From an uncultured bacterium (GTDB lineage: Bacteria > JAJVIF01 > JAPKYR01), in NCBI GenBank assembly GCA_965369865.1, contig CBDURU010000004.1:7201-71200 (forward strand): DNA of 64,000 nucleotides. The letters are read 5' to 3'. Positions 1 through 64,000 of the stretch are shown one piece after another. The notes under the pieces are model-generated. The model did no database searches, was not told the origin of the DNA, and saw only the letters and a program-made list of their open reading frames with translations. Positions within the stretch are counted from its first letter, which is position 1. Each line of letters begins with the position of its first letter. The translations under genes and the position numbers were made by a program.

Positions 1-212
1 AGTATTTGCGAAACTTTCGAACATTATCGGAGTGCTGTTCCATGAAAAATCGGTGAGATAATTTTCACCATCGAGGATGTGTACGTTCCCGGAGGTTCAA
101 ATTGGACGCAATAAATTCAAGCTTTATTATATAGATTATCGCATCAAATCGGGATTTTGGCAATATTGCATATGTATTCCTGAACCACAGCACCCAGTAT
201 CGCTCTTGAAAT

Positions 213-3203
213 TTGCAGGATTTCCTTTATATTTATATTATGCAGGATTTAATGACAACAATAAAATCCCGGAGTCATTGGGTACTCCAGACTGGTATCG
301 TCTCGATACTGGTCCTGCTCCTCTGCGGATGCTCCGGATCTGGGAAGCATGGTGATCCTATAACCCCTGCTGATCCAGGCTCGGATCAAAATATCGGACT
401 GTCGGATGGGATTCCAAATCCAGGCAACCGGTACACGCTGGGTGTCTGGGATTTTCATGTCGATCCGGCAACCCAGACAGTAACCGGGTCTCGAAGGCGT
501 AATGCGGACATGCATCTCAACATTGTCAGGCTCCTGGAGGAACAGTGCAGCGACTGCCTGAGGTTTGACAATTTCGATTTTTCAACGCCGGGTCAGTTAG
601 ATGTGGATATGACAATTAAACACCCTTTTGAAGGCAACCTGGCTCTGACAATATTCGATGTCCGGGGCATTTTTATAACTGATGATCATGAGGACCCATT
701 CATCAGATTTGCGTGGGGTGATGATTTACCTGTCCTTGTAAATCCCGATGGGTATACCTATCTTTTTAGTGAACAGAAATATCCATATAACCCGGATGAA
801 CCATCAATGCTGAATTATTATCCGGGCGTTTTTACCTTCGGGGAAGAGCGATCCGCAAAATTAAATGCTTTTTTAGCATATGGAAAAGATAGTCCGAGAA
901 GGATGTTCCTTCCGGGAACAGAGGAAACCCGAACTTTACAGATCGCGCTTCCTGGCATTCCATTTGATTTCGGATACGTAATAGATGTTTGCTGGGCTCT
1001 TCCGGATGCTGATCCTGTTGTTGATCCTGTGGATGATTTCCCCATTACCGCTAACTGCAATGAAGCATACAAACTTAATATCACTATTGGAGATGGTCTA
1101 ACAACAGCTCCTGGAAGTAAAGCGATAATCGAGGTAGAAATATTCGATCATCAGGGGCATGAAACCATAAGTTATTATTATAATTCTGATCATGATATAT
1201 TCATACCCCAGATAACTGGCCGGTTAATGCTTCCAGATGGCCCAGATATCTGGTACGCCTCACCAGGCATTGTTGATGAAAATCAATTTGAATTTTCTAA
1301 AGCAACCGGTGAAGACAGTTTTCAATTTACAGCTATAATTGAACAAGAGCTACAGTTATCGATTGAGGAAGGTCTTTACCCACTTGAAATTTATGTTTAT
1401 GATACGGTTGAAGATCCAAATCTTGGGTTCCACACAGCATCTAATGTAATTCCGGTATTTATTCCTGGGGGTGTCGACGCGCTACCGGTTGCCGAGGCAC
1501 TGGCGTATCCTGTCCCGCAGACAGTCGGGAAACCTGTTCAGTTTCGCAATAACGGTTCATACGATCCTGATGGCGGTGTAATTACGAAATTTGAGTGGGA
1601 CTGGGATATGGACGGGACGTTCGATGACGAGGGCAATCCGCTAAACCACATATTCGATACCCCTGGTCTCATCTACGTAAACCTTCGTGTAACCGACAAC
1701 GAGGGGTCGTCCCGAACGCTCTTTGAGCCTCTGGAAGTGATGATTAAGGAAGGCGAGGGCTGGGCGCGCACGTGGGGGGGTAGTTTTTCTGACTCTGCAT
1801 GGAATGTAGCTGTGGATAATGAAGGGAATATTTATGTGGTGGGTTATTATACAGCAACAACAGATTTTGATCCAAGTCCGTTTTTGGAAGCAATCAGGCA
1901 AAACTATGGTGAGGATAGCTCTGGATTTATCAGTAAATTTGGCAGAGATGGCCAATTCAAATGGGTACGAACAATGGGCGGATCTTACCAGGCATGGCCA
2001 CATTCACCCATTATAGGTGACAATGGCAACCTTTATTTAGTGGGTAAATTTTGGCCTACGTTGACTTTTGAGGGAGATCCAACACAGACTGAATATTTTT
2101 CCGGAAACGGAGGTGATGCTTTCCTGTGCTCTTACGGTAAGGCAGGTGAGTTCCAGTGGGCGATAACATGGGGAGGGGAAGGAAGTTTTTCAAATAGCGC
2201 AAATTGTCTTGATGGGGCTGGAAATATCTACATTGGAGGGACTTTTAGGGGAACCATCGACTTCGATCCTGGTCCTGGGATCGAGTTACATACAGCATCT
2301 AATGAACTTGATGCATACATTGAAAAACTAAGCCCCACGGGTGATTTTATCTGGGTAAGGACATGGGGATCAGAACCAACGGACCCACCTTCATCCTACT
2401 TAACAAGCCAGGTATATGAGATCGCAACTGATTCCAGTGATGCTGTGTATTGTACTGGTTACTTTAACGGGATTGTAGATTTTGATCCCGGCCCGGAAAC
2501 TGATTTCCATACAGCGACTGGCTTTCCCACGAATTTTAGAGAAGATGTCTTTCTGAGCAAGTTCACCAGCGATGGTGAATATCAATGGGTGAGAACGTGG
2601 GGAAACACCAAAGAGGACGAAGGATATGGGGTGGCTATAGATAGTAAAGATAATATTAGTGTTATTGGTTTTTTTCACAACACTGTGGACTTCGATCCCG
2701 GTCCGGGAGAATTTGAACTAACCTCAGCTTACTCTTATGGGACCTATAGCCCATTTATGAGCAGGTTTAATACTGAAGGTGATTTTATATGGGCTTTAAC
2801 CTGGGATGCCGGGGTGGACTGGCACTGGAGAGGATTATCAATCGCTCTTGATGCATGGGACAATATATTTGTTACAGGTATGTTTTGGCCAAGTGCTGAT
2901 TTCGACCCGGGACCCGGGATTGATGAGAGAACATCAAATGGTGGGAGGGATTATTACCTGAGTAAATTCAATGCTGACGGTGAGTTTTTATGGGTAGGGA
3001 CATGGGGAGGGCCAAGTTCGGAATACAATGGGCACGGGGTTGCTGTAGACTCACTTGGCTATGCAAGTGTTGTAGGTGGATTCCATAGTACTGCTGATTT
3101 CGACCCAGGTCCAGGTGAAGACTTACATTCGGTATACGAATATACCATTGGTGGAGCCGGTGATACATTCCTAACCAGGTTCCCCCCGGATGGCAATTGG
3201 TGA
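213..3203 (+). CDS. Secreted lipoprotein with about 9 beta-propeller (SBBP-type) repeats and a PKD domain
   Basis: 996 aa ORF. The N-terminus has a hydrophobic segment followed by lipobox LLLCGC-SGS. A roughly 45-55 aa motif containing DFDPGPG/DFDPSP and W(V/A)RTWGG recurs about 9 times, as in SBBP beta-propeller repeats. A PKD-like segment (YDPDGG...EWDWDMDGTFDDEGN...VTDNEGS) sits mid-protein. The true start is probably the internal Met at 240 or 252. Confidence 0.7.
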   Translation: MQDFLYIYIMQDLMTTIKSRSHWVLQTGIVSILVLLLCGCSGSGKHGDPITPADPGSDQNIGLSDGIPNPGNRYTLGVWDFHVDPATQTVTGSRRRNADMHLNIVRLLEEQCSDCLRFDNFDFSTPGQLDVDMTIKHPFEGNLALTIFDVRGIFITDDHEDPFIRFAWGDDLPVLVNPDGYTYLFSEQKYPYNPDEPSMLNYYPGVFTFGEERSAKLNAFLAYGKDSPRRMFLPGTEETRTLQIALPGIPFDFGYVIDVCWALPDADPVVDPVDDFPITANCNEAYKLNITIGDGLTTAPGSKAIIEVEIFDHQGHETISYYYNSDHDIFIPQITGRLMLPDGPDIWYASPGIVDENQFEFSKATGEDSFQFTAIIEQELQLSIEEGLYPLEIYVYDTVEDPNLGFHTASNVIPVFIPGGVDALPVAEALAYPVPQTVGKPVQFRNNGSYDPDGGVITKFEWDWDMDGTFDDEGNPLNHIFDTPGLIYVNLRVTDNEGSSRTLFEPLEVMIKEGEGWARTWGGSFSDSAWNVAVDNEGNIYVVGYYTATTDFDPSPFLEAIRQNYGEDSSGFISKFGRDGQFKWVRTMGGSYQAWPHSPIIGDNGNLYLVGKFWPTLTFEGDPTQTEYFSGNGGDAFLCSYGKAGEFQWAITWGGEGSFSNSANCLDGAGNIYIGGTFRGTIDFDPGPGIELHTASNELDAYIEKLSPTGDFIWVRTWGSEPTDPPSSYLTSQVYEIATDSSDAVYCTGYFNGIVDFDPGPETDFHTATGFPTNFREDVFLSKFTSDGEYQWVRTWGNTKEDEGYGVAIDSKDNISVIGFFHNTVDFDPGPGEFELTSAYSYGTYSPFMSRFNTEGDFIWALTWDAGVDWHWRGLSIALDAWDNIFVTGMFWPSADFDPGPGIDERTSNGGRDYYLSKFNADGEFLWVGTWGGPSSEYNGHGVAVDSLGYASVVGGFHSTADFDPGPGEDLHSVYEYTIGGAGDTFLTRFPPDGNW

Positions 3204-3282
3204 GGGAATGGCAGTAGTCCCCCCTGTACAGGCCAGGAACATCCTAAAATAAAAAAATACGTCGATTGTATGCGGGGTAGTT

Positions 3283-3440
3283 ATACCAATCTTAGATTCA
3301 GGGACGCCTTTCCATGCTTCCAGCGTTGAAGGTGTCCCGTGTAACTAAGAATTCATGGGGACACTTTCAACGCTGGAAGCATGGAAAAGCGTCCCCATGA
3401 ATTCTGGAAGCATGAAAAAGCGTCCCCATGAATTCAAAGC
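3283..3440. repeat. Dispersed intergenic repeat, expanded copy A, with a 37 bp inverted repeat (long hairpin) and a 32 bp tandem duplication
   Basis: The 33-mer TACCAATCTTAGATTCAGGGACGCCTTTCCATG and the 12-mer AATTCAAAGCGT flank about 115 bp of internal sequence here. The same two segments abut directly at 39413-39462. The insert contains GGACGCCTTTCCATGCTTCCAGCGTTGAAGGTGTCCC and its near-perfect reverse complement, plus two copies of CTGGAAGCATG(G/A)AAAAGCGTCCCCATGAATTC. Confidence 0.6.
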
Positions 3441-3443
3441 GTC

Positions 3444-4103
3444 TTATATATTCTGCTCAAATGCGGGGTTAAGAATGTAAAGCGCCTGCTCTACTGCCGC
3501 CTTAATATCCTCTGCTTCGCTAATCATGCTGACCGTCGCGATTCTCAGTGGTTTGATTACTCCCGCGAGGTCTTCGAGGTCTGAAAATTTGACACCCCCG
3601 AGGAAAAAAACAGGGACTTTAATCTTACCAAGGATATCCTTCGCGCCTTCGATCCCATGAGGTTCGTGCGGGGAATCCTTGTGGGAAAGCATGAACAGGG
3701 GGCTGTAGATAATGAAATCCGCTCCCATCCACGTTGCGGAAATTGCTTCCTCGACATTATGCGCTGAAAATCCGATAAGGAGGTCCATTCCCATGTGTTC
3801 CCTGACAACCTCTACCGGCAGATTGTTCACCCCGAGTTGAATCCCGTCCGCCCTGACAAGCGAAGCGATATCGAGCCGGTCGTTTACGATCAGTCCCGCT
3901 CCAACGTCATCACAAAGCTCCCTGACCTTAAGGCATTCGGTGTAAAAGTCTGCATCGTTCAGGTCCGGTTCGCGGTATTGAATCCACCTGCAGCCTCCAC
4001 GCAGGACGTCGGCAATGACCGAGAGATTATCACGCCCTTTGGAACGGTGCCGATCGGTGATAAACATAAGGGGATGCTCTCGGATAGATAGTGCTGGGAC
4101 CAA
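3444..4103 (-). CDS. thiE: Thiamine-phosphate synthase
   Basis: 219 aa. The N-terminus (LMFITD...) and the central and C-terminal regions (GADFIIYSP, GGVKFSDLEDLAGVIKPLRIATVS, LIVND...D) match the ThiE TIM-barrel family. Confidence 0.8.
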   Translation of the reverse strand: MVPALSIREHPLMFITDRHRSKGRDNLSVIADVLRGGCRWIQYREPDLNDADFYTECLKVRELCDDVGAGLIVNDRLDIASLVRADGIQLGVNNLPVEVVREHMGMDLLIGFSAHNVEEAISATWMGADFIIYSPLFMLSHKDSPHEPHGIEGAKDILGKIKVPVFFLGGVKFSDLEDLAGVIKPLRIATVSMISEAEDIKAAVEQALYILNPAFEQNI

Positions 4104-4202
4104 CGCTTCATCCTTTTTGGCGGAAATTTATCCCCGTTTACTTCCGCGTTTTAAATGAATCGATACTGGTAGCGGAAAAATTACTTAAAGAATGTTACCA
4201 GC

Positions 4203-4391
4203 CTATTTCTCCGTTATTTCAATTTCAAACTGCTTCTCTTCAAGATTCAGAAAAATCGAGAGTGCGTCCTTTGCGTTGGTGATCACTTCTTCCTTAGTGT
4301 CACCGTACGCGAAAAACCCGGGTGAATCAGGTGAGGTGGCCCACCAGTTATTTTCCAGGCTTTTTTCTATCATTACTTGTACTTTTTTCAT
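4203..4391 (-). CDS. HicB-like / UPF0150 family small protein, a possible orphan antitoxin
   Basis: 62 aa. The motif WWATSPDSPGFFAYGDTKEEVITNAKDALSIFLE resembles the UPF0150/HicB antitoxin fold. No HicA partner is visible. The start overlaps the ugd stop by 4 nt. Confidence 0.4.
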   Translation of the reverse strand: MKKVQVMIEKSLENNWWATSPDSPGFFAYGDTKEEVITNAKDALSIFLNLEEKQFEIEITEK

Positions 4392-5749
4392 CTGCCAACT
4401 CCAATTAATTTAAGACTTGCAGCTTCGAGTTTATCCCGATCGAGGCTGTTACGCCCATCGAAAATCACATTTCCATTCATAAGAGCAGCGATTTTATTCC
4501 AGTCGAGATCCATGAATTCGGGCCACTCGGTCACCAGGATGATAGCATCGGCATCCCGCGCGACCTCGTAGGGATCATCGAAATATTCACAGGAACTGAA
4601 CAGGTCCCTTGCGTTTGCGATTGCCTTTGGATCGGTTGCCCTCAGCCTGGCTCCGTCACGTTTCAGCTCACGCATCAGGTCGATTGCAGGGGCCTCTCTA
4701 ATATCATCGGTGCCGGGTTTGAAAGCGAGACCAAGAATTCCCAATGTTTTGCCGGATAAAGGTTCCAGTTTTCTGCGGATTTTCGCCAGGAACCGGTATC
4801 GCTGGATTCTGTTGACTTCTATGACGGCATTTAAAAGTGTAAAAGTGTAACCGCGGCTTCCCGCATGCTGGTGAAGCGCTTTAGTGTCCTTGGGGAAACA
4901 TGACCCGCCAAAACCGATCCCGGCCCTGAGAAACTGGGATCCGATCCGGGTATCAAGCCCGATTCCCCTGGCGACATCCCCGATATCCGCACCCACTTCC
5001 TCGCAAACATTTGCTATTTCGTTAATGAAACTGATTTTTGTCGCGAGGAACGCGTTGGATGCGTACTTTATCATCTCGGCCGACCTGGGTTTGGTTCTAA
5101 CTACTGGAACCGGATGGTGAAAATCGTGTGGGCGGGCGGGCCGTGGAGGTTCAGGTTCGAAATCCTGTTGAATCAGTTTTGCATACAGTTCATCAAGGAC
5201 ATTAAAAACGGTTTCATCGTCCGCACCGATAACAATCCGGTCCGGATAGAATGTATCTTGGATCGCCTGGCCTTCACGGAGGAATTCCGGATTGGACGCC
5301 ATCAGGAACGGTCCGGTAACCCTGGCTGAGAGACGCTCATGCAGGTAGTCCATCGTTCCCGACGGTACGGTGGATTTAATAACGACAACGGGAACACCGG
5401 CATCGGGATTACGGGATTTCAGGGATTCAGCAACCGATTCGATCGCTCCCTCAAGTTGCGAAAGATCGATCTGCCATGTCTCATTTGTAGGCGTGCCGAC
5501 AGTAAGAAATATTACTTCCGCGTCCCTGCACCCCTCGTTACATTCACCGGTGAATGACAGCCGTCCGGCGGAGATGTTTTCACTCAGCATCTCCTGCATG
5601 GATGCCTCGTAAATAGGACACTGGCCGTTCTTGAGTTTTGAGAGTTTGTCAGGATCGATCTCGACGCCTATTATCTCGTGCCCGAGATCGGCAAGTACGA
5701 CACTGGTTGCGAGACCGACATATCCGCATCCGATTACGGCAACTTTCAT
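4388..5749 (-). CDS. ugd: UDP-glucose 6-dehydrogenase
   Basis: 453 aa. It has an N-terminal Rossmann motif (VIGCGYVGL), the catalytic region GFGGSCFPKD and the UDPG_MGDP_dh C-terminal domain. Confidence 0.9.
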   Translation of the reverse strand: MKVAVIGCGYVGLATSVVLADLGHEIIGVEIDPDKLSKLKNGQCPIYEASMQEMLSENISAGRLSFTGECNEGCRDAEVIFLTVGTPTNETWQIDLSQLEGAIESVAESLKSRNPDAGVPVVVIKSTVPSGTMDYLHERLSARVTGPFLMASNPEFLREGQAIQDTFYPDRIVIGADDETVFNVLDELYAKLIQQDFEPEPPRPARPHDFHHPVPVVRTKPRSAEMIKYASNAFLATKISFINEIANVCEEVGADIGDVARGIGLDTRIGSQFLRAGIGFGGSCFPKDTKALHQHAGSRGYTFTLLNAVIEVNRIQRYRFLAKIRRKLEPLSGKTLGILGLAFKPGTDDIREAPAIDLMRELKRDGARLRATDPKAIANARDLFSSCEYFDDPYEVARDADAIILVTEWPEFMDLDWNKIAALMNGNVIFDGRNSLDRDKLEAASLKLIGVGR

Positions 5750-5826
5750 TCATGGATTGTAGCATTGCAGAGGGACATGGGGGAAGATTAATGTTGATGT
5801 AATTAAAAAATGGGGGAAAAATGAAT

Positions 5827-7401
5827 TTAGTGGCCAAGGTCTGCCAGGTTGAAGCCGGGATGTTTCCATCCAAGGATATCAAGTTTTTCCGAATCGATAT
5901 CGCCGGTTTCCAGCATGTTTTTAAGTAAGTTGCTTGACCTGATATGTTCCGCGAGCCTGGTTGAAGCGTAACCGGTTTGTGTTCCGGTGTGCATGATAAA
6001 CGGCCAGTCGGAGCTTTCGAGAAACAGAAGCTCCCTTTCAAACTGGATGAGCGCCTTTTTGATCTCAGGATCGGCGGTGTCCCTGTGCTTATCCTTGAGT
6101 TTTCGAAGGTGGCGATTTAGCCCGTAAATGTGAGGGTAGACCCATTCCGCCTGGTCCGATCCCCAAACCTCGCCGTAACCGCCGTCGCCCCATGATGAGT
6201 GGGCGGGTATACCCTTACGTGTTTCCCCGCCAGCCCTGATATAATCGGATCCGGTGCAGGCAGCCACATCCTCAAGGTTATTGATCTCCCTGAAGACTTC
6301 GCCGAGCCAGTGGATTCCCTCGAACCACCAGTGCCCGAAGAGTTCAGCGTCATATGGGCAGACGATCAGCGGGGTTTTCATACCACATTCGCCAAGCCAC
6401 CACAATCGACCCTTTATCCGGTTGGCGAAATCATACGCGTGGTCGTGCGCGATCGCTTTTGCTTTCTCGAAGTCATATGGTTCCTTGTGCTCGGTTTCGC
6501 CGGTAATCCGGTGATACTTGATCCCGGTGAAAGTGTGCGCGACCGCGGGCGGCAGGTAGGGTCTGACGATATCAGCGGGAAGGTCGAAGCCGACGTCACG
6601 ATAGAAATCACGGTACCAGTAGTGGCCTGGATACCCTTCCTCGGCACTCCATACGGCTTTGGATGTCTCGCGGTCGCGTCCGAACGCAACCGGTCCGGCG
6701 GGGGTTACCAGAGGCATATGCACTTCGTCATGCGAGGGGGTTACTCCGGGAGAAGCAAGTTCAATTCCGTGGGATTCAACGAAGGTAAATTCTATTCCTT
6801 CATTTGCCAGGATATTTTCTAATCCGGGAATGAAACCGCACTCCGGGAGCCAGATACCGCGGGGTCGACGACCGAGGATCCTTTCGTGGACCCTGCATCC
6901 GACAGCCACCTGGCGTTCGACCGATCCGGGTGACATCATGAGGTGCGGAAGGAACCCGTGGGTTGCCGAGCAGGTAATGATCTCGATCTGTCCCGTGGAT
7001 TCCAATGCCTTGAATGCGCGAATTAATCCGCCATGGCCATCGAGCACATCCCGTATCGCACTAAATCGTTCGCGATACATCTTTACAAGGGGACGGAACG
7101 GGTCGTTGAGGTTCGAGTGGCGTTCCGCTTCTTCATCGAGGAGTTTAAGCCGCGACTCGACATAGCGGATCGTGCGGTCGTGAAGAAGCTTATCCTCAAG
7201 CATAAGGAGAAGAGTGGGCGAGAGAGTCAAAGTCAGGCGTACGGGAATATTGTCGCGTCTCAGTTCCTCAAGGGTGATAACCAGAGGCACGTAAGTTTCG
7301 CATACAGCCTCGAACAGCCATTGTTCCTCCAGGAAATTATTCCACTCGGGATGGCGTACGTAGGGAAGGTGTGCGTGCAACGCTAGTAAAATCGATTTCA
7401 T
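5827..7401 (-). CDS. GH57-family 1,4-alpha-glucan branching enzyme
   Basis: 524 aa. The N-terminal LALHAHLPYVRH motif is typical of GH57 branching enzymes. The gene lies in an operon arrangement with glgA and glgC. Confidence 0.75.
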   Translation of the reverse strand: MKSILLALHAHLPYVRHPEWNNFLEEQWLFEAVCETYVPLVITLEELRRDNIPVRLTLTLSPTLLLMLEDKLLHDRTIRYVESRLKLLDEEAERHSNLNDPFRPLVKMYRERFSAIRDVLDGHGGLIRAFKALESTGQIEIITCSATHGFLPHLMMSPGSVERQVAVGCRVHERILGRRPRGIWLPECGFIPGLENILANEGIEFTFVESHGIELASPGVTPSHDEVHMPLVTPAGPVAFGRDRETSKAVWSAEEGYPGHYWYRDFYRDVGFDLPADIVRPYLPPAVAHTFTGIKYHRITGETEHKEPYDFEKAKAIAHDHAYDFANRIKGRLWWLGECGMKTPLIVCPYDAELFGHWWFEGIHWLGEVFREINNLEDVAACTGSDYIRAGGETRKGIPAHSSWGDGGYGEVWGSDQAEWVYPHIYGLNRHLRKLKDKHRDTADPEIKKALIQFERELLFLESSDWPFIMHTGTQTGYASTRLAEHIRSSNLLKNMLETGDIDSEKLDILGWKHPGFNLADLGH

Positions 7402-7403
7402 AA

Positions 7404-8888
7404 TTATTGCCGGATCATCGAATTATACAGTTTTAAATATTTTTTAGCCTGGGAAGGCCAACTGAAGTCTTTCTTCATACCTGTAATCATAAGTTCTTTC
7501 CAGGCGTCGGGATCGTTGCGGAACATCTGAGCGGCTTTCTTGATTGCGTTGATTACGCTGTTACCGCTGAATGCTTTCATAACGAACCCGGTCGCCTTGC
7601 CGGCTTTCAGTTTTGCCGATGTTGCATTTTCAACGGTGTCCTTGAGTCCGCCGGTCGATGAGACGATCGGGACTGTGCCGTACCTCAGGCTGTAAAGCTG
7701 GTTAAGGCCGCACGGCTCATACCTTGAGGGCATGAGGAAAATATCGCTCCCGGCCTCAATTTTGTGCGCAAGCTCGTTTGAGAATGCGAGATTTACTGAA
7801 ATATGCTCCGGATATTTCTTCGCGGCTTCCGAAAGCAACTGGTGGTACCTTTCATCGCCCGTGCCGAGAATAACCATCTGGCAGTCGAGTTTTACGATTT
7901 TTTTAAGCGTTTCCAGTACGAGTTCAAAACCCTTCTGCTCCGCGAGCCTGGAGATCATGCCGATCAACGGACCCCGGCCGTCGGGAAGCCCGACTTCGTC
8001 TCGCAAGGCTTTCCGGCATTTCCATTTCCCGCTGAGATTTTTATGTGAATATTTCTCTGGTATGAAATTATCTTTTGACGGGTCCCATATATTGTAATCG
8101 ACACCGTTGAGCAGGCCCGAGAGTTTATCCGCCCTCGATTTCAGGACACCATCGAGGCCCGCACCGAATTCGGCTGTCTGGATTTCCTTTGAATATGTCG
8201 GGCTGACCGTTGTAATGTGGTCGGCGAAAATAATTCCGCCTTTCAACAAGTTGAACTGTCCGAAATATTCAAGTCCGTCGACTGAAAAGAGATCCCAGGG
8301 AAGGTCGAGCGCAGGATATTTATCCGCGGGAAAACGTCCCTGGTACCCTAGATTATGGATTGTAAGGACCGAACGGGTGTCTTTAAAAAACTTGTCGTCC
8401 CTGTAATGAGTTTTGAGGAAAATTACCGCACAGGCGGCTTGCCAGTCGTGGGCATGGAGAATATCGGGTTTGATTTCGAGTTTCTTGCATGCCTCAAGCC
8501 CGGCCTTCGCGAAAACACCGAACCTGGTGGCGTTGTCCTCGTAATCCGTGCCCCCTTCGGTGTAAAGCTCCTCACGATCGTAAGCGGACGGGTAATCGAT
8601 AAACAGCACCCGCATGCCCGATTCATGCTTCAATTCACGAACGCACGCTTCCCCGGTGTATCCGGGAAGGAAAAATGGAAGTGTTGAATCTTCGATAATT
8701 TCAGGCTCGTTTCCGGATTTCTCCGCCCATTCCATGACCTTCCGGTAGTAGGGAAGAAAAACTGTGACGTTATTGCCCAGGTTTGACAGCTCAACCGGTA
8801 ATGCGCCAATTACATCGGCGAGACCGCCGGTCTTACAGTATGGAACCATTTCACTGGCCATGAACACGATTTCAGATGTTCGAGGCAT
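7404..8888 (-). CDS. glgA: Glycogen synthase (ADP-glucose type, GT5)
   Basis: 494 aa. The KTGGLADV motif is near the N-terminus and the GT5/GT1 C-terminal domain is present. It overlaps glgC by 17 nt. Confidence 0.9.
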   Translation of the reverse strand: MPRTSEIVFMASEMVPYCKTGGLADVIGALPVELSNLGNNVTVFLPYYRKVMEWAEKSGNEPEIIEDSTLPFFLPGYTGEACVRELKHESGMRVLFIDYPSAYDREELYTEGGTDYEDNATRFGVFAKAGLEACKKLEIKPDILHAHDWQAACAVIFLKTHYRDDKFFKDTRSVLTIHNLGYQGRFPADKYPALDLPWDLFSVDGLEYFGQFNLLKGGIIFADHITTVSPTYSKEIQTAEFGAGLDGVLKSRADKLSGLLNGVDYNIWDPSKDNFIPEKYSHKNLSGKWKCRKALRDEVGLPDGRGPLIGMISRLAEQKGFELVLETLKKIVKLDCQMVILGTGDERYHQLLSEAAKKYPEHISVNLAFSNELAHKIEAGSDIFLMPSRYEPCGLNQLYSLRYGTVPIVSSTGGLKDTVENATSAKLKAGKATGFVMKAFSGNSVINAIKKAAQMFRNDPDAWKELMITGMKKDFSWPSQAKKYLKLYNSMIRQ

Positions 8889-10179
8889 AAGGGGCTTCCT
8901 CCTCCTTTGGTGAATACGGACCCTCCAGCCGGATTACTTCCCCATCCGATGTTACATGGGTCCATTTTGGCACCACCACCCTGCCTTCCGGTGTGATGGT
9001 GAAATACTTTTTATCGAATTTGGAATCGTAGCCAATTTCAACACCATCATCGATGATGCAGCTTTTATCGATAATTGCGTTCCTGATTTTGACATGCTGG
9101 CGGATTTCGGTATCGTTAAAAATTATTGAATCCTCCACCTGGGCATAAGAGTGTACGAATACATTATGTCCCAGTACGCTGTCCAGTACCGATGCTCCTG
9201 AAATTATACTGCCCGAGGCTATAATGCTGTCGACAGCCTTTCCGAATCTGCCGCCTTTCTCGGCGAAAACGAATTTCGCAGGAGGGAAGGGTCTCATCAG
9301 GGTCCTGACAGGCCATTGGTAATTGTACAGGTTTATTGGCGGGTGCACCTGCCTGACTTCCATGTTGGCTTCGAAATAGCTGTCGATCGTACCGACATCG
9401 CGCCAGTATGTTTTTTCCCTCTCTCCCTCGCCGGGAATCCAGTTCAGTGAGTAATCATAAGCGAATACGCTTTCACCGCGAGCGACAAGATCGGGGATAA
9501 TATCCCGTCCGAAATCATGCGTCGAATTTTCGTTCTCCCTGTCGAGGAAAAGAGCGTGCCTGAGAGCCTGGGTTTCCCAGAAGTACGATCCCATGCTCAC
9601 GAGTGTCATATCGGGCCGTCCCGGCATGGGTTTAGGGTCGGCGGGTTTTTCTTCAAAGCCGATAATACGATTCTTTTCATCGACCTCCAAAACCCCGAAA
9701 CGTCCGGCCGCCTCCTCAATATCAACCGGGAGACATGCCACTGTCAGCGTGGCCTGGCGTTTCAGATGGAATCTGAACATCTCTGTTACATTCATTTTGT
9801 AAATATGGTCGCCGCCGAAAACAGCCACGTGCTCAGGATTGTGATCCCAGACCAGATGAAGATTTTGAAACACGGCATCGGCGGTTCCCTCATACCATCT
9901 CGAGCCGGTTCTCATCTGGGCCGGTACCGGGTCGACAAATTGTCCGAGAACTCCGCTAAGGTTCCAGCCCCGCGACAAATGCTGGTTCAGTGAATCGCTC
10001 ATGAACTGGGTGAGGACCTTGATATGGTAAAACCTGGAATTGATGAAATTTGAGAGAACGAAATCGATAATCCTGTAAGCTCCTCCGAAAGGAACGGCAG
10101 GCTTTGCGCGATCCTGGGTGAGAGGCATCAGCCGTTCACCGCGGCCACCCGCGAGAATCATCGCAAGTACTTCCAGCAT
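8872..10179 (-). CDS. glgC: Glucose-1-phosphate adenylyltransferase
   Basis: 435 aa. It has the N-terminal LAGGRGERL nucleotide-binding motif, PAVPFGG and a C-terminal left-handed beta-helix region. Confidence 0.9.
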   Translation of the reverse strand: MLEVLAMILAGGRGERLMPLTQDRAKPAVPFGGAYRIIDFVLSNFINSRFYHIKVLTQFMSDSLNQHLSRGWNLSGVLGQFVDPVPAQMRTGSRWYEGTADAVFQNLHLVWDHNPEHVAVFGGDHIYKMNVTEMFRFHLKRQATLTVACLPVDIEEAAGRFGVLEVDEKNRIIGFEEKPADPKPMPGRPDMTLVSMGSYFWETQALRHALFLDRENENSTHDFGRDIIPDLVARGESVFAYDYSLNWIPGEGEREKTYWRDVGTIDSYFEANMEVRQVHPPINLYNYQWPVRTLMRPFPPAKFVFAEKGGRFGKAVDSIIASGSIISGASVLDSVLGHNVFVHSYAQVEDSIIFNDTEIRQHVKIRNAIIDKSCIIDDGVEIGYDSKFDKKYFTITPEGRVVVPKWTHVTSDGEVIRLEGPYSPKEEEAPYASNI

Positions 10180-10182
10180 TGT

Positions 10183-10686
10183 TTAGCGGTCCTCCTCTCT
10201 CAGCGCGCGTTTCAATGGATCCTGGTGAAGGTCGAGCGATGACGGCAGGTCGGACGGCAATCTTCCCGGAACACTTCGGATCGGCATTCGTATGGGATTG
10301 GTAACCAGTAAAGGTGTGTCGTCCTTGTCAGAATGCCTGGCGATTACGTAAAGATACTCCTGCCCGGGTTCCAGACCGGGATCCTGGAAGCGGCCTATCG
10401 GTCCAACCGGCCATGATTTCTCTTTTGTGGGGATCTCACCTTTTAACCTTAACCTGATAAGGCGAAAATCAGGATTGTCCGGGGTGCCCGACTTGATTTC
10501 CCCCGCGAGTTCCCAGAAAACCAGTGCCCGTTCAGGTACGACAGCTATCGCAACAGCCTCGTCGAAACCGTAGGCCGACGGCCATTCCGAAGGTGTCGGT
10601 ATGGATGCCAAACCAGCCCCGACAGGTCCGAGCTGTGTCTCCCGAATATCGGGTTGGTGCTCCCTGGTATTTGAATCGTGGTCCAC
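10183..10686 (-). CDS. Hypothetical protein, the first gene of the glycogen operon (possibly a DUF4912-like domain; unverified)
   Basis: 167 aa ORF ending 4 nt before the glgC start on the same strand. No motif was recognised with confidence. Confidence 0.4.
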   Translation of the reverse strand: MDHDSNTREHQPDIRETQLGPVGAGLASIPTPSEWPSAYGFDEAVAIAVVPERALVFWELAGEIKSGTPDNPDFRLIRLRLKGEIPTKEKSWPVGPIGRFQDPGLEPGQEYLYVIARHSDKDDTPLLVTNPIRMPIRSVPGRLPSDLPSSLDLHQDPLKRALREEDR

Positions 10687-10844
10687 TAGTCCCCACCATT
10701 CCTCTGATTGAAATTAACATCTCCAATTCGAGGTTGAATATACCCTATTAGAAATAGAAAGCAAGGGTTTATAAGCAGAAATTTCTCTACCTTTACTGAA
10801 TTTTTGCCTTTTGCTAATAAAAATAGGAAGAATTGCTACATTCT

Positions 10845-12365
10845 TTATCCCGACTCCACTAGAGGGCCCAGCTCATCCTCCGTGGAGTCATCCCCATCTT
10901 CCGATTCCACGTCATCCCCATCCTCTTCACCAGGAGTGTAGGCATGTACCCCAGGCGGAAAATCGGGATTTGTCCCGATCGCGTCCTCCGGCGTTTCCTG
11001 AACCCATCCAACCTCGCCGGGTACCCATACAAACCGATGCCCGCGTTCTTCGAGGACGATCCTGTCGTCTGATGACTCGATAACCGTCACTTCCGTATTG
11101 GTTTTCGGCATGACAATTGTCTCACCCTCGCGGAACCCGACTGTCCCCGCTTCGTAGATGTTACCGATGCGTACGGTCCGTACCCATTCGTTTGTATCCT
11201 GAATATGGATATCGTTCGTGATTGGTTTGACAGTCGGCTGCAAAGTGAGATCGCTCAACTGGATTTCCATGCCAAGGTCGGAACCCGTATTGCCGGCAGC
11301 CTGCGATTGATCAATAGCCCTCGACCCAAAACCACTGTCCTCTGGATATCCGGTAGTGAAAGAATCGTAATTGAACCCTGGCTGGTCATCGAATCCCGGT
11401 AACGGCTGGAGATCATCCGAATAATCGGCTGGCTGCGGCGGGACAGGGATTTCAGGTGCGGATTCACCGGCACCCGGTCCGAGAAGTGAACTACCCGTGT
11501 CAGCCGAACCTGAATACCGTGGATCGCTGGCGATCCAGTTCATGTACTGCTCCTCACGGTTGATGTCCTCTATGACATTCTGGGCTATAGAAATAATGGC
11601 ATCGTCAGATGTTTCAGAGATCAGGCGGGACAAACGCTGACGGGCGGTTCCAAGGTCGTAATTCGCGATATGGTTCAGTGCAAGGCCGAGTTCGGGAGTC
11701 GGATCGTCGGGAAGTTTCTCGAGCGCATACTGGAAATGATAAACGGCGCTTGAGAGTGCGTCCGTATCCCCATCCACGTCGAATTGTAAATCAAGAGGCC
11801 AGTTGTACGGAAGGACATCCGCAAACCGACCGACCAGGTATACCTTCAGGTTATTGGGGTCGCCGGGCGAAATGCAACCGAGATTGTAAAGACACCCAAG
11901 CGCGAGATGGCTTTCACGGTCGTCCGGGGTAATTTCGAGTTCAGCCAGGAATTTTTTAACCGCGTCGCTGCCCTGCTTATTCTCGATCGCGATTCGTCCA
12001 AGCGATGAGTATGCCCCGGGAATGTCGGGATCGAGTTCAAGTGCGACCGTGAACTGGAAAAGCGCACGATATGAATCACCGTCTATAAGGGATGCCTGCC
12101 CCATCGCGAGACGTGTACGGGCTTCGTTTTGCCTCTCCCGGGTTTTCTGCACCTGTATAAATGCGATTACCATTATGACGATAATCGCGAGAACGGCTGT
12201 TGTTCCAATTAAAGTGATACCGTTCTTTGAATCTTTTTCGGGTTCAGCCGGTTCAGGTTGCGGATGATGTTCAGTAACAAGCAGGTCGTCCTGCTCGATC
12301 GGCTCTATCGGCTCAATTGGTCTGAATACAGCTTCATCCGGGATTTTGCTTTTGTCGTTTTTCAT
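10845..12365 (-). CDS. Membrane-anchored protein with a TPR-like helical region and an acidic C-terminus
   Basis: 506 aa. A single TM helix (ITLIGTTAVLAIIVIMVIAF) follows a short N-terminal cytoplasmic segment. Next come TPR-like helical repeats (LELDPD, ALGCLYNLG, HFQYALEKLPDDP) and a D/E-rich tail. Confidence 0.5.
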   Translation of the reverse strand: MKNDKSKIPDEAVFRPIEPIEPIEQDDLLVTEHHPQPEPAEPEKDSKNGITLIGTTAVLAIIVIMVIAFIQVQKTRERQNEARTRLAMGQASLIDGDSYRALFQFTVALELDPDIPGAYSSLGRIAIENKQGSDAVKKFLAELEITPDDRESHLALGCLYNLGCISPGDPNNLKVYLVGRFADVLPYNWPLDLQFDVDGDTDALSSAVYHFQYALEKLPDDPTPELGLALNHIANYDLGTARQRLSRLISETSDDAIISIAQNVIEDINREEQYMNWIASDPRYSGSADTGSSLLGPGAGESAPEIPVPPQPADYSDDLQPLPGFDDQPGFNYDSFTTGYPEDSGFGSRAIDQSQAAGNTGSDLGMEIQLSDLTLQPTVKPITNDIHIQDTNEWVRTVRIGNIYEAGTVGFREGETIVMPKTNTEVTVIESSDDRIVLEERGHRFVWVPGEVGWVQETPEDAIGTNPDFPPGVHAYTPGEEDGDDVESEDGDDSTEDELGPLVESG

Positions 12366-12442
12366 AAACAGTTTAACAATAAGCCCACGATCCCCATCCG
12401 CGAATATATGATAACCGATTTCAGTTCAAAGTTCGATTAATT

Positions 12443-13843
12443 CTAGTTCCGTTTAGACGGGTCTATGCCGAGCGATCGCATTTTCTTATACAAATGACTT
12501 CGCTCAAGCCCCAGTTCTTCCGCGGTGCGTTTTACATTACCCTTGCAAGAAGTAAGGCGCCGTTCGATCAATTCCCGCTCACAGGTCGATATAGCGTCTT
12601 TCAGCGCTATCTCATCGAAACGCCCGAGGAACATCTCATCCGAGCCGTCCGAGTCTGCCTGTGGGACCGGATACGGCCTTTCAACCCCGGGAATGATCCC
12701 CGCAAGATCGGCAGGAGTAATTTCATCGCCGGGTGTAAGAATCGCGAGCCGCTCCATGAAATTTCTGAGTTCTCGCACGTTCCCGGGCCACTGGTAGGAT
12801 TTTAAAATTTTGAGGGCGTTCGTGGTAATCTGTTTCGGACGCTTGCTGTTTTCCATTGAATATTTCGCAAGAAAATGCTCGGCGATCAATGGGATATCGT
12901 CTGGATGTTCTCTTAATGGAGGCACATGAATCGGAATAACATTCAACCGGAAATACAGGTCAGGACGAAACTCACCTTCCTCGATTTTCCGCTCAAGGTC
13001 CTGGTTTGTCGCCGCGATTACCCGTACATCGACCTTGACCGGTTTCTTGCCGCCAACCCTTTCAAGTTCCTGTTCCTCAAGCACCCGGAGAACCTTCGCC
13101 TGTGCGCCGGGTGACATATCGCCGATTTCGTCGAGGAAAATCGTGCCGCCGTCCGCGAGTTCGAATTTTCCGGGCTTGGCAGCGGTCGCTCCGGTGAACG
13201 CTCCCTTCTCGTGCCCGAAAAGTTCGCTCTCGATGAGTTCGCCCGGTATCGCGGCACAGTTGACTTTAATGAACGGTTTGCCGAAACGTTCGGAGCCTGT
13301 GTAAATAGCCCTTGCGACAATTTCCTTGCCGGTTCCGTTCTCACCGGTGATCAGGATACGTGAATTTGTCGGCGCGACCTGCGCGACCAGGGCACGCAGA
13401 CGGTCGAGTGCGGTGGATGTGCCGATCATGACCGGGGCATCCTCGGCGCCTTCCTTCAGGAGGATATTCTCCCGCTCGAGATCGTGGAGCTTGAGCGCGT
13501 TACGGAGGGTGAGCAGAAGGCGTTCGAGATCGAGGGGTTTTTCAAGGAACGTGAACGCGCCGAGTTTTGTAGCGTCGACTGCGGTGGCGATGGTCGAATG
13601 GCCGCTCATCATTATTACAGGGCGCACCGGATCATTACGCTTGAGTTCGCGCAGGACCTGGAGGCCGTCGATATCAGGAAGCCAGACGTCGAGCAGTACA
13701 CAGTCGACCGGGGTGTCGGATGCGCGCTCGAGCCCGTCGGAGCCGGTCGCGGCGGTGACCGGCTCATGCCCTTCGCCGGACAGGATTCCGGAAAGGGTTT
13801 TGAGGATGTTCTCCTCATCGTCGATGATCAGTACGCGTGCCAT
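12443..13843 (-). CDS. Sigma-54-dependent response regulator (NtrC family)
   Basis: 466 aa. A receiver domain (VLLDVWLPDIDG) is followed by an AAA+ sigma-54 activator domain (GENGTGKE, ESELFGHEKGAFTGA, GAFTGA) and a C-terminal Fis-type HTH. Confidence 0.9.
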   Translation of the reverse strand: MARVLIIDDEENILKTLSGILSGEGHEPVTAATGSDGLERASDTPVDCVLLDVWLPDIDGLQVLRELKRNDPVRPVIMMSGHSTIATAVDATKLGAFTFLEKPLDLERLLLTLRNALKLHDLERENILLKEGAEDAPVMIGTSTALDRLRALVAQVAPTNSRILITGENGTGKEIVARAIYTGSERFGKPFIKVNCAAIPGELIESELFGHEKGAFTGATAAKPGKFELADGGTIFLDEIGDMSPGAQAKVLRVLEEQELERVGGKKPVKVDVRVIAATNQDLERKIEEGEFRPDLYFRLNVIPIHVPPLREHPDDIPLIAEHFLAKYSMENSKRPKQITTNALKILKSYQWPGNVRELRNFMERLAILTPGDEITPADLAGIIPGVERPYPVPQADSDGSDEMFLGRFDEIALKDAISTCERELIERRLTSCKGNVKRTAEELGLERSHLYKKMRSLGIDPSKRN

Positions 13844-14012
13844 GGTTCTTTATGGGATAAAGGATAGCACAATTTCCAACCTGGTGGCATACGATAAACG
13901 TGCAACGAATCCTGCGCATGATTGCGTTGTAGTGTTGCCGTTGCCCATGGAATTTTTTTTTGATTTTTTCGTTTCTCCGCAACAGTCAACAGTCTTTAAT
14001 AGTACGTGTTTG

Positions 14013-14282
14013 ACGTTTGATAATTTTCTAAAATTGTTAGCAGGCTGCTTTGTGGTCATCTATGCTGAAAGGGAAATACGTCCGGCGGTCGTGATGCGGA
14101 AGGTTATCCTGCAAAACCGCTCCAATAAAGGCGCGCATACGCAGGAGGTTTTGATGACTGTTTTCAGAACTTTGAAACTCCGCGGTCACGACCCGATCAA
14201 GACAGTCGTCTCAGCGCTGACGGATTACCTGATCACCGGCAAATTGACACCATTATCTGAATTATTTGACACAGATGGGTAA
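14013..14282 (+). pseudogene. IS66-family transposase C-terminal remnant
   Basis: The translated tail (...FDNF...AEREIRPAVVMRKVILQNRSNKGAHTQEVLMTVFRTLKLRGHDPIKTVVSALTDYL) follows the conserved IS66 TnpC C-terminal pattern (IDNN.AERAIRP..GRKNWLF.GS..G.....YSLI.T.KLNG.DP..YL..VL). No upstream transposase body is present; the fragment abuts the NtrC gene. Confidence 0.5.
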
Positions 14283-14436
14283 AGTGTTACTATAGGAAAT
14301 ACATAACCTGTCCCTGTATTTCTTTGCTAAACGCATGTATACTCCTTTGAGCATTTCTTGAGGAGACCACCCATGAAATGCCCCATGCTCTTGATTTTGT
14401 TATCATTTAAAACCACAGGCGTGAAGTATTAAAAAA

Positions 14437-15315
14437 ATGGCTGAAAACATTCGCAAATTTGAAAAAGATGGTCATCGAATTTATCATGGTGATGCCACAG
14501 TAGTTCTTAGGACTGAGATTGCATCTGATTCCATTGACTTGATCTTTCTTGATCCACCCTACAATATAGGAAAGCAATTTGCTGGGTTTCATGATAAATG
14601 GCCATCAGATAAATCCTATGCGGAATGGGCCTATGAGTGGTTGGATGAATGTATCAGAATTTTGAAGCCCAATGGTTCTTTATATGCAATGACGAGCACT
14701 CAGGCCATGCCATATTTCGATCTCTATCTGAGAGATAAATTGACAGTAATTAGCAGGATAGTTTGGCATTATGATAGTTCCGGTGTTCAAGCTAAAAGAA
14801 CATTCGGCTCACTCTACGAACCCATCCTTCATGGTGTTAAAAATCCGAAGCAATACATTTTTAATTCGGATGCAATTAAAATTGAAGCCAAAACAGGCGC
14901 ACAGCGGAAATTAATCGATTACAGGAAAGAAGTACCAACCCAATATAATACTGAGAAAGTTCCAGGCAATGTTTGGTATTTTCCTCGCGTCAGGTATCGC
15001 ATGGATGAGTACGAGAACCATCCTTCTCAGAAACCAGAAGCTTTGCTGAAAAGAATTATCCTTGCAAGCAGCAACGAAAACGGCATTGTGCTTGATCCGT
15101 TTGCAGGAACTTTTACTACCGGTGCAGTATCACGTTTATTAAATCGAAAATCTATTAGCGTGGAGTCACAAGAAGAGTACTTAATGATTGGATTGCGAAG
15201 AGTACTTAAATTGAATTCCTATAAAGATGAAGCCCTTAAATCTCCAGTAAAAGACTATTCCAAAAAGAAAACAGAAAATGAGTTGACGGGAGGCTTGTTC
15301 AATGCCATCAGTTAA
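14437..15315 (+). CDS. DNA methyltransferase, beta class (N6-adenine or N4-cytosine), the R-M modification subunit
   Basis: 292 aa. Motif IV (DPPYN) precedes motif I (LDPFAGTFTTG), the beta-class order. The gene is AT-rich relative to its neighbours. Confidence 0.85.
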   Translation: MAENIRKFEKDGHRIYHGDATVVLRTEIASDSIDLIFLDPPYNIGKQFAGFHDKWPSDKSYAEWAYEWLDECIRILKPNGSLYAMTSTQAMPYFDLYLRDKLTVISRIVWHYDSSGVQAKRTFGSLYEPILHGVKNPKQYIFNSDAIKIEAKTGAQRKLIDYRKEVPTQYNTEKVPGNVWYFPRVRYRMDEYENHPSQKPEALLKRIILASSNENGIVLDPFAGTFTTGAVSRLLNRKSISVESQEEYLMIGLRRVLKLNSYKDEALKSPVKDYSKKKTENELTGGLFNAIS

Positions 15316-16450
15316 ACATGATTTTACACAGACAATTATCCGTATCTTAGAAGAGCATTTCCCAGGTCATGGTGAGCAGTTACTAGATAACAGCGAACTG
15401 CTACAGTACATAAACATAAAGGCAAAGGCGGCTAATCGTGGATCGAAATCAAGAAGCGGCTTTGCCAATCACTATGCTATATATGTGCTGATCGAAGATT
15501 ATTTAAATCATGGATTTAATGAGAGTGACGACTACACTAAATATGAGGGAGCGCAATATAGCAGACTCTTAAACCGACAACGTGAACTTCCGTTTGGCAG
15601 CAAGCTGCAGAATCATGCCCTAAATCATAGGTTAAACGAAGAATTTCATAAATATTTCCCCACTTCTACTCATGTAATAATAATTAGAGACGTTGAAACC
15701 AGTCGCTATTGGATTAATGAAAAATTGCTGCAAGTGAAACTTGGGAAAACTGTTTATAAAATAGCACCGGCCGTTAAAGCAATTATTGATGCCTATATCG
15801 AAGCAAGGTCTAGGTCCTTCGATGAATTTATGGGTTACTGCGAAGAGATAATGAAATTAGAGAAAGATGACGCCGATAAAGCCATTGAATTTGTCAAAGG
15901 GTTATTGAAACCAAATATCGATGCGCGTATTTTTGAAATAGTCAGTTATGCAATATTGAGGGAATTTTATTCTGACCAGAAAATATATTGGGGCTGGTCA
16001 CCGGATGAAATTAATCCTGAATTCTTGGTCTTATACAAGACAGGCAGGACTAATGCTAATGATGGCGGAATCGATTTTGTGATGAAGCCTCTGGGGCGTT
16101 TTTTTCAGGTAACTGAAACAGTTGATGCAGGCAAGTATTTTCTTGATATTGATAAGGTTCAAAGATACCCGATTACTTTTGTCGTAAAAACCGAGCAGTC
16201 TGTCGAAGAAATTAAAAATAAAATCAAGGAGCAAGCTATTGAAAAATACGGGATAGTCGCTATCGTTGAGAAGTATATGACTTCGGTTGAGGAAGTAATT
16301 AATATAGCAGAGCTCATGTTAAGATTTGACGAAGTATTGAAAAATAATAAACTGCATGTGACTATTGAGGAAATTATTCTCCAGAGCAAAGTTGAATTTA
16401 ATATTGATATTGAAGATGATAGCTTGGAGGATGAATCTGAAGATCAATAG
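15302..16450 (+). CDS. Putative type II restriction endonuclease with a PD-(D/E)xK Mrr-like catalytic region
   Basis: 382 aa. It overlaps the methyltransferase by 14 nt on the same strand and is AT-rich. The C-terminal segment (TGRTNANDGGIDFVMKP...FFQVTETVDAGK) resembles the Mrr_cat signature. Confidence 0.5.
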   Translation: MPSVKHDFTQTIIRILEEHFPGHGEQLLDNSELLQYINIKAKAANRGSKSRSGFANHYAIYVLIEDYLNHGFNESDDYTKYEGAQYSRLLNRQRELPFGSKLQNHALNHRLNEEFHKYFPTSTHVIIIRDVETSRYWINEKLLQVKLGKTVYKIAPAVKAIIDAYIEARSRSFDEFMGYCEEIMKLEKDDADKAIEFVKGLLKPNIDARIFEIVSYAILREFYSDQKIYWGWSPDEINPEFLVLYKTGRTNANDGGIDFVMKPLGRFFQVTETVDAGKYFLDIDKVQRYPITFVVKTEQSVEEIKNKIKEQAIEKYGIVAIVEKYMTSVEEVINIAELMLRFDEVLKNNKLHVTIEEIILQSKVEFNIDIEDDSLEDESEDQ

Positions 16451-16664
16451 CCACTATCCTTCATCCCCCCTTTCCCCTAAAATATCCCTCAATCAACCTC
16501 CTTCTCCCAAGGAGCCCGATACCACTGCCTAAACTCCTCCTCTTCACTTTAACCATCCTCTTCGCGATTACCCTCGCATCCTGCACCGATCGCGCCGGTG
16601 CAAAAAACGATCCGCCATCCAAGGTTGAATAAGCATACGCCGGATGCGCATGTTACATTTGAGG

Positions 16665-18245
16665 TCATTCGTCCGGGTCGAGGTAGGGTTGCCAGGGGAT
16701 GTCGATGTTGAGGATCAGGCGGAGGTTTAAAAGCAATCCCGCGAACTGTTCTGGGGTGGTTTCAGAATTTTCAAATGTCGTTGTTAAAATCCAGTCATAG
16801 TAAATTTCAGTGAGGGGATCGTAATACCTGTTGGCACCCTCATGCCATAATGTAAATTCTGGCTGCATCAGGCCCCATCTGAGCAGGTCGAGAGCCGCCG
16901 CACGGTCATCGGCGGTAGTTAATTCCGGGAGCAGAATGATAAGAGCGTCGTGAATACGGAATAATTCGTCACCGGTTAATTCAGCATCGAGGAATGATGC
17001 CTGGTCCGCTGAAAATGCTGTTAGTATTCCGGAATAGAGTTTTAAAAGTTCACCGTTACTTACCAGGCGCCTCTCTTCAATATGGGAAAGCACTTTACCT
17101 TTAAGCAGCAATGCCGAATCGGTTGTTGTGAGCCATGCGTCAACCGGCATGTGAAGCATCCGGGCGATTGCGGCGAAACACAAGTCCCGTCGAACCTGCT
17201 CTGTAACATTGCTCTCGGCTTCCTGAAAAAGTGCGTTCGCCCACTGCCATGACGGCGCCCGTCCAAGAGCGTCGGCAATTACCCATGCTTCTTCGCCTTC
17301 CCCTGTTGGACCGTTTTCAAGTCCGCCGCTCATGAGGAAATCCACTATTAAATTTACATCATCATCCGTGTATGGATACATACCGCCTGAATCCCATGTG
17401 GTTCGCGCCAGGTTCCAGTACATCCATCTGTGGAAATCAGAAACCCCACCACCATCGCGATATTGTTCAAGCTCGGAGAAGACCATGTCCAGGGCGGATT
17501 GGCGTGCAAGTTGAATGGACCTGAGCGACATCGCATGAGTGAGCCGTCCGTCCCAGAATGGCTGGTCGGGAGCAAGGTCCTGGAGGCTTTCGATCTCACT
17601 GTTCCAGTCCAGAATCGCCCTGACACCGGATTCACCAGTGGCTGCGAGTGCGGTGTGAAGCCAGTCCCGCCACTGTGAAACATCATCCTGGGCAACCTCC
17701 CCAACCGGGACCTCAAGCAGATCACTCCTCGATTCGTAAAGTGAACCAAGCTGGCGAAGAATCTCCTCCGGGATGTTGTTCCGGCCAGTCTGGACAGATT
17801 CAACCCCCGCACGAGCGAATGCATAAATTGCCGTGACACCTTCAGCTATCAAATCAGAAGTCCTGGCTCTCAGTTGTTCATCATCAATAATTGCCAGGAA
17901 CCTCTCCCGATCGAACGATGTTTTTCCCTCAGCAACCTGCTTTTTCAGATCGTCATTGAGAGCCCAGTAGATATCATTCATCTCCCTGAGACGGTTGCCG
18001 AGTTCCCGATCTACTCTCTCCCCCCCTTTGTGAACCCATGCGAAATGGATAATCGGGTGGTACGGATGCGGCCAGTTAGAGATGGCAGGATCGCCGGGTA
18101 TATATTCACCGTTTTCAGAAACCCAGGCGTTGTATTGACGCTCGACATCGTCATGGAGATTTCGCAGCCTGCTTGAAAATGGATTACATGCGATGGAACT
18201 TATTACGACAGCAAGTAAAATGAGCAAGGTGGTTGTAAATCGCAT
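16665..18245 (-). CDS. Secreted hypothetical protein (signal peptide, possible lipoprotein)
   Basis: 526 aa. It has an N-terminal signal peptide (MRFTTTLLILLAVVISSIAC). No catalytic motif was recognised. Confidence 0.5.
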   Translation of the reverse strand: MRFTTTLLILLAVVISSIACNPFSSRLRNLHDDVERQYNAWVSENGEYIPGDPAISNWPHPYHPIIHFAWVHKGGERVDRELGNRLREMNDIYWALNDDLKKQVAEGKTSFDRERFLAIIDDEQLRARTSDLIAEGVTAIYAFARAGVESVQTGRNNIPEEILRQLGSLYESRSDLLEVPVGEVAQDDVSQWRDWLHTALAATGESGVRAILDWNSEIESLQDLAPDQPFWDGRLTHAMSLRSIQLARQSALDMVFSELEQYRDGGGVSDFHRWMYWNLARTTWDSGGMYPYTDDDVNLIVDFLMSGGLENGPTGEGEEAWVIADALGRAPSWQWANALFQEAESNVTEQVRRDLCFAAIARMLHMPVDAWLTTTDSALLLKGKVLSHIEERRLVSNGELLKLYSGILTAFSADQASFLDAELTGDELFRIHDALIILLPELTTADDRAAALDLLRWGLMQPEFTLWHEGANRYYDPLTEIYYDWILTTTFENSETTPEQFAGLLLNLRLILNIDIPWQPYLDPDE

Positions 18246-18634
18246 AGGATTTCTCCCGGCCGAAATTTAATGCTTATATCCACTGCTGTCCAGGATAATC
18301 TGATTTTGGACAAGCTTACCCCATAGAATAAGGCATCCATGCGGTTAAATCATTCTTTCCGGGTAGAGGTCTACCCTTTTTACAGGTATTTTTAAGTTCA
18401 ATTCAACTCAAGCTGTCCATTTTATCTGTTTCGAGGAGGATTTTTCGCTTATAATTACCCCGCAACTGAAAAGTTGTTTTGGACATGAGTGGAAGTCAGT
18501 CTTGATTTTTGCCCCCCATTTGTGTATCCATTGTAACTTGTATGCTAATCAGTATGGGAAATTTTTCACAAGGTTTCCTGTTTTTTTACTGAAATCATAA
18601 AAATTATTCATCCGACCTAACATGAGGAGTTCCG

Positions 18635-20971
18635 ATGGAACCGGAAACAATAGTAGAAATCACTGAAGTAGCGGCACATGGAGCCGATTTTGTCTCAGAA
18701 CCAATGAACTGGACCTACATGATCATTGTACTGGCCTGCTCTATTCTCGGTCTGGCAATCGCCTTGATGCTCAAGGGCTGGGTCATGAAACAGGACACGG
18801 GCGCCGAGAACATGCGCAAAATTTCTGATTACATTAGAGAGGGCGCGGAGGCGTTCCTGAAGAGGCAGAACACGACGATCATCTGGCTCGCCGTAGTGCT
18901 CACCGCGGTGCTGTTCGTGATGTACGCGTTCGTTCGATCGCCAAGGGAATTTGATCCGGTCCAGGACCCGATAGCGCTCGGACTCGCGATCGCCGGATCA
19001 TTCATTTTCGGCGCGTTATGCTCGGTTTTCGCGGGTTACATCGGCATGTATGTAAGTATCCGCGCGAATATCCGGGTGGCGACCGCCGTGCAAACGAGCC
19101 TTAACAAGGCGCTGCAGATCGCGCTTAGAGGCGGCGCGGTCTCGGGAATATTTGTCGTCGCCGTAAGCCTTCTCGGGGTTGGATTGCTTTTCTCCCTCAT
19201 CGAGCTGGCCGGCATATCCGATTCAGAACACATTCCCTTCCTGATAGTCGGCTATGGGTTCGGCGCGAGTTTCGTCGCGCTGTTCGCCCAGCTTGGCGGC
19301 GGTATCTACACTAAAGCCGCGGATGTCGGCGCGGACCTTGTCGGCAAGGTCGAGGCTGGAATCCCTGAGGACGATCCCAGGAACCCGGCTGTTATCGCCG
19401 ACCTCGTTGGCGACAATGTCGGTGACTGCGCGGGCCGCGGCGCCGACCTTTTCGAGTCGACAGCCGCCGAGAATATCGGCGCGATGATCCTCGGCGCGAC
19501 ACTCGCGATGAACGCAAGCCAGGCGGGATATCCCTTCGTTTATGGAACGATTGGAGTCATGATGTTCCCGTTGATCGCCCGCGCCTTCGGGATCATCGCG
19601 GCAATCGTGGGGATTATAAGTGTCAGCACGCCTGAGGATGGCGATCCGATGGTCGCCCTGAACAAAGGTTATGCATGGGCTGTCGTGCTCGCCATGATAG
19701 CGTTTGGCGGCACAACCTGGTGGCTTCTCAGTGTTGAGGGAGCACCAAATGCATGGTGGCATTTCTTCATATGCGGAATTATCGGCGTTCTGACAAGTGT
19801 GGCTTTCGTGGGGATCACCCAGTATTACACCGAGCATAAATACAGGCCGGTCAAGGAGATCGCGGAAGCATCCACAACCGGTCCGGCAACAAACATCATA
19901 TCCGGAGTCGCGGTCGGCTTCGAATGCACCGCCGTTCCAACAATCGTAATGGGAATCGCGATTCTCGCAAGCTATTACATCGGGCGATTCGCGTTTCCGG
20001 CTGAAGCGCTCGCAAATGGAGTTAACGGCGGACTGTTCGGAACCGGTGTCGCGACAATGGGTATGCTGGCTACAGCGGCCTACATTCTCGCGATGGACAC
20101 ATTCGGACCGATCGCGGACAATGCGGGCGGTATCGTCGAGATGAGCGGACAGCCGGAAGAGGTTCGCAAAAAAACCGACCGGCTCGATGCTGTCGGCAAC
20201 ACGACAAAAGCCCTTACAAAAGGATACGCGATCGGATCGGCCGCTCTCGCGGCGTTCCTCCTGTTCTCCGCTTTCATGGATGAGGTCGGGCTTTACGCAA
20301 AAGAGCAGATTATGCAGGATAACATACCATGGCCGGTCGTCGACCTGAGCAAGCCTGAGGTTTTTGTTGCCGCGCTTCTTGGAGCAATGCTTGTATTCCT
20401 GTTCTCCGCTCTTGCGATACGCGCGGTTGGAACAACAGCAAAGGCGGTCATCGAGGAAGTCCGACGCCAATTCAAAGACCTTCCCCGCGTCAATGACATC
20501 ATCCAGTTCACCAGCGATTTTAAACCTGACTACGGAACCTGCGTCGACCTCGTTACCAGGAATGCTCTCAAGGCAATGATCGCGCCGGGGCTTCTTGCCG
20601 TCTTAATGCCGGTCGCGGTCGGTGTCATCTTCAAAATTTTCATCGGATTGAGAAACGACCCACTTATCGCGGCGGAATCTGTCGCGGCAATGCTGATGGT
20701 CGGCACGATCACAGGAATTCTCATGGCAACCTTCCTCAACAACAGCGGCGGCGCATGGGATAATGCGAAGAAGTTCATCGAGGACGGCGCATTCGGCGGT
20801 AAATACATCAAGGACGCAGACGGCAACGATATCAAGAACCCGACCCATGGCGCGGCGGTTGTCGGCGATACTGTCGGAGACCCGTTCAAAGACACGGCGG
20901 GTCCGAGTATTCACGTTTTGATCAAGTTGCTGGCTACGGTGACGCTTGTACTGGCACCATTGTTTATTTGA
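18635..20971 (+). CDS. hppA: Membrane-bound proton-translocating pyrophosphatase, K+-independent type
   Basis: 778 aa with multiple TM segments. Signature motifs are GDNVGDCAGRGADLFES, DNAGGIVEMSG and GDTVGDPFKDTAGPS. GNTTKA carries Lys rather than Ala, which indicates the K+-independent class. Confidence 0.9.
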   Translation: MEPETIVEITEVAAHGADFVSEPMNWTYMIIVLACSILGLAIALMLKGWVMKQDTGAENMRKISDYIREGAEAFLKRQNTTIIWLAVVLTAVLFVMYAFVRSPREFDPVQDPIALGLAIAGSFIFGALCSVFAGYIGMYVSIRANIRVATAVQTSLNKALQIALRGGAVSGIFVVAVSLLGVGLLFSLIELAGISDSEHIPFLIVGYGFGASFVALFAQLGGGIYTKAADVGADLVGKVEAGIPEDDPRNPAVIADLVGDNVGDCAGRGADLFESTAAENIGAMILGATLAMNASQAGYPFVYGTIGVMMFPLIARAFGIIAAIVGIISVSTPEDGDPMVALNKGYAWAVVLAMIAFGGTTWWLLSVEGAPNAWWHFFICGIIGVLTSVAFVGITQYYTEHKYRPVKEIAEASTTGPATNIISGVAVGFECTAVPTIVMGIAILASYYIGRFAFPAEALANGVNGGLFGTGVATMGMLATAAYILAMDTFGPIADNAGGIVEMSGQPEEVRKKTDRLDAVGNTTKALTKGYAIGSAALAAFLLFSAFMDEVGLYAKEQIMQDNIPWPVVDLSKPEVFVAALLGAMLVFLFSALAIRAVGTTAKAVIEEVRRQFKDLPRVNDIIQFTSDFKPDYGTCVDLVTRNALKAMIAPGLLAVLMPVAVGVIFKIFIGLRNDPLIAAESVAAMLMVGTITGILMATFLNNSGGAWDNAKKFIEDGAFGGKYIKDADGNDIKNPTHGAAVVGDTVGDPFKDTAGPSIHVLIKLLATVTLVLAPLFI

Positions 20972-21043
20972 TTGTTGAAATTTATTATTGGATGCAGGCA
21001 AGTTGTCTGCGTGACGAGAGAATTAGTACGTCAGGATTTTTAA

Positions 21044-21073
21044 AGCCGATATATTGTCGGCTTTTTTGTGTCT
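21044..21073 (+). terminator. Rho-independent terminator downstream of hppA
   Basis: Hairpin AAAGCCGA-TATATTG-TCGGCTTT is followed by TTTTTT. A second similar hairpin (AGCCGACA-TCC-TGTCGGCT) at 21101-21121 lacks a T-run. Confidence 0.6.
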
Positions 21074-21274
21074 GCAATTTTAACTGGAGGAAAAAATAGA
21101 GAGCCGACATCCTGTCGGCTTGAATAAACACGTAGCGCATGCGTCCCGCCTGCCTCCATTAATCAAATAATTTTCCGGTGCACGTTCACCAGGCCACTTG
21201 ATTATAAAACAATCCTGTAGCTTGACATAATTTCATTTCCATCTCTCACCCTACTCATTTATAATGCCAGGGCG

Positions 21275-24200
21275 ATGTCATTAGCTTTTCAGAAGAAAGG
21301 ACTCAAGATCATATTCTCGGGACCGCCCGGTTCCGGGAAGACACGCAAACTAATCGAAATTTTCAATGATGCCCGAATGGAAGGGCGGGAAGATAAGGTC
21401 CTGTTCCTCGTTCCCGATTCCGGCGCGAAAGAACACATCCGCGACATTATCGCCCGTCACAGCCCTACCGATGTTCCCCGGGCATTTTCGGATCGTGGAA
21501 TTCATTCGCTCTATTCCTACACAAGAAGAATTGGCGGCGACACGACGGCAGGGAAAATCCACCTGCACGCCTTGGTCAATAAATGGGTGAATGAAAATAA
21601 AATCAATTCAGTTAAGAATCCTGTATTGAAAACCTCCGGCGGGAGGATAGCTCTTAGAGGCGCGATTTCAACGCTCAGGTCGAACGGATATAATTCGGGG
21701 TCTCTTACCAAACTTCCCAAATCATCTATCGGACAAAATTCAGTGCTTCTTACGGGTCTGAAACTCTGGGAAGAATGGCTTTCGGAAACCGGGAAGTTAG
21801 ATGAGCTGGATATACTTGAAAAGGCGGTTAGGAAAGCGGGTGCAGAGAAGTGGGAAACAGTCCTGATAGATGGATTCACTGAAATCAATCCTCTTCAGTG
21901 GAAGGTGATAGAAAGGCTCATTGAGACAGTTGAAAATGTCGCGGTAGCACTCGATCCGAAACAGATTCCATCGGACAGGCTATTTCAAAATTTTACCCGG
22001 CTTGGATTTGAGGAAGTTAAACTCGATGCCGGTTTACGGTGGAAGAAAAACGATGACCTTCGATGGCTTGCGGATGTCGAATCCTGGGATATTCATTCAA
22101 GTAAACCCGATTCCTGCCCTGAAAATCCCGATAATAACCGGATCAAAATAATCAAGGCGGGGAATCCCAGGATTGAAGCGTCGCAGCTTGCGCGTGAAGT
22201 GACACGGTGTATTGCGGACGGTTATGAATACAGGGATATCGCGATCCTCACACCGTCGCTCGGGACAATCCACCGGGTTCTCAAATCGGAATTTTCACGC
22301 GCCGGGATTCCGATAAGGTTTTACCTGCCGATTCCCCTTACTGAAACAGGCCCGGGGAATTTTGTCGGGCAATTGCTCGAAATAGTTGGTGGAAACTGGG
22401 ATGACAGGGCTGTTTGTTCATTACTGTCGAATCCTGTTTCCGGGATTCCGCATGAAGATTCATCGAGAGCAAATTATGTAACCGGCACGAAAAGGCGTCT
22501 GGGAAGCATGGACGCCTGGCTTGCATGGGCGGATAATAATACTGGGGAATCCACAAGAGAGTTCCTTCATAAACTGGTTGAACTTAGTAACAAAGTGGAA
22601 ATCGATCCAGTTAAATTTACAGGGGAAATAATTCAGGTCGCGGAAGATAAAATCCGCGCAAGCTGGAAAGAATTTCCTGACGATTTGATAAAAGATGAAG
22701 GATGGGCATGGCGTGCGGTTGAATCATGTCTCACGGGATCATCGAGCATGTACCGGGATATTCATCCAGTTTCCTCAAAAGATAAATTATTAGATTTTTT
22801 AAAATCGGAACTCAGACTTGAGAAAGGTAAACCCCTCGATCGAAGAAGCGAGTGTGTTAATGCTGTAACGCTGCTCGGATCCCGAACATGGGGGATTAAG
22901 GTGGCCATGGTGTGCGGTCTTTCGCGAGATAATTTCCCTAAAAAGCCGGTTAAAAACCCATTCCTTCCCGATGAGCTTCGCGAGAATCTTACTCCCCAGC
23001 TTCCATCGTACGATGATTTAAAGAATCGCGAGGAAGCGCTTTTCAGAATCGCGGTGACACGCGCGAGCGATCGGATAGTGCTCTCATGGCCATCGACCGA
23101 TTCATCCGGGTCGCCCAACCTGCCTTCAGGACCCATAGAGAAACTGGTTGAATGGATTCTTAACGGTGAGGAACCCAAGACGATCGAACACGATCCGCCG
23201 GGGGATGTTGATAAATCTGTTTTCGCAAGAGATCTGGCATCGCTCGCACTCGAAAATAAAATCGATGACCCGGAGCTGATTGAATCGGTATCGGCCGATT
23301 TGGGAATTCCGCTTGCTGAAGCGGTTAATTCAGAAAAATATGAATCAGTGACAATAGAAGACAGAGAATTTCTTTCCAACAGCGCAATCGGATCGAAGGG
23401 TAAGCCGGTCTCGCCGACCGATCTGAACCATTTAAGCCAGTGTCCCTACAGGTTTTTTGCAAAACGTGTGCTCAAACTTTCGGATCCGAACCGCGATCGT
23501 GTGCGAAAAGGGTTTGATTTCATGCACTGGGGGAATATCGCGCACGACGCGTTGTCCGAGTGGTTCCGTGGTGGAAAAAAAGATGAGTTCGAACCCTTAG
23601 TAAGGAAGGCATTAAATAAACAGAGGGAACTTACAGGAAACTCGGTGACCGAAGCGCGAATCGGTCAAATTGTCGATGCGCTTAACCGTTTCGCTGAGTT
23701 CGAGAGGGATCACTGGCCGGATGGATTTACGCAAATTGAATCCGAGCTTGTTTTCGATACCCCTGAAAAAAGGGACAGGATACATAAAGGAAAGGGATAT
23801 GATCCGGTCGAATTTGAGATAGATAAGGACGTAACAATTTTCCTGAGTGGACGGGTCGACCGGGTTGATGCCGGTGAGGGAAATATCGCGATTGTTTCCG
23901 ATTACAAGAGATCGGAAAAGAATGACAAGTTTCTCAAGAAGGGTCTGGACTTTCAGCTCGCTTGTTATATCGAATTAGTGAAGGCAGGCCTTGGGGTCGA
24001 TGTCGCTATGGCATGTTACCTCCCCATAAAAAACATTACCGCCAAGGGTGCAGGATCGGTGATTTTCGATCCGGAAACCGATCTCAAGCCGGATGATTCA
24101 ATTTTCAAAACGCGCGATGAACTTTTTTTGGACACACACCTTGGATTAGTAAGGGAGAATATCGCCAATTTAGTCGGGAAACTTGCCGGTGGGAAAATCG

Positions 24201-24301
24201 ATCCGATCCCGACGGACCATAATAAATGCGGGCGAAAATGCGATTATCACGACCTGTGTCGATTCAAATTCTCCGGGGACGAGGGGGATAGCGATGGCTG
24301 A
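21275..24301 (+). CDS. addB: ATP-dependent helicase/nuclease subunit B (AddB/RexB-like)
   Basis: 1008 aa. It has an N-terminal Walker A (GPPGSGKT). The C-terminal PD-(D/E)xK nuclease has a DYK motif (VSDYKRSEK) and a four-Cys iron-staple (C...CGRKCDYHDLC). It overlaps addA by 8 nt. Confidence 0.8.
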   Translation: MSLAFQKKGLKIIFSGPPGSGKTRKLIEIFNDARMEGREDKVLFLVPDSGAKEHIRDIIARHSPTDVPRAFSDRGIHSLYSYTRRIGGDTTAGKIHLHALVNKWVNENKINSVKNPVLKTSGGRIALRGAISTLRSNGYNSGSLTKLPKSSIGQNSVLLTGLKLWEEWLSETGKLDELDILEKAVRKAGAEKWETVLIDGFTEINPLQWKVIERLIETVENVAVALDPKQIPSDRLFQNFTRLGFEEVKLDAGLRWKKNDDLRWLADVESWDIHSSKPDSCPENPDNNRIKIIKAGNPRIEASQLAREVTRCIADGYEYRDIAILTPSLGTIHRVLKSEFSRAGIPIRFYLPIPLTETGPGNFVGQLLEIVGGNWDDRAVCSLLSNPVSGIPHEDSSRANYVTGTKRRLGSMDAWLAWADNNTGESTREFLHKLVELSNKVEIDPVKFTGEIIQVAEDKIRASWKEFPDDLIKDEGWAWRAVESCLTGSSSMYRDIHPVSSKDKLLDFLKSELRLEKGKPLDRRSECVNAVTLLGSRTWGIKVAMVCGLSRDNFPKKPVKNPFLPDELRENLTPQLPSYDDLKNREEALFRIAVTRASDRIVLSWPSTDSSGSPNLPSGPIEKLVEWILNGEEPKTIEHDPPGDVDKSVFARDLASLALENKIDDPELIESVSADLGIPLAEAVNSEKYESVTIEDREFLSNSAIGSKGKPVSPTDLNHLSQCPYRFFAKRVLKLSDPNRDRVRKGFDFMHWGNIAHDALSEWFRGGKKDEFEPLVRKALNKQRELTGNSVTEARIGQIVDALNRFAEFERDHWPDGFTQIESELVFDTPEKRDRIHKGKGYDPVEFEIDKDVTIFLSGRVDRVDAGEGNIAIVSDYKRSEKNDKFLKKGLDFQLACYIELVKAGLGVDVAMACYLPIKNITAKGAGSVIFDPETDLKPDDSIFKTRDELFLDTHLGLVRENIANLVGKLAGGKIDPIPTDHNKCGRKCDYHDLCRFKFSGDEGDSDG

Positions 24302-27300
24302 AAACCTCACCAGAAGCCAGATCGCCGCGACCACTATCCCTGTCGGAATTCTGATTGTCTCAGCCGGAGCGGGGACCGGCAAAACCACGGTTCTCAGCCA
24401 TACAGTTACCGGTAAAATGGTCGCGGCTGATAATGCGAAAATCGATGAACTCCTTGTTTTGACATTCACAAGAAAAGCCGCGGTCGAGATGGCTGAACGT
24501 ATCGCGGAACGGTTGAAGGAAATGGCGGGGGAATCGGAGGATCGAGAGGAAAAGAAGCGGCTCCTTGACGCGGCAAGCCAGGTTCCCGATGCGGCAATCG
24601 AAACACTCGACGCGTTCGCGGTAAAAATGCTTCGTGATAACCCATCCGAAACAGGACTCGATCCGGATTTCGAGGTACTGAGTGAGGAGAGGAATCTCGA
24701 AATCGGGCATGAAGCAGGGCGAAAGCTTCTCGAAGACTGGCTGGCACATCCTCCCCATGAATTGTGGCCGGAGGTTGTGAAGGGGATCGAGCTTGAAAAC
24801 TGGCCGTGGATTTTTCACAGGCTGGACCAGCACCTGATGACCCGTCGGGCGATGAATTTGCCCGCACTGTTAATGGGTCGGGATGCTGGGACAGATGAAG
24901 ATATCGATAAAATTATCCGGGAACTCAAAGAGGAACGAGATCGCAGGTTCCGGGAGTGCCTGAATGAGATTCTTGGAGAAATTGAGCCAATAGATGAATT
25001 AATTGAAGAAACAATCAGGATTGGAGAGGAGGGTGGACAAAAATTTACCGAGAAAGCGAAACAAGTCCAAGAGGTTCTTCCCGAACTCCTGGCATGGTTG
25101 AAGGCTAAAAACCTTGACTGGAATGCGTCGATCATTCAGAAAGTCAGTAAATGGCAGCTTTTTAGGACTTCCAAAGATGAGCCGGGTGAAGCTAACAGAC
25201 TGGTGAAATTACTGAGAAACCACCTGACTTCCGATACGAAATCGGTTAAGGATATCGAGAAAAGTGAGAGATTACGCGCACTGAGCCTTGAAACCGAGAT
25301 GTTTAAATATCGCCTGCCGCTCGCTTCGGCACTAATGGAATTCCACAATGCGGCTCTTCTGGCAAGGCGAAGCCATAATGCCCTTTCATTCGCCGACTGC
25401 GAAATTGAGGCTCTCGATCTCCTTGAGAATTTCCCGGCTATCCGTAATAAATACAACAAACAGTACCGGTACGTAATTGTCGATGAATACCAGGACATAA
25501 ATCCCTTACAGCAGGAACTTATTTTCAAACTCGCGAGGCAATCGAAAGAAAAAACTGAATTACCATCGAACCTTTATGTGGTCGGGGATGAAAGGCAGAG
25601 CATTTATGGTTTCCGCGACGCTGATTTCCGATTACTGAGGAACCTCCGGGTAAATATGCAAGGCGTCAGGGATAAAAACGCCGGGGACAGGATTCTCAAT
25701 GAGAATTTCCGATCCCGTCCCCAGATTCTCAATTTCACGAACCATTTATTCCGTACGATCTGGGGATCGCGGTCCGATACGAATGAAATTGAACATACCG
25801 ACCTGAAACCGTCATTTGAATATTATTTCCGGGATGGAGAATCGGAAAGGCCACGGATCGAATTGCATGTAATCAAGGCGGGAGATTCAATTACGGGGAA
25901 ACTTCGCGAGGCTGCTGTAGTGGCTAAACGAATCTATGAAATAGTAAATAATAAAGAAATTCAAATCACCGAGAAAACCGGATCGGTAAGAAAAATTGAA
26001 TGGGGCGACTGCGCAGTCCTGATGAGTAAACGTGCCGGATTATCGTTGATGGAGCACGCGTTATCATCGCTTGGCGTACCGTTTGTAACCGAGTCCGGAG
26101 GCGGGTTCTGGGACACATCGGAAGCGTCGGACCTCATCTCGCTACTGTACTGCTTCTCAAAAAGTGTCGATAATCTCGACTGGGCAGTTCTTCTAAGGAG
26201 CCCGATAATCGGGATCTCGGATGACGGCCTTATGGAAATATCACTAGTGTCCGACCGTGGAAACTGGCGCGATGTATTCAAAACGGTTTCCCTCGGGGAT
26301 GATTCAAATCGGCGAAAACTTGCTACATTTATTGACTGGTTCGAGTCGGTTGAAAAATCAGCGGGACGAGTTCCTGTTACCGAGCTGGTCGATAAAGCGA
26401 TGCAAAGCTCAGGTTATCTTGAGAAAGCATTCGCGCAGGACCGTGGACGGGTGATCCGCGCAAACATCGAGAAATTTATATCGTTCCTGATGGCGGAACC
26501 GGATTTATTCGATCCAGGAGTCGCGGCGAATTATCTGACATGGCTGCGGGATGAAAATGTCCAGGCCGCGCAGGCAGGCGTGGCGCCGGCCGACAACAAA
26601 GGCGCGGTGGTACTCGCGACAGTACACGCGTCGAAAGGCCGTGAATGGCCGCTGGTTGTTCTAGCGGATTTGAATTCGGGCGGACGCTCCAACAGACCGG
26701 AGAATCTAACATGGGATGAGAATTCCGGCCTGGGATTCAAATGGCTGAATCCCGCGACAGGTGAATCGGAAAGTTCATCGAGTCACCATGCGGCTTCCGA
26801 GGTCGCTAACGAACGGGATAATTCAGAGAGTAAGCGGGTTATGTATGTCGCGTTGACCCGTGCGAGGGAATATTTAATCCTGTCGGGTTACTTACAATTA
26901 AACAAGAAAAAAGATGGGTGGATAGGTTTCAAGGAAAATGATTTTAAGAAGCGAACTAATTCGAGCTGGCTTTCAGCAATAGATTATGTTTTCACTCAAA
27001 CGGAAGAATCGTTTGTTGGAAAACCCGATGACGATCCTGCGACTGAATTAACCCTGATGGTCGCCGAGCCTCAGGATCCGGAATCGGATAAAGGTCCGAT
27101 GCCTCTAGAGAAACGAAATGTGGAACTGAAAGTCAAACGTGTAATTCATGATAAAACACCAGACCTGAAACCGGCTGCAGGGCAAAAAACTGAACTGGGA
27201 GACCGGTACCGAGCGAAGTTAAAATCGATCACAAGGCTTCCGGAACCTGTTACAAATCGTTATCTCATTACCGCGACCGAGATCGCGAATTTCGAAAAAT

Positions 27301-28079
27301 GTCCAAGGATGTACGCGTACAGGTCGGTATGGAATGTCCCGCAAATAAAGCATGATGGATGGATTCCAGCTACCGATGAAGATTTCATTGATGATCCGGG
27401 TGATGAAAATTTCCTGGCAGAAGAAAATGAAACATCCGAAAATTTCGAGCTGCCGTCAAGTGAATGGGGAAATCTAGCGCATAAGCTTATGGAGAAAGTC
27501 GATTTCGATGCTACTGAGGACCGGATCCGGACAACTGTGGAAGGACTTGTTGATGAAAATAACCGCGATCGAGTGAACATATCGCGGTTGGCTGAAATGG
27601 CCGTAAAAACTCTCAAGCTGCCGATTTTTCAATCGTTTGAGTCATTTAAAAAGGAGTATCGTCTGATCGGGAAGATTGGCGATTCAAAAGAAACCGTGCT
27701 GGGGACCCTGGATTTACTTCTGGAGAAAGATGGAAAGCTATTAGTTATCGATTACAAGTCAGGAAAGGTCAAAGAGGATGAAACTCCAGAGAAAGCCCGG
27801 TCATATTCAGCGCAGCTTTCGGTCTACGCTCATCTTGTGTCGGCTTATAAAAACATCCCGCTTGATAAAATCGAAACATGGATAATTTTTCTCCACCTGG
27901 CGAAACCTGAAAAGGTCGATTTATCGGAGGAAGATTATGAGGGGACATTGGAAGTGTTGAAAGATTTAACCGAATCGTCGAGGAAGAATGTATTCAAGGA
28001 AGATCCCAATGAGAGTAATTGCAGATGGTGTGATTACAGGGATATTTGCGGGTCTGCATGGTCGGCATCAAAACAATGA
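24294..28079 (+). CDS. addA: ATP-dependent helicase/nuclease subunit A (AddA, UvrD-like SF1 helicase with a C-terminal RecB-type nuclease)
   Basis: About 1261 aa from the ATG at 24294; the six-frame ORF extends back to 24183. Helicase motifs present are motif I (SAGAGTGKT), Ia (TFTRKAA), VDEYQD and a later YGFRDA. The C-terminus has DYKSGK and CRWCDYRDIC. Confidence 0.85.
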   Translation: MAENLTRSQIAATTIPVGILIVSAGAGTGKTTVLSHTVTGKMVAADNAKIDELLVLTFTRKAAVEMAERIAERLKEMAGESEDREEKKRLLDAASQVPDAAIETLDAFAVKMLRDNPSETGLDPDFEVLSEERNLEIGHEAGRKLLEDWLAHPPHELWPEVVKGIELENWPWIFHRLDQHLMTRRAMNLPALLMGRDAGTDEDIDKIIRELKEERDRRFRECLNEILGEIEPIDELIEETIRIGEEGGQKFTEKAKQVQEVLPELLAWLKAKNLDWNASIIQKVSKWQLFRTSKDEPGEANRLVKLLRNHLTSDTKSVKDIEKSERLRALSLETEMFKYRLPLASALMEFHNAALLARRSHNALSFADCEIEALDLLENFPAIRNKYNKQYRYVIVDEYQDINPLQQELIFKLARQSKEKTELPSNLYVVGDERQSIYGFRDADFRLLRNLRVNMQGVRDKNAGDRILNENFRSRPQILNFTNHLFRTIWGSRSDTNEIEHTDLKPSFEYYFRDGESERPRIELHVIKAGDSITGKLREAAVVAKRIYEIVNNKEIQITEKTGSVRKIEWGDCAVLMSKRAGLSLMEHALSSLGVPFVTESGGGFWDTSEASDLISLLYCFSKSVDNLDWAVLLRSPIIGISDDGLMEISLVSDRGNWRDVFKTVSLGDDSNRRKLATFIDWFESVEKSAGRVPVTELVDKAMQSSGYLEKAFAQDRGRVIRANIEKFISFLMAEPDLFDPGVAANYLTWLRDENVQAAQAGVAPADNKGAVVLATVHASKGREWPLVVLADLNSGGRSNRPENLTWDENSGLGFKWLNPATGESESSSSHHAASEVANERDNSESKRVMYVALTRAREYLILSGYLQLNKKKDGWIGFKENDFKKRTNSSWLSAIDYVFTQTEESFVGKPDDDPATELTLMVAEPQDPESDKGPMPLEKRNVELKVKRVIHDKTPDLKPAAGQKTELGDRYRAKLKSITRLPEPVTNRYLITATEIANFEKCPRMYAYRSVWNVPQIKHDGWIPATDEDFIDDPGDENFLAEENETSENFELPSSEWGNLAHKLMEKVDFDATEDRIRTTVEGLVDENNRDRVNISRLAEMAVKTLKLPIFQSFESFKKEYRLIGKIGDSKETVLGTLDLLLEKDGKLLVIDYKSGKVKEDETPEKARSYSAQLSVYAHLVSAYKNIPLDKIETWIIFLHLAKPEKVDLSEEDYEGTLEVLKDLTESSRKNVFKEDPNESNCRWCDYRDICGSAWSASKQ

Positions 28080-28082
28080 ACG

Positions 28083-29252
28083 TCAGTGATGTTTTAATGC
28101 TGATAACCGATCCCCTACCTCCTCCCAGAATTCATCTATCCCCTCGCCTGTGATCCCCGACACCCTCAGGCCATTCGTTACGGTTCGAATATCAATCGTG
28201 ATCTCCTCGGGGTTCTCGGATGTGCCATCACCAGGCGACTCCTTTTCCGGTGAATAAAGATCACACTTGGAAAATACAAGGATCCTCGGGATTTTTCCAG
28301 CCCCGATTTCTAAGAGCGTCTTTTCCACAACATCGAGTTTCTGTTCCCAGTCAGCTTCGGTGCCGTCAATAACAATCACAAGGAGGTTTGAAAAAACCGC
28401 TTCCTCCAGGGTCGCGCGGAAAGCCGCCACCAATGCTGTCGGCAGACGATCGATAAACCCGACCGTATCGGTCACCAGCAACTCCCTTCCAAGAGCCTGC
28501 GAATATGTTTTTCTTGTCAGGGGATCGAGGGTCGCGAACAGGCGGTTATCGGTATAGGCCTGGGGTTTCCCCGGTCCGGTAAGTTTATTCAGAAGAGTGC
28601 TTTTCCCTGCATTCGTGTAACCGACAAGAGCGATCATCGGAATCCCGGAAGCCTTCCTCCGCTTACGCTGGATCTCCCGGCGGCTGCCGATCCGGTCGAT
28701 CTTTACCCTGAGATTTGAAAGGCGTTTTCTAATCACGCGCCTGTCGGTCTCAAGTTTCGTTTCACCAGGACCCCTCGTACCGATCCCACCGCCAAGCGCC
28801 GAAAGTTCCTGGCCTCCCCTTCCCTTGAGCCTTGGAAGGAGGTAAGTAAGTTGAGCGTGCTCGACCTGTAATTTCCCCTCGCTTGTCTGGGCACGCATGG
28901 CGAAAATCTGGAGGATGACTTCCGTGCGATCGAGAACTTCGCATCCAATCTCGTCCTCAATACTCGCCCGTTGCGATCCGGAAAGGTCCTCATCGACACA
29001 CAAAAGCGTGGCGTTCATACGCCGGATTTCGTTACCCGCGAGACCGAGCAGGTGCGACGAGATCAGCGTACGGCTTTCCGGCTTCATGTTGCTCTGGAAA
29101 ACCTCACCTGTAATTTCCGCACCCATGCTCTCGACCAGTTGGCGCAGCTCATCGAGGGGATCATCGAGTTTCGAAACAGCGTCACGCTTATTTTTTAATG
29201 TAAAACCGACCAGCACCGCTGTCGGGACAAGTTTTTCAGTTTCATGCAGCAT
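28083..29252 (-). CDS. hflX: GTPase HflX
   Basis: 389 aa. It has the HflX N-terminal domain, the G1 motif GYTNAGKSTLLN, DTVGF and a C-terminal domain. It is convergent with addA, 3 nt apart. Confidence 0.85.
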   Translation of the reverse strand: MLHETEKLVPTAVLVGFTLKNKRDAVSKLDDPLDELRQLVESMGAEITGEVFQSNMKPESRTLISSHLLGLAGNEIRRMNATLLCVDEDLSGSQRASIEDEIGCEVLDRTEVILQIFAMRAQTSEGKLQVEHAQLTYLLPRLKGRGGQELSALGGGIGTRGPGETKLETDRRVIRKRLSNLRVKIDRIGSRREIQRKRRKASGIPMIALVGYTNAGKSTLLNKLTGPGKPQAYTDNRLFATLDPLTRKTYSQALGRELLVTDTVGFIDRLPTALVAAFRATLEEAVFSNLLVIVIDGTEADWEQKLDVVEKTLLEIGAGKIPRILVFSKCDLYSPEKESPGDGTSENPEEITIDIRTVTNGLRVSGITGEGIDEFWEEVGDRLSALKHH

Positions 29253-29302
29253 TTAGTTTTATTATTGAGTAATGAAACCCGGGTCATACAAAATCCCAGG
29301 TT

Positions 29303-29578
29303 TCATCCCATCCGGTAATATTTCCTGACCCCCCTTGTGATTTTCCAGGTGCACTTCATGCCTTTCGGGAATGTTACAAGGTCATCTTTGCCCATCGATA
29401 CCGGGCTTCCCCCTTCCGGTGTGACCTCAACTTCTCCCTCGATGAAAAAACAAGTTTCTTTTTCGGAATATTCCCACTCAAATTCACTTACTTCCTTAGA
29501 CCATTGCCCCCAGTTGTAGATGCCCATTTCCTCAAGTCTTTGCTGTTTGGGTTTGTGTTCGACGATGATCTCATCCAT
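29303..29578 (-). CDS. Small cupin-domain protein (DUF861-like)
   Basis: 91 aa with a single cupin barrel pattern (ETCFFIEGEVEVTPEGG...VTFPKGMKCTWK). Confidence 0.5.
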   Translation of the reverse strand: MDEIIVEHKPKQQRLEEMGIYNWGQWSKEVSEFEWEYSEKETCFFIEGEVEVTPEGGSPVSMGKDDLVTFPKGMKCTWKITRGVRKYYRMG

Positions 29579-29638
29579 AGCAGGTCCTCCCTGATTTTAT
29601 TGGTTTTTTAAAATCGCTATTGAATTATTTCCTATGTA

Positions 29639-30892
29639 TTATTTTATTACCCAATGCCCCCCGATGGCAACCGATTTTACATGGTTAACCGCGTGATGGT
29701 ATGGAATTTCCGCAATGTCATTTGTGTCCCAGATCACGAAATCCGCCGATTTCCCGATCTCGATCGATCCGATTTCCTCGTCCATCCCAATCGCTTTCGC
29801 GGCGTTGATTGTCACCATGCTGAACGCTTCTTCCGGCTGCAATCCATAATAGAGGCAGGCAACATTCAAAATCCACTGAAGATTTTCGGTCCTTGAAGAT
29901 CCAGGATTATTATCTGTCGCGAGGGCGAGAAGGCATCCCGCGTCCACCATTTTCCTGCACGGCGCGAAGGGTTTTTTCAAAAAATAGCTCGTGCCCGGAA
30001 GAAGGCATCCGACAGTTTCCGATCCTGCAAGTTTACCAATTCCCTCATCCGTGATCGCTATAAGGTGATCGACTGAAAAGCTTCCGAGGCCGACACACAT
30101 TTCAGTGCCGCCAAGCGAAACAATTTCATCGCAATGGACCTTGGCGTCCATTCCATGCTTTTTACCAGCCTCCAGAATTCGTTTCCCCTGCTCGACTGAG
30201 AAAACGCCGTCCTCGATAAAGACATCGCAGAAATCAGCAAGGTTACCGGCCGCGATCATCGGGATCATTTCGTTACAGACTAGATCGACATACTTATCCG
30301 GGTCATTCTTAAATTCCCTGGGGATCGCATGTGCTCCGAGAAATGTCGATTTAACGCGCATTGGTTGAGTGTTGGAGAGAGTTTTTATCGCGTTGAGGAT
30401 TTTTAATTCTGTCTTGGTGTCGAGACCGTATCCGGATTTTATTTCGATACTGGTAACTCCAAATGATAACGACCTCGATAGCGATTCCCGTCCGATCTCC
30501 ACAAGCTGGCCCGGGGAAGATTCGCGGGTTACATCAGTCGAATTGAGGATTCCCCCGCCGGACTTGAGAATATCCATATAATCCATTCCCTGGCAGCGCA
30601 TTACAAATTCATTCGCACGCGACCCGGCATTGACCGAATGAGTATGGCTGTCGATGAGTCCCGGAGTGACGATCCTTCCTCCGGCGTTATGCCATGTCGC
30701 CTCCTTGAACTTAACAGCATCGCGAATTTCATCGGGGGTTCCAACCAGTGCGATATTACCGCTGCCGGTCCATGCAATCGCGCCAGGGGAGACTGGCGCG
30801 GTATTTTTAAGTTCTTTCCCTCGACGGGGACCACCCTCGAAAGTATGGAGGGTGCCGATATTGGTGAGGACATGGATTTCATTCGAACTCAT
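29639..30892 (-). CDS. hutI: Imidazolonepropionase-like metal-dependent amidohydrolase
   Basis: 417 aa. PGLIDSHTH and GGGI match the imidazolonepropionase branch of the amidohydrolase superfamily. No other hut genes are nearby, so the assignment to histidine catabolism is tentative. Confidence 0.6.
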   Translation of the reverse strand: MSSNEIHVLTNIGTLHTFEGGPRRGKELKNTAPVSPGAIAWTGSGNIALVGTPDEIRDAVKFKEATWHNAGGRIVTPGLIDSHTHSVNAGSRANEFVMRCQGMDYMDILKSGGGILNSTDVTRESSPGQLVEIGRESLSRSLSFGVTSIEIKSGYGLDTKTELKILNAIKTLSNTQPMRVKSTFLGAHAIPREFKNDPDKYVDLVCNEMIPMIAAGNLADFCDVFIEDGVFSVEQGKRILEAGKKHGMDAKVHCDEIVSLGGTEMCVGLGSFSVDHLIAITDEGIGKLAGSETVGCLLPGTSYFLKKPFAPCRKMVDAGCLLALATDNNPGSSRTENLQWILNVACLYYGLQPEEAFSMVTINAAKAIGMDEEIGSIEIGKSADFVIWDTNDIAEIPYHHAVNHVKSVAIGGHWVIK

Positions 30893-31021
30893 ACAATCCT
30901 CCGTGAACGGATAAATATACCAGACATTAACCTGTGAATGTACCCGCCAGCTTACCGCATTTGGCTATTAACTGAATTGTCCAATCCGTTCGTGAATGAT
31001 AGAATACGCTTGGTTCCAACT

Positions 31022-31807
31022 ATGAAACTTTCCGTAATCATACCTGTTTACAATGAAGAATCCACTGTAGGTGAACTCCTGGAAAAAGTATTGGCTGTCG
31101 ATATCCCGAAGGAAGTAATAGTGGTCGATGACGGCAGCCGCGATTCGTCGATTGATATTGTAAGGGACAAGGCGGCACACACCGACCAGGTGATAAAAGT
31201 CCGGTCACACGAGGTTAATGTCGGGAAAGGGGCCGCCATCCGCATGGGAATACTTCATGCGACCGGCGATGTTGTACTTATCCAGGACGCGGACCTCGAA
31301 CTCGACCCGAAGGAATACCACATGCTGATAGCTCCGTTTAAGTCGGGTGTCGCGGATGTGGTCTACGGATCGAGATTCCGTAACAGGGGATATTTCTGGC
31401 ATTACAGGCAGGTTCCGTTTTTTTCAAGATTAGTAAATTTTCTACTCGCATTAACGGTCAATTTGTTCTGGTGGAAGGCGAAAATCACCGATGAAGCTAC
31501 CGCGTACAAGGTTTTCAGGACCGACCTTCTCAAATCATTACCTCTGAAATGCAACGGGTTTGAATTCTGTCCCGAGGTCACCGCGCTGATTCTCAACCGG
31601 GGTATTAATATCAGGGAAGTTCCAATCACCTATCATCCAAGGACGGTCGAGGAAGGGAAGAAGGTCACATGGAAGGACGGCGTAAAAGCTTTCTGGACCC
31701 TGTTCAAGTACAGATTCCTCGAACGGGAAGATGTACGGGCACCTGATAAAATTCAAAAACCCGAAAGCGAGTCGGAAGATAACTCAGATGAAATTCATTT
31801 TGAGTAG
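31022..31807 (+). CDS. Family 2 glycosyltransferase (dolichyl-phosphate/polyprenol-phosphate sugar transferase-like)
   Basis: The GT2 N-terminus is MKLSVIIPVYNEE...VVDDGSRDSS with a DAD motif (IQDADLE). The start is set at the internal Met 31022; the listed ORF begins at 30938. Confidence 0.75.
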   Translation: MKLSVIIPVYNEESTVGELLEKVLAVDIPKEVIVVDDGSRDSSIDIVRDKAAHTDQVIKVRSHEVNVGKGAAIRMGILHATGDVVLIQDADLELDPKEYHMLIAPFKSGVADVVYGSRFRNRGYFWHYRQVPFFSRLVNFLLALTVNLFWWKAKITDEATAYKVFRTDLLKSLPLKCNGFEFCPEVTALILNRGINIREVPITYHPRTVEEGKKVTWKDGVKAFWTLFKYRFLEREDVRAPDKIQKPESESEDNSDEIHFE

Positions 31808-31920
31808 GAGAGGGGGTATGTCAAAGTTAACTTATTAGAATTTATATTTTAAATAGTTTTGTTTTTAGTTATACTTATACCAGATAATCAAAAAATTTCT
31901 TCTGTACAGTAGGAATTGGC

Positions 31921-32583
31921 ATGGATAATTTTAATGGAAATCACGACAGTCCTTCCCCAACCGAAAAACCTACAGTAGAAAAACAAAGCCCACCACCAGA
32001 TTTTATAGAATTTTACAGGAATATTCCGAATGAAAATCTTAAGAAAATATTCTTGGGGGCAATCCTAGTCCTGTATTCAAAGAACGATGATAAAATTGCT
32101 TTGGCTTCACATGGTTTTAGGGAGTTCATGGACCATTTCCCTGGAGAAATGGGAAAAATTCCTTATCAATCAATAACTGACACAATTGAAGAAATTAAGA
32201 AACCAGTAAAATCATGGAAGAAATTAGGAGGAGAAACAACTAAAGAAAAAGTACTAGAATCAATGGTAGATTATTTAAATTTTTTAAATATATGGAAGGC
32301 TTTTTATAAATGGTTTGAAGGTGGATATATTGCTCAAACTGATCGATGGATCCAAGCAAGTATTAATATTGATCCATCATTGGAAGAAGTTCCGGATGAT
32401 TACCACGACAGCCAAATCAAACAAATCGTAAAATTAAAAAAATTTTTTATAGATGCGCTCCATCATAAGAAGGACCCAAGTTTTGATGAAATGATCAAAT
32501 ATATCCGATGGTTAACACGACTCTACAAACTTTTACTACAAGCAAAAAAAAATAATCTAGATAAAGAAGAAGGTGCAATATAA
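31921..32583 (+). CDS. Hypothetical Lys-rich protein, first gene of the AT-rich two-gene island
   Basis: 220 aa with no recognisable motif. Its TAA stop overlaps the ATG of the next gene (TAATG). It is strongly AT-rich relative to flanking genes. Confidence 0.5.
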   Translation: MDNFNGNHDSPSPTEKPTVEKQSPPPDFIEFYRNIPNENLKKIFLGAILVLYSKNDDKIALASHGFREFMDHFPGEMGKIPYQSITDTIEEIKKPVKSWKKLGGETTKEKVLESMVDYLNFLNIWKAFYKWFEGGYIAQTDRWIQASINIDPSLEEVPDDYHDSQIKQIVKLKKFFIDALHHKKDPSFDEMIKYIRWLTRLYKLLLQAKKNNLDKEEGAI

Positions 32584-35366
32584 TGCCTTCAAGCAAGGAT
32601 ATTTTTAAGCAAATATCTCAGCTCAATACAGACGCTGAGAAAGCATTTTTTGTGAATCAAATTTCAACGCCCGAATATTTACCTGTGCTGAGGGATCTAG
32701 GATTTTTTTCCACTCCACCCTTACCTATTAAAGATGATAAAGGCGTTAAATTTGAATTATGGTATGCATCTCGCTATCTCTTAAGAATTGCTGATAAAGC
32801 GCCTGCAGAGGTTATGGCGGTAGCGAAGGAAATTCCAGAAACTGAAAATTTTCGAGTACACGAGGATATTCTCGATATTTTAATCAAGATTCCAATCACA
32901 TTTGCCCTTGAATTTCTAACAATAGACAAAGCAAAATATTTCCTTGAGAATCCATACAATTATCAAGCTCCTGATAAGATATCTGAAATTATCAGGGGGG
33001 CCGCCCTTGCAAATCACCCTGATGAAGCTCTCAATCTTGCTGAGTTAGTATTTGTAATTACCTGGCAATCTAAATTTTCAGAATTTGACGGTGAGGAGGT
33101 TGATATTGGGAATTTATTTCCTAAATTCTTTAGATCTGGAGGAAGTTATGATTTTGAAAAACAAATTCGTGCATGCAGGATTCCCCTTATTGATTGTGCC
33201 GGATTTAAAGCTGTCAGGTTCTTTCTGGATTTACTCAGCAAAGCAATCTCTATTTCAAAAAACAAAGGCAAAACAGAATACTCGTGGGTATGGCTTCCAG
33301 CAATTGAGGAGCACGAGCAGAACGCAAGTTCAGGACTCGAAGCTGTTCTTGCAGCAAATGCAAGAGATACACTTGAGTATGTTTTCGAAATAAACCCAGT
33401 TTGGTTAGATAAAGCCCGTGAATTGCTGAGCAGATATAAGCACATTATTTTTAAGAGATTGGATTTACACATTCTAAGGCTTTTCGCTGAACAGAATAAA
33501 GCGGATGTAGTTAATCGACTTCTGGATAAGGAATTATTTAAAAATCCAGCTTGTTATCACGAGTACACACTTCTATTACATGAGCAGTATTCTAATCTCA
33601 AACCTGTGAACCAAAACAAGTTTCTCAATTTCATTGCTGAAATTGAAGGGGATTATATAGAATCTACTCAGTTTAAATGGTTGGATTTAATTAAGAATCA
33701 CCTGAAAAATAATTGGTTAAAAAAATATAAAACGTTGCAGCAAAAATATGGAGACCCTCCTTTCCCGACTTTTCTAAGTTATACAGAATCCGGACCTTGG
33801 TCAGGTCCAACTAGTCCTCTTGAAGATTTGTCCTCAATGACAGTAAAAGAAATTACTGATTTCCTTCAAACATGGAAACCTAGTGGTGAGAGGACATGGC
33901 CTCCTGAGCCATCTGCAGTAGGGTTGGGAAGGCAGCTAAAGAATGAAATTGTAGAACAACCCGTAAAATTTGCTAAAAATGCTGCAATGTTTATAGGTGT
34001 GAACCCAAAATTCCTTATACATGTCTTTTTTGGATTTCAGAATGCTGTCAAGGGCCAGGAAAAATTTGAGTGGGATAGCATCCTGGAGCTTTGCCTGACG
34101 ATAGCGAAGGGAGATTCTGGTAATTTACTTTCGGATGCAAGCACCTTATCTGAAGCCCGAAAACATGCGGCTGGCCTTTTAAAAGAAGGATTCAACAAAG
34201 GTGTGAATGAGATCCCATATAAATACAAAAAAATATCCTGGGATATCCTTGTACACCTAGCAAAAGATCCTGATCCATCACCATCTGATGAGCAAGGCTC
34301 TGGAATGGGTCCATCTCTGCAAGCCATTAACTCAGCTCGCGGCACAGCGATTGAAGCAGTAATCCTTTATGGTATTTGGCACTGGCGCAATCTCCAGGAA
34401 GTGGATAAATGGCGAGGTGTTGAATCAATACCTGAAGTTAGAGAATTACTTGAATCTCATCTCGATCCCAAAATTGACCCCTCACCCGCAATTCGCTCTG
34501 TATATGGTATATATTTCCCCTGGTTCGAAGGAATGGACAATGCCTGGGCTAAGAAAGTTGTAGATATAATATTTCCATTGGATAAAGATCAGGTACTTTT
34601 CAATGCTGCATGGGAAACATATATTTCATACAACCATGTTTATAATAATGCAGCAATGATTTTAACAACTCGGTATGAAAAGGCAATTAGGAACCTTGAA
34701 GTATTTGATAAAGATAATGTCACAATAGGTGACCCTGAAGCAAGGCTCGCAGAACACATGATAGTCATGTACGAACGAGACTTGATAGGCGAACCAGACG
34801 GAGACAGCCTATTCAAATTGTTTTGGGATTATGCACCTCTCTCTGTAAGAAAGCACGCTATTTCCTCAACAGGGATTTCTCTAAGCAATACAGAAGGTGA
34901 AGTTCCAGAACAAATAAGAGAAAAATTAATCAATCTAATCAAATTCAGGATTGGAGTATTAAAGGATAAACCACTCAATGACCGGTTTGAATTAACAGGT
35001 TTTCAGGAATGGTTTAACAGTGAGAAATTCGATATGAGTTGGGCGATTGCCAGTTTGTTAAAAATTCTAGAACTTACTGAAGGTCAACTTGAGCATGGAT
35101 GGGTAACTGTAAAAAAATTGGTTGAAATCGCAGACCAATATCCTGAGCAAGTAATTAAATGTCTTTCATTAATCCTCCTCAATGATACAAGTGGATGGGT
35201 AGTTATGGGTTCTGGAAGGGAAGTAGTCCCAGCATTATTAGAGATAAAAAATAAATCTTCGGAAATAAAGCAGCTTGTAGAAGAACTTGGTGAAAGTCTG
35301 TTTCAGCAAAAGAGATTTGAGTATGCAGATCTTATGGATAAGAGTAAACTAATAATCCCTGACTAA
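32583..35366 (+). CDS. Large hypothetical alpha-helical protein (927 aa), second gene of the AT-rich island
   Basis: Long uninterrupted ORF, AT-rich, with helical-repeat-like composition. No P-loop, nuclease or other catalytic signature was recognised. Confidence 0.5.
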   Translation: MPSSKDIFKQISQLNTDAEKAFFVNQISTPEYLPVLRDLGFFSTPPLPIKDDKGVKFELWYASRYLLRIADKAPAEVMAVAKEIPETENFRVHEDILDILIKIPITFALEFLTIDKAKYFLENPYNYQAPDKISEIIRGAALANHPDEALNLAELVFVITWQSKFSEFDGEEVDIGNLFPKFFRSGGSYDFEKQIRACRIPLIDCAGFKAVRFFLDLLSKAISISKNKGKTEYSWVWLPAIEEHEQNASSGLEAVLAANARDTLEYVFEINPVWLDKARELLSRYKHIIFKRLDLHILRLFAEQNKADVVNRLLDKELFKNPACYHEYTLLLHEQYSNLKPVNQNKFLNFIAEIEGDYIESTQFKWLDLIKNHLKNNWLKKYKTLQQKYGDPPFPTFLSYTESGPWSGPTSPLEDLSSMTVKEITDFLQTWKPSGERTWPPEPSAVGLGRQLKNEIVEQPVKFAKNAAMFIGVNPKFLIHVFFGFQNAVKGQEKFEWDSILELCLTIAKGDSGNLLSDASTLSEARKHAAGLLKEGFNKGVNEIPYKYKKISWDILVHLAKDPDPSPSDEQGSGMGPSLQAINSARGTAIEAVILYGIWHWRNLQEVDKWRGVESIPEVRELLESHLDPKIDPSPAIRSVYGIYFPWFEGMDNAWAKKVVDIIFPLDKDQVLFNAAWETYISYNHVYNNAAMILTTRYEKAIRNLEVFDKDNVTIGDPEARLAEHMIVMYERDLIGEPDGDSLFKLFWDYAPLSVRKHAISSTGISLSNTEGEVPEQIREKLINLIKFRIGVLKDKPLNDRFELTGFQEWFNSEKFDMSWAIASLLKILELTEGQLEHGWVTVKKLVEIADQYPEQVIKCLSLILLNDTSGWVVMGSGREVVPALLEIKNKSSEIKQLVEELGESLFQQKRFEYADLMDKSKLIIPD

Positions 35367-35400
35367 ACTGACTGAAATAAGGAAGAATTCCTATACCTTT

Positions 35401-36120
35401 CTAACTCAACTCAAACACCAGTGTTATTGACATCGACAAAGTTTCTCGTTCTGTCTCAGGGGGGATTGGATCGAATGGAGCCGCGTTACGGACCGCATTG
35501 ATCGCCGCACTGTCAAGACGATCGAATCCAGACGATGCCGATATCGAAACCGAGGATAATTCCCCGTTGGACGCGACCATAAAATTTATAGTCGCTGTGC
35601 CTGTTTCGCCCAAACGCCGGCTGACCTGAGGGAATTCCTTAGCCGCCTGAATTTTGCTCTTAACCGAAGCGGCATAATCGGCAAGCAATGTATCAATATC
35701 GATTTCAGGTTCCGGTTCAGGAGGTGTTATAGGAATTTCGTCCGAAGAACCATCAATTTCTTCGACGGACACCTGTTCATTTTCCAAATCACCGTTTTGC
35801 ACATCATTTTCTGAAGATTCATCACCGACAGCTTCAGCTTCTATCTCTGTTGCTACCACTTCGGTAACTTCTGTAACTTGATTAACCGGTTCGGGTTCAG
35901 GCTGCGATTGCTCTCGTACCGGCTCTCTTACTGGTTCAGGAGGGATTTCCGGCTCTGGCACTATTGCCGAAGGTTCTGGCTCATTGAGAGTTATCAGAAT
36001 TTCGGTAGTGACCGGTATATTCAGCGTGTCCGGGAGTTTCACCGAAAACAAGAGAATTATGTGCACAAGGATCGAAACAACCAGCAGAACCCATCGCCAA
36101 TTTTTAAACAGTCCAGTCAT
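35401..36120 (-). CDS. tonB: TonB-family energy transducer
   Basis: 239 aa. An N-terminal TM anchor is followed by a Pro/Glu-rich spacer (EPEIPPEPVREPVREQSQPEPEP) and a C-terminal TonB domain. It lies downstream of exbB-exbD. Confidence 0.7.
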   Translation of the reverse strand: MTGLFKNWRWVLLVVSILVHIILLFSVKLPDTLNIPVTTEILITLNEPEPSAIVPEPEIPPEPVREPVREQSQPEPEPVNQVTEVTEVVATEIEAEAVGDESSENDVQNGDLENEQVSVEEIDGSSDEIPITPPEPEPEIDIDTLLADYAASVKSKIQAAKEFPQVSRRLGETGTATINFMVASNGELSSVSISASSGFDRLDSAAINAVRNAAPFDPIPPETERETLSMSITLVFELS

Positions 36121-36128
36121 GTCGCTGT

Positions 36129-36545
36129 TTATTCTTCCTGTGGGTAAATAGTAGCTTCCATCGCTATCCCTGTAATACCAGTCACACGGACAGCGTCCAT
36201 GGCGCGGATGATTTTTTCATATGACGTCGATCGATCCGCTGATATCCTCACAAGATCTATTTCATTTTTTCTTTCAGAGATTCGTGAACTCAGATCGGCC
36301 CATTCGATACGTTCGAGGTCGAGATAAAGGTTCCCCGATTCGGTGATCCTGATAGTCATACTGCGCGCGTCGGTGGAAGTCGCTGTGCTGCTTCCCGGAA
36401 GTGTCAGCTCGAGTGCCGGATTCTGAAAACTCGTCACGAGCATGAAAAAAATCAGGAGGAGAAAAACCACATCGATTAGCGGCGCGATCGGCACTACCGG
36501 TGGACTATAGCCCCTTCTCCTAGAATTTCCCCGACCGGACATCAC
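36129..36545 (-). CDS. exbD: Biopolymer transport protein ExbD/TolR
   Basis: 138 aa. It has a single N-terminal TM (PLIDVVFLLLIFFMLV) and the ExbD periplasmic domain. Confidence 0.85.
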   Translation of the reverse strand: MMSGRGNSRRRGYSPPVVPIAPLIDVVFLLLIFFMLVTSFQNPALELTLPGSSTATSTDARSMTIRITESGNLYLDLERIEWADLSSRISERKNEIDLVRISADRSTSYEKIIRAMDAVRVTGITGIAMEATIYPQEE

Positions 36546-37132
36546 GAACCCGCACCCCCCGGCCGCGATTGCTTCAGGATTCTCGTAAGTGCGCCGTGTA
36601 AATATATTTCCAGGCTTTTAATCCGGCTGTTGAAATAAAGCGCCCCGACAAGTGCCGGGATCGCGACTGTCATCCCGACCGCGGTGGTGATCAGTGCTTC
36701 CCAGATTCCGCCCGCGAGGATGGCTGGATTTACCTGCCCTGCCAGGTCCTGTATACGCTGGAAAGCCTCGATCATGCCGGTGACGGTTCCAAGGAGTCCG
36801 AGGAGCGGCGCGACCTGCGAGATTATTCCGAGCCCGTTTACATAGCGTTCCGATTCGCCCAGGTCTTTTTCGATCGCGATTTCCAGAAGGTCTTTGTCGA
36901 GATTATTTTTTTTAAGGGAATCCGTGAGAGCTTTTGCGAAATGTCCCACGGGTTCGGATTTTACACCGTTCAGGATATTTTCAACCGACGCCTTGATCCG
37001 GGGAATGGTAATCCAGAAATGGATCATGCGATCGAGGAGGAAATAGAGGCCGAGAACCGATAAGAGTAATATCGGCCAGATGAATATTCCTCCCTTGAGG
37101 AGCCAGAGTACCTGTATGTCTGATCCGGACAT
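36542..37132 (-). CDS. exbB: MotA/TolQ/ExbB proton-channel protein
   Basis: 196 aa with three TM segments and the conserved C-terminal TM region (AVGMTVAIPAL). It overlaps exbD by 4 nt. Confidence 0.85.
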   Translation of the reverse strand: MSGSDIQVLWLLKGGIFIWPILLLSVLGLYFLLDRMIHFWITIPRIKASVENILNGVKSEPVGHFAKALTDSLKKNNLDKDLLEIAIEKDLGESERYVNGLGIISQVAPLLGLLGTVTGMIEAFQRIQDLAGQVNPAILAGGIWEALITTAVGMTVAIPALVGALYFNSRIKSLEIYLHGALTRILKQSRPGGAGS

Positions 37133-37199
37133 GTCAGTGGGTCTTAATCTTCAGTTGAATACTTGTGAGTATAATGAAATGGGACGAATGCGCAATCGC

Positions 37200-37330
37200 A
37201 GGCGGGTTTTTTAAAGCGGACAAATGAAACATGCAGAATGCATGTTTGACTGGGGAGTCATGCGCAGGATGCGCATGTTACATTTTTTAAAGCGGACAAG
37301 TGAACACATGCAGAATGCGCATGTTACATA
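37200..37330. promoter_or_regulatory. Repeated palindromic elements upstream of exbB: candidate operator and promoter region
   Basis: Perfect 21 bp palindrome AAACATGCA-GAA-TGCATGTTT at 37228-37248. About 40 bp direct repeat TTTTTTAAAGCGGACAA(A/G)TGAA(A/C)ACATGCAGAATGC(GC)ATGTT, two copies. Hairpin CATGCGCA-GGA-TGCGCATG at 37259-37277. On the minus strand, TTGCGC-N16-TATACT is a promoter-like element just upstream of exbB. Confidence 0.45.
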
Positions 37331-38632
37331 TTAAAACCTGGGTTTTTTTGTAATTAAAATTACTATTGCGGCGATAATACTTGCCGCACCCGCGATCATG
37401 AACGGGGTCATCCAGGCACCGTAACCCGCGCCGCCCGATGCCAGGTCTCTGAAATATCCGGCGATCTGCGGACCTACAAGTCCACCCACACCGTACGCGG
37501 TAAACATCCAGCCATAGTTGACACCTACACTCTTATTTCCAAAATAATCCGCGGTCGCTGCAGGATAAAGTGCGAAATTACCCCCAAAGTTGAATCCTAT
37601 AATAGCAGCCATAACGAAAAGTCCGATTGCGGTGTTGCCAACATAGAAAAACGCAAGCATCGCGATCCCCTGTATCAGGCACATCAGGAAAATTGCCATT
37701 TTCCGTCCGATTTTATCCGAGATCATTCCCCAGGCGATTCGTCCAATTCCGTTGGCAAGCGAGTAAAAAACTGCCATAGCTGTACCTGCTGTCGCGGCAG
37801 CCTGTTCGGCAGTCATCCCTGTGGTCTGCAGCGAGTCGATCCCAAATAACTTGATAACACCGATCACCATCAGGCCTGCCATGGCTCCGGCGATAAAGCA
37901 GAACCAGATCATGTAGAACTGGGGGGTTTTAAGCATCTGGAACTGGTTAAATTCCACCGAACCGGTCGCCGACCCACCCGGTTCACCCGATGGTTCCGCT
38001 GGTTCCCAACCCTCAGGCTTGTATCCATCGGGTGGGTTCACCATCCAGATTGACCCAATGAGAACGGCAACCATGTAAATAATCCCAAAAATTAACCATG
38101 TTTGCGAAAGACCCAGGTTATCAATCAAATGACCCCATGATCCAGCCAGCTTGACCCATATAAGCGCACCGAAACCAAATCCTGCGACCGCGAGTCCCGT
38201 TATCATGCCTTTCTTATCCGGGAACCATTTCACGCCTACTGCGATAGGGCATACATAGGCAAGGCCGATTCCCGCACCGCCAACCAGACCCAGAAGCACT
38301 ACCTGCATGGCAAGTGATTTCCCAATGAGGCCGGCAAGGATGTATCCAATTCCAAGTACAATTCCCCCGGTTATTGAAACAATTTTCGGGCCTGCTTTTT
38401 TCTGCCAGTTCCCGGCTAAAACCATCACCACCGCGAAAGTCGCAAGGCCTATCGAAAAAGGCAGTTGGGATTGGGCTTTGGTAAAACCGTAGAGTCCTCC
38501 CTCTGCAAGAGGTTTTGTCAGCTCTGCAGTGTATGCCGACCATGCATAGATCGCTCCAAGGCACAATTGTATCAGGATCGCTCCGAGTACAACCAACCAT
38601 CTGTTCATTCCGGGTCCGGATTTCATCATCAA
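37331..38632 (-). CDS. MFS transporter, oxalate/formate antiporter (OxlT-like) family
   Basis: 433 aa with 12 predicted TM segments and the OFA-family N-terminus (RWLVVLGAILIQLCLGAIYAWS). Confidence 0.7.
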   Translation of the reverse strand: MMMKSGPGMNRWLVVLGAILIQLCLGAIYAWSAYTAELTKPLAEGGLYGFTKAQSQLPFSIGLATFAVVMVLAGNWQKKAGPKIVSITGGIVLGIGYILAGLIGKSLAMQVVLLGLVGGAGIGLAYVCPIAVGVKWFPDKKGMITGLAVAGFGFGALIWVKLAGSWGHLIDNLGLSQTWLIFGIIYMVAVLIGSIWMVNPPDGYKPEGWEPAEPSGEPGGSATGSVEFNQFQMLKTPQFYMIWFCFIAGAMAGLMVIGVIKLFGIDSLQTTGMTAEQAAATAGTAMAVFYSLANGIGRIAWGMISDKIGRKMAIFLMCLIQGIAMLAFFYVGNTAIGLFVMAAIIGFNFGGNFALYPAATADYFGNKSVGVNYGWMFTAYGVGGLVGPQIAGYFRDLASGGAGYGAWMTPFMIAGAASIIAAIVILITKKPRF

Positions 38633-38807
38633 ATCGTCCTCACTGGTAATAATTTGTCCATTCCCCCATTATTTTCAATGCTTGTGAAAATTCTAACAAG
38701 CCAAGTATAGCAAAATCCCCGCTTTTTTCAAAGCCCATTCGGCTGGATATGAAATATGGCATTTTTTCTATATATTTTCAGCCTGGTTGATGGGTCCTGC
38801 CAACCCA

Positions 38808-39104
38808 TCAGGTATCATCTAAAATTTCCGCGACAGATTTTACCTTGCCTTTAAGCATGCCTTCCGCCCCTGCCTTGTCATCAATCCAGATTTTAATGCT
38901 CACCCTCCCGGAATCCTTCCGCATCTCCAGACGGCACCGGTTAATTACATCCATAACCTCATCCCAGTCGCCTTCAATTAATGTGGACATCGCTGTTAAC
39001 TCAAAGGGCAGTCCCGATTTCTTAATAATTTTCAGGGATTTCGCCACAATATGAGAAAAGTGGGGTCCTTTGTCGAGTGGGATCATTGCGAAAGAAACGA
39101 GCAT
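38808..39104 (-). CDS. MTH1187/YkoF-family (DUF77) small protein, a putative thiamine/HMP-binding fold
   Basis: About 98 aa from the internal Met; the listed ORF extends to 39170. It shows the MxVSFxxIPLDKG...H....V...L pattern of the UPF0045/MTH1187 family. Confidence 0.55.
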   Translation of the reverse strand: MLVSFAMIPLDKGPHFSHIVAKSLKIIKKSGLPFELTAMSTLIEGDWDEVMDVINRCRLEMRKDSGRVSIKIWIDDKAGAEGMLKGKVKSVAEILDDT

Positions 39105-39361
39105 TTGTACGGTCCTCCGAAATCCAGAATTCAAAATAAATCGCAATTGAGTATACCTTATCCGTGGCATCTGATGTTAAAAGGGCTCGTTAAGGCAGAA
39201 GGAAGGACGTAGATTCCGGGACACCTCAAATCGCACACATTTGATGGTGTCCCGGTTTCGATCTCCAATCCGTTTAAAGCCCTAGACTGACTGGATATGT
39301 CCATCAGTCGGGAGAACCTGAATCTGAATTTGAAAAGTCCATCCTGTATATACTTAATGCA

Positions 39362-39400
39362 AAGCCCCCGGTTCCCACAACCGGGGGTGATTTTTTTCTT
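39362..39400 (+). terminator. Rho-independent terminator on the plus strand, with a T-run only on the plus side
   Basis: AAAGCCCCCGGTT-CCCAC-AACCGGGGGTGA is followed by TTTTTTT. Upstream at 39181-39285 there is a 16 bp near-perfect hairpin (CCGGGACACCTCAAAT...ATTTGATGGTGTCCCGG) enclosed by the closing stem AGGGCT/AGCCCT. Confidence 0.5.
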
Positions 39401-39412
39401 CCCATAATGAGT

Positions 39413-39462
39413 AATACCAATCTTAGATTCAGGGACGCCTTTCCATGAATTCAAAGCGTGTA
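39413..39462. repeat. Dispersed intergenic repeat, compact copy B
   Basis: TACCAATCTTAGATTCAGGGACGCCTTTCCATGAATTCAAAGCGT matches the two ends of the element at 3283-3440 but lacks the internal inverted-repeat insert. Confidence 0.6.
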
Positions 39463-39829
39463 AGGCCAATGCCGTTAAATAAAAATTGATAGGACATATT
39501 TAGTATTGATGTACGTCGTACACTTACATTTGGGAATGATTCAGGATTTTTTTGAAGATCGGGGACACCTGCTTTTCGACGGGCGAAAAGAGATGTCCCC
39601 AGTATTAGCAGACGAACTCAGGCTTGCGGGATGGAGATGTCTCACTCGGCTTGCCGACGCCACGCGATTAGGCCGCCGCCATGCGTTTATAATTCTACGG
39701 TCGTTAAAATTACCCTTGTATCACCGTCACCATTCGGGTATGTTTTAGAATTATTGTTTGGATAGTTTTGTAAGTCATTGGCCTCCCCCCCTTAATCCCC
39801 CCCGCAAGCGGTGGGGAGGTATGGTGTTT

Positions 39830-39985
39830 GTCCTTTAATTGTAACGCAGGCAGCTTGCCTGCAGTACCGCGGACAGCTTGTCCTTTAATTGTAACGCAGG
39901 CAGCTTGCCTCCAGTACCGCGGACAGCTTGTCCTTAAATTGTAACGCAGGCAGCTTGCCTGCAGTACCGCGGACAGCTTGTCCGC
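39830..39985. repeat. Three tandem 50 bp direct repeats, each carrying two short hairpins, abutting the alaS start
   Basis: Unit GTCCTTTAATTGTAACGCAGGCAGCTTGCCTGCAGTACCGCGGACAGCTT repeats three times with 2 mismatches in total. Each unit carries hairpins GCAGGCA-GCT-TGCCTGC and GGACA-GCT-TGTCC. A GC-rich inverted repeat (CCTCCCC...GGGGAGG) precedes the array at 39783-39818. Confidence 0.85.
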
Positions 39986-42632
39986 ATCAAAGGAACTAAA
40001 AGTGGAAACATCCAGGCTCAGATCGCTTTTCCTCGACTTCTTCAAGTCAAAGGATCACCACATAGAACCGTCCGCAAGCCTTGTCCCCTCAGCGGATGAT
40101 AAATCGCTTCTGTTAATCAACGCGGGAATGGCGCCGCTCAAGCCTTACTTCACCGGATTGCAGGCACCCCCGTCCACACGTATCGCTTCGTGCCAGCGAT
40201 GTCTTCGCACAAATGACATTGATGAGGTCGGTCGAACACCCCGTCATCTGACCATGTTTGAAATGCTCGGTAATTTCTCCTTCGGCGATTATTTCAAAGA
40301 GGAGATAATCATATGGAGCTGGGAATTTATCACGGACTGGTTGAAAATCCCGGTCGAGAAGCTCAGGATCAGCGTTCACGAAAAAGACGATGAGGCTTTT
40401 TCAATCTGGGAAAAGGAGGTCGGTGTTCGCTCGGACTGGATTTACCGGCTAGGCGACGAGGATAACTTCTGGTTCATGGCCGACACAGGTCCATGCGGGC
40501 CTGACAGTGAAATTTTCTATGACATTGGCGAGGAACTTGGTCCCGACCAGACACCCGCTAAAGATGGGGATCGATGGGTGGAAATCTGGAACCTGGTTTT
40601 TACGCAGTTTGACCGCCAGGCCGACGGAACTCTCGTGCCACTGCCGAAAAAAAATGTCGACACGGGAATGGGTCTTGAAAGAACAGCGATGGCATTGCAG
40701 GGAAAACATTCCGTGTTTGAAGTGGATATATTCAAGCCAATTTCAGACTTTTATAAAACCGAGACTAAAAAGGAAATTCTCGAATCCGAAAGTTATATTT
40801 CGGCTGGTGTTAACTCGCTGTATGTGGTGTCGGACCACATCCGGGCGGTCTCGATGCTCCTCGCGGACGGAGTGCACCCGGGGAACGAGGGCAGGGGTTA
40901 TATACTCCGGAGAATCCTTCGACGGGCGCTTGTCCATTTGCGCCGCCTTGGCCGGCATGAAGGCGGACTTATTAAAGCGTTCCCGATTGTACTCGATCAG
41001 CTTGGGGAAACATATCCACTTTTACTTGAGCGCAGAGACCACATCGCAAATTTAATCCGGCACGAGGAGCAGAATTTCCTGAAAACCCTCGATGCCGGTG
41101 TCCAGCGATTGGAAAATGCGATAGAGAGTGTCGGGGATGAGAAAATCCTGCCGGGTGAAATAGCATTCGAGATGTTCGACACTTACGGCGTCCCGCTTGA
41201 TGTCACAATCGAAATGGCCCAGGCAAGGGGAATGGAAGTCGATGTGGTCAGCTACACTGACGCACTGGAAACCGCACGGAGGATATCCCGCGAGGTCACG
41301 GATGAGACGCTTGACGCCGATAACGCCGCTCGCCAGGCTGTGAAAACCACCGATGAAACTGAATTCATTGGCTATGATTTCTATCGCGAAACGTCATCTC
41401 TCATTGAATTCGATCCCGCGCACAATTTCATCGTAATCGAAAAAACTCCGTTTTATGCCGAAATGGGTGGTCAGACCGGGGATACGGGCGCACTGCGGTT
41501 TAAGGATGGGGAATTCAAAGTTACCGGCACCCAGATTGTCGGCAATGTTGTCGTCCATAAAATCGATCCCGAAAAGACTACCGGCGATCCATCAAATCTG
41601 AAACCCGGCGATCCAATCGAAGCGATTGTCGATATCGATAGAAGGCTTGGAATCCAGAGAGCGCATACCGGGACTCATCTACTTCATGCAGCCTTAAGGG
41701 TTGTCCTTGGCGATCATGTGCAGCAGGCGGGATCGGCGGTCGAGCCGGATCGATTCCGCTTCGATTTCACCCATTTCCAACCGCTTACAAGGGAGGAAAC
41801 CCGAAAAATAGAGGACTGGGCGAACGAGCGGGTATTCGCGGAACATGACGTGTTTACCAGGGATGTTTCGTACGATGATGCGATCGAGGCAGGCGCGATT
41901 GCATTGTTCGGCGAAAAATATCCCGAAACTGTCCGGATGGTCTGGATCGGCGGACGTGAGACTGAGCCAGTTCCAGGGCAGGTTCAATCGACCGAGCTTT
42001 GCGGCGGCACGCATGTAAAAAACACAGGTGTCATCGGGCTGATAAAAATTGTTGGGGAGGAATCGATAGCAAGCGGCGTACGGCGGATCGAGGTTTTGAC
42101 GGGTCGTCGATCGTACGAATTTATGCAGGATGAGGACATGACACTTCATCATATTTCAGACGCGATGCACATGCCCATCCAGCACCTCGAACGCGGGGTC
42201 CGGAAGCATCTCGAAATACAGAAACGCCTGGAGAGGGAAGTCAGGGATCTCGAATCGAAGCTGATTTCAGGTGAGGGCGGCGGAGCGTTCGAAGATTTCA
42301 CATCGGGTGACATTAAAGCCAGGATATACCCGTTACAATCTCTCGCGCCCGATGCGGTCGCGAAATTGCTCGATAAAGCAGTGGAGGAGGATCGGGTTCA
42401 CATCGCGTTCGCTGTCACCGACCATGATGGCAAGGGAACGTTGATGATCCGTTGTTCCGACGAAGCGATAAAAGCCGGACTGCATGCGGGGAATTTCGTG
42501 AAGAAGGTCGCGGGTGCCATGGGGGGCCGTGGTGGAGGAAAGCCGTCATTCGCCCGTGGCGGCGTGGACGCATCCCGCTACGAAGAAGGTTCTCTGGCAT
42601 ACCGCGATGTTTTAACAGGCGGAATTAACTGA
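39978..42632 (+). CDS. alaS: Alanine--tRNA ligase
   Basis: 884 aa. Class II catalytic motifs are near the N-terminus (FLDFFKSKDH, LLLINAGMAPLKPYF). The editing domain has HTGTHLLH and a zinc site (CGGTHV), and the C-terminal DHHA1-like domain is present. The listed start is TTG at 39978 inside the last tandem repeat; GTG at 40002 is an equally plausible start. Confidence 0.9.
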   Translation: MSASKELKVETSRLRSLFLDFFKSKDHHIEPSASLVPSADDKSLLLINAGMAPLKPYFTGLQAPPSTRIASCQRCLRTNDIDEVGRTPRHLTMFEMLGNFSFGDYFKEEIIIWSWEFITDWLKIPVEKLRISVHEKDDEAFSIWEKEVGVRSDWIYRLGDEDNFWFMADTGPCGPDSEIFYDIGEELGPDQTPAKDGDRWVEIWNLVFTQFDRQADGTLVPLPKKNVDTGMGLERTAMALQGKHSVFEVDIFKPISDFYKTETKKEILESESYISAGVNSLYVVSDHIRAVSMLLADGVHPGNEGRGYILRRILRRALVHLRRLGRHEGGLIKAFPIVLDQLGETYPLLLERRDHIANLIRHEEQNFLKTLDAGVQRLENAIESVGDEKILPGEIAFEMFDTYGVPLDVTIEMAQARGMEVDVVSYTDALETARRISREVTDETLDADNAARQAVKTTDETEFIGYDFYRETSSLIEFDPAHNFIVIEKTPFYAEMGGQTGDTGALRFKDGEFKVTGTQIVGNVVVHKIDPEKTTGDPSNLKPGDPIEAIVDIDRRLGIQRAHTGTHLLHAALRVVLGDHVQQAGSAVEPDRFRFDFTHFQPLTREETRKIEDWANERVFAEHDVFTRDVSYDDAIEAGAIALFGEKYPETVRMVWIGGRETEPVPGQVQSTELCGGTHVKNTGVIGLIKIVGEESIASGVRRIEVLTGRRSYEFMQDEDMTLHHISDAMHMPIQHLERGVRKHLEIQKRLEREVRDLESKLISGEGGGAFEDFTSGDIKARIYPLQSLAPDAVAKLLDKAVEEDRVHIAFAVTDHDGKGTLMIRCSDEAIKAGLHAGNFVKKVAGAMGGRGGGKPSFARGGVDASRYEEGSLAYRDVLTGGIN

Positions 42633-42725
42633 CTTTTTTGAGAGCTTCTTCTCTTGCTTGGCTTACACCAATTAATACATCCAACAAAGGACCTGCTTGG
42701 GTAAGATTTAGCGTGAAGTGTGGCA

Positions 42726-42965
42726 TTAAGAGTTAAGAAGGCGTGTAATAACCTGCATTTGTTCAACTGCTTGAATTCTCTTAACTAAAAACGGGGTTTC
42801 AACACCAAATTTTTCGTATCCAGCTTTTAAAGCGTCTTCATAAGCTGCATATATTCCTGCGATGGTGTCTCCTTTAATAAGGACAAATTTCCCTTCGTCA
42901 GCGTCCAGCCGGGATAAATTTGCCTTATACGTTTGTAATTCTTTTTCCAGTGCCATAGAATCCAA
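42726..42965 (-). CDS. Small hypothetical protein (79 aa)
   Basis: ORF in an AT-rich spacer with a plausible RBS (AAGGGG) upstream. No family was recognised. Confidence 0.3.
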   Translation of the reverse strand: MDSMALEKELQTYKANLSRLDADEGKFVLIKGDTIAGIYAAYEDALKAGYEKFGVETPFLVKRIQAVEQMQVITRLLNS

Positions 42966-43147
42966 CCCCTTACATGGTTGAAATACGTTGGATGACTTTG
43001 GGTCCTTTATCGTACATCACTCAAAACCAGGATGCAACTATCAAAAATATCGTCCAAATCTGGGGTTTATGTTACAATTATATCATATTTGTACATGATC
43101 CAATAGACAAAGTTATACAGACTATGCGATTGGCACATTTTAAAGTC

Positions 43148-43576
43148 TTAATTTTGAACCAGGCTTAATTCCAGATCCACCCGCTCGAACCTTCCCGGAC
43201 GGACCCGTACTACCGTCTCCCCCCCAAACGGTGAACCTCGCGCATTCAGGTAAATTAGTCGATATATCCCCTGCCTAAGCCCCATGAGCCTGAAACTCCC
43301 GGTCTGGTTACATCGCTCCTGGGCTATCAATTTACCTTCTTCGTCCAATGCCTGAACAGTTCCGTACGCCTGCGGATTGCCGTCGACATAAACCGTACCC
43401 GCGATAGATCCCAGCGCTTCACCCCAGGCGCTGTCTACAAATTCAGATACTAGTCCTGAACCCGATTCTTCCCCGGTATCTTCTCCCGCAGACTCCGGAC
43501 ACCCGACCAGGGACAATAACAGAATGGCGGAAAAGATGTAAATGAAAGATTTCAGGACTATAAACCGTATTTTCAT
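43148..43576 (-). CDS. Small lipoprotein with a carboxypeptidase-regulatory-like beta-sandwich
   Basis: 142 aa. It has a signal peptide with lipobox LSLVGC. The mature part (GTVYVDGNPQAYGTVQALDEEGKLIA...TGSFRLMGLRQGIYRL) resembles CarboxypepD_reg-like domains. Confidence 0.5.
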   Translation of the reverse strand: MKIRFIVLKSFIYIFSAILLLSLVGCPESAGEDTGEESGSGLVSEFVDSAWGEALGSIAGTVYVDGNPQAYGTVQALDEEGKLIAQERCNQTGSFRLMGLRQGIYRLIYLNARGSPFGGETVVRVRPGRFERVDLELSLVQN

Positions 43577-43712
43577 TATTCAAATCCTCCATGGATCCGA
43601 GTTGGACGATCGCGGTTACAGTGTTTAGATTATAACATTACCGGTTGGGTTCGTTTGGATTCAGATAAAATGAGCGCTAAGTCTTTAGTAATTTCCTGTT
43701 ATAATACACCAC

Positions 43713-44756
43713 ATGAATAAACAATATTTACTTCAGATAGCTGATTTCTGGAAGACACGGATACTCCTTACGGCAGTCGACTTAGAAATATTCCCGCTCC
43801 TGCAGGAACCTGTTACAGCTTCGTATGTCGCTACAGCTAAAGATCTCGATACTGGGGCAACCGAACGTCTCATGGACGCTCTCGTCGCGTTGGAAATTCT
43901 CCATAAGACCGATAATGATTATGAAATCACCCACCACTACAAGAATGAACTTGGGGATGGTGTGCATTCCATTATCGGGATGCTGAGGCACCGGCTTCAC
44001 CTTTGGAAATCCTGGTCCATGCTCAGTGAGATTGTCAGGTCCGGAAAATGCTACTACGAATTAAAGGGTTCATATGATGAGCGTGGTGAAAATCTTGGGG
44101 ATTTCATCCGTGCGATGGCGGCGTCCGGGGCAGGTGTTGCGGAAGAAACATTAATCGCGCTGGACCTTGAAGCTTTTGGGGGAGTAGGGGATGTCGATTC
44201 GGTTCTCGATATCGGTGGAGGGCCGGCGATCTTCGCGATTGAATTCTGCAAAGCCCTTCCTGGAATCAGGATGGTAATTCTCGACCGTCCGGGCGTGAAA
44301 GAAATCGCGGCGGAATTTCTTGAGAATTCTCCGTATAAGGATCAAATTTCATTTATTGATGGCGATGTGCTGACAGTCGATGACGCGGGTGTTACCGGTG
44401 AAGCGGGAGATAAAAAATTCGACATTGTTTTCGCGTCTAACCTGATTCATTCGATGTCCCCCCATGAGGTTCGGGAACTTTTAAGTCGGATGGGTAGATG
44501 GGCCAATCCCGGCGGGCAGATCGTGTTGAAGGATTTCTATCTCGAGGACAATCGAACACACCCCTCGCAATCGGCTTTATTCGATATCAATATGCTCACG
44601 AATACCCCGGAAGGAAAGAGTTACACGTGGTCGGAAGTTGAAGCCATGATGAATGACCTAGTAGATGAGAATGGCGAGAAAGTGGTTAAGAAAACCAGTC
44701 ATGTTTATCTAAGCGATGGATTTTCCGGGATGATTGTCGCTGATGTGAATGGATGA
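43713..44756 (+). CDS. Class I SAM-dependent O-methyltransferase (family 2, with an N-terminal dimerisation domain)
   Basis: 347 aa. Motif I (VLDIGGGPAIFA) and motif II/III spacing are typical of COMT/CrtF-like O-methyltransferases. Confidence 0.75.
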   Translation: MNKQYLLQIADFWKTRILLTAVDLEIFPLLQEPVTASYVATAKDLDTGATERLMDALVALEILHKTDNDYEITHHYKNELGDGVHSIIGMLRHRLHLWKSWSMLSEIVRSGKCYYELKGSYDERGENLGDFIRAMAASGAGVAEETLIALDLEAFGGVGDVDSVLDIGGGPAIFAIEFCKALPGIRMVILDRPGVKEIAAEFLENSPYKDQISFIDGDVLTVDDAGVTGEAGDKKFDIVFASNLIHSMSPHEVRELLSRMGRWANPGGQIVLKDFYLEDNRTHPSQSALFDINMLTNTPEGKSYTWSEVEAMMNDLVDENGEKVVKKTSHVYLSDGFSGMIVADVNG

Positions 44757-44840
44757 AAATGTATAGAACCCGTATCAGAGCCGCGAATGTTAATGAGGGG
44801 ATTTCCACTGGTACACCACTCACTGACGTTCGGGGCTCTG

Positions 44841-46769
44841 TTACAGACGTACAGGTCGGCATTCTTTATAGATCTGGTGCAATCCACAGGAAAGGCACCT
44901 GGATTCATTGCAGTCGGGGATCGTTATTTCATCGAGCGCGCGATGCCAGTCCTCCTTTAACCAGTCCTTATCGACCCCGCACGACAGGTGATCCCATGGC
45001 AGAATCTCGTCGATATCCCGTCCGCCGGAATACTCTTCAGGAACAATTCCCGTTTCCTTGAAAGCTGCGTCCCAGAGATCGGGGGCGCACCGGTCGCCCC
45101 ATGCGTCGAACCTGGCCCCCAGGCTGTATGCTTTCTCTATGGCGTCCGCCAGTCGACTGTCTCCGCGTGCCATGATGCCCTCGACCCAGCTCGATCCTGA
45201 ATCATGATATGAATATTCCACTCCTTTGATCCGGCGGAGTTCGGTGAGAAGTTTCTGCTTCCGGTTCAATTCCTCACCCGAATTCATCGGTGCCCACTGA
45301 AACGGGGTGTGCGATTTAGGGACAAAACTCGATACGCTGACTTTAATTTTCAAATTCCCGATTTCCGTCCTGCCTTCCTTTTTCAATTTCCTGGCTAAAC
45401 CGCGTATCCGTCCGACAAGGTCGATAATCCCCAGCACATCCTCATCCGTCTCGGTTGGAAGGCCGATCATGAAATAGAGCTTGATTAAATTCCATCCCGA
45501 TTCAACCGTGCTGGTAACGGCCATCTCAATATCTTCATCGGTTACCTCCTTGTTGATTACAGCCCTTAAACGCGACGTGGCGGCTTCGGGAGCGATCGTA
45601 AGTCCGCCTTTCCTGCTTGATTTCAGAAGTTCCAGCAAATCGCTATCGATTGCGGCGACCCTGTTTGACGGGAGGGTAATTCTCAGGTGAAAATCCCTGG
45701 ACTTATCCTGCATCCGCTTTATGAATTCCTTGAGACCGGGGTAATCGGTCGCGGACAACGCAAGGAAACTCTGTTCCTGCAGTCCGGTGTGCTCGAGCAA
45801 TTTTTCAGCCTGGTCGACAATTCGATCGACCGATCTTTCCCGGTACGGACGATAGATCATCCCGGCGTTACAGAACCTGCACCCATGAGTGCATCCGCGG
45901 ATCGGTTCGATTGTCACCCGATTCGATACGCCCTGCATATGAGGTGTCGGCGGATCGAGAACCCATGCTGAATTCTCAAGATCCGTGATCAACGCTTTTT
46001 GAATAACTTCAGGACCGCCGGCAGTGTTCTTTATACTTATTATAGATCCCCGGTCATCGCGGAGAATTTCAAAATGGCCCGGAACGTAAACTCCCTGTAT
46101 TGGTTTCGATCCTCCCGCTCCCCCCCAGGCATCCAGAATTTCAGATTTTACTGCCTTTTCACGTTCGATATTTCCCCGGGCGGAATCAATTTCGTCACGT
46201 CTTTTTAAAATCTCATCCGCCATCTCAAGCACAGCTTCCTCGCCATCCCCAAGGAGAACCGCGTCGACAAATGGCGCGATCGGTTCGGGATTGAACGCAG
46301 CCGGCCCGCCCGCGATCACAAGCGGTAATCCCCGGTCCTCCGCTCGAAGGGGAAGGCCCGCGAGGTCAATTACCTGGAGAAGATTTGTATAGCTCAATTC
46401 ATGGGTCAGCGATACCCCGATAACATCGAAACGGTGAGCCGGATGGTAACTTTCCAGTGAGTAAAGCGGCGTACCGGTCTCGCGCATTAATTTTTCCATA
46501 TCCGGCCACAGCGAATACGCGCGTTCGGCGAGTATATCAATGTGTGAATTGAGAATTTCCTGGATAAGGCGGTGTCCGAGATTCCCGACCGCGATTTCAT
46601 AGACATCGGGGAAAACAATTAAGATCCGGGCTTTCGCTTTGTCCCAGTCTTTTTTCCGAATCCCGATTTCCCCCGCGAAATACCGTCCGGGTTTGGCTAC
46701 ATGCGGGAGAATGTCATCGAGACGTTTTTTAATGGCGTCCGGGGAGTTTTCATTTTCATTGCTTGTCAC
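44841..46769 (-). CDS. B12-binding-domain radical SAM protein (TIGR03960-like)
   Basis: 642 aa. The N-terminal pattern (ILPHVAKPGRYFAGEIG) is followed by a B12-binding-like region and a radical SAM CxxxCxxC (CTHGCRFC) with a TIM-barrel core. Confidence 0.7.
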   Translation of the reverse strand: MTSNENENSPDAIKKRLDDILPHVAKPGRYFAGEIGIRKKDWDKAKARILIVFPDVYEIAVGNLGHRLIQEILNSHIDILAERAYSLWPDMEKLMRETGTPLYSLESYHPAHRFDVIGVSLTHELSYTNLLQVIDLAGLPLRAEDRGLPLVIAGGPAAFNPEPIAPFVDAVLLGDGEEAVLEMADEILKRRDEIDSARGNIEREKAVKSEILDAWGGAGGSKPIQGVYVPGHFEILRDDRGSIISIKNTAGGPEVIQKALITDLENSAWVLDPPTPHMQGVSNRVTIEPIRGCTHGCRFCNAGMIYRPYRERSVDRIVDQAEKLLEHTGLQEQSFLALSATDYPGLKEFIKRMQDKSRDFHLRITLPSNRVAAIDSDLLELLKSSRKGGLTIAPEAATSRLRAVINKEVTDEDIEMAVTSTVESGWNLIKLYFMIGLPTETDEDVLGIIDLVGRIRGLARKLKKEGRTEIGNLKIKVSVSSFVPKSHTPFQWAPMNSGEELNRKQKLLTELRRIKGVEYSYHDSGSSWVEGIMARGDSRLADAIEKAYSLGARFDAWGDRCAPDLWDAAFKETGIVPEEYSGGRDIDEILPWDHLSCGVDKDWLKEDWHRALDEITIPDCNESRCLSCGLHQIYKECRPVRL

Positions 46770-46863
46770 GGTTACACATTATACAGAAACTGGAGCCGCT
46801 ACGGGATGACAGCCCGTATCATCGCGTGTTAGAATGCTCGGTCAATAGTTAACCTTAATACCG

Positions 46864-47247
46864 ATGCCAGAAACCAATGAATTAATCGTACTTTTTATTG
46901 CCATCGCCATGGGCGCGGTTGGCCAGATCGCCATGAAAGCCGGTATGAACCGTGTTAAGGAGAAATCCGGCGGTGATCTCGGCCCTATGATCAAGGCCCT
47001 TCCCAGGATTTTCACCGATATCTATGTCCTTGCCGGGGTAACTATTTATGTGTTGTCGACGGTGCTCTGGTTATGGGTTCTTTCGAAAGTGCCACTCTCG
47101 TTCGCTTACCCGTGCATCAGCATCAGTTATATCATCATCATTATTGCAGGAAAGTGGGTATTTAAAGAACGGATCGATAAATGGAAAATCGCGGCGATCG
47201 TGCTGATCCTGCTCGGAGTCGCGGCGTTAGGATTGAGTGAAATATAA
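46864..47247 (+). CDS. Small 4-TM DMT/SMR-like membrane protein (half-transporter A)
   Basis: 127 aa with four predicted TM helices, EamA/SMR-like. It overlaps the next gene by 1 nt. Confidence 0.55.
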   Translation: MPETNELIVLFIAIAMGAVGQIAMKAGMNRVKEKSGGDLGPMIKALPRIFTDIYVLAGVTIYVLSTVLWLWVLSKVPLSFAYPCISISYIIIIIAGKWVFKERIDKWKIAAIVLILLGVAALGLSEI

Positions 47248-47672
47248 TGGCCTCCACTCCCGAAACAGCAGGGAAAACAGCATCAATAACGATGGTAATT
47301 TTCATCATCTCGATGGTGTTCCTGGCAGGTGTTGGGCAATTATTCATTAAATATGGGGTGAATCAGGTCACCGATCAAATCGGCCATTTCCCAACCGACC
47401 CGGTGGGATTCATTAAACTTGTTTTCTTCTGGCCGGTATTCTCGGGACTGTGCATCTATTTCTTCTTCGGTATGGCATGGTTGAAAATACTCGCCGATGT
47501 GCCGGTTAGCTTTGCATTCCCTTTTCTTGCGATCAGTTATATCGTGATAATTATTGGAAGCTACTTGTTCCTTGGCGAGAATATAAACATCCTGAAACTA
47601 TTCGCTATTGCGCTCATAATTATGGGTGTAATCTGCCTCTCCCGTTCCGATACAACCCAGGCCGCAACGTAA
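47247..47672 (+). CDS. Small 4-TM DMT/SMR-like membrane protein (half-transporter B)
   Basis: 141 aa with four predicted TM helices, a paralog of the preceding gene. The pairing resembles ArnE/ArnF or paired SMR heterodimers. Confidence 0.55.
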   Translation: MASTPETAGKTASITMVIFIISMVFLAGVGQLFIKYGVNQVTDQIGHFPTDPVGFIKLVFFWPVFSGLCIYFFFGMAWLKILADVPVSFAFPFLAISYIVIIIGSYLFLGENINILKLFAIALIIMGVICLSRSDTTQAAT

Positions 47673-47874
47673 ATAAAATATGATGTCAGGTTCTCCCGAC
47701 TACCCTGCCACGGGGCAAATCCCGCCTTCCATGGCTTATTTTAATCGAATCCAACCAGACTTAAAAAATGGGCTCTTGTTAGGATATGTTTAATTTAACT
47801 TTAATTATATAGCCTCTGTACAGGCGATTCTAATTTGATTGTATGTGTAAAGTACTGAATCTTTTGGAGCTAAA

Positions 47875-50040
47875 GTGTCCGGATCAAATAACTTATCCCT
47901 GCTTCTGGCATCAAACAATGATTCGCTTGCAAACGAATTAATTGATGCCGGTTTAAATATCTCCCGCAGTAGCGACGGTTTCGAAACTATCCGCATGGCC
48001 ATTGAATCGAACCCGGACGCGGTTATCCTTGACTGTAAAAACAATGGGCTTCCACCTCCTTCAGTGGCAATCTGGTTAAAACTGAACCCATCGACTCATT
48101 CACTCCCTGTCATAGGTTTAAACGGAGGTGAAATGTTCTGGCAGGAGGCTGTGATCGATGCGGAAATTCCGTATGGCGATTCAATCGACAAACTTGTCTC
48201 GATCACAGAAGAACTGGTCAGAAACAAACGTGTGCTCAGTGATCAGGATAAAAACGAGATAATTCAGAATTTTGATCCATTGGATATAACCCTGGACCTT
48301 ATTTCAACCTACCGGGAACGTCTCGGGCTGGCAAGTGCCATGATCGAGCTCGCAAGCCTTCAGCATGACCTTGGCGATTTCGAATACACGATTAAGTCAA
48401 TTCTTGAGGTGACCGGACATGCAATTGGAAGCAAGCTGGTAGCCCTTACGCTTATTCGAGAGCGTTCGCATTATATCCTGGTGCGCGGTAACGATTCCTG
48501 CGATTCAGATCTGGTAAAGCTCGAGGATTATTCCTTATCGAGACTAAACGAGTATATGGACAAACCGGTTGAAATTGACGACCAACTGGTTTTTGGACGT
48601 CGCAAGGTTAATAAAAATGCCGGGAATCCTGAGATTGAATGTAATTTTTTCGGGCATCCGATTTATTCAAGCGGTAAAACCCTCGGCTACCTGTCAGGTA
48701 TAATCGAAAACGATCATTCCACACAATATCTATATGATGGACTGCTTTCCGATCTGACCGCTCAAATCGCGCTTTTACTTGTTAACACCGAACTGATCGA
48801 AACACACGACAGCTATGTAGGTGAACTTTCGAAGGTGCTTCGAGCGGTCGTTGAGGTTTCAAGTATCAGCCCCCTGTCGGAAACCACATCGAAGGGCTTT
48901 CTCCTTCAGTTTCTCCTGATCGTTCTCGAACTCTGTAACACAAACAAGGGTTGCGTAATTCTTTACGATTCGGAAAGTGAGGAGATAGAAGATGTCGCCG
49001 CGCTTGGGGTGGAAGAGAATGAGATTCTCTCGTCCCGTATGGACCTTGGGAAGAGCCTCATAGAAACTCTACCGGAGTTGCCGAAATCGGAAGTTCATAT
49101 CGACACGGCAAATCTGGGGCACGGAAGAATATCCAGGCTTGTTGTGCCGCTTGCCGCAGGTGAGAAAATTATGGGCGGACTGGTTGTTCTTGGATTCCCG
49201 CTCAATTTAAGTCCCAGGATCATCAAGTCGGTTACCACACTGGCGACGCTGGCAGGGTACTTCCTCGACAATCGTGCCCTCCATCAACACAGTATAAAAA
49301 CATCGATTATGGAGGACCAGCTTAAGTTCGCCAGGGAAATCCAACTGGAAATGTTGCCCGACGGTAATCCCGAGTACCCCGGTTACGATATTTTTGGATG
49401 CAGTATTCCCGCTAAAGAAGTGGGGGGAGATTTCTTCGATTACCTGCGGCAGGACGGTCTACTGGGTATTTCGGTCGCGGATGTGTGTGGAAAAAGCATA
49501 CCCGCAAGCCTTTTAATGACAATGACACGTGCTCTCGTGCTCTCGGCATCCGAGTCTCGCGATCATCCCAACGAGGTCATGCAGTCGGTTAATGCACTGC
49601 TCACCCGGATAATTACCAGGGGTAAATTCGTGACGAGTTCGTTACTTTATATCTCTAAGGATAATATCGATTACGCGTCCGCAGGACACCAGCCTCTTCT
49701 TGTTTACCGCGCCGCAAATGATGAATTTGAAGAGATCGATCCCGATGGAGTAGCACTTGGAATTGTTGAGCATATGGATTTTGAACACGTCAATTTTAAG
49801 ATGAACGGCGGGGATATTGCCCTGATGTTCACTGACGGGCTTAACGAGGCAATGAACTCGAAGCGCGAGCAGTTCGGATACGAAAATATACGCACTATTA
49901 TCCGATCAAACTCGGCAAAAGGGGCGCAGGAGATTGTGGATACATTATTTAATGCCATCAGGAACCATGCCGGTGGCGCAGATCAGTTCGACGATACCAC
50001 TATTGTGATTATAAAGAAAATCAAAGAAGGGAATGAATGA
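47875..50040 (+). CDS. Receiver-like domain / GAF / PP2C (SpoIIE-RsbU family) serine phosphatase
   Basis: 721 aa from a GTG start. It has an N-terminal CheY-like segment (AVILDCK), central GAF-like regions, and a C-terminal PP2C domain (VGGDFFDYL, ISVADVCGKSIPASLLM, FTDGLNEA, QFDDTTIVI). Confidence 0.75.
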   Translation: MSGSNNLSLLLASNNDSLANELIDAGLNISRSSDGFETIRMAIESNPDAVILDCKNNGLPPPSVAIWLKLNPSTHSLPVIGLNGGEMFWQEAVIDAEIPYGDSIDKLVSITEELVRNKRVLSDQDKNEIIQNFDPLDITLDLISTYRERLGLASAMIELASLQHDLGDFEYTIKSILEVTGHAIGSKLVALTLIRERSHYILVRGNDSCDSDLVKLEDYSLSRLNEYMDKPVEIDDQLVFGRRKVNKNAGNPEIECNFFGHPIYSSGKTLGYLSGIIENDHSTQYLYDGLLSDLTAQIALLLVNTELIETHDSYVGELSKVLRAVVEVSSISPLSETTSKGFLLQFLLIVLELCNTNKGCVILYDSESEEIEDVAALGVEENEILSSRMDLGKSLIETLPELPKSEVHIDTANLGHGRISRLVVPLAAGEKIMGGLVVLGFPLNLSPRIIKSVTTLATLAGYFLDNRALHQHSIKTSIMEDQLKFAREIQLEMLPDGNPEYPGYDIFGCSIPAKEVGGDFFDYLRQDGLLGISVADVCGKSIPASLLMTMTRALVLSASESRDHPNEVMQSVNALLTRIITRGKFVTSSLLYISKDNIDYASAGHQPLLVYRAANDEFEEIDPDGVALGIVEHMDFEHVNFKMNGGDIALMFTDGLNEAMNSKREQFGYENIRTIIRSNSAKGAQEIVDTLFNAIRNHAGGADQFDDTTIVIIKKIKEGNE

Positions 50041-50819
50041 AAATGGCTGCAACCAAAACATCAAGGAAAAAAATCAGGAAAAGTACAACTCGAAAAAGTA
50101 CCGGAATTAAGAAATCGACAACGGTTAAGACTGTCGGAAAAAAATCCCGCACTAAAAAAACTACTTCAGGAACCAGGGCAAAATCATCCAACACTAAAAT
50201 TACAGCGACCCGCCCTGATGTTGTTGGACTTCCGGAACAGGATAAACACCTCGTTGGGAATGTACTCAACACCGAAACAACTCCTGGGATTATTCCGGAG
50301 TTGCCGATAGAGCCTGAACCACGCACCGACATTTCGATCGACCGGATCGCGTCAGAGATCTCGAGCACTGACACTGACTTCGGAAAAGGGTCGGAGCTGA
50401 ATACCGGGACAACCTCACAGGAAACCATGGTTACTGCGATTCTCCCTGATGGCGGTTTCGATATCAGCCGTAAGGTCCTTGCGCGAATCGCATCACTGGC
50501 CGCGAATGAGATCGATGGTCTCCTCCCTCCGCGCAACGATGCGTTTATTAAATTGATCGATTCTATGCATGGACGCACCGACGGCATAAAGGTCAATGTC
50601 GGGTCGACTGAAGCCGCGGTCGATATGCATATCCGTGTGCAATATGGAACCCATATCCCCGATGTGACCGAACGCCTTCGCGAAAACATCACCAGGCGTA
50701 TTCATCAAATGACCGGTCTCAAAGTCACGGAAATCAACATAAGGGTCCAGGATGTGACAACGGCGGATGATCCTCAGCCTGAAAAAACTGCCGGTGATCG
50801 GCATGCAACTGCTTTGTAG
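50037..50819 (+). CDS. Asp23/Gls24-family (DUF322) protein with a Lys/Thr/Arg-rich N-terminal tail
   Basis: 260 aa. The C-terminal half (ISRKVLARIASLAANEIDGL...EINIRVQDV) matches the alkaline-shock-protein-23 family. The first about 70 aa are highly basic (KKIRKSTTRKSTGIKKSTTVKTVGKKSRTKKTTS). The start overlaps the upstream stop (ATGA). Confidence 0.6.
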   Translation: MKMAATKTSRKKIRKSTTRKSTGIKKSTTVKTVGKKSRTKKTTSGTRAKSSNTKITATRPDVVGLPEQDKHLVGNVLNTETTPGIIPELPIEPEPRTDISIDRIASEISSTDTDFGKGSELNTGTTSQETMVTAILPDGGFDISRKVLARIASLAANEIDGLLPPRNDAFIKLIDSMHGRTDGIKVNVGSTEAAVDMHIRVQYGTHIPDVTERLRENITRRIHQMTGLKVTEINIRVQDVTTADDPQPEKTAGDRHATAL

Positions 50820-50865
50820 CGCCAGGCCTGGATAAAACCAATCGAGGGCGAACAAGCAGGTTGTT

Positions 50866-53800
50866 ATGGGTAAATTTACAAAAATATGCAGCATCGGATC
50901 AAACTGGATCTCAATCCTGAGATCCAGTAAGAACAGCATGCTTTTCGTAATGGTGATCGCCTGTTTTTCCCTGCTGTTGTATTCAGGTATCGTTTACTTC
51001 TCAACAACCAACCGGGTCATGGAACGACAGGTTATTAACCTTGCCATTTCAAGCCTGGTTGCGACTCTCAGCAACGCCTATCCCTCAGCGATTAACAGTT
51101 TCGCCGCCGGTTCCAGCAATATTGAGGTTATTGAATCCCTGCAGAATCCTGCAGCCGATCACACCAACGCTGACCATTTCATCCCTTTCATCCTGATCGG
51201 TAATATGGAAATCATCGGTGGAAGTAATCTTCCCAATCATATAGAGGCCGACCTGGTGAAGGTTTTAAGTGCGGACCCTTTTTCCCGGAACCGATTCCCG
51301 TTGGGTGATGAATATGCCGATTCATACATTGTGAAATCAGGCAGAGGTCTGTTTGTTGCAGTAGTCTCACCGGTTACCGAATCCGGCGTGCGGATCGGTT
51401 TGCTGCGCGATATCAAATACCTGCTTTCCTTCGCAGGAAAAATCGAACGTGCTCTTATCGGTTACATGGTCCTGGCTTATCTGGTGTTAATGGTACTCCT
51501 CGTCATTGTACTAAAGATTATCACAAAGCCCCTGGTAACCCTCACCGCTGCCGCAGAGCGTTATGCTAAAGGGGATTTTGATTTCACTGTAGCTGTCCAA
51601 ACCGGTGTCACTGAAATGATAATACTGACCGACGCGTTCAATCGCATGGGAGAAGAGCTTAAACTCCAGCATCAATCGCTCGAGGCGTATTCCAACAAGC
51701 TTGTCGAAGCGAATCGCAAGGTGAGTTCGGTAGTTGAAAAACTCAGCATTCGGAATTCTGAACAACAGGTGATGATCGAAGCATCCCTTAAGGCCAATAA
51801 GCTTGCAACGTCCAATGACGTGGTCAGGATGATGATGGAGCTGCTGAGGGATAATCTCAATCTGGAACACCTTGTTTATTTCCTTGAAAATGAAAATGAA
51901 GAATTAATTCCAATGGCTTATCCATGGCTAACTGATCCAGACATGGATACGATAGATGAAAAAACATTTAATGCGGTAAAAGCCTGCCTGGATACCCTCG
52001 AACCACAAATTGTCCCGGCTGTCCGGGAGGGAGCGTTCCATCTTAATATGTTAAGCGACAAGCTCTATATTCCTGTCTCAAATATACTTGGCAGACTGGG
52101 GGTACTTGAACTCACTTCCGACATTGGAAAATCATTCGATCCTGAGACTCAACAGTTCTGCATGCATTTTATTACCCACATGGAAGTAATTATCAGGAAC
52201 AAATCCCTGTACCATGAGACAATTCGAAGGAGCCACGAACTCGAACGAATCAACCAGATCTCTCAGGCAATTTCCGGAAAGCTTGATATGGAGCCGCTTA
52301 TCAGGGATGTTGTCGAATACACCGAGAGCACTATCAAGGCCGATTGTGCATTCGTAGGGCTTATCGTGAGATCCAGGCTTGAAATTATGCATATACAGCC
52401 CGATGTACCGGGTATCGAATCCTGGGCCGTGGATATTGATAAGAATAATATAATTTCCACAATCGTGAATTCGGCTCAGGAGCTGCTTATCAGCGATATC
52501 CATGATAGCGTGGATTATTTCGATGAAATAAACAGCCCTTTCATCAAAGCTAATGGTTTTAATTCAATTATTGGCTGTCCGATTCTCAACAAGGGCCAGG
52601 TTACCGGTGTTATCTGTGGATTTTCACACAAAACCAACGCGTTCACATCAAGCGACGCCTATTTCCTTGGCCTTCTGGCAAGCCAGGTTGCCATCGCACT
52701 GGAGAATGCCAGGTTGTTTGATGAGATTCTGACTCGAGACAAACGAAGGGATCATCAGCTCAAGATGGCTCAGAAACTCCAGGCTGACCGAATGCCGGCC
52801 TTCTTCAAGCAGAATGTCGCCGCGGTAAGCTGTGAACTTCAGCCTGCCGATGAGCTTGCCGGTGATTTCTGTGATGTATTCTCTCTGGGTCGTCACTCGA
52901 TTGCCATTGTTATCGGTGACGTTGCCAATAAGGGTGTTGCCGCAAGCCTGATGACATTCAGCATTCTCTCCATGTTCAGAAACGTTGCTAAAACCCTTAA
53001 ACCCCCATGCGATATCCTCGACACGATTAACCGTTCACTGATCGGTCAGGTCAAAGAGGAAGGCTGGTTCGCCACAGCTTTTTACGGTAAGCTAAACACA
53101 AATACAGGCACTTTCACGTACTCTTCGGCAGGACACGAGCAGCCGATCTGGTATCATGCCGATACCGGTGAAGTTGAGAAACTTGATGTTGAGGGTTATC
53201 CGCTTGGACTCTTCAAGTGCTTCACCTATGAAACCGGCGAATTTGTATTGAAAAAGGGTGATCGGATCGTTTTTTATACCGATGGGGTCACTGACGCGGT
53301 CGATGAAAATAATAAGCGTTTCGGCCACCATAGACTGCTTGGTTTTGTCGCTGACAGTGGACATCTTTCAGCCGAGGAATTCACCTCAACCCTGGTAAGG
53401 AAGGTCGAAGAATTTACAGGGGGACGTAAGCAGAAAGACGATATAATCGTTTCGATGCTGGAAATGCAGGAGGACCCCTGGATACATAAGTCAGTTAAAT
53501 TCTCGGAATCCGCCCAGCTTATACAGGACATCCTCGACGGGCTTGCCCCATATGAGCTTTCTCCTGAAGAAACTTATTCGATCCGCCTCGCGATTGATGA
53601 AGCCCTTGCAAATGCCTGGAAGCACGGACTCAATGAGGATGATCAGGCACCATTCAAAGTCAGTTACCTTATCGCAGATGAAGGATTCAGGATTCGGGTC
53701 ACAGATCCCGGTTCCGGTTTCGATCACGAAAGCCTGCCTGATCCGACCGTTCCCGAAAACCTGTATAAGGCCAACGGACGGGGCGTGTTCCTCATCCGCC

Positions 53801-54039
53801 AGATGATGGATGAAGTCGAATATAACAGTAATGGCAACGAAATTTCCGTAATGAAACGATTTGTGCCATCTGATGACCGCGGAGAGGGAACCTACGATGA
53901 CCTTGTCCTGCCTGCCAGGCTTGACATCGTTAAACAGCGGTCGTCCCTTGACAAGGCTAAAACCGCAGAAGCTTCCAATGAAGATGAGGTTTCGGAAGCT
54001 GATAAAGCTGATAATATTGTCAAGCCCCAATTCGATTAA
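50866..54039 (+). CDS. Membrane HAMP / GAF / PP2C phosphatase / HATPase_c (RsbW-SpoIIAB-like kinase) fusion protein
   Basis: 1057 aa. It has an N-terminal TM, a periplasmic segment, a second TM and a HAMP domain (TLTAAAERYAKGDFDFTV). GAF-like regions follow, then a PP2C domain (AGDFCDVF, IGDVANKGVAASLM, YTDGVTDA). The C-terminus is a GHKL ATPase of the anti-sigma-factor type (ALANAWKHG...DPGSGFD...GRGVFLIRQMMDEVEY). Confidence 0.75.
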   Translation: MGKFTKICSIGSNWISILRSSKNSMLFVMVIACFSLLLYSGIVYFSTTNRVMERQVINLAISSLVATLSNAYPSAINSFAAGSSNIEVIESLQNPAADHTNADHFIPFILIGNMEIIGGSNLPNHIEADLVKVLSADPFSRNRFPLGDEYADSYIVKSGRGLFVAVVSPVTESGVRIGLLRDIKYLLSFAGKIERALIGYMVLAYLVLMVLLVIVLKIITKPLVTLTAAAERYAKGDFDFTVAVQTGVTEMIILTDAFNRMGEELKLQHQSLEAYSNKLVEANRKVSSVVEKLSIRNSEQQVMIEASLKANKLATSNDVVRMMMELLRDNLNLEHLVYFLENENEELIPMAYPWLTDPDMDTIDEKTFNAVKACLDTLEPQIVPAVREGAFHLNMLSDKLYIPVSNILGRLGVLELTSDIGKSFDPETQQFCMHFITHMEVIIRNKSLYHETIRRSHELERINQISQAISGKLDMEPLIRDVVEYTESTIKADCAFVGLIVRSRLEIMHIQPDVPGIESWAVDIDKNNIISTIVNSAQELLISDIHDSVDYFDEINSPFIKANGFNSIIGCPILNKGQVTGVICGFSHKTNAFTSSDAYFLGLLASQVAIALENARLFDEILTRDKRRDHQLKMAQKLQADRMPAFFKQNVAAVSCELQPADELAGDFCDVFSLGRHSIAIVIGDVANKGVAASLMTFSILSMFRNVAKTLKPPCDILDTINRSLIGQVKEEGWFATAFYGKLNTNTGTFTYSSAGHEQPIWYHADTGEVEKLDVEGYPLGLFKCFTYETGEFVLKKGDRIVFYTDGVTDAVDENNKRFGHHRLLGFVADSGHLSAEEFTSTLVRKVEEFTGGRKQKDDIIVSMLEMQEDPWIHKSVKFSESAQLIQDILDGLAPYELSPEETYSIRLAIDEALANAWKHGLNEDDQAPFKVSYLIADEGFRIRVTDPGSGFDHESLPDPTVPENLYKANGRGVFLIRQMMDEVEYNSNGNEISVMKRFVPSDDRGEGTYDDLVLPARLDIVKQRSSLDKAKTAEASNEDEVSEADKADNIVKPQFD

Positions 54040-54148
54040 TAATTCCCAACTGGCCAACCTGGGTGGTAAATAAAAATTCTCAAACATCGATGTTCAGGGG
54101 ATTTAATGTTGTTAGAGGTGTTTCATGCTGCTATAATCGCTCTGAACA

Positions 54149-55603
54149 TTGGGAGGACCCGTTATTATGAACAGGTATCTTACCTACCAGGAAGGGGAGT
54201 TCCTCTTCGAAGATGTAGCCTTGAGCGAGATCGCGGAAGAAATGTACACTCCGTTCTACGTGTACTCCAAGGCGGCGATATTTGAAAAAGTTGAGGCCTT
54301 CAAGCAGGCTTTTAACGATGTAAAGCCCATGATGACTTTCAACATGACGGCTCTCGACACCACGTTGATCCTGAAAATGCTGCAGGAGCGTGGATGTTCC
54401 CTCGCTGTCTCGAACCTGTCGGAGCTGAAACGGGCTATCGCCATCGGCTTCCCGCCAACATCAATCATTTTTAACTCATGCGGTGTCGCGGATCACGAAA
54501 TATCCGACCTCCTTAAAATCAAACCATTAATAATAAATGTCAGCAGTATTTTTGAGCTCGAACCTCTCAATACGTTTGGTGTAAAACTGGACACTGGCGT
54601 CAGGGTCGGGCTCAGGATCAATCCTGGAATAGATGTCGGAGGACTGGAAGGCGCGAACTCAGGCGCATCCGACAGCCGCGTCGGCATACAGAAAAATGAG
54701 TTAGATCTCGCGCTGGCTATGATCGAAAAATTTCCGCAGCTTAATTTTGTGGGGATCGCCTGCGACTTGGGCAGCCAGGTTGCCACACTCGCCCCCTGGA
54801 TCAAAATGTCCCAGGACATGGCCGCTCTCTACAAGGAAATTAAAAATAAGGGGCATAATCTCGAATACCTCAACCTCGGTGGTGGATTCCCCGCAGCTTA
54901 CAAGGATGTCGATTACCTTGAAATAAAGAAAATCGCGCGGAATATTATCCCCCATGTGGAGGATATCGAGTGTTGTATCGTTCTACAGCCTGGACGATAT
55001 TTCACCGCTGAATCAGGGGTTCTGGTTACTTCCGTGCTTGGTGTAAAGGAAGCCGGTGCTAAAAAGTTCATCATCTGCGATGCTGGATTTTCCGAGTTTC
55101 CACGTTCCGCTCTGTACCGGATAAACCATGAAATCGTACCGGTCAAAGAACCCGCTGCTCCCATACCTGAACAAGCGTCCGCATTCGGAATTGGCGGAGA
55201 TTCGACAGATCCTGTCGATGCAGCTACCGGCATGCACGATCCGGGTGAAATAATGGACCGTTCTGAATTGCCCGGTGAAGATGCGGTTGCCCCCCTGGCC
55301 GCGGAGCAGACCGAAGTCCCCTCAACTCCCGGTGACGCGGAAACGGTCCAACTGGTAGGGCCGGGTTCCGATGGACTTGATTATCTCGCCAGGGATGTCG
55401 AGATGTTTATTCCCGAAAGAGGCGACCTGCTTGCTGTCCTGAATGTCGGCGCCTACGGCAGGACGATGTCGAATAATTTAGAGTCAAGGCTCAAGCCCCC
55501 TGAAATTTTGATCGAACGGGATAAGTTTGAACTCATCAGGGAACGCGAAGTAACCGACGACCTGATTGGTCTTGACCTTGAAGAAAGCGGCATCGAGGTT
55601 TAG
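54149..55603 (+). CDS. Fold-type III PLP-dependent decarboxylase homolog (LysA/ODC family) with divergent active-site motifs and a C-terminal insertion
   Basis: 484 aa. A TIM-barrel N-terminal domain (TPFYVYSKAAI) is followed by DLGSQ, GGGFP and a beta-sandwich C-terminal domain (GAYG, GPGSDGLD). The low-complexity insert PAAPIPEQ...AETVQL sits before the GPGSDGLD motif. Confidence 0.65.
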   Translation: MGGPVIMNRYLTYQEGEFLFEDVALSEIAEEMYTPFYVYSKAAIFEKVEAFKQAFNDVKPMMTFNMTALDTTLILKMLQERGCSLAVSNLSELKRAIAIGFPPTSIIFNSCGVADHEISDLLKIKPLIINVSSIFELEPLNTFGVKLDTGVRVGLRINPGIDVGGLEGANSGASDSRVGIQKNELDLALAMIEKFPQLNFVGIACDLGSQVATLAPWIKMSQDMAALYKEIKNKGHNLEYLNLGGGFPAAYKDVDYLEIKKIARNIIPHVEDIECCIVLQPGRYFTAESGVLVTSVLGVKEAGAKKFIICDAGFSEFPRSALYRINHEIVPVKEPAAPIPEQASAFGIGGDSTDPVDAATGMHDPGEIMDRSELPGEDAVAPLAAEQTEVPSTPGDAETVQLVGPGSDGLDYLARDVEMFIPERGDLLAVLNVGAYGRTMSNNLESRLKPPEILIERDKFELIREREVTDDLIGLDLEESGIEV

Positions 55604-55688
55604 GTAAATCCAATTAAACAAGTACGTCGTATTGGTAAACGATTGCTTACAGACTTGTCTGGGGATTTATCCTGTCGAGGTAACCGCA

Positions 55689-56564
55689 CTACTTTTCTGG
55701 CTTCAGAACTTTTTTAACGCTTGAATACGCCATAAACCCGGTAATTACGATCGTTATTAACATTACCAGGATGACTAGAAGAATATCAATTACTGGTATT
55801 CCACCAGATACAAGGAGACTATATAATCCTGCCCAATTAACAAGAACAACGTTAATAAACCAGAATATAATCCCAATGCATCCAAAAATTATGTAACTCA
55901 AGATTACATTCCTGAATCTAAGGCTCGTGAAGATCGCCAGCAATGCGTAACTTACCATCAGACCCACATGGACCAGGAGAGAAACGGATAACTGGAATGG
56001 ACCAGGCCCGGGCAGGCAGAATATAAACGGATTGTGTGCATAAAAAGCAGATATGCTGTAAAACAGCCGGGCAACCAACGTTACTGTCGGATAAATGGCA
56101 AACGATATCATCTGCAAAACTACCAGGGATTTAAATCCGTCCATTGGGTTTTGACTGATAAGATTGAGCTTCCCGCTGTCCGCATCATGCCTCATAAGTA
56201 ACCGTCCCGGCCAGTGAAGTATCCAGATCGCGTAGAGAAATCCTGCAAACAGCACAAAATATATAGGTGTCAATCCGGGTGCAAGCCGGCTCAGGGGATT
56301 AATGTAGATAGGATTGCCCTGCGTTCCATAAATATAGATCGCCGGAAGGATGATCAGGTAGATCAGCTCGAAAATGAGACCGGTATTTCTGACAGGTTCG
56401 TCTTCGATCATTTTTCTGGCCAGAATCGACAGGAACGGATCCTTGCTCCGGCTTATCAACCTGAGCAATTGAAGGCGTGGTGAAAATCTCGCTAACCCTG
56501 TAAGTTCAATTTCCGAAATACCGGAGGTTTGACTCACAGTGGAGTCGGATTGTGTAGTTACCAT
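55689..56564 (-). CDS. Hypothetical polytopic membrane protein
   Basis: 291 aa with about 7 hydrophobic helices. No family was recognised. Confidence 0.45.
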   Translation of the reverse strand: MVTTQSDSTVSQTSGISEIELTGLARFSPRLQLLRLISRSKDPFLSILARKMIEDEPVRNTGLIFELIYLIILPAIYIYGTQGNPIYINPLSRLAPGLTPIYFVLFAGFLYAIWILHWPGRLLMRHDADSGKLNLISQNPMDGFKSLVVLQMISFAIYPTVTLVARLFYSISAFYAHNPFIFCLPGPGPFQLSVSLLVHVGLMVSYALLAIFTSLRFRNVILSYIIFGCIGIIFWFINVVLVNWAGLYSLLVSGGIPVIDILLVILVMLITIVITGFMAYSSVKKVLKPEK

Positions 56565-56662
56565 CGTCCTTTTTCCCTTCCAATCTCCACATATTCAAAG
56601 GCTTCAGTATACTACCAGACCTGAGTAACCTTCCCAGGAATGAAATATTACTACTATTTCAG

Positions 56663-57565
56663 GTGCTAAAGCAAAAAGCTTTGTATAATAAAGTGACTAT
56701 GGGAACGGTTGAGGTTTCAAAATTCGCTTTTAAACCTGTACAAAAAAGTTCCGGCAGTGAATCTCCGTCGCGGGTGATTTTCAACTATGCATACCGTCGA
56801 ATCTGGTCGGGTAATGGACTCTGGATTTTCGAGACCGTCCTGTGGTGCCTTGCTGGTGCTTATGTCGCGTTCTGGATTTTCGATCTCACAAGTTATCTGC
56901 TCGATTCAATTTTAGAATCTGTCTGCCGGGGCGGTTTACCGGCATTAACGCCGATCATTATCGGCATCGCTATTTATAAGGCTCAGGTGAATATCGGAAC
57001 GGGAGATGAGTCGCTGAGAGGAGTGCCTTTGAGGGGATATCAGGTCGTGGGTCCGAGGTTCCTGGCGGTATTTTTAACTTGGTTACAGATAATGGCACCT
57101 ATGGTGGTGGTTTTAATCGTTATCATTCTGGGTATGATTTCAGAAACTACCTACTTTTCCTATAATCCCATTCCGGTTTTTTCTATGAGTTACATTTTCA
57201 TCACATGGATCGCCGGCGATAATATTTTTGCAAACATCTCGAATTCTGTCCATACAGGTGAAATAACTCCAGTAGTTATTCTCTTTTTACAGGCCCTTGG
57301 GTGGGGGCTAGTACCCATCTCCTGGGGATTGATCTGGGCTACGGTCTACCAGCGACATGGAGGACCGTTCCTGCTAGCCTTTCTCCTTTACCTCCTTATC
57401 CCGGCGGTATATTTCTCTGCCATTTACTGGAATGTTTTTGGGTCATATTACGAAGATCAATCCCTGTTCTGGACATTAGTTTATATATACGTGTTTGGAT
57501 TTTTACTCCTTGCGGCACTTTTTTTCCGAATAGCCTGCACTTTATGGGACAGGAGGTCTGGATGA
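56663..57565 (+). CDS. Hypothetical polytopic membrane protein
   Basis: 300 aa with multiple TM helices. Its stop overlaps the next start (ATGA). Confidence 0.45.
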   Translation: MLKQKALYNKVTMGTVEVSKFAFKPVQKSSGSESPSRVIFNYAYRRIWSGNGLWIFETVLWCLAGAYVAFWIFDLTSYLLDSILESVCRGGLPALTPIIIGIAIYKAQVNIGTGDESLRGVPLRGYQVVGPRFLAVFLTWLQIMAPMVVVLIVIILGMISETTYFSYNPIPVFSMSYIFITWIAGDNIFANISNSVHTGEITPVVILFLQALGWGLVPISWGLIWATVYQRHGGPFLLAFLLYLLIPAVYFSAIYWNVFGSYYEDQSLFWTLVYIYVFGFLLLAALFFRIACTLWDRRSG

Positions 57566-58557
57566 GAAGGTTACGGTTTCTGGTCCCGCTGTTTTTATTT
57601 ATTGTTTGCATCTCTGTTGCTTTTGCTAATGTTGTGAGCAGGCGCCAGGCTGTAAGGAGGATGTTCAATGATGCAGGCAGGGATGGGAATCCGGTATTAT
57701 TTTTCCAGAACAAGAACCAGTATCCAATCGAGAATTATTTGGCTTCGTTAGGCCACCGACCTATTAAGCTATTCACTAGAAGCATGGGACAATCTTTGTG
57801 GGTGCTATTTTTTTCATCAAATGGAGCCTTACATATGGTTAGTGAAATGCCAGTTATCGATACTTATGAGCACTGGACAATCAATTTTCCCGAAATCCAC
57901 TCAATCAGGGATGATGAATGGGGGTCAGACTTTTTATGGAGATTCCCTGATGCAGGTGTACCCCTTACCGGTTCAACCCACCAGCAAATTATCTCGGCTG
58001 GTTTAGACCACTATCGAATCCTAGATCTTGAAAGCGGTAAATACACATCCAGTGATTTTGTAAGTCCAAGACCGAGGTCGACATCTCAGTATAGCTTAGG
58101 TGAATCCAAGCTCAGTCCAGATGGTAGGTACATCATCACCCGGGCATTGTACTCCACAGATTTATGGAATATATGGAAATATGACATTCAGGAAGGTGTG
58201 TGGACTAATATTATCGAAGAACAGAACGGTTACATTCTAAATGTGGGTCCTGAAGCCAAAATTATAGGCCTTGGAAATTTCAGAACCAGCCCGGAATATA
58301 CAGTATTTTTCGATGGACTAACCGGGGAAGCCATTCACACAGTCCAGAACAGTACCACTTCATTTATTGGTGAAAGGTGGATTGTATGCCAGCCATACCC
58401 GAGAAAGAGTGATTTAATATTTATTGACATGGAAGATAACTGGAAGGAATACCGGATTACACTCCCAACCGATAACGTTTTAAGAATGGCTGTATACATA
58501 CCCCCGCCGGGCGGGATTGAGGAAATGCTTCGTATGCGTCAAGAAGCGCAGGAATGA
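57562..58557 (+). CDS. Secreted hypothetical protein, possibly beta-propeller (TolB/PD40-like)
   Basis: About 331 aa from the ATG at 57562, which is preceded by AGGAGG. The signal peptide is MRRLRFLVPLFLFIVCISVAFA. It is lower in GC than its neighbours. The listed ORF 57301-58557 has an unlikely N-terminal extension that overlaps the upstream gene. Confidence 0.45.
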   Translation: MRRLRFLVPLFLFIVCISVAFANVVSRRQAVRRMFNDAGRDGNPVLFFQNKNQYPIENYLASLGHRPIKLFTRSMGQSLWVLFFSSNGALHMVSEMPVIDTYEHWTINFPEIHSIRDDEWGSDFLWRFPDAGVPLTGSTHQQIISAGLDHYRILDLESGKYTSSDFVSPRPRSTSQYSLGESKLSPDGRYIITRALYSTDLWNIWKYDIQEGVWTNIIEEQNGYILNVGPEAKIIGLGNFRTSPEYTVFFDGLTGEAIHTVQNSTTSFIGERWIVCQPYPRKSDLIFIDMEDNWKEYRITLPTDNVLRMAVYIPPPGGIEEMLRMRQEAQE

Positions 58558-58584
58558 ACACTAACGAAATTCAGTTCCCATACT

Positions 58585-59223
58585 TTAAGAAATAAAATCG
58601 CAGCCTTTATCGCGGTTGTGGTTCGATGCAATACAGTTCACCAGGATTTCAATCGTTTCATCATCGCTGAATGGTTCAGGGATGATGCCCTCCGGTCTGA
58701 GCGCGGTGGTTATTCTGGCGGCAAGTCCGCGGCTGAGAATGCACCAGGCGCATTTGGTCGGGTCAGTATCCGGTTTAACCGTTCCGTCCTTGATCCCTCT
58801 TTCAATAAGGGTTTGGAGGAAATCGTTCAGCTTGACAAACCCATCCTGGACTAGTTCGCGGAGACTTTCATACCGCTCCGACGCGGCCATCCCATGCACA
58901 AGGAAGGCGTAGACATGGAGGTTCTCTTCCGGTCCGTAAACCATGGCTTTGACTGCACTCCGAAGCGCGGAAATACCATCCGGTTTAGCCTGTGCCGCTT
59001 TACGCAGAGAACCATCGATCAGTTCACCAAGACCCTTAACCACCTCGCGGAACAGGTCTTCCTTCCCTGAGAAATGTTTGTAGAGTAAGGCTTCGTTTAC
59101 CTTGCACGCTTCGGCAATTTCACGCACGCTGACCCCGTCATAACCATAAAGACTGAAATAACGACCAGCTTTCTGGAGAATATCCTGCCGCCTTTCCACT
59201 CGAGTTAGTTTCACGTTTGACAT
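58585..59223 (-). CDS. TetR-family transcriptional regulator
   Basis: 212 aa with an N-terminal HTH (ILQKAGRYFSLYGYDGVSVREIAEACKVNEALLYKHFSGKEDLF). Confidence 0.8.
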   Translation of the reverse strand: MSNVKLTRVERRQDILQKAGRYFSLYGYDGVSVREIAEACKVNEALLYKHFSGKEDLFREVVKGLGELIDGSLRKAAQAKPDGISALRSAVKAMVYGPEENLHVYAFLVHGMAASERYESLRELVQDGFVKLNDFLQTLIERGIKDGTVKPDTDPTKCAWCILSRGLAARITTALRPEGIIPEPFSDDETIEILVNCIASNHNRDKGCDFIS

Positions 59224-59312
59224 GGTCCCTCAATCCTGACTGACCAAAAATTGGGCCTCTTAAGATCAATATCCTATACCTATTGCAGCGTAAAGTCAAA
59301 GACAACGGATGT

Positions 59313-60743
59313 TTATATCCGGATAACCAGTACCCGTTCTTCTGTCATTTCATGCATCGTGCAACTGATTCCTTCCCGACCCTGCCCGGATTCCTTCGTC
59401 CCGCCGTATGGATAATTATCCACCCTGAATGTCGGGATTTCATTTGCTATCACCCCGCCAACCTCAAGCTCTTGGTACGCCTGCATGATCCGGTTGATAT
59501 CTTTCGTGAAAATCCCCGCCTGGAGCCCGAAAATTGAATCATTCACCAGTTCGAGTGCTTCACCATCCCAGTTTTGATATGGCATCACAATAATTACAGG
59601 ACCGAACAATTCGCCGGCATAAACCTTCGCATCGCGTGGGACATCGCTTAAAATCGTCGGACTTATTACTTGTCCATCTCTATTGCCCCTGAGTAACGCT
59701 TTTGCTCCCCCCTCAATTGCCTCTTCTATCCATGCCTCCACACGGTCGGCTTCCGAAGCGGTTATCATCGGACCGACAATCGTTTCTTCATCTGCCGGGT
59801 CGCCGGATTTGACTTGTTTCGACAGATCTATGAGCATTTTGACGAATGTATCGTAAATCGGCTCGTGGATGAATACTCTCTGGACACTGATACATATCTG
59901 CCCGGCATGAGCGAAACCCCCGAAAACGATTTTCTTAGCGGCATATTCAATATCCGCGTCCTCGTGGACAATCACACCCGCATTTCCACCGAGTTCCAGC
60001 GCGACACGTTTTTTCCCCGCGATTTTTTTCAGCTTCCATCCGACCTCCGCACTCCCGGTAAATGAAAGTATTTTCGCGCGGTCATCGGTAACCAGTTTCT
60101 CAAACGATGGGCCGGGGCAGGGGATAACATTTACTGAACCGGGTGGTAATCCCGCCTCGTGACAAACTTCCGCTAGTTTCAACGCCGTAAAGGGCGTTTC
60201 GCTCGATGGTTTGATAATCGTAGGGCATCCGACAGCGATCGCAGGCGCTAATTTATGCATGATCAGGTTCAATGGAAAATTGAACGGGCTGATCGCAAGC
60301 GCAGGGCCGAGCGGGACTCGTCCGACAAGCCCGGTATAATTTTCCATTCCGGGATGGATATCGAGAGCAAGCCAGTCGCCACCGAAACGTAAAGCCTCCT
60401 CCGCCGCGTACCTTGAAACCAACCGGCTTCGATTTACCTCCGCTTCGGCAAGCTTGATCGGTTTCCCGCCTTCACTACAGATCAGGCGGGCGAACTCATC
60501 CTCCCTTGCCGCGATTCCCTGAGATAAATTATGAAGGAGTTGCGACCGCTCGTGGCGTGCCATCGACTTAAAAGGCTTGAAAGAATCCACCGAACCCGCC
60601 ATTGCGCTTTCGAGCAGTTTGTCATCCGAAACCGGGCACTCCGCGATGGTCTCACCGTTGAATGGGTTTAATACCGGACGGTAATCTTTCGTCGCGATGA
60701 ATTCCCCGTTGACGTAACACTTGCCCTTTTCGATTTTTACCAT
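59313..60743 (-). CDS. NAD(P)-dependent aldehyde dehydrogenase
   Basis: 476 aa. It has the ALDH glutamate motif (ELGGNAG) and catalytic Cys (GQICIS). Confidence 0.85.
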   Translation of the reverse strand: MVKIEKGKCYVNGEFIATKDYRPVLNPFNGETIAECPVSDDKLLESAMAGSVDSFKPFKSMARHERSQLLHNLSQGIAAREDEFARLICSEGGKPIKLAEAEVNRSRLVSRYAAEEALRFGGDWLALDIHPGMENYTGLVGRVPLGPALAISPFNFPLNLIMHKLAPAIAVGCPTIIKPSSETPFTALKLAEVCHEAGLPPGSVNVIPCPGPSFEKLVTDDRAKILSFTGSAEVGWKLKKIAGKKRVALELGGNAGVIVHEDADIEYAAKKIVFGGFAHAGQICISVQRVFIHEPIYDTFVKMLIDLSKQVKSGDPADEETIVGPMITASEADRVEAWIEEAIEGGAKALLRGNRDGQVISPTILSDVPRDAKVYAGELFGPVIIVMPYQNWDGEALELVNDSIFGLQAGIFTKDINRIMQAYQELEVGGVIANEIPTFRVDNYPYGGTKESGQGREGISCTMHEMTEERVLVIRI

Positions 60744-60769
60744 GATGATTTACCCCTGTTTTTCTTACT

Positions 60770-61414
60770 TTATTGGATATCCAGCCTTAACCTGATTTCA
60801 TCCCTGACCGGGATTCCCGCGAATCCTTCCGGAGGTCCGCCATGCTGTCGCACAACCTCTTCAGTAATCACTTCTTCAATTACAAATCCGGCACGCTGGT
60901 AGAAATACAGCGCGGGAAGATTATCGTTCGTTGTCCCGAGTTTGATTGACGGGAGCTGAAGCTTCCTGCACTCTGTGATAACCGCATCTAGAAGTTTCCG
61001 TCCAACGCCGCGGTAGTGCCAGCCGGGCCAGACATTGAACACTACTATATGAAGGAAATCCTCATCCTCTTCGTATATTGAAACCTGCCCGGCGATACCG
61101 TGATAATTTTCATCCAGCGCACCCGGCTCATCGGGGAGCGGCACAGCGAGAATGTTCCGGCATTCAAACACGTTGTACATGCGGCCGAAAATATCCTGCT
61201 CGACTGAATTCCAGAAAAAATTATTGATGGCTTCAATCGCCTTCCTTTCGTCCTCATTCTCAGTTTCCACGAACCTTATCGTTCCCCGGAATCCTGCCTG
61301 CCTCGAAATTTCGTCGTGTCCCGCCGTTACGATAGACGCGTCGCCAAGCGTGAGCGGTTTTAAGGATAAGCCCGACCGGTAGAGGTGTCGATCGGTGATT
61401 CGTTCATCACTCAT
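60770..61414 (-). CDS. GNAT-family N-acetyltransferase
   Basis: 214 aa. The acetyl-CoA-binding motif A (YRGVGRKLLDAV) is present with C-terminal GNAT strands. It overlaps folP by 8 nt. Confidence 0.6.
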   Translation of the reverse strand: MSDERITDRHLYRSGLSLKPLTLGDASIVTAGHDEISRQAGFRGTIRFVETENEDERKAIEAINNFFWNSVEQDIFGRMYNVFECRNILAVPLPDEPGALDENYHGIAGQVSIYEEDEDFLHIVVFNVWPGWHYRGVGRKLLDAVITECRKLQLPSIKLGTTNDNLPALYFYQRAGFVIEEVITEEVVRQHGGPPEGFAGIPVRDEIRLRLDIQ

Positions 61415-62270
61415 GATTCGATCCAGTGTCGTTTAAAATTGAAAATGCAACCTCGATGGCTTCCCTGACAGCTTTGACATCATGCACCCTGAAAATCCTG
61501 GCGCCTGAATTTAACCCCATCACACATGCCCCGATCGTCCCATACAACCTGTCCGTTACATCATTTCCAAGGATTTCCCCGATAAAACGTTTCCGCGACG
61601 GACCTATCATTAATGGCCGTCCGTATTTCAACCACTCACCGCAACGCCTGAGAATTTCGAGATTATGCCCGAGCAGTTTTCCGAACCCGATACCGGGATC
61701 AAGGATAATATTTTCTTTAGGAATGCCCCTGCCGATCGCAAAATCCAGCCGCTCTTCGAAAAACTCACCGATTTCTCCGATGACATCGTCATAGTGCGGC
61801 TCCGCCTGCATAAGTTTCGGCCTTCCCTGCATATGCATCAGAACCACACCGAGATTTTCCCCGGCTATTAAATACGCCAGTTCGGGTTCATCATTGAGCG
61901 CGGATACATCATTTACTATCACAGCACCCGCACTTACAGCTTTACCCGCGACCTCGACCTTCCTTGTATCGATGGAGATCGGTGTCGTGACGCCCTTTCC
62001 CTTGATCCCTTCGATAACCGGAATCACACGGTCGATCTCTTCCTGGAGGAGCACCGGGTCACTTTCCGGACGTGTCGATTCCCCGCCGATATCGATAATG
62101 TCCGCGCCCTGTTTTACCAGGTCGACCGCGTGATCAATCGCATTTTCCGGATCGATAAATTCTCCGCCATCAAAAAAACTGTCGGGAGTTACATTTACTA
62201 TTCCCATTATTACCGGACGGGTGGTGTCGAGCGCATGTCCGCAAAATGTCCATCTACCGGGAATAGTCAT
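61407..62270 (-). CDS. folP: Dihydropteroate synthase
   Basis: 287 aa. The pterin-binding TIM barrel shows IMGIVNVTPDSFFDGG, DIIDIGGESTRP and DPGIGFGK. Confidence 0.85.
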   Translation of the reverse strand: MTIPGRWTFCGHALDTTRPVIMGIVNVTPDSFFDGGEFIDPENAIDHAVDLVKQGADIIDIGGESTRPESDPVLLQEEIDRVIPVIEGIKGKGVTTPISIDTRKVEVAGKAVSAGAVIVNDVSALNDEPELAYLIAGENLGVVLMHMQGRPKLMQAEPHYDDVIGEIGEFFEERLDFAIGRGIPKENIILDPGIGFGKLLGHNLEILRRCGEWLKYGRPLMIGPSRKRFIGEILGNDVTDRLYGTIGACVMGLNSGARIFRVHDVKAVREAIEVAFSILNDTGSNHE

Positions 62271-62309
62271 AATACGGGAAGTATATAAAAAAATTCCCGG
62301 AGAGCAAGG

Positions 62310-63008
62310 TCAACTCAATATTTCAAGACCCAGCAACCGGGAAATATTCTTCACTATCGAGTCCTCAACCTCACTAAATTCGACCGCATTCTCCGCAAGA
62401 TCGACGAGCCTTGTTACCGGGTTGTCCCCAATCCCGCATGGGACGATCAAATTAAAAAAATCGAGATCGACGTCCACATTGAACGCGAGGCCGTGCTTTG
62501 TGATTCCCCCCGATTTCACCGCCGCGCCGACCGCCCCTATTTTTCCCCGATCCGTCCAGCATCCCCGGTATCTTTCGCGCGTATAAGCCTGTACTCCATA
62601 TTCCGCGCAGGTTACTATCATTGTGTTTTCAAGCAGCCTGATATACTCGCCCGCTCTGAGTCCTAGCTCTTTCAATGCAAGGATCGGATAGGCAACCACC
62701 TGTCCGAGCCCGTGGAATGTTACATCCCCGCCACGGTCGATATCCCTGAGATCGATCCCGCGTTCGTTGTATTCCCCGGGTGTTAAAAGCAGGCTCTCGC
62801 TGTTTGTCGACCTCCCGCACGTGATCACCGGATCGTGTTCCAGCGAGAAAATTACCGGAAGTCCCGCGCCGGATTCCCTGTATGTTTCAATCGCTCTTTC
62901 CTGGAGAACAAGCGCGTCATCGAATGAAATTCGCCCGCACCTCTCATGCCTGATAAAAGAAACAGGCTTTAATGCCTGTTTTACGCGATCTCGATTAAGT
63001 TCATGCAT
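62310..63008 (-). CDS. lipB: Octanoyl-[ACP]:protein N-octanoyltransferase (lipoyl/octanoyl transferase)
   Basis: 232 aa. The LipB signature DRGGDVTFHGLGQ is present along with the conserved Lys region (KIGAVGAAVK). Confidence 0.85.
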   Translation of the reverse strand: MHELNRDRVKQALKPVSFIRHERCGRISFDDALVLQERAIETYRESGAGLPVIFSLEHDPVITCGRSTNSESLLLTPGEYNERGIDLRDIDRGGDVTFHGLGQVVAYPILALKELGLRAGEYIRLLENTMIVTCAEYGVQAYTRERYRGCWTDRGKIGAVGAAVKSGGITKHGLAFNVDVDLDFFNLIVPCGIGDNPVTRLVDLAENAVEFSEVEDSIVKNISRLLGLEILS

Positions 63009-63013
63009 GATTA

Positions 63014-63280
63014 CTAATCCTTATGGGATGACAGCGGCGCACCCTCGACCTCATACACTCCCTTGTCCTTCCTGACCAGCTTCGAGAATCCCTTTTCCTT
63101 GAGGCTTGATGACGACAGGTGGTCGATCGTGAAATTGGCCGTGGTAATTATCCGCTTCACTTTCCTGCCGCACTTCGGGCATTTCGAAAAGTGTTCGCTC
63201 CCGAATTCCTGGTGCACTTCGATTTCCTTCTTGCATCCCTTACCGGGCTTATTCATATGTTCGTAGACATAAACAGGCAT
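63014..63280 (-). CDS. FmdB-family zinc-ribbon small protein
   Basis: About 88 aa from the internal Met (MPVYVYEHM...CPKCG). The second CxxC is intact and the first is degenerate. The listed ORF extends to 63388. Confidence 0.45.
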   Translation of the reverse strand: MPVYVYEHMNKPGKGCKKEIEVHQEFGSEHFSKCPKCGRKVKRIITTANFTIDHLSSSSLKEKGFSKLVRKDKGVYEVEGAPLSSHKD

Positions 63281-63393
63281 CAGATGTAATTCTACAACCC
63301 AATTCCTGGAAGTACAACATTCATGGCCTGTTGAATACCCGCTCTGATGGTATACTGAATTGTCTCTACTGAACCCGATGGAGGACATCTGCT

Positions 63394-64000
63394 ATGATCC
63401 AATACTGGATTCGAATATCAATCCTGGCCGCAATTGTCTCGACCGCAATTCTGTTAGCGGGACCCATTCACGCTGAAACTGAACTGATGATCCTGGTAGA
63501 TGCGTCGGCAGAAATGGCTGCCATGGGTGAGCCGGGAACCAGCCATACGAAATTCGATGAAATTAAAAATGCAATTACTTCGATGCTCCAGGCACTTCCC
63601 GCCGACACTGCGGTTGGTTTGCGCGCTATGGGCAGCAGCCCTGCCGCGGACTGCTACAGCTCTTACCTCTATTATCCCATCGGGACCGGTCTCAGGGGAT
63701 TAATTCAGGACTACCTTGACTCGATTCACCCGTCCGGAAGCAGGGCGTTGCTCCAGGGAATTGAGGACGGGATCGGGGATTTCTCATTTGGTGAAATCGG
63801 CCAGGACAAAATGCTCCTGGTTATTACAGGCGGCGGCGATGCATGCGGTCGGGCGTTTGATACATTACAGGGGAACCTGGCTAATGAACCGTATCCGCCG
63901 CATGTTGTTATTTACGCGTGCAATCTCAATAGTGATGAGAGTGAAGAACTCGGTGAACTGGCGGCAATTACCGGTGGACGTTTGATTTCGGTTCCCTCAA
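63394..64000 (+). CDS. Secreted von Willebrand factor A (VWA)-like domain protein (partial; it runs off the window end)
   Basis: The ATG at 63394 is preceded by GGAGGA. The signal peptide is MIQYWIRISILAAIVSTAILLAGPIHA. A MIDAS-like ILVDASAEM is followed by LLVITGGGDAC. No stop codon occurs before the window end. Confidence 0.5.
   Translation, partial: MIQYWIRISILAAIVSTAILLAGPIHAETELMILVDASAEMAAMGEPGTSHTKFDEIKNAITSMLQALPADTAVGLRAMGSSPAADCYSSYLYYPIGTGLRGLIQDYLDSIHPSGSRALLQGIEDGIGDFSFGEIGQDKMLLVITGGGDACGRAFDTLQGNLANEPYPPHVVIYACNLNSDESEELGELAAITGGRLISVPS

Follow-up and report, generated by a model that had tools for sequence, protein, structure and literature searches.

A clade-restricted gene triad links an Asp23-family protein to two PP2C phosphatases and an RsbW-type kinase without a STAS gene in cis

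Introduction

Partner switching in the SiaABCD system of Pseudomonas aeruginosa has a non-sigma output. The phosphatase SiaA is a membrane HAMP-PP2C protein, kinase activity resides in a separate protein, SiaB, and the operon also encodes the substrate SiaC; no Asp23 protein belongs to the system. In Rv1364c of Mycobacterium tuberculosis, the PP2C and RsbW domains belong to one chain, which ends in a C-terminal STAS domain of its own. SypE of Vibrio fischeri unites an RsbW-like serine kinase with a receiver and a PP2C domain in one protein, and SypA, one small partner of SypE, is encoded in the same locus. The hsbR and hsbA genes are adjacent to each other, as are crsR and crsA. SypE has been described as a serine kinase, and SypA as a STAS protein (PMC10120452). 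HsbR of P. aeruginosa and CrsR of Shewanella oneidensis are REC-PP2C-kinase/anti-sigma proteins, described as pairs with the STAS partners HsbA and CrsA, respectively (PMC6482189). Within the Asp23 family, Staphylococcus aureus Asp23 is membrane-bound and its loss leads to an envelope-stress response (PMC5437119), and YqhY/RfaA is a protein adaptor (bioRxiv 10.1101/2024.02.19.580884). No link of this family to PP2C or RsbW enzymes is described in the literature searched.

The locus reported here, from a clade of uncultured Planctomycetota, encodes three proteins, g1, g2, and g3, of which g3 can be compared with each of these enzymes. Like SiaA, g3 is a membrane HAMP-PP2C protein, but its kinase is fused and an Asp23 protein is present, unlike in the Sia system. 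Like SypE, it holds kinase and PP2C in one protein, whereas SypE has the order kinase-REC-PP2C and a STAS substrate in its locus. The contiguous PP2C and RsbW domains are shared with Rv1364c, which ends in STAS, whereas g3 ends in a 61-residue acidic tail, too short for STAS. HsbR and CrsR, in which a PP2C domain followed by an RsbW-type kinase/anti-sigma domain in one polypeptide toggles the phosphorylation of a small partner (PMC6482189), share this domain order with g3 but are soluble and have an N-terminal receiver input, whereas g3 is a two-TM HAMP-GAF sensor without a STAS gene in cis, and its neighbours are an Asp23 homolog and a further PP2C. The fusion of PP2C and RsbW is already known as a common design; the feature particular to this locus is the clade-restricted triad, and the missing STAS together with the possible Asp23 link is presented as a lead.

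Organization and conservation of the triad

In the window (the whole 64-kb stretch of DNA analysed), the ORF list gave three same-strand ORFs at exactly the coordinates of the first-pass annotation, which had called them co-directional. They are g1 (47875-50040, + strand, as are all features below), a 721-residue soluble REC-like-GAF-GAF-PP2C phosphatase (Pfam SpoIIE, AF2 model, 16 orthologs); g2 (50037-50819), a 260-residue Asp23-family protein with a basic, S/T-rich tail (Pfam Asp23, 28 orthologs); and g3 (50866-54039), a 1057-residue membrane sensor of the order HAMP-GAF-PP2C-RsbW-type kinase (Pfam, orthologs). The start codon of g1 is GTG, with GGAG 5 nt upstream. The ATGA overlap by which the first-pass annotation had coupled g1 and g2 is present in the sequence (g1 stop TGA at 50038-50040, ATG at 50037-50039), but the in-frame ATG at 50043 is more likely to be the true start of g2, since the orthologs begin with MP/MA-T-x-KT and an AAGGG Shine-Dalgarno-like motif is better spaced for this codon. 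With either start, the gap between g1 and g2 is at most 2 nt.

Upstream of g1 lies a syntenic EamA/ArnE-ArnF-like pair of 4-TM half-transporters (46864-47672; Pfam EamA, weak NCBIfam ArnF/ArnE matches), which is probably a separate transcription unit; a 203-nt AT-rich gap lies between the pair and g1. Downstream of g3, after a gap of 110 nt, follows a syntenic diaminopimelate decarboxylase (lysA-like) gene (54149-55603; Pfam; NCBIfam lysA 295.5 bits, just under the cutoff of 297.9) with its own promoter-like site at 54109-54137.

The gene order was conserved in the relatives, in at least 14 distinct lineages, with g1 and g2 overlapping or separated by no more than 16 nt and with a g2-g3 gap of at most 65 nt, apart from one exception of 113 nt. 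In orthologs at 47-96% identity, both PP2Cs and the kinase kept their catalytic motifs without change. Every tail-bearing Asp23 ortholog was located between g1 and g3 orthologs in a strict 1:1 link, and no case of this subfamily outside the triad was seen among the loci examined; distant Asp23 proteins without the tail had no g1 or g3 homologs flanking them. Judged from these sequences, the three genes form a tight, clade-restricted predicted operon whose members always occur together.

The triad is part of a syntenic block of about 12 genes, PgeF-OEP-ABC-Yip1-MFP-EamA-EamA-g1-g2-g3-lysA-(308-aa membrane protein), which is retained in relatives with g3 only about 50% identical, pointing to slow rearrangement in the clade. 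Because synteny extends so far, the adjacency of g1, g2, and g3 is weak functional evidence, and the clustering could be meaningless, with three independent genes held together by the conserved gene order alone. We regard this as very unlikely, since within the block only these three genes overlap or lie mostly no more than 65 nt apart, against about 70-575 nt at the outer flanks of the triads, since two paralogous signalling enzymes around one small protein represent typical operon logic, and since the tail-bearing Asp23 subfamily keeps to the triad.

Domain structure of the phosphatases and the kinase

The REC-GAF-PP2C organization first annotated for g1 was recovered and extended by a further GAF-like domain, so that g1 is predicted to be a second, soluble PP2C with its own input, a degenerate receiver and two GAF domains. 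The Pfam scan gave no REC match; the REC-like domain, possibly a pseudo-receiver (residues 5-120, 47887-48234), was recognized from the N-terminal (beta-alpha)5 fold of the AF2 model (mean pLDDT 80) and from weak PDB sequence matches of residues 8-125 to receivers (best 2zay at 8.7e-4). Among the orthologs (n=16, 46-96% identity), Asp53 was near-invariant, and the receiver Thr/Ser and Lys positions varied. The first GAF domain (residues 165-330, 48367-48864) had no Pfam match above threshold and was assigned by hhalign comparison with the profile of the g3 GAF (probability 93.4%, E 2.4e-7), by the AF2 secondary-structure pattern, and by Foldseek, in which g1 matched 6ob8, a REC-GAF dual-sensor kinase, at 3e-8. 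The second GAF-like domain (residues 335-480, 48877-49314) was suggested by a sub-threshold Pfam GAF_2 match (E 0.009), hhalign (E 0.002, probability 14%), and the alpha/beta pattern of the AF2 model. The SpoIIE-family PP2C catalytic domain (residues 527-714, 49453-50016; Pfam SpoIIE E 1.5e-41) contained the motifs GGDFFDY, ADVCGK, TDGLNE, and DDTT, invariant among the orthologs, and Foldseek matched it to RssB, SiaA, SpoIIE, and Rv1364c at 1e-12 to 1e-11. The solved structure of the Rv1364c RsbU-RsbW domains (3ke6) was matched both by sequence (1.3e-6) and by fold (1.4e-11), and the SiaA structure 6k4e was among the top PDB matches of g1.

As annotated at first, g3 is predicted to be a membrane HAMP-GAF sensor with an intact PP2C domain and an intact RsbW/SpoIIAB-type GHKL domain at its end. 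The hydropathy scan placed TM1 (residues 20-48), an extracytoplasmic loop of about 145 residues, and TM2 (residues 193-230) at 50923-51555; residues 1-223 had no match in the Pfam scan, the loop belonging to no recognised family. The HAMP domain (residues 217-266, 51514-51663; Pfam E 2.2e-7, 31.5 bits against a cutoff of 25) is followed by a cytoplasmic region (residues 275-470, 51688-52275) with no Pfam match and no profile match to GAF, REC, or STAS, and then by the GAF domain (residues 474-612, 52285-52701; Pfam GAF E 1.4e-13, GAF_2 E 1.6e-12). In the SpoIIE-family PP2C domain (residues 677-866, 52894-53463; Pfam E 1.5e-47), the residues D667/D670, D685, D806, and D858-D859 were invariant among the orthologs (47-93% identity), and the best NCBIfam match of this region was SiaA (2e-16, far below the cutoff).

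The GHKL serine-kinase/anti-sigma domain (residues 894-996, 53545-53853) matched Pfam HATPase_c_2 at E 1.6e-25 versus 4e-5 for HATPase_c, NCBIfam RsbW at 1e-12, and, in the PDB, RsbW at 9e-7 and SpoIIAB at 6e-6 to 2e-5, with the best histidine kinase at 0.69. A histidine-kinase core with a missed DHp domain, which the first-pass annotation had kept in view, was rejected, since the RsbW/SpoIIAB matches were far better and the 27 residues between the PP2C and ATPase domains leave no room for DHp. The same annotation had considered phosphatase and kinase in one polypeptide to be unusual; this was not upheld, because the architecture is established in HsbR, CrsR, SypE, and Rv1364c, and 729 representatives in a library of 1.84 billion proteins matched at E<=1e-30. 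About 120 of the best 150 matches covered both domains in one stretch, and the contiguous pair, present in hundreds of 50%-identity clusters, is not unusual.

The mostly acidic C-terminal tail of g3 (53854-54036; net charge -5 to -13 in 7 of 9 orthologs) contains the motifs YDDLVL and KQxxSLxKA, with D1011, L1013, S1027, L1028, and A1031 invariant. These invariant residues, including S1027 in KQxxSLxKA, would suit a GHKL domain without a separate substrate, working as an intramolecular regulator or pseudo-substrate (e.g. by Ser1027 autophosphorylation) or purely in anti-sigma/protein binding. In that case the two PP2Cs would dephosphorylate proteins targeted by Hanks-type kinases whose genes lie elsewhere, and g2 would be a mere co-expressed stress protein. 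The best PDB match of the domain, 9qih 'SenB', points the same way, as it was deposited with a paper on LvrC, a Rec-Bergerat putative anti-sigma factor with which we infer SenB to be identical. Such a role is nevertheless distinctly improbable: the N-box (E912/N916), G1 (D947-x-G-x-G951), and G2 (G971-R-G973) ATP-binding boxes, invariant in the orthologs, argue for a genuine activity that depends on nucleotide, the scan of the window gave no sigma-70 family gene, and we know of no precedent for C-tail autophosphorylation in this kinase family.

STAS and sigma factors around the triad

In agreement with the first-pass annotation, no STAS gene was found in the window: the Pfam scan of its 53 ORFs gave neither STAS nor sigma-70 domains, and the STAS HMM found nothing in all window ORFs of at least 40 aa (best E 0.28). 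Nor was there, next to the orthologous triads (at least 14), a STAS gene or sigma factor of the kind that this annotation had named as a point to check, and no STAS gene lay within 8-10 kb on either side of about 20 related loci. The same kind of inspection detected STAS in two control loci. The closest non-orthologous PP2C relatives were located in canonical SpoIIE-STAS-HATPase_c_2 clusters, from which we take the family to act on STAS proteins in related organisms. Nor did a candidate target (e.g. a sigma factor or diguanylate cyclase) emerge.

The Asp23-family protein and the possible working of the module

Like other members of the Asp23/Gls24 family (S. aureus Asp23; B. subtilis YqhY/RfaA and YloU), g2 has a bona fide Asp23 (DUF322) domain (residues 140-240, 50454-50756; Pfam E 9e-26, 90.9 bits against a cutoff of 28), modelled by AF2 as an alpha-beta fold with pLDDT 66-87. 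This domain showed no likeness to STAS: the closest PDB folds were CDF transporter C-terminal domains, and the profile comparison with STAS gave no match. Unlike distant Asp23 homologs, g2 has a disordered N-terminal extension of 140 residues with a basic, S/T-rich tail. This tail (residues 1-60, 50037-50216), noted at first as K/T/R-rich, contains 21 K+R, 23 S+T, and 0 D+E (net charge +21), with AF2 pLDDT below 50. Among the 28 orthologs collected, all full-length members keep it by composition and not by sequence (13-21 K+R, 12-26 S+T, and few or no acidic residues in the first 60 positions), and no single Ser/Thr position reaches 90% conservation. The linker (50295-50363) contains the motif PELPI (residues 87-91) and the short helix IDRIASEIS (residues 101-109), the sole helix predicted by AF2 within residues 1-140; P87, P90, and I104 are at least 90% conserved. 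The predicted disordered tail is, by this comparison, clade-specific.

Going by gene position and composition, either the Asp23-like protein or its tail may serve as phospho-substrate, as the first-pass annotation had proposed. In such a switch without STAS, the g3 kinase would phosphorylate several Ser/Thr residues of the tail, the two PP2Cs would reverse this, and charge neutralisation would free the tail from an anionic surface, be it the membrane, nucleic acid, or the acidic C-tail of g3, as a MARCKS-like electrostatic switch. This would fit the constant placement of g2 in the g1-g3 interval, with tiny gaps or an overlap, the tail composition common to all full-length orthologs and missing in the distant Asp23 proteins that g1 and g3 homologs do not flank, the acidic g3 C-tail with its conserved motifs, and the lack of STAS in cis, whereas the control loci reveal STAS where it is present. 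We still consider g2 unlikely to be the substrate. To our knowledge, all known substrates of RsbW/SpoIIAB-type kinases and of SpoIIE-family PP2Cs are STAS or STAS-like in fold, and the Asp23 domain model resembles the CDF domains instead. In addition, the tail has no Ser/Thr position conserved at the 90% level, the adjacency may be merely inherited with the block of about 12 genes, and the literature searched links Asp23 to partner switching only as a sigma-B reporter.

The reading that we prefer, and to which we give an even chance, is that the triad is a lineage-specific Ser/Thr phospho-signalling operon of the RsbU/RsbW partner-switching class, with a STAS substrate elsewhere and the Asp23 protein as a co-expressed partner or effector. 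Upon an envelope or extracytoplasmic signal, g3 would change from kinase to phosphatase mode or back, as in the HsbR/CrsR/SypE-type fusions, and thereby determine whether one small partner is phosphorylated; g1 would add a cytoplasmic input that also dephosphorylates this partner. This partner would most likely be a STAS protein, assumed to be encoded in trans elsewhere in the genome, because all characterised substrates of both enzyme classes have the STAS fold. g2, predicted to be co-transcribed, may serve as a local effector or adaptor of the module at the membrane; members of its family are associated with the membrane and act as envelope-stress proteins or adaptors. A gene for an AmaP-type anchor was not seen adjoining g2, and its basic tail may stand in for such an anchor by binding anionic lipids.

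Among the characterised systems that can be checked, STAS is kept nearby (HsbR-HsbA, CrsR-CrsA, and the two control loci) or fused (Rv1364c), which counts against a partner encoded in trans, and the 1:1 link of the tail-bearing Asp23 protein with g1 and g3 would also fit g2 as the real substrate.

Organization and conservation of the gene triad

The first-pass annotation had described three co-directional genes with an ATGA junction between the first two, and both points were borne out by the ORFs and the sequence. The genes g1 (47875-50040, + strand), g2 (50037-50819, +) and g3 (50866-54039, +) encode a soluble phosphatase, an Asp23-family protein and a membrane sensor with PP2C and RsbW-type kinase domains, respectively. 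The ATGA consists of the g1 stop codon and the first ATG of g2 at 50037. A second in-frame ATG, six bases downstream, matched the ortholog N-termini (MP/MA-T-x-KT) better and also lay at a more favorable distance from the AAGGG ribosome-binding motif; with either start, g1 and g2 abut.

The relatives carrying these genes were uncultured Planctomycetota MAGs according to GTDB. In the genome and metagenome collections, no fewer than 14 distinct lineages carried the triad (g3 identity 47-93%), and the order g1-g2-g3, the conservation of which had been left to be checked, was the same in all of them. Across these triads, g1 and g2 overlapped or were separated by at most 16 nt, the gap between g2 and g3 was mostly at most 65 nt (113 nt in one case), and the neighboring genes flanked the triad at gaps of about 70-575 nt. 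All Asp23 orthologs with at least 45% identity lay within a triad, and the Asp23 proteins with at most 41% identity lay outside triads. A metagenome scan for a wider association between Asp23 and PP2C returned just the same clade and unrelated Asp23 contexts. The conserved order extended beyond the triad as PgeF-OEP-ABC-Yip1-MFP-EamA-EamA-g1-g2-g3-lysA-(308-aa membrane protein), and since this wider order is also kept in the clade, adjacency alone is weak evidence for shared function. Synteny without any function, a reading to which this wider conservation lends weight, was considered a very improbable account of the triad and its short internal gaps.

Upstream of the triad, and syntenic in all relatives, lay an overlapping pair of 4-TM EamA-type half-transporter genes (46864-47672, +), weakly similar to ArnE/ArnF, the subunits of a lipid-linked sugar flippase. 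These 127-aa and 141-aa ORFs were considered as an RsbV/RsbW pair, which their sizes would fit, but the idea was rejected on account of their EamA/ArnE-ArnF-like 4-TM character. The decarboxylase gene downstream of g3 was lysA-like (295.5 bits against the NCBIfam cutoff of 297.9), compared with about 35-40 bits for speA and nspC, and a polyamine theme combining an SMR-like pair with an Orn/Arg decarboxylase was therefore dropped. In a promoter and terminator scan the counts were at chance level, save for a promoter-like site (10/12) before lysA. At 55689-56564 (-) there was a gene for a 291-aa multi-TM protein with no Pfam or NCBIfam match, and a 308-aa counterpart occupied the same place after lysA in three relatives' loci (L001, L014 and L015).

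Domain architecture of the membrane protein g3

Two hydrophobic segments (residues 20-48 and 193-230) enclosed a loop of about 145 residues in g3, and Pfam assigned a HAMP domain at 217-266, a GAF domain at 474-612, a SpoIIE-family PP2C domain at 677-866 (E 1.5e-47) and an HATPase_c_2 domain at 894-996 (E 1.6e-25; generic HATPase_c, 4e-5). The RsbW/SpoIIAB type proposed for the C-terminal domain was confirmed by the agreement of HATPase_c_2 with the PDB and NCBIfam matches. In the PDB sequence search the kinase domain matched 9qih, named ‘SenB’ (1.9e-11), RsbW (9e-7) and SpoIIAB (6e-6 to 2e-5), and in NCBIfam it matched RsbW at 1e-12, below the equivalog cutoff, and SpoIIAB at 9e-7. The entry 9QIH was deposited with a paper of the LvrB/LvrC study on LvrC, a Rec-Bergerat putative anti-sigma factor, and we infer that it is LvrC; the name ‘SenB’ was used by no paper in the literature searched. 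A histidine kinase with an overlooked DHp domain, which the first-pass annotation had raised as the reading that would overturn its own, was rejected: no HisKA match was obtained, only 27 residues separate the PP2C domain (ending at 866) from the ATPase domain (starting at 894), and the best histidine kinase match in the PDB had an E of 0.69.

Among nine g3 orthologs at 50-93% identity, the N-box (E912/N916), the G1 box (D947xGxG951) and the G2 box (G971-R-G973) were invariant, as were the PP2C aspartates D667/D670, D685, D806 and D858-859. Since these catalytic motifs and those of the g1 PP2C are invariant, both enzymatic activities, phosphatase and kinase, are probably real, as judged from residue conservation.

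Beyond the kinase domain, g3 has a mostly acidic C-terminal extension (53854-54036, residues 997-1057), with invariant residues (Y..DDLVL, KQxxS1027-L-xKA) among orthologs at 50-93% identity. This extension may serve as a docking helix or as a site of autophosphorylation. That the fusion protein regulates itself, the second option of the first-pass annotation, would agree with such invariant residues if the C-terminal tail were the site of control, and we regard it as a doubtful explanation of the module. The acidic tail of g3 contrasts with the basic tail of g2. Two further parts of g3, the extracytoplasmic loop (51010-51441) and residues 275-470 (51688-52275), were conserved and matched no Pfam family and no local GAF, REC or STAS profile.

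Domain architecture of the soluble phosphatase g1

A SpoIIE-family PP2C domain (PF07228) occupied residues 527-714 of g1 (E 1.5e-41), with its Asp motifs invariant among the orthologs, and hydropathy analysis revealed no hydrophobic segments in g1 or in g2. The outline REC-GAF-PP2C given earlier for g1 proved right on PDB sequence, AlphaFold2 (AF2), Foldseek and profile-profile evidence, despite the lack of any Pfam Response_reg match in its N-terminus even at E<=10. Residues 8-125 gave a consistent run of weak receiver matches in the PDB sequence search (best 8.7e-4), and the AF2 model, built with 17 orthologs (mean pLDDT 80), placed a (beta-alpha)5 domain at the N-terminus, with the elements E8-12/H16-24/E28-32/H35-45/E49-52/H61-70/E79-83/E96-99/H104-116, followed by two alpha/beta domains split by long helices and then by the PP2C domain. 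The non-PP2C Foldseek matches included the REC-GAF dual-sensor kinase 6ob8 (3e-8). Residues 165-330 aligned with the g3 GAF domain at a probability of 93% in the profile-profile comparison (hhalign), in which residues 335-480 were weakly GAF-like; the Pfam GAF_2 match, at 0.009, was sub-threshold. At the active site of the receiver-like domain, the phospho-acceptor D53 was near-invariant among orthologs, the position at the end of beta4 was N in g1 of the window and N, S, T, H, G, E or K among orthologs, as against the Thr/Ser of receivers, and no conserved Lys followed beta5. With Asp53 kept and the conserved Thr/Ser and Lys absent, the domain may be a pseudo-receiver.

The Asp23-family protein g2 and its basic tail

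Proteins of the Asp23/Gls24 family are abundant and conserved, and their mechanism is poorly understood; Staphylococcus aureus Asp23 associates with the membrane through an AmaP-type anchor protein. The Asp23 domain (PF03780) of g2 spanned residues 140-240, scored 90.9 bits (E 9e-26; Pfam cutoff, 28 bits) and covered positions 4-107 of the 108 in the Pfam profile; in the AF2 model it formed a compact alpha-beta domain (pLDDT 66-87). A STAS-like fold of this domain was rejected, as no STAS protein was among its PDB matches in Foldseek, which were weak (E ~1e-3) and were all C-terminal domains of CDF transporters. In NCBIfam, part of g2 weakly matched the AmaP C-terminus (8.5e-5; 22 bits, cutoff 55), and no match to AmaP was found in the neighbors g1, g3, the EamA pair and lysA.

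Residues 1-140 of g2 were predicted to be disordered save for a short helix at 101-109, and the first 60 residues, which have a net charge of +21, included 23 Ser/Thr and lacked acidic residues. The composition of this tail was kept in all full-length orthologs while its sequence drifted, and the N-terminal extension was absent from distant Asp23 proteins. P87 and P90 of the motif PELPI, together with I104, were conserved in at least 90% of the g2 orthologs, and no Ser/Thr of the tail reached this level at any single position. In the N-terminal 110 residues (50043-50363), the conserved extreme N-terminus MP[TA]xKT, the near-invariant PELPI and the short amphipathic-looking helix sIdeIsxxIs are candidate docking motifs.

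These features bear on the proposal of the first-pass annotation that g2, or its tail, is the phospho-substrate. In such a STAS-independent switch, the fused kinase and the two PP2C domains would add phosphates to, and remove them from, several sites in the Lys-rich Ser/Thr tail, and its electrostatic attachment to the membrane or an anionic partner would thereby be switched. In favor of this switch, the tail-bearing subfamily occurs strictly together with the g1 and g3 enzymes, but with conserved phospho-sites absent from the tail and the precedent of the enzyme families against it, we consider it unlikely.

Search for STAS and sigma factor genes in cis

No STAS or sigma-70 domain was found by Pfam in the 53 ORFs of the window, which comprise essentially all its plausible genes, and no STAS domain was present in the precomputed Pfam annotation within +-10 kb around the orthologs. 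Because a phmmer search with two STAS sequences was insensitive, a local STAS HMM was used instead, built from four sequences, two of them real STAS proteins from control loci. This HMM recovered an independent STAS protein in locus L013 at 2.7e-17 and gave no match in the window, where the best E was 0.28, or in any triad locus. The control loci were those of the nearest non-orthologous PP2C relatives, of which P0014 lay in a canonical SpoIIE-STAS-HATPase_c_2 cluster, and the distant P0022 was accompanied by STAS and HATPase_c_2 in a type III secretion locus (L033/L034, 7696-11968), an arrangement similar to those of Bordetella Btr and Chlamydia Rsb. Given these controls and the recovery in L013, STAS genes near the triads would have been detected. 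A cryptic STAS domain within g1, g2 or g3 had an hhalign probability of at most 1.1% everywhere against the small STAS profile, in what is a weak test. The anti-sigma type of the HATPase_c domain and the lack of a STAS gene in the window, both asserted from first inspection, thus agree with Pfam in cis, the latter also with the local HMM.

Comparison with known partner-switching systems

The enzymatic parts of a partner switch are present in the triad: its SpoIIE/RsbU-family PP2C domains keep their Asp motifs, and its RsbW-type domain keeps the N, G1 and G2 boxes. Of the other parts of an RsbU/RsbW/RsbV switch, no STAS antagonist was found in cis and no sigma-70 domain among the window ORFs. 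SypE reportedly combines kinase, REC and PP2C domains, in that order. SypE is named a serine kinase, and SypA its STAS partner (PMC10120452). The REC-PP2C-kinase/anti-sigma proteins HsbR and CrsR have as their partners HsbA and CrsA, which are STAS proteins (PMC6482189). As in HsbR and CrsR, the PP2C domain of g3 (677-866) is directly followed by the RsbW-type kinase (894-996) in one polypeptide. Unlike them, g3 begins with a TM-loop-TM-HAMP-(unassigned)-GAF region in place of a receiver input, the REC-like domain of the module resides on g1, which has no kinase, and the gene adjoining g3 encodes an Asp23 homolog, with no STAS protein in cis to correspond to hsbA or crsA.

The fusion of PP2C and RsbW-type kinase stressed in the first-pass annotation turned out to be ordinary. 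Besides HsbR and CrsR, Rv1364c is an established case, and g1 matched the solved structure of its RsbU-RsbW domains in the PDB sequence and Foldseek searches. When g3 residues 640-1002 were compared with 1.84 billion representatives, 729 proteins matched at E<=1e-30, and about 120 of the best 150 of these aligned in a single stretch over PP2C and kinase; several such fusions had also appeared in the first homolog searches. What sets the locus apart is that an Asp23 homolog holds the middle position of such a module, an arrangement found nowhere else in the data or literature searched; in the literature, Asp23 combined with partner switching, PP2C or SpoIIE retrieved only sigma-B reporter uses and noise from residues numbered ‘Asp23’. 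The locus groups partner-switching enzymes around an Asp23 protein in a way specific to its lineage and is not a new class of system; the observation made at first inspection was confirmed, and its interpretation was partly supported.

Proposed mechanism

Partner-switching modules are among the most widespread stress-signaling devices of bacteria. To our knowledge, all substrates of these kinase and phosphatase families have the STAS fold, and by analogy the small partner of the module would most likely be a STAS protein encoded elsewhere in the genome, a reading held with about even confidence. With such a trans-encoded STAS partner, g3 would integrate an extracytoplasmic or envelope signal and g1 a cytoplasmic one, both would jointly set the phosphorylation state of the partner, and g2 would be a co-expressed effector or adaptor near the membrane, where its basic tail might stand in for the AmaP anchor. 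The membrane-bound state of Asp23 and its relation to envelope stress (PMC5437119) are consistent with g2 as a membrane-proximal effector or adaptor, and so is the adaptor action of YqhY/RfaA (bioRxiv 10.1101/2024.02.19.580884).

With a STAS partner encoded elsewhere, the locus would be just another lineage-specific combination of familiar parts, of importance mainly for the annotation of Planctomycetota MAGs. If instead the g2 tail is phosphorylated, it would be the first direct regulatory input for the enigmatic Asp23 family and the first non-STAS substrate of RsbW-type kinases. The clade keeps a tail-bearing Asp23 protein fixed among two PP2C domains and an RsbW-type kinase, and no STAS gene was found close by; this offers the concrete hypothesis that Asp23 proteins may be phospho-regulated outputs of such modules.

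Other features of the window

A gene for an N6/N4 DNA methylase (PF01555, E 5e-55), followed by a 382-aa ORF without Pfam match, occupied 14437-16450 (+) in a low-GC stretch (0.39 vs ~0.5) and is probably part of a type II restriction-modification island. At 31921-35366 (+), two ORFs without Pfam match (220 aa and 927 aa) lay where the GC content of the window is lowest (0.355-0.417), in what looks like horizontally acquired DNA. Ordinary housekeeping genes were represented by a glycogen cluster with GH57 branching enzyme, GlgA and GlgC (5827-10179, -) and by an AddB/AddA-type helicase-nuclease pair (21275-28079, +).

Follow-up and report, generated by a model that had tools for sequence, protein, structure and literature searches.

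A diaminopimelate decarboxylase homologue with a degraded active site and a conserved Ser/Thr phospho-signalling neighbourhood in an uncultured bacterial lineage

We analysed a protein with the fold of diaminopimelate (DAP) decarboxylase (DAPDC) that is encoded within a 64-kb stretch of DNA from an uncultured bacterium (the window). The protein is very probably not a DAP decarboxylase. Its catalytic residues are gone, it is strongly conserved and its neighbours are invariably signalling genes, so we propose that it is a pseudoenzyme descended from DAPDC and serves a Ser/Thr phospho-signalling module as a non-catalytic partner, a combined reading to which we assign a probability of roughly 0.5.

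Results

Gene, fold and family of the window protein

The open reading frame at 54149..55603 (+) is genuine, and the 484-residue version in the initial annotation opens at an in-frame TTG at 54149. The true start is most likely the ATG at 54167, since a GGGAGGA motif precedes it, MNRYLTYQ opens all 25 members of the clade described below and gene callers choose the same start. Residue numbers refer to the resulting 478-residue protein; adding 6 converts them to the longer version. The gene and its putative expression signals are as follows.

54167..55603 (+): putative pseudoenzyme gene, 478 aa, N terminus MNRYLTYQ
54151..54157 (+): GGGAGGA, Shine-Dalgarno-like, 9 nt 5' of the ATG at 54167; read directly from the sequence
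54109..54137 (+): promoter-like TTGTTA-17-TATAAT with an upstream TG, in the 127-bp gap preceding the gene; a consensus match only (10/12)

Promoter-like sites are not in excess in this region (16 observed versus 15.5 expected after shuffling), and an Rfam scan of the whole 64-kb window returned no lysine riboswitch or other RNA element.

The protein had been assigned a fold-type III PLP decarboxylase architecture, and every search agreed. Both Pfam domains score above their gathering thresholds: Orn_Arg_deC_N (PF02784) at 3e-34 (118.9 bits, cut-off 23.4) and Orn_DAP_Arg_deC (PF00278) at 9e-17 (61.5 bits, cut-off 23). The solved structures closest in sequence by phmmer are DAP decarboxylases, headed by 2p3e (4e-65), with ornithine decarboxylase (ODC; ~6e-10) and antizyme inhibitor (~3e-4) trailing far behind. 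An AF2 model built from a 118-sequence alignment has a pLDDT of 88.2 and a pTM of 0.84, superseding an earlier model from the 25 clade sequences only (pLDDT 65, with a poor beta-domain). Foldseek matched this model to the DAPDCs of H. pylori, Aquifex and Brucella with target-normalised TM-scores of 0.92–0.94, the hits to 3c5q and 2p3e having E-values of 2e-43 and normalised TM-scores of 0.94. The model thus shows the fold to be that of DAPDC, including the (beta/alpha)8 barrel and beta-domain by which the fold-type III superfamily is recognized.

The two-domain architecture is common to the window protein and LysA (EC 4.1.1.20; TIGR01048; 2p3e, 3c5q/2qgh, 3vab, 2yxx), at 25–35% identity. Both keep the GGG loop, the Ser of GSQ, the Arg of PGR, the Asp of DAG and the Tyr of GAYG; the GGGFP and GAYG motifs were correctly noted at the outset. 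The best NCBIfam model is lysA (TIGR01048), yet its score of 295.5 bits lies just below the curated cut-off of 297.9 for the equivalog, and an insert splits the alignment to the model in two. Database names also diverge, PGAP calling the orthologues 'hypothetical protein' and JGI calling genes of the family 'diaminopimelate decarboxylase'.

Loss of the catalytic residues

Six residues that are invariant in 92 of 92 canonical DAPDCs are replaced in the window protein. The assignments below come from MAFFT alignments with these 92 sequences and from the phmmer alignment, with clade frequencies given for 25 members.

54347..54349 (+): Thr61, site of the PLP Schiff-base Lys (TmDAPDC Lys46); K in 92/92 canonical; clade K19 R4 T1 E1
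54404..54406 (+): Ala80, site of TmDAPDC Asp65; D in 92/92 canonical, 0/25 in the clade
54764..54766 (+): Asp200, site of the ring-stacking His of HxGSQ (TmDAPDC His179), here DLGSQ; H in 92/92 canonical; clade H9 S6 D2 Q2 N2 G C R A (9 residue types)
54986..54988 (+): Gln274, site of the Glu of EPGR (TmDAPDC Glu246), here QPGR; E in 92/92 canonical; clade E22 S2 Q1
55367..55372 (+): Ser401-Asp402, site of the Cys-Glu of GPxCExxD (TmDAPDC Cys314/Glu315), here GPGSDGLD; C and E in 92/92 canonical; clade at the Cys G9 D4 S3 W3 E2 N2 C1 A1 (8 residue types)

The His, Glu and Cys substitutions had been recognized in the initial annotation, and both kinds of alignment bear them out. It had also called the PLP-binding Lys ambiguous. 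Alignment settles the point: there is no Lys at the AxKAN position, which is occupied by Thr61 (FNMTALD), and the Lys of DVKPM is not its homologue because it lies 8 residues upstream, ahead of strand beta2. Sequence, profile and structural matches restore none of the four residues Lys, His, Glu and Cys (0/4), and a register shifted by an indel is ruled out by the flanking GSQ, PGR, GP..D and GAYG motifs, which anchor every position.

In TmDAPDC, Asp65 pairs with the pyridinium nitrogen and with the Lys, Glu246 also lies at the pyridinium nitrogen and the two keep it protonated; the Cys314/Glu315 loop reaches into the active site of the partner subunit, where the Glu recognizes the distal amino group (PMC8277567). 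The Schiff-base Lys, both acidic residues at the pyridinium nitrogen, the stacking His and the Cys-Glu pair are all gone from the window protein. What is still present, namely Arg277 and Arg313 (the TmDAPDC Arg249 and Arg285 sites), Ser203, Tyr430 and Gly238–240, corresponds to groups that in TmDAPDC bind the distal carboxylate (both Arg) and the phosphate (Ser, Tyr and the GGG loop) (PMC8277567). The window protein retains 3 of 9 signature residues and no clade member more than 7. Most of the clade keeps the GGG loop, Ser and Tyr that bind phosphate; alongside the 19/25 members with the Lys and the 22/25 with the Glu of EPGR, this suggests that PLP or another phospho-ligand might still be bound by some members.

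Constraint has moved away from the active site

A search among 1.84 billion representatives placed the clade in one 50%-identity cluster (843 bits versus 372 for the next), and identity in the ranked matches drops abruptly from at least 50% to at most 33%. At 90% identity the clade resolves into ~27 clusters of intact ORFs of constant length. All members are metagenomic, with a Planctomycetota label on some of the metagenome-assembled genomes (MAGs).

Within this clade the catalytic positions drift. The mean entropy of 16 active-site columns is 1.00 bit, no lower than in random column sets (P=0.72), versus 0.03 bit in canonical enzymes (P<5e-5), and variability in the His and Cys columns reaches the 98th percentile. 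Residue 61 is Thr or Ala even inside a sublineage of at least 92% identity. Comparison with a 97%-identical relative, in which residue 61 switches between Thr and Ala and residue 401 between Ser and Pro, gave a dN/dS of 0.10 over 196 codons. At 57–74% identity versus 42–63% for its neighbours, the gene is the most conserved of its cluster. Catalytic residues are therefore lost and their positions unconstrained, yet purifying selection maintains the gene, and these are the two operational hallmarks of a pseudoenzyme. The proposal that this is an inactive paralogue is favoured by the 25 syntenic orthologues, in which the catalytic columns vary and the remaining protein is under purifying selection.

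Conservation profiles of the clade and of canonical DAPDCs correlate poorly (Spearman 0.18). Segments that have lost constraint are without exception active-site loops, among them residues 160–171, 311–322 and 397–409. Newly constrained segments (residues 1–21, 35–45, 253–270 and 449–455) map to N-terminal beta-strands, barrel helices alpha1 and alpha8 and C-terminal strands, with clade-specific invariant Lys, notably on the two helices, where canonical enzymes have acidic or neutral residues. We infer that these segments form a Lys-rich surface apart from the active-site loops, their contiguity being deduced from barrel topology only.

A conserved acidic insert

The Pro/Glu/Ala-rich insertion reported ahead of GPGSDGLD is present and can now be delimited.

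55148..55345 (+): acidic Ala/Pro/Glu/Gly/Asp-rich insert, residues 328–393, between two beta-domain strands; predicted disordered

It spans 66 residues as delimited, a net gain of ~58–60 over canonical enzymes, with 64% Ala, Pro, Glu, Gly and Asp combined and a net charge of -14. The AF2 model has pLDDT values below 50 for residues 336–388. Its length is 64–70 residues in 24 of 25 clade members, with net charges ranging from -1 to -16, and short conserved anchors (AF, P, VA, DPGE, P and G) punctuate it. None of the 92 canonical sequences carries the insert, nor does the sister group.

The sister group and other relatives

The nearest relatives are eight DAPDC-like proteins (P0121, P0270-P0275 and P0028) with 36.5% identity, which are jointly monophyletic with the clade in 200 of 200 bootstraps of a neighbour-joining tree. 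As in the clade, Asn48 is replaced by Leu, Asp65 and Cys314 are lost, the His is variable, the N terminus carries EEMYTPFYVYS and helix alpha1 bears basic residues, with Lys35 in 6/8. Unlike the clade, these proteins are 414–417 residues long without the insert, keep the Schiff-base Lys in 8/8 and lack the clade's Lys53, Lys117, Lys254, Lys255 and Lys453. Their genes have a conserved context of their own, comprising an aspartokinase-like AA_kinase+ACT protein and a DUF362 protein. Sister-type and window-type genes occur in one study series, in separate MAG accessions among those visible; two contigs of a shared assembly (ERZ25746724) have a tetranucleotide similarity of r=0.73.

The animal antizyme inhibitor is a known pseudoenzyme of the Orn/DAP decarboxylase fold; it descends from eukaryotic ornithine decarboxylase and works through antizyme binding. 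The initial annotation likened the window protein to it, and the likeness holds for the idea of an inactive paralogue but not for kinship, which is with DAPDC rather than ODC, leaving an analogy only. AZIN1 (3btn, 4zgz) is likewise a fold-type III homologue with a non-catalytic role, matched distantly (E ~3e-4). It has no insert, whereas the window protein has one and is encoded in a bacterial PP2C/HATPase_c_2/Asp23 cluster, a context in which antizyme binding is implausible.

A constant signalling neighbourhood

Gene order is the same in 17 of 17 loci, 13 of them found through the pseudoenzyme gene and 4 independently through the receptor gene: EamA-EamA-PP2C-Asp23-(HAMP-GAF-PP2C-HATPase_c_2 receptor)-pseudoenzyme, with the pseudoenzyme gene last. 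In the window the upstream genes are the following.

46864..47672 (+): two small genes for EamA-type half-transporters, opening the conserved block, the second at 47247-47672; start of the first approximate
47875..50040 (+): second PP2C (SpoIIE-domain) protein, 721 aa, conserved in the cluster
50037..50819 (+): Asp23-family protein, with a 4-nt overlap (ATGA) with the preceding gene
50866..54039 (+): membrane receptor, 1057 aa, directly upstream of the pseudoenzyme gene in 17/17 loci

The receptor has two transmembrane segments flanking an external domain of ~145 residues, followed by HAMP, GAF, PP2C (SpoIIE; 162.5 bits in Pfam) and HATPase_c_2 (90 bits) domains, and ends in an acidic C-terminal tail. 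Its start is placed slightly further downstream by gene callers (1033 aa). The ~520-residue N-terminal region of the 721-residue PP2C protein matched no known family. The Asp23 protein, from a family annotated as cell-envelope related, has a strongly basic Ser/Thr/Lys-rich N-terminal extension, and this basic tail recurs in 11 of 11 loci read. Membrane genes downstream of the pseudoenzyme gene are unconserved in other loci and were left out of the system.

Searching the ORFs of the 64-kb window against Pfam found no lysine-pathway neighbour, second decarboxylase, STAS protein or sigma factor. As in partner-switching systems (RsbU/RsbW/RsbV, SpoIIE/SpoIIAB/SpoIIAA), the module combines PP2C and RsbW/SpoIIAB-type HATPase_c_2 domains, here fused in one receptor. 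It differs from them in that the STAS antagonist and sigma factor are absent within 64 kb, a decarboxylase-fold protein and an Asp23 protein being found instead. The 127-bp gap before the pseudoenzyme gene and the promoter-like site within it call for caution over co-transcription with the upstream block, and we count them against a signalling role.

Discussion

The protein is most likely a former DAPDC that has lost PLP-dependent decarboxylation, a loss that is well supported, and been retained for a non-catalytic job. Synteny, together with surface and charge features, is what ties it as a partner to the signalling module next to it, an assignment that we regard as tentative, at slightly less than even odds. 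Its part could be that of an adaptor binding other proteins, of a target or of an output subunit in a module that resembles partner-switching and envelope-stress systems. It would make its contacts through the newly conserved surface and the acidic loop. A possible contact is the basic, phosphorylatable tail of Asp23; another is the kinase-like HATPase_c_2 domain, which has no STAS substrate encoded nearby.

DAPDC is an obligate dimer in which each active site draws residues from both subunits, so a heterodimer of a genuine DAPDC with the window protein would be without an intact site. Like a prozyme, an antizyme inhibitor or a dominant-negative subunit, the dead paralogue might then hold back lysine production and leave more meso-DAP to peptidoglycan, for instance when the neighbouring genes signal envelope stress. 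We consider this unlikely. The partner-donated Cys-Glu loop, the wholly preserved fold (AF2, Foldseek) and the envelope-related annotation of Asp23 are all in keeping with it. There is also precedent in dead paralogues that govern active ones: antizyme inhibitor is a distant structural relative, and in prozymes such as that of trypanosomatid deoxyhypusine synthase a dead paralogue activates or controls its active partner (PMC3663545). Like the window protein these are dead paralogues of an oligomeric enzyme kept by selection, although fold and kingdom differ. However, the loops at the dimer and active-site interface (residues 160–171 and 397–409) are among the segments that have lost constraint, and the invariant neighbours are signalling genes, with the lysine pathway absent from the block.

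A different chemistry was the other possibility raised initially, and it is conceivable because Lys35 is invariant across the clade (25/25, versus 0/92 canonical enzymes). Situated at the C-terminal tip of beta1, on the barrel's catalytic face, this residue could in principle be a relocated lysine; the literature on pseudoenzymes cautions that catalytic residues can move (PMC10211241). An enzyme of this kind would hold PLP on Lys35, or on Lys61 in most members, or would catalyse a PLP-independent reaction linked to the cluster, and the GGG loop, Ser203, Tyr430, Arg277 and Asp405, which are mostly kept, would suit it, as would Lys61 and Glu274 in the members that have them. We nevertheless judge it quite unlikely. 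As a set the active-site columns are conserved at random level, the His, Asp and Cys are gone and hypervariable, and residue 61 switches between Thr and Ala at a dN/dS of 0.10 in the window protein's own sublineage. Moreover, Lys35 belongs to a helix-long newly conserved stretch and to a set of nine new Lys, a pattern more suggestive of a surface than of one catalytic residue.

The substrate-contact residues raise the further possibility of a ligand sensor, whose old pocket would still take up a ligand (meso-DAP, lysine, a D-amino acid or a muropeptide fragment), leave it unconverted and report its binding to the PP2C/HATPase_c_2 receptor. Contacts are indeed largely kept in the clade (Arg277 24/25, Glu/Asp402 24/25, Asp405 23/25, Tyr430 23/25), and the receptor adjoins the gene in every locus. 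We find such a sensor rather improbable, as the second carboxylate-binding Arg (Arg313; 19/25) and its adjoining Tyr (17/25) vary, segment 311–322 has lost constraint and the pocket overall is not conserved in excess.

It is a good deal more speculative, and very unlikely in our estimation, that a partner switch lacking a STAS protein has its missing partner or output in this protein. Its loop and Lys-rich surface would reversibly bind the HATPase_c_2 domain or the Asp23 tail according to phosphorylation state, set by the kinase-like domain against the two PP2Cs, and a residual affinity for LysA or meso-DAP could couple envelope stress to the split between lysine and peptidoglycan.

That the gene is a decaying, functionless pseudogene or an annotation artefact, as lost catalytic residues and a low-complexity insert might have hinted, is refuted by the comparative data and has practically no chance of being correct, given intact ORFs of constant length in ~27 lineages, purifying selection (dN/dS 0.10), the highest conservation in its cluster, a confident fold and an insert of maintained length.

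A literature search returned no description of a DAPDC-derived pseudoenzyme, of a bacterial example linked to signalling or of such a cluster or family. The family is small, from an uncultured lineage, and its function is deduced. If the pseudoenzyme reading is correct, the 'diaminopimelate decarboxylase' label applied by JGI would miscredit MAGs of uncultured Planctomycetota with lysA in metabolic reconstructions. The clade and its degenerate sister group would offer a natural series in which the active site of an essential enzyme fold decays by degrees. The PP2C/HATPase_c_2/Asp23 module would be an unexplored one whose conserved companion is a former enzyme and not a STAS protein, and, should it prove to be a STAS-less partner switch, the first signalling module in bacteria to have a decarboxylase-derived pseudoenzyme at its centre.

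Catalytic residues are replaced in a diaminopimelate decarboxylase homologue

The open reading frame at 54149-55603 (+), placed in the decarboxylase family by the initial annotation, matches both Orn/DAP/Arg decarboxylase Pfam domains (PF02784 at 3e-34 and PF00278 at 9e-17). Its true start is likely the ATG at 54167, which yields a protein of 478 aa, whose numbering is used throughout; gene callers chose this start, GGGAGGA lies 9 nt upstream of it, and MNRYLTYQ is the N terminus in all relatives. The 127-bp gap 5' of the gene holds a good -35/-10 match, although the region shows no excess of such matches. Among NCBIfam models lysA (TIGR01048) scores highest, its 295.5 bits falling just short of the 297.9 cut-off, and the closest solved structures are diaminopimelate decarboxylases (DAPDCs; top, Aquifex 2p3e, 4e-65). 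In the same search ODCs matched only at ~1e-9 and antizyme inhibitor at ~3e-4. An alignment of only the 25 closest sequences gave a poor structural model (pLDDT 65). The model from a 118-sequence alignment had pLDDT 88.2 and pTM 0.84, was confident except at residues ~334-390, and confirmed the decarboxylase fold read from the sequence: Foldseek superposed it on the H. pylori, Aquifex and Brucella DAPDCs with E ~1e-43 and a target-normalised TM of 0.92-0.94.

Residue roles are known from T. maritima DAPDC (TmDAPDC; PMC8277567). There the internal aldimine is made through Lys46, which probably also serves as general acid, and the pyridinium nitrogen is kept protonated by Asp65 and Glu246. His179 packs against the PLP ring, phosphate contacts come from Ser182 and Tyr343, and the distal carboxylate is held by Arg249 and Arg285. 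The ligand of the distal amino group is Glu315, donated by the partner subunit. All of these, and the adjoining Cys314, are invariant in our alignment of 92 canonical DAPDCs. Six of them are replaced in the window protein.

TmDAPDC residues and their replacements in the window protein (alignment with 92 canonical DAPDCs)
Lys46: Thr61
Asp65: Ala80
His179: Asp200
Glu246: Gln274
Cys314: Ser401
Glu315: Asp402

The GGG loop, Ser203, Arg277, Arg313, Asp405 and Tyr430 are retained. The motif losses proposed at the outset, of His (Asp200), Glu (Gln274) and Cys (Ser401), therefore stand. The lysine of DVKPM, initially left as an ambiguous PLP lysine, is not that residue; it lies 8 residues upstream, ahead of strand β2, and Thr61 occupies the PLP position instead. 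A register error caused by an indel is ruled out because the flanking GSQ, PGR, GP..D and GAYG motifs anchor the alignment.

The active site has drifted in a gene kept by selection

The window protein belongs to a clade of ~27 clusters at 90% identity (P0001-P0027; 50-100% identical, 461-503 aa), after which the match list breaks sharply to ordinary DAPDCs of 410-430 aa at ≤33% identity. When 1.84 billion representatives at 50% identity were searched exhaustively with a profile, the entire clade came back as a single cluster (843 bits) together with a fragment; the matches that followed scored 372 and 309 bits, ahead of a canonical continuum beginning at ~285 bits. Every member originates from metagenomes or MAGs. 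Eight species-representative genomes carry the gene, four labelled Planctomycetota and the others 'bacterium' only, and at one locus, L012 (DAOVJF01), identity to the window reaches 97%.

Among 25 aligned members, the Lys46 column reads K19 R4 T1 E1 and the Asp65 column E10 A8 T2 K2 S2 G1, with Asp in none. The His179 column holds nine different residues (H in 9) and the Cys314 column eight (C in 1), both at the 98th percentile of variability for non-insert columns, and a member keeps at most 7 of the 9 signature residues. Over 16 active-site columns, entropy in the clade averages 1.00 bit, not lower than expected for randomly drawn columns (P=0.72); the canonical enzymes average 0.03 bit (P<5e-5). 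The two conservation profiles correlate weakly (Spearman 0.18). Constraint is lost at aa 81-89, 160-171, 201-202, 311-322 and 397-409, each an active-site loop. Even within the sublineage at least 92% identical to the window, position 61 flips between Thr and Ala and position 401 between Ser and Pro.

A decaying gene is ruled out by a dN/dS of 0.10 over 196 codons (dS 0.13) against the 97%-identical relative, and by conservation that is the highest in its cluster (57-74% identity versus 42-63% for the neighbours). Unconstrained catalytic positions in a gene still under selection are the signature of a pseudoenzyme.

New constraint and an acidic insert mark the clade

The low-confidence stretch of the model is the insert, recognized initially as 60-70 Pro/Glu/Ala-rich residues and here delimited to 66 aa (328-393; 64% Ala/Pro/Glu/Gly/Asp, net charge -14). 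It sits between two β-domain strands where canonical enzymes have a short turn. Its length is kept (64-70 aa in 24 of 25 members), it is acidic in every member (-1 to -16), and conserved anchors (AF, P, VA, DPGE, P, G) punctuate an otherwise variable sequence, a pattern typical of what would be a functional disordered loop.

Unusual conservation has appeared elsewhere, at aa 1-21 (N-terminal β-strands), 35-45 (barrel helix α1), 253-270 (helix α8 and the next strand) and 449-455 (C-terminal strands). These segments plausibly form one surface, since barrel topology makes α1 and α8 neighbours that both adjoin the β-domain. The whole protein is very acidic (mean net charge -25). Nine columns are near-invariant lysines in the clade (35, 41, 46, 53, 117, 254, 255, 265 and 453) where canonical enzymes are mostly acidic or neutral. 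Lys35 is invariant in the clade, is Lys in no canonical enzyme and lies at the β1 end on the catalytic face; it could in principle be a relocated lysine.

The gene closes a conserved signalling block

In every locus with enough flank the window-type gene is the last member of one same-strand block, whose other members are:

Two small EamA half-transporters
47875-50040, +, 721-aa PP2C (SpoIIE-domain) protein
50037-50819, +, Asp23-family protein
Receptor of ~1050 aa: TM, ~145-aa external domain, TM, HAMP, GAF, PP2C and HATPase_c_2

Searching from the receptor side gave four further orthologues, all four with a window-type gene downstream; block and gene occur together in 17 of 17 loci. The gene is absent beside more distant PP2C-HATPase_c_2 proteins (≤37% identity). 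The Asp23 start overlaps the PP2C stop by ATGA (50037-50040), an overlap that suggests the two genes are translationally coupled. Each of the 11 loci read (the window and orthologues, range L002-L023) encodes an Asp23 protein with an N-terminal extension of 90-145 aa, whose first ~60 residues are Ser/Thr/Lys-rich and strongly basic (+7 to +22), opposite in charge to the pseudoenzyme insert. The 721-aa protein begins with ~520 aa that lack a Pfam match and carry a single weak hydrophobic segment (aa 422-440), a putative sensor or input region.

Downstream genes are not conserved across related loci. The window has three unannotated multi-TM or hydrophobic proteins at 55689-58557 (291 aa, -; 300 aa, +; ~337 aa, +), none of which matches Pfam or has a detectable homologue at this position in related loci; other loci have an unannotated convergent gene of ~308 aa there. 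The 64-kb window holds no second decarboxylase, lysine-pathway gene, STAS protein or sigma factor, and no Rfam family at the gathering threshold (no tRNA, riboswitch or sRNA family), hence no lysine riboswitch.

The remaining content is ordinary chromosome:

5827-10179, glycogen genes
18635-20971, H+-pyrophosphatase
21275-28079, AddAB-like helicase-nuclease pair
35401-37132, ExbB-ExbD-TonB
39978-42632, AlaRS

GC content dips at 14001-16500 (0.39) and 32001-36000 (0.36-0.42), against ~0.48-0.52 elsewhere. In the first dip an N6/N4 DNA methylase (14437-15315) adjoins a 382-aa ORF that has no Pfam match, and the two may form a restriction-modification pair; the second has 220-aa and 927-aa ORFs without Pfam matches (31921-35366). 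Both may be horizontally acquired islands.

A sister group shares the erosion

The nearest relatives of the clade are eight clusters (P0121, P0270-P0275 and P0028; 414-417 aa, 63-100% mutual identity) that lack the acidic insert. They keep the PLP lysine in 8/8 and have Asp in none at the Asp65 column; the His179 column reads H4 Y2 N2, Cys314 S4 P2 A Y and Glu315 G3 D3 E2. Both groups share Asn48→Leu, the N-terminal signature and the α1 basic residues, and 200/200 NJ bootstraps join them, on long branches. Sister genes (L014-L019 and L029-L034; for example L015:1743-2993, L018:593-1837 and L032:10001-11254) are always followed by an aspartokinase-like AA_kinase+ACT gene and a DUF362 gene, and often adjoin an arsenic-resistance-like set (SBF/ACR3, LMWPc, ArsR-type HTH and methyltransferase). 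One assembly contains both types; the visible MAG accessions differ.

Because the sister group is also degenerate, shares these features and this grouping, and sits beside an aspartokinase-like gene, active-site erosion probably predates the split, in a lysC-adjacent gene. The window clade would then have gained the insert, extra lysines and a new neighbourhood. The sister group itself may be either a further pseudoenzyme or an unusual but functional LysA.

A probable DAPDC-derived pseudoenzyme

It is well supported that the window protein derives from DAPDC, has ceased to be a PLP-dependent DAP decarboxylase and has been retained in some other role, in line with the inactive paralogue first envisaged: six catalytic residues are gone and the catalytic columns are adrift under purifying dN/dS. 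Judging from the constant synteny, the newly conserved surface and the charged, disordered segments, its most likely role is that of a non-catalytic component of the adjacent Ser/Thr phospho-signalling module, whether as partner, target or output. Less probably, the protein may be a dominant-negative or prozyme-like regulator of a true LysA, an enzyme with altered chemistry using Lys35, or a ligand sensor working through the remnant pocket.

Antizyme inhibitor and prozymes have already established the pseudoenzyme concept; what is new here is the lineage of origin, the insert and the signalling context, and our full-text literature searches turned up no account of either a DAPDC-derived pseudoenzyme or this gene cluster. 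Orthologues are named 'hypothetical protein' by NCBI PGAP and 'diaminopimelate decarboxylase' by JGI/IMG (P0010, P0017-P0022, P0390 and P0395). The latter label would credit MAGs with a lysA that this gene may not supply.
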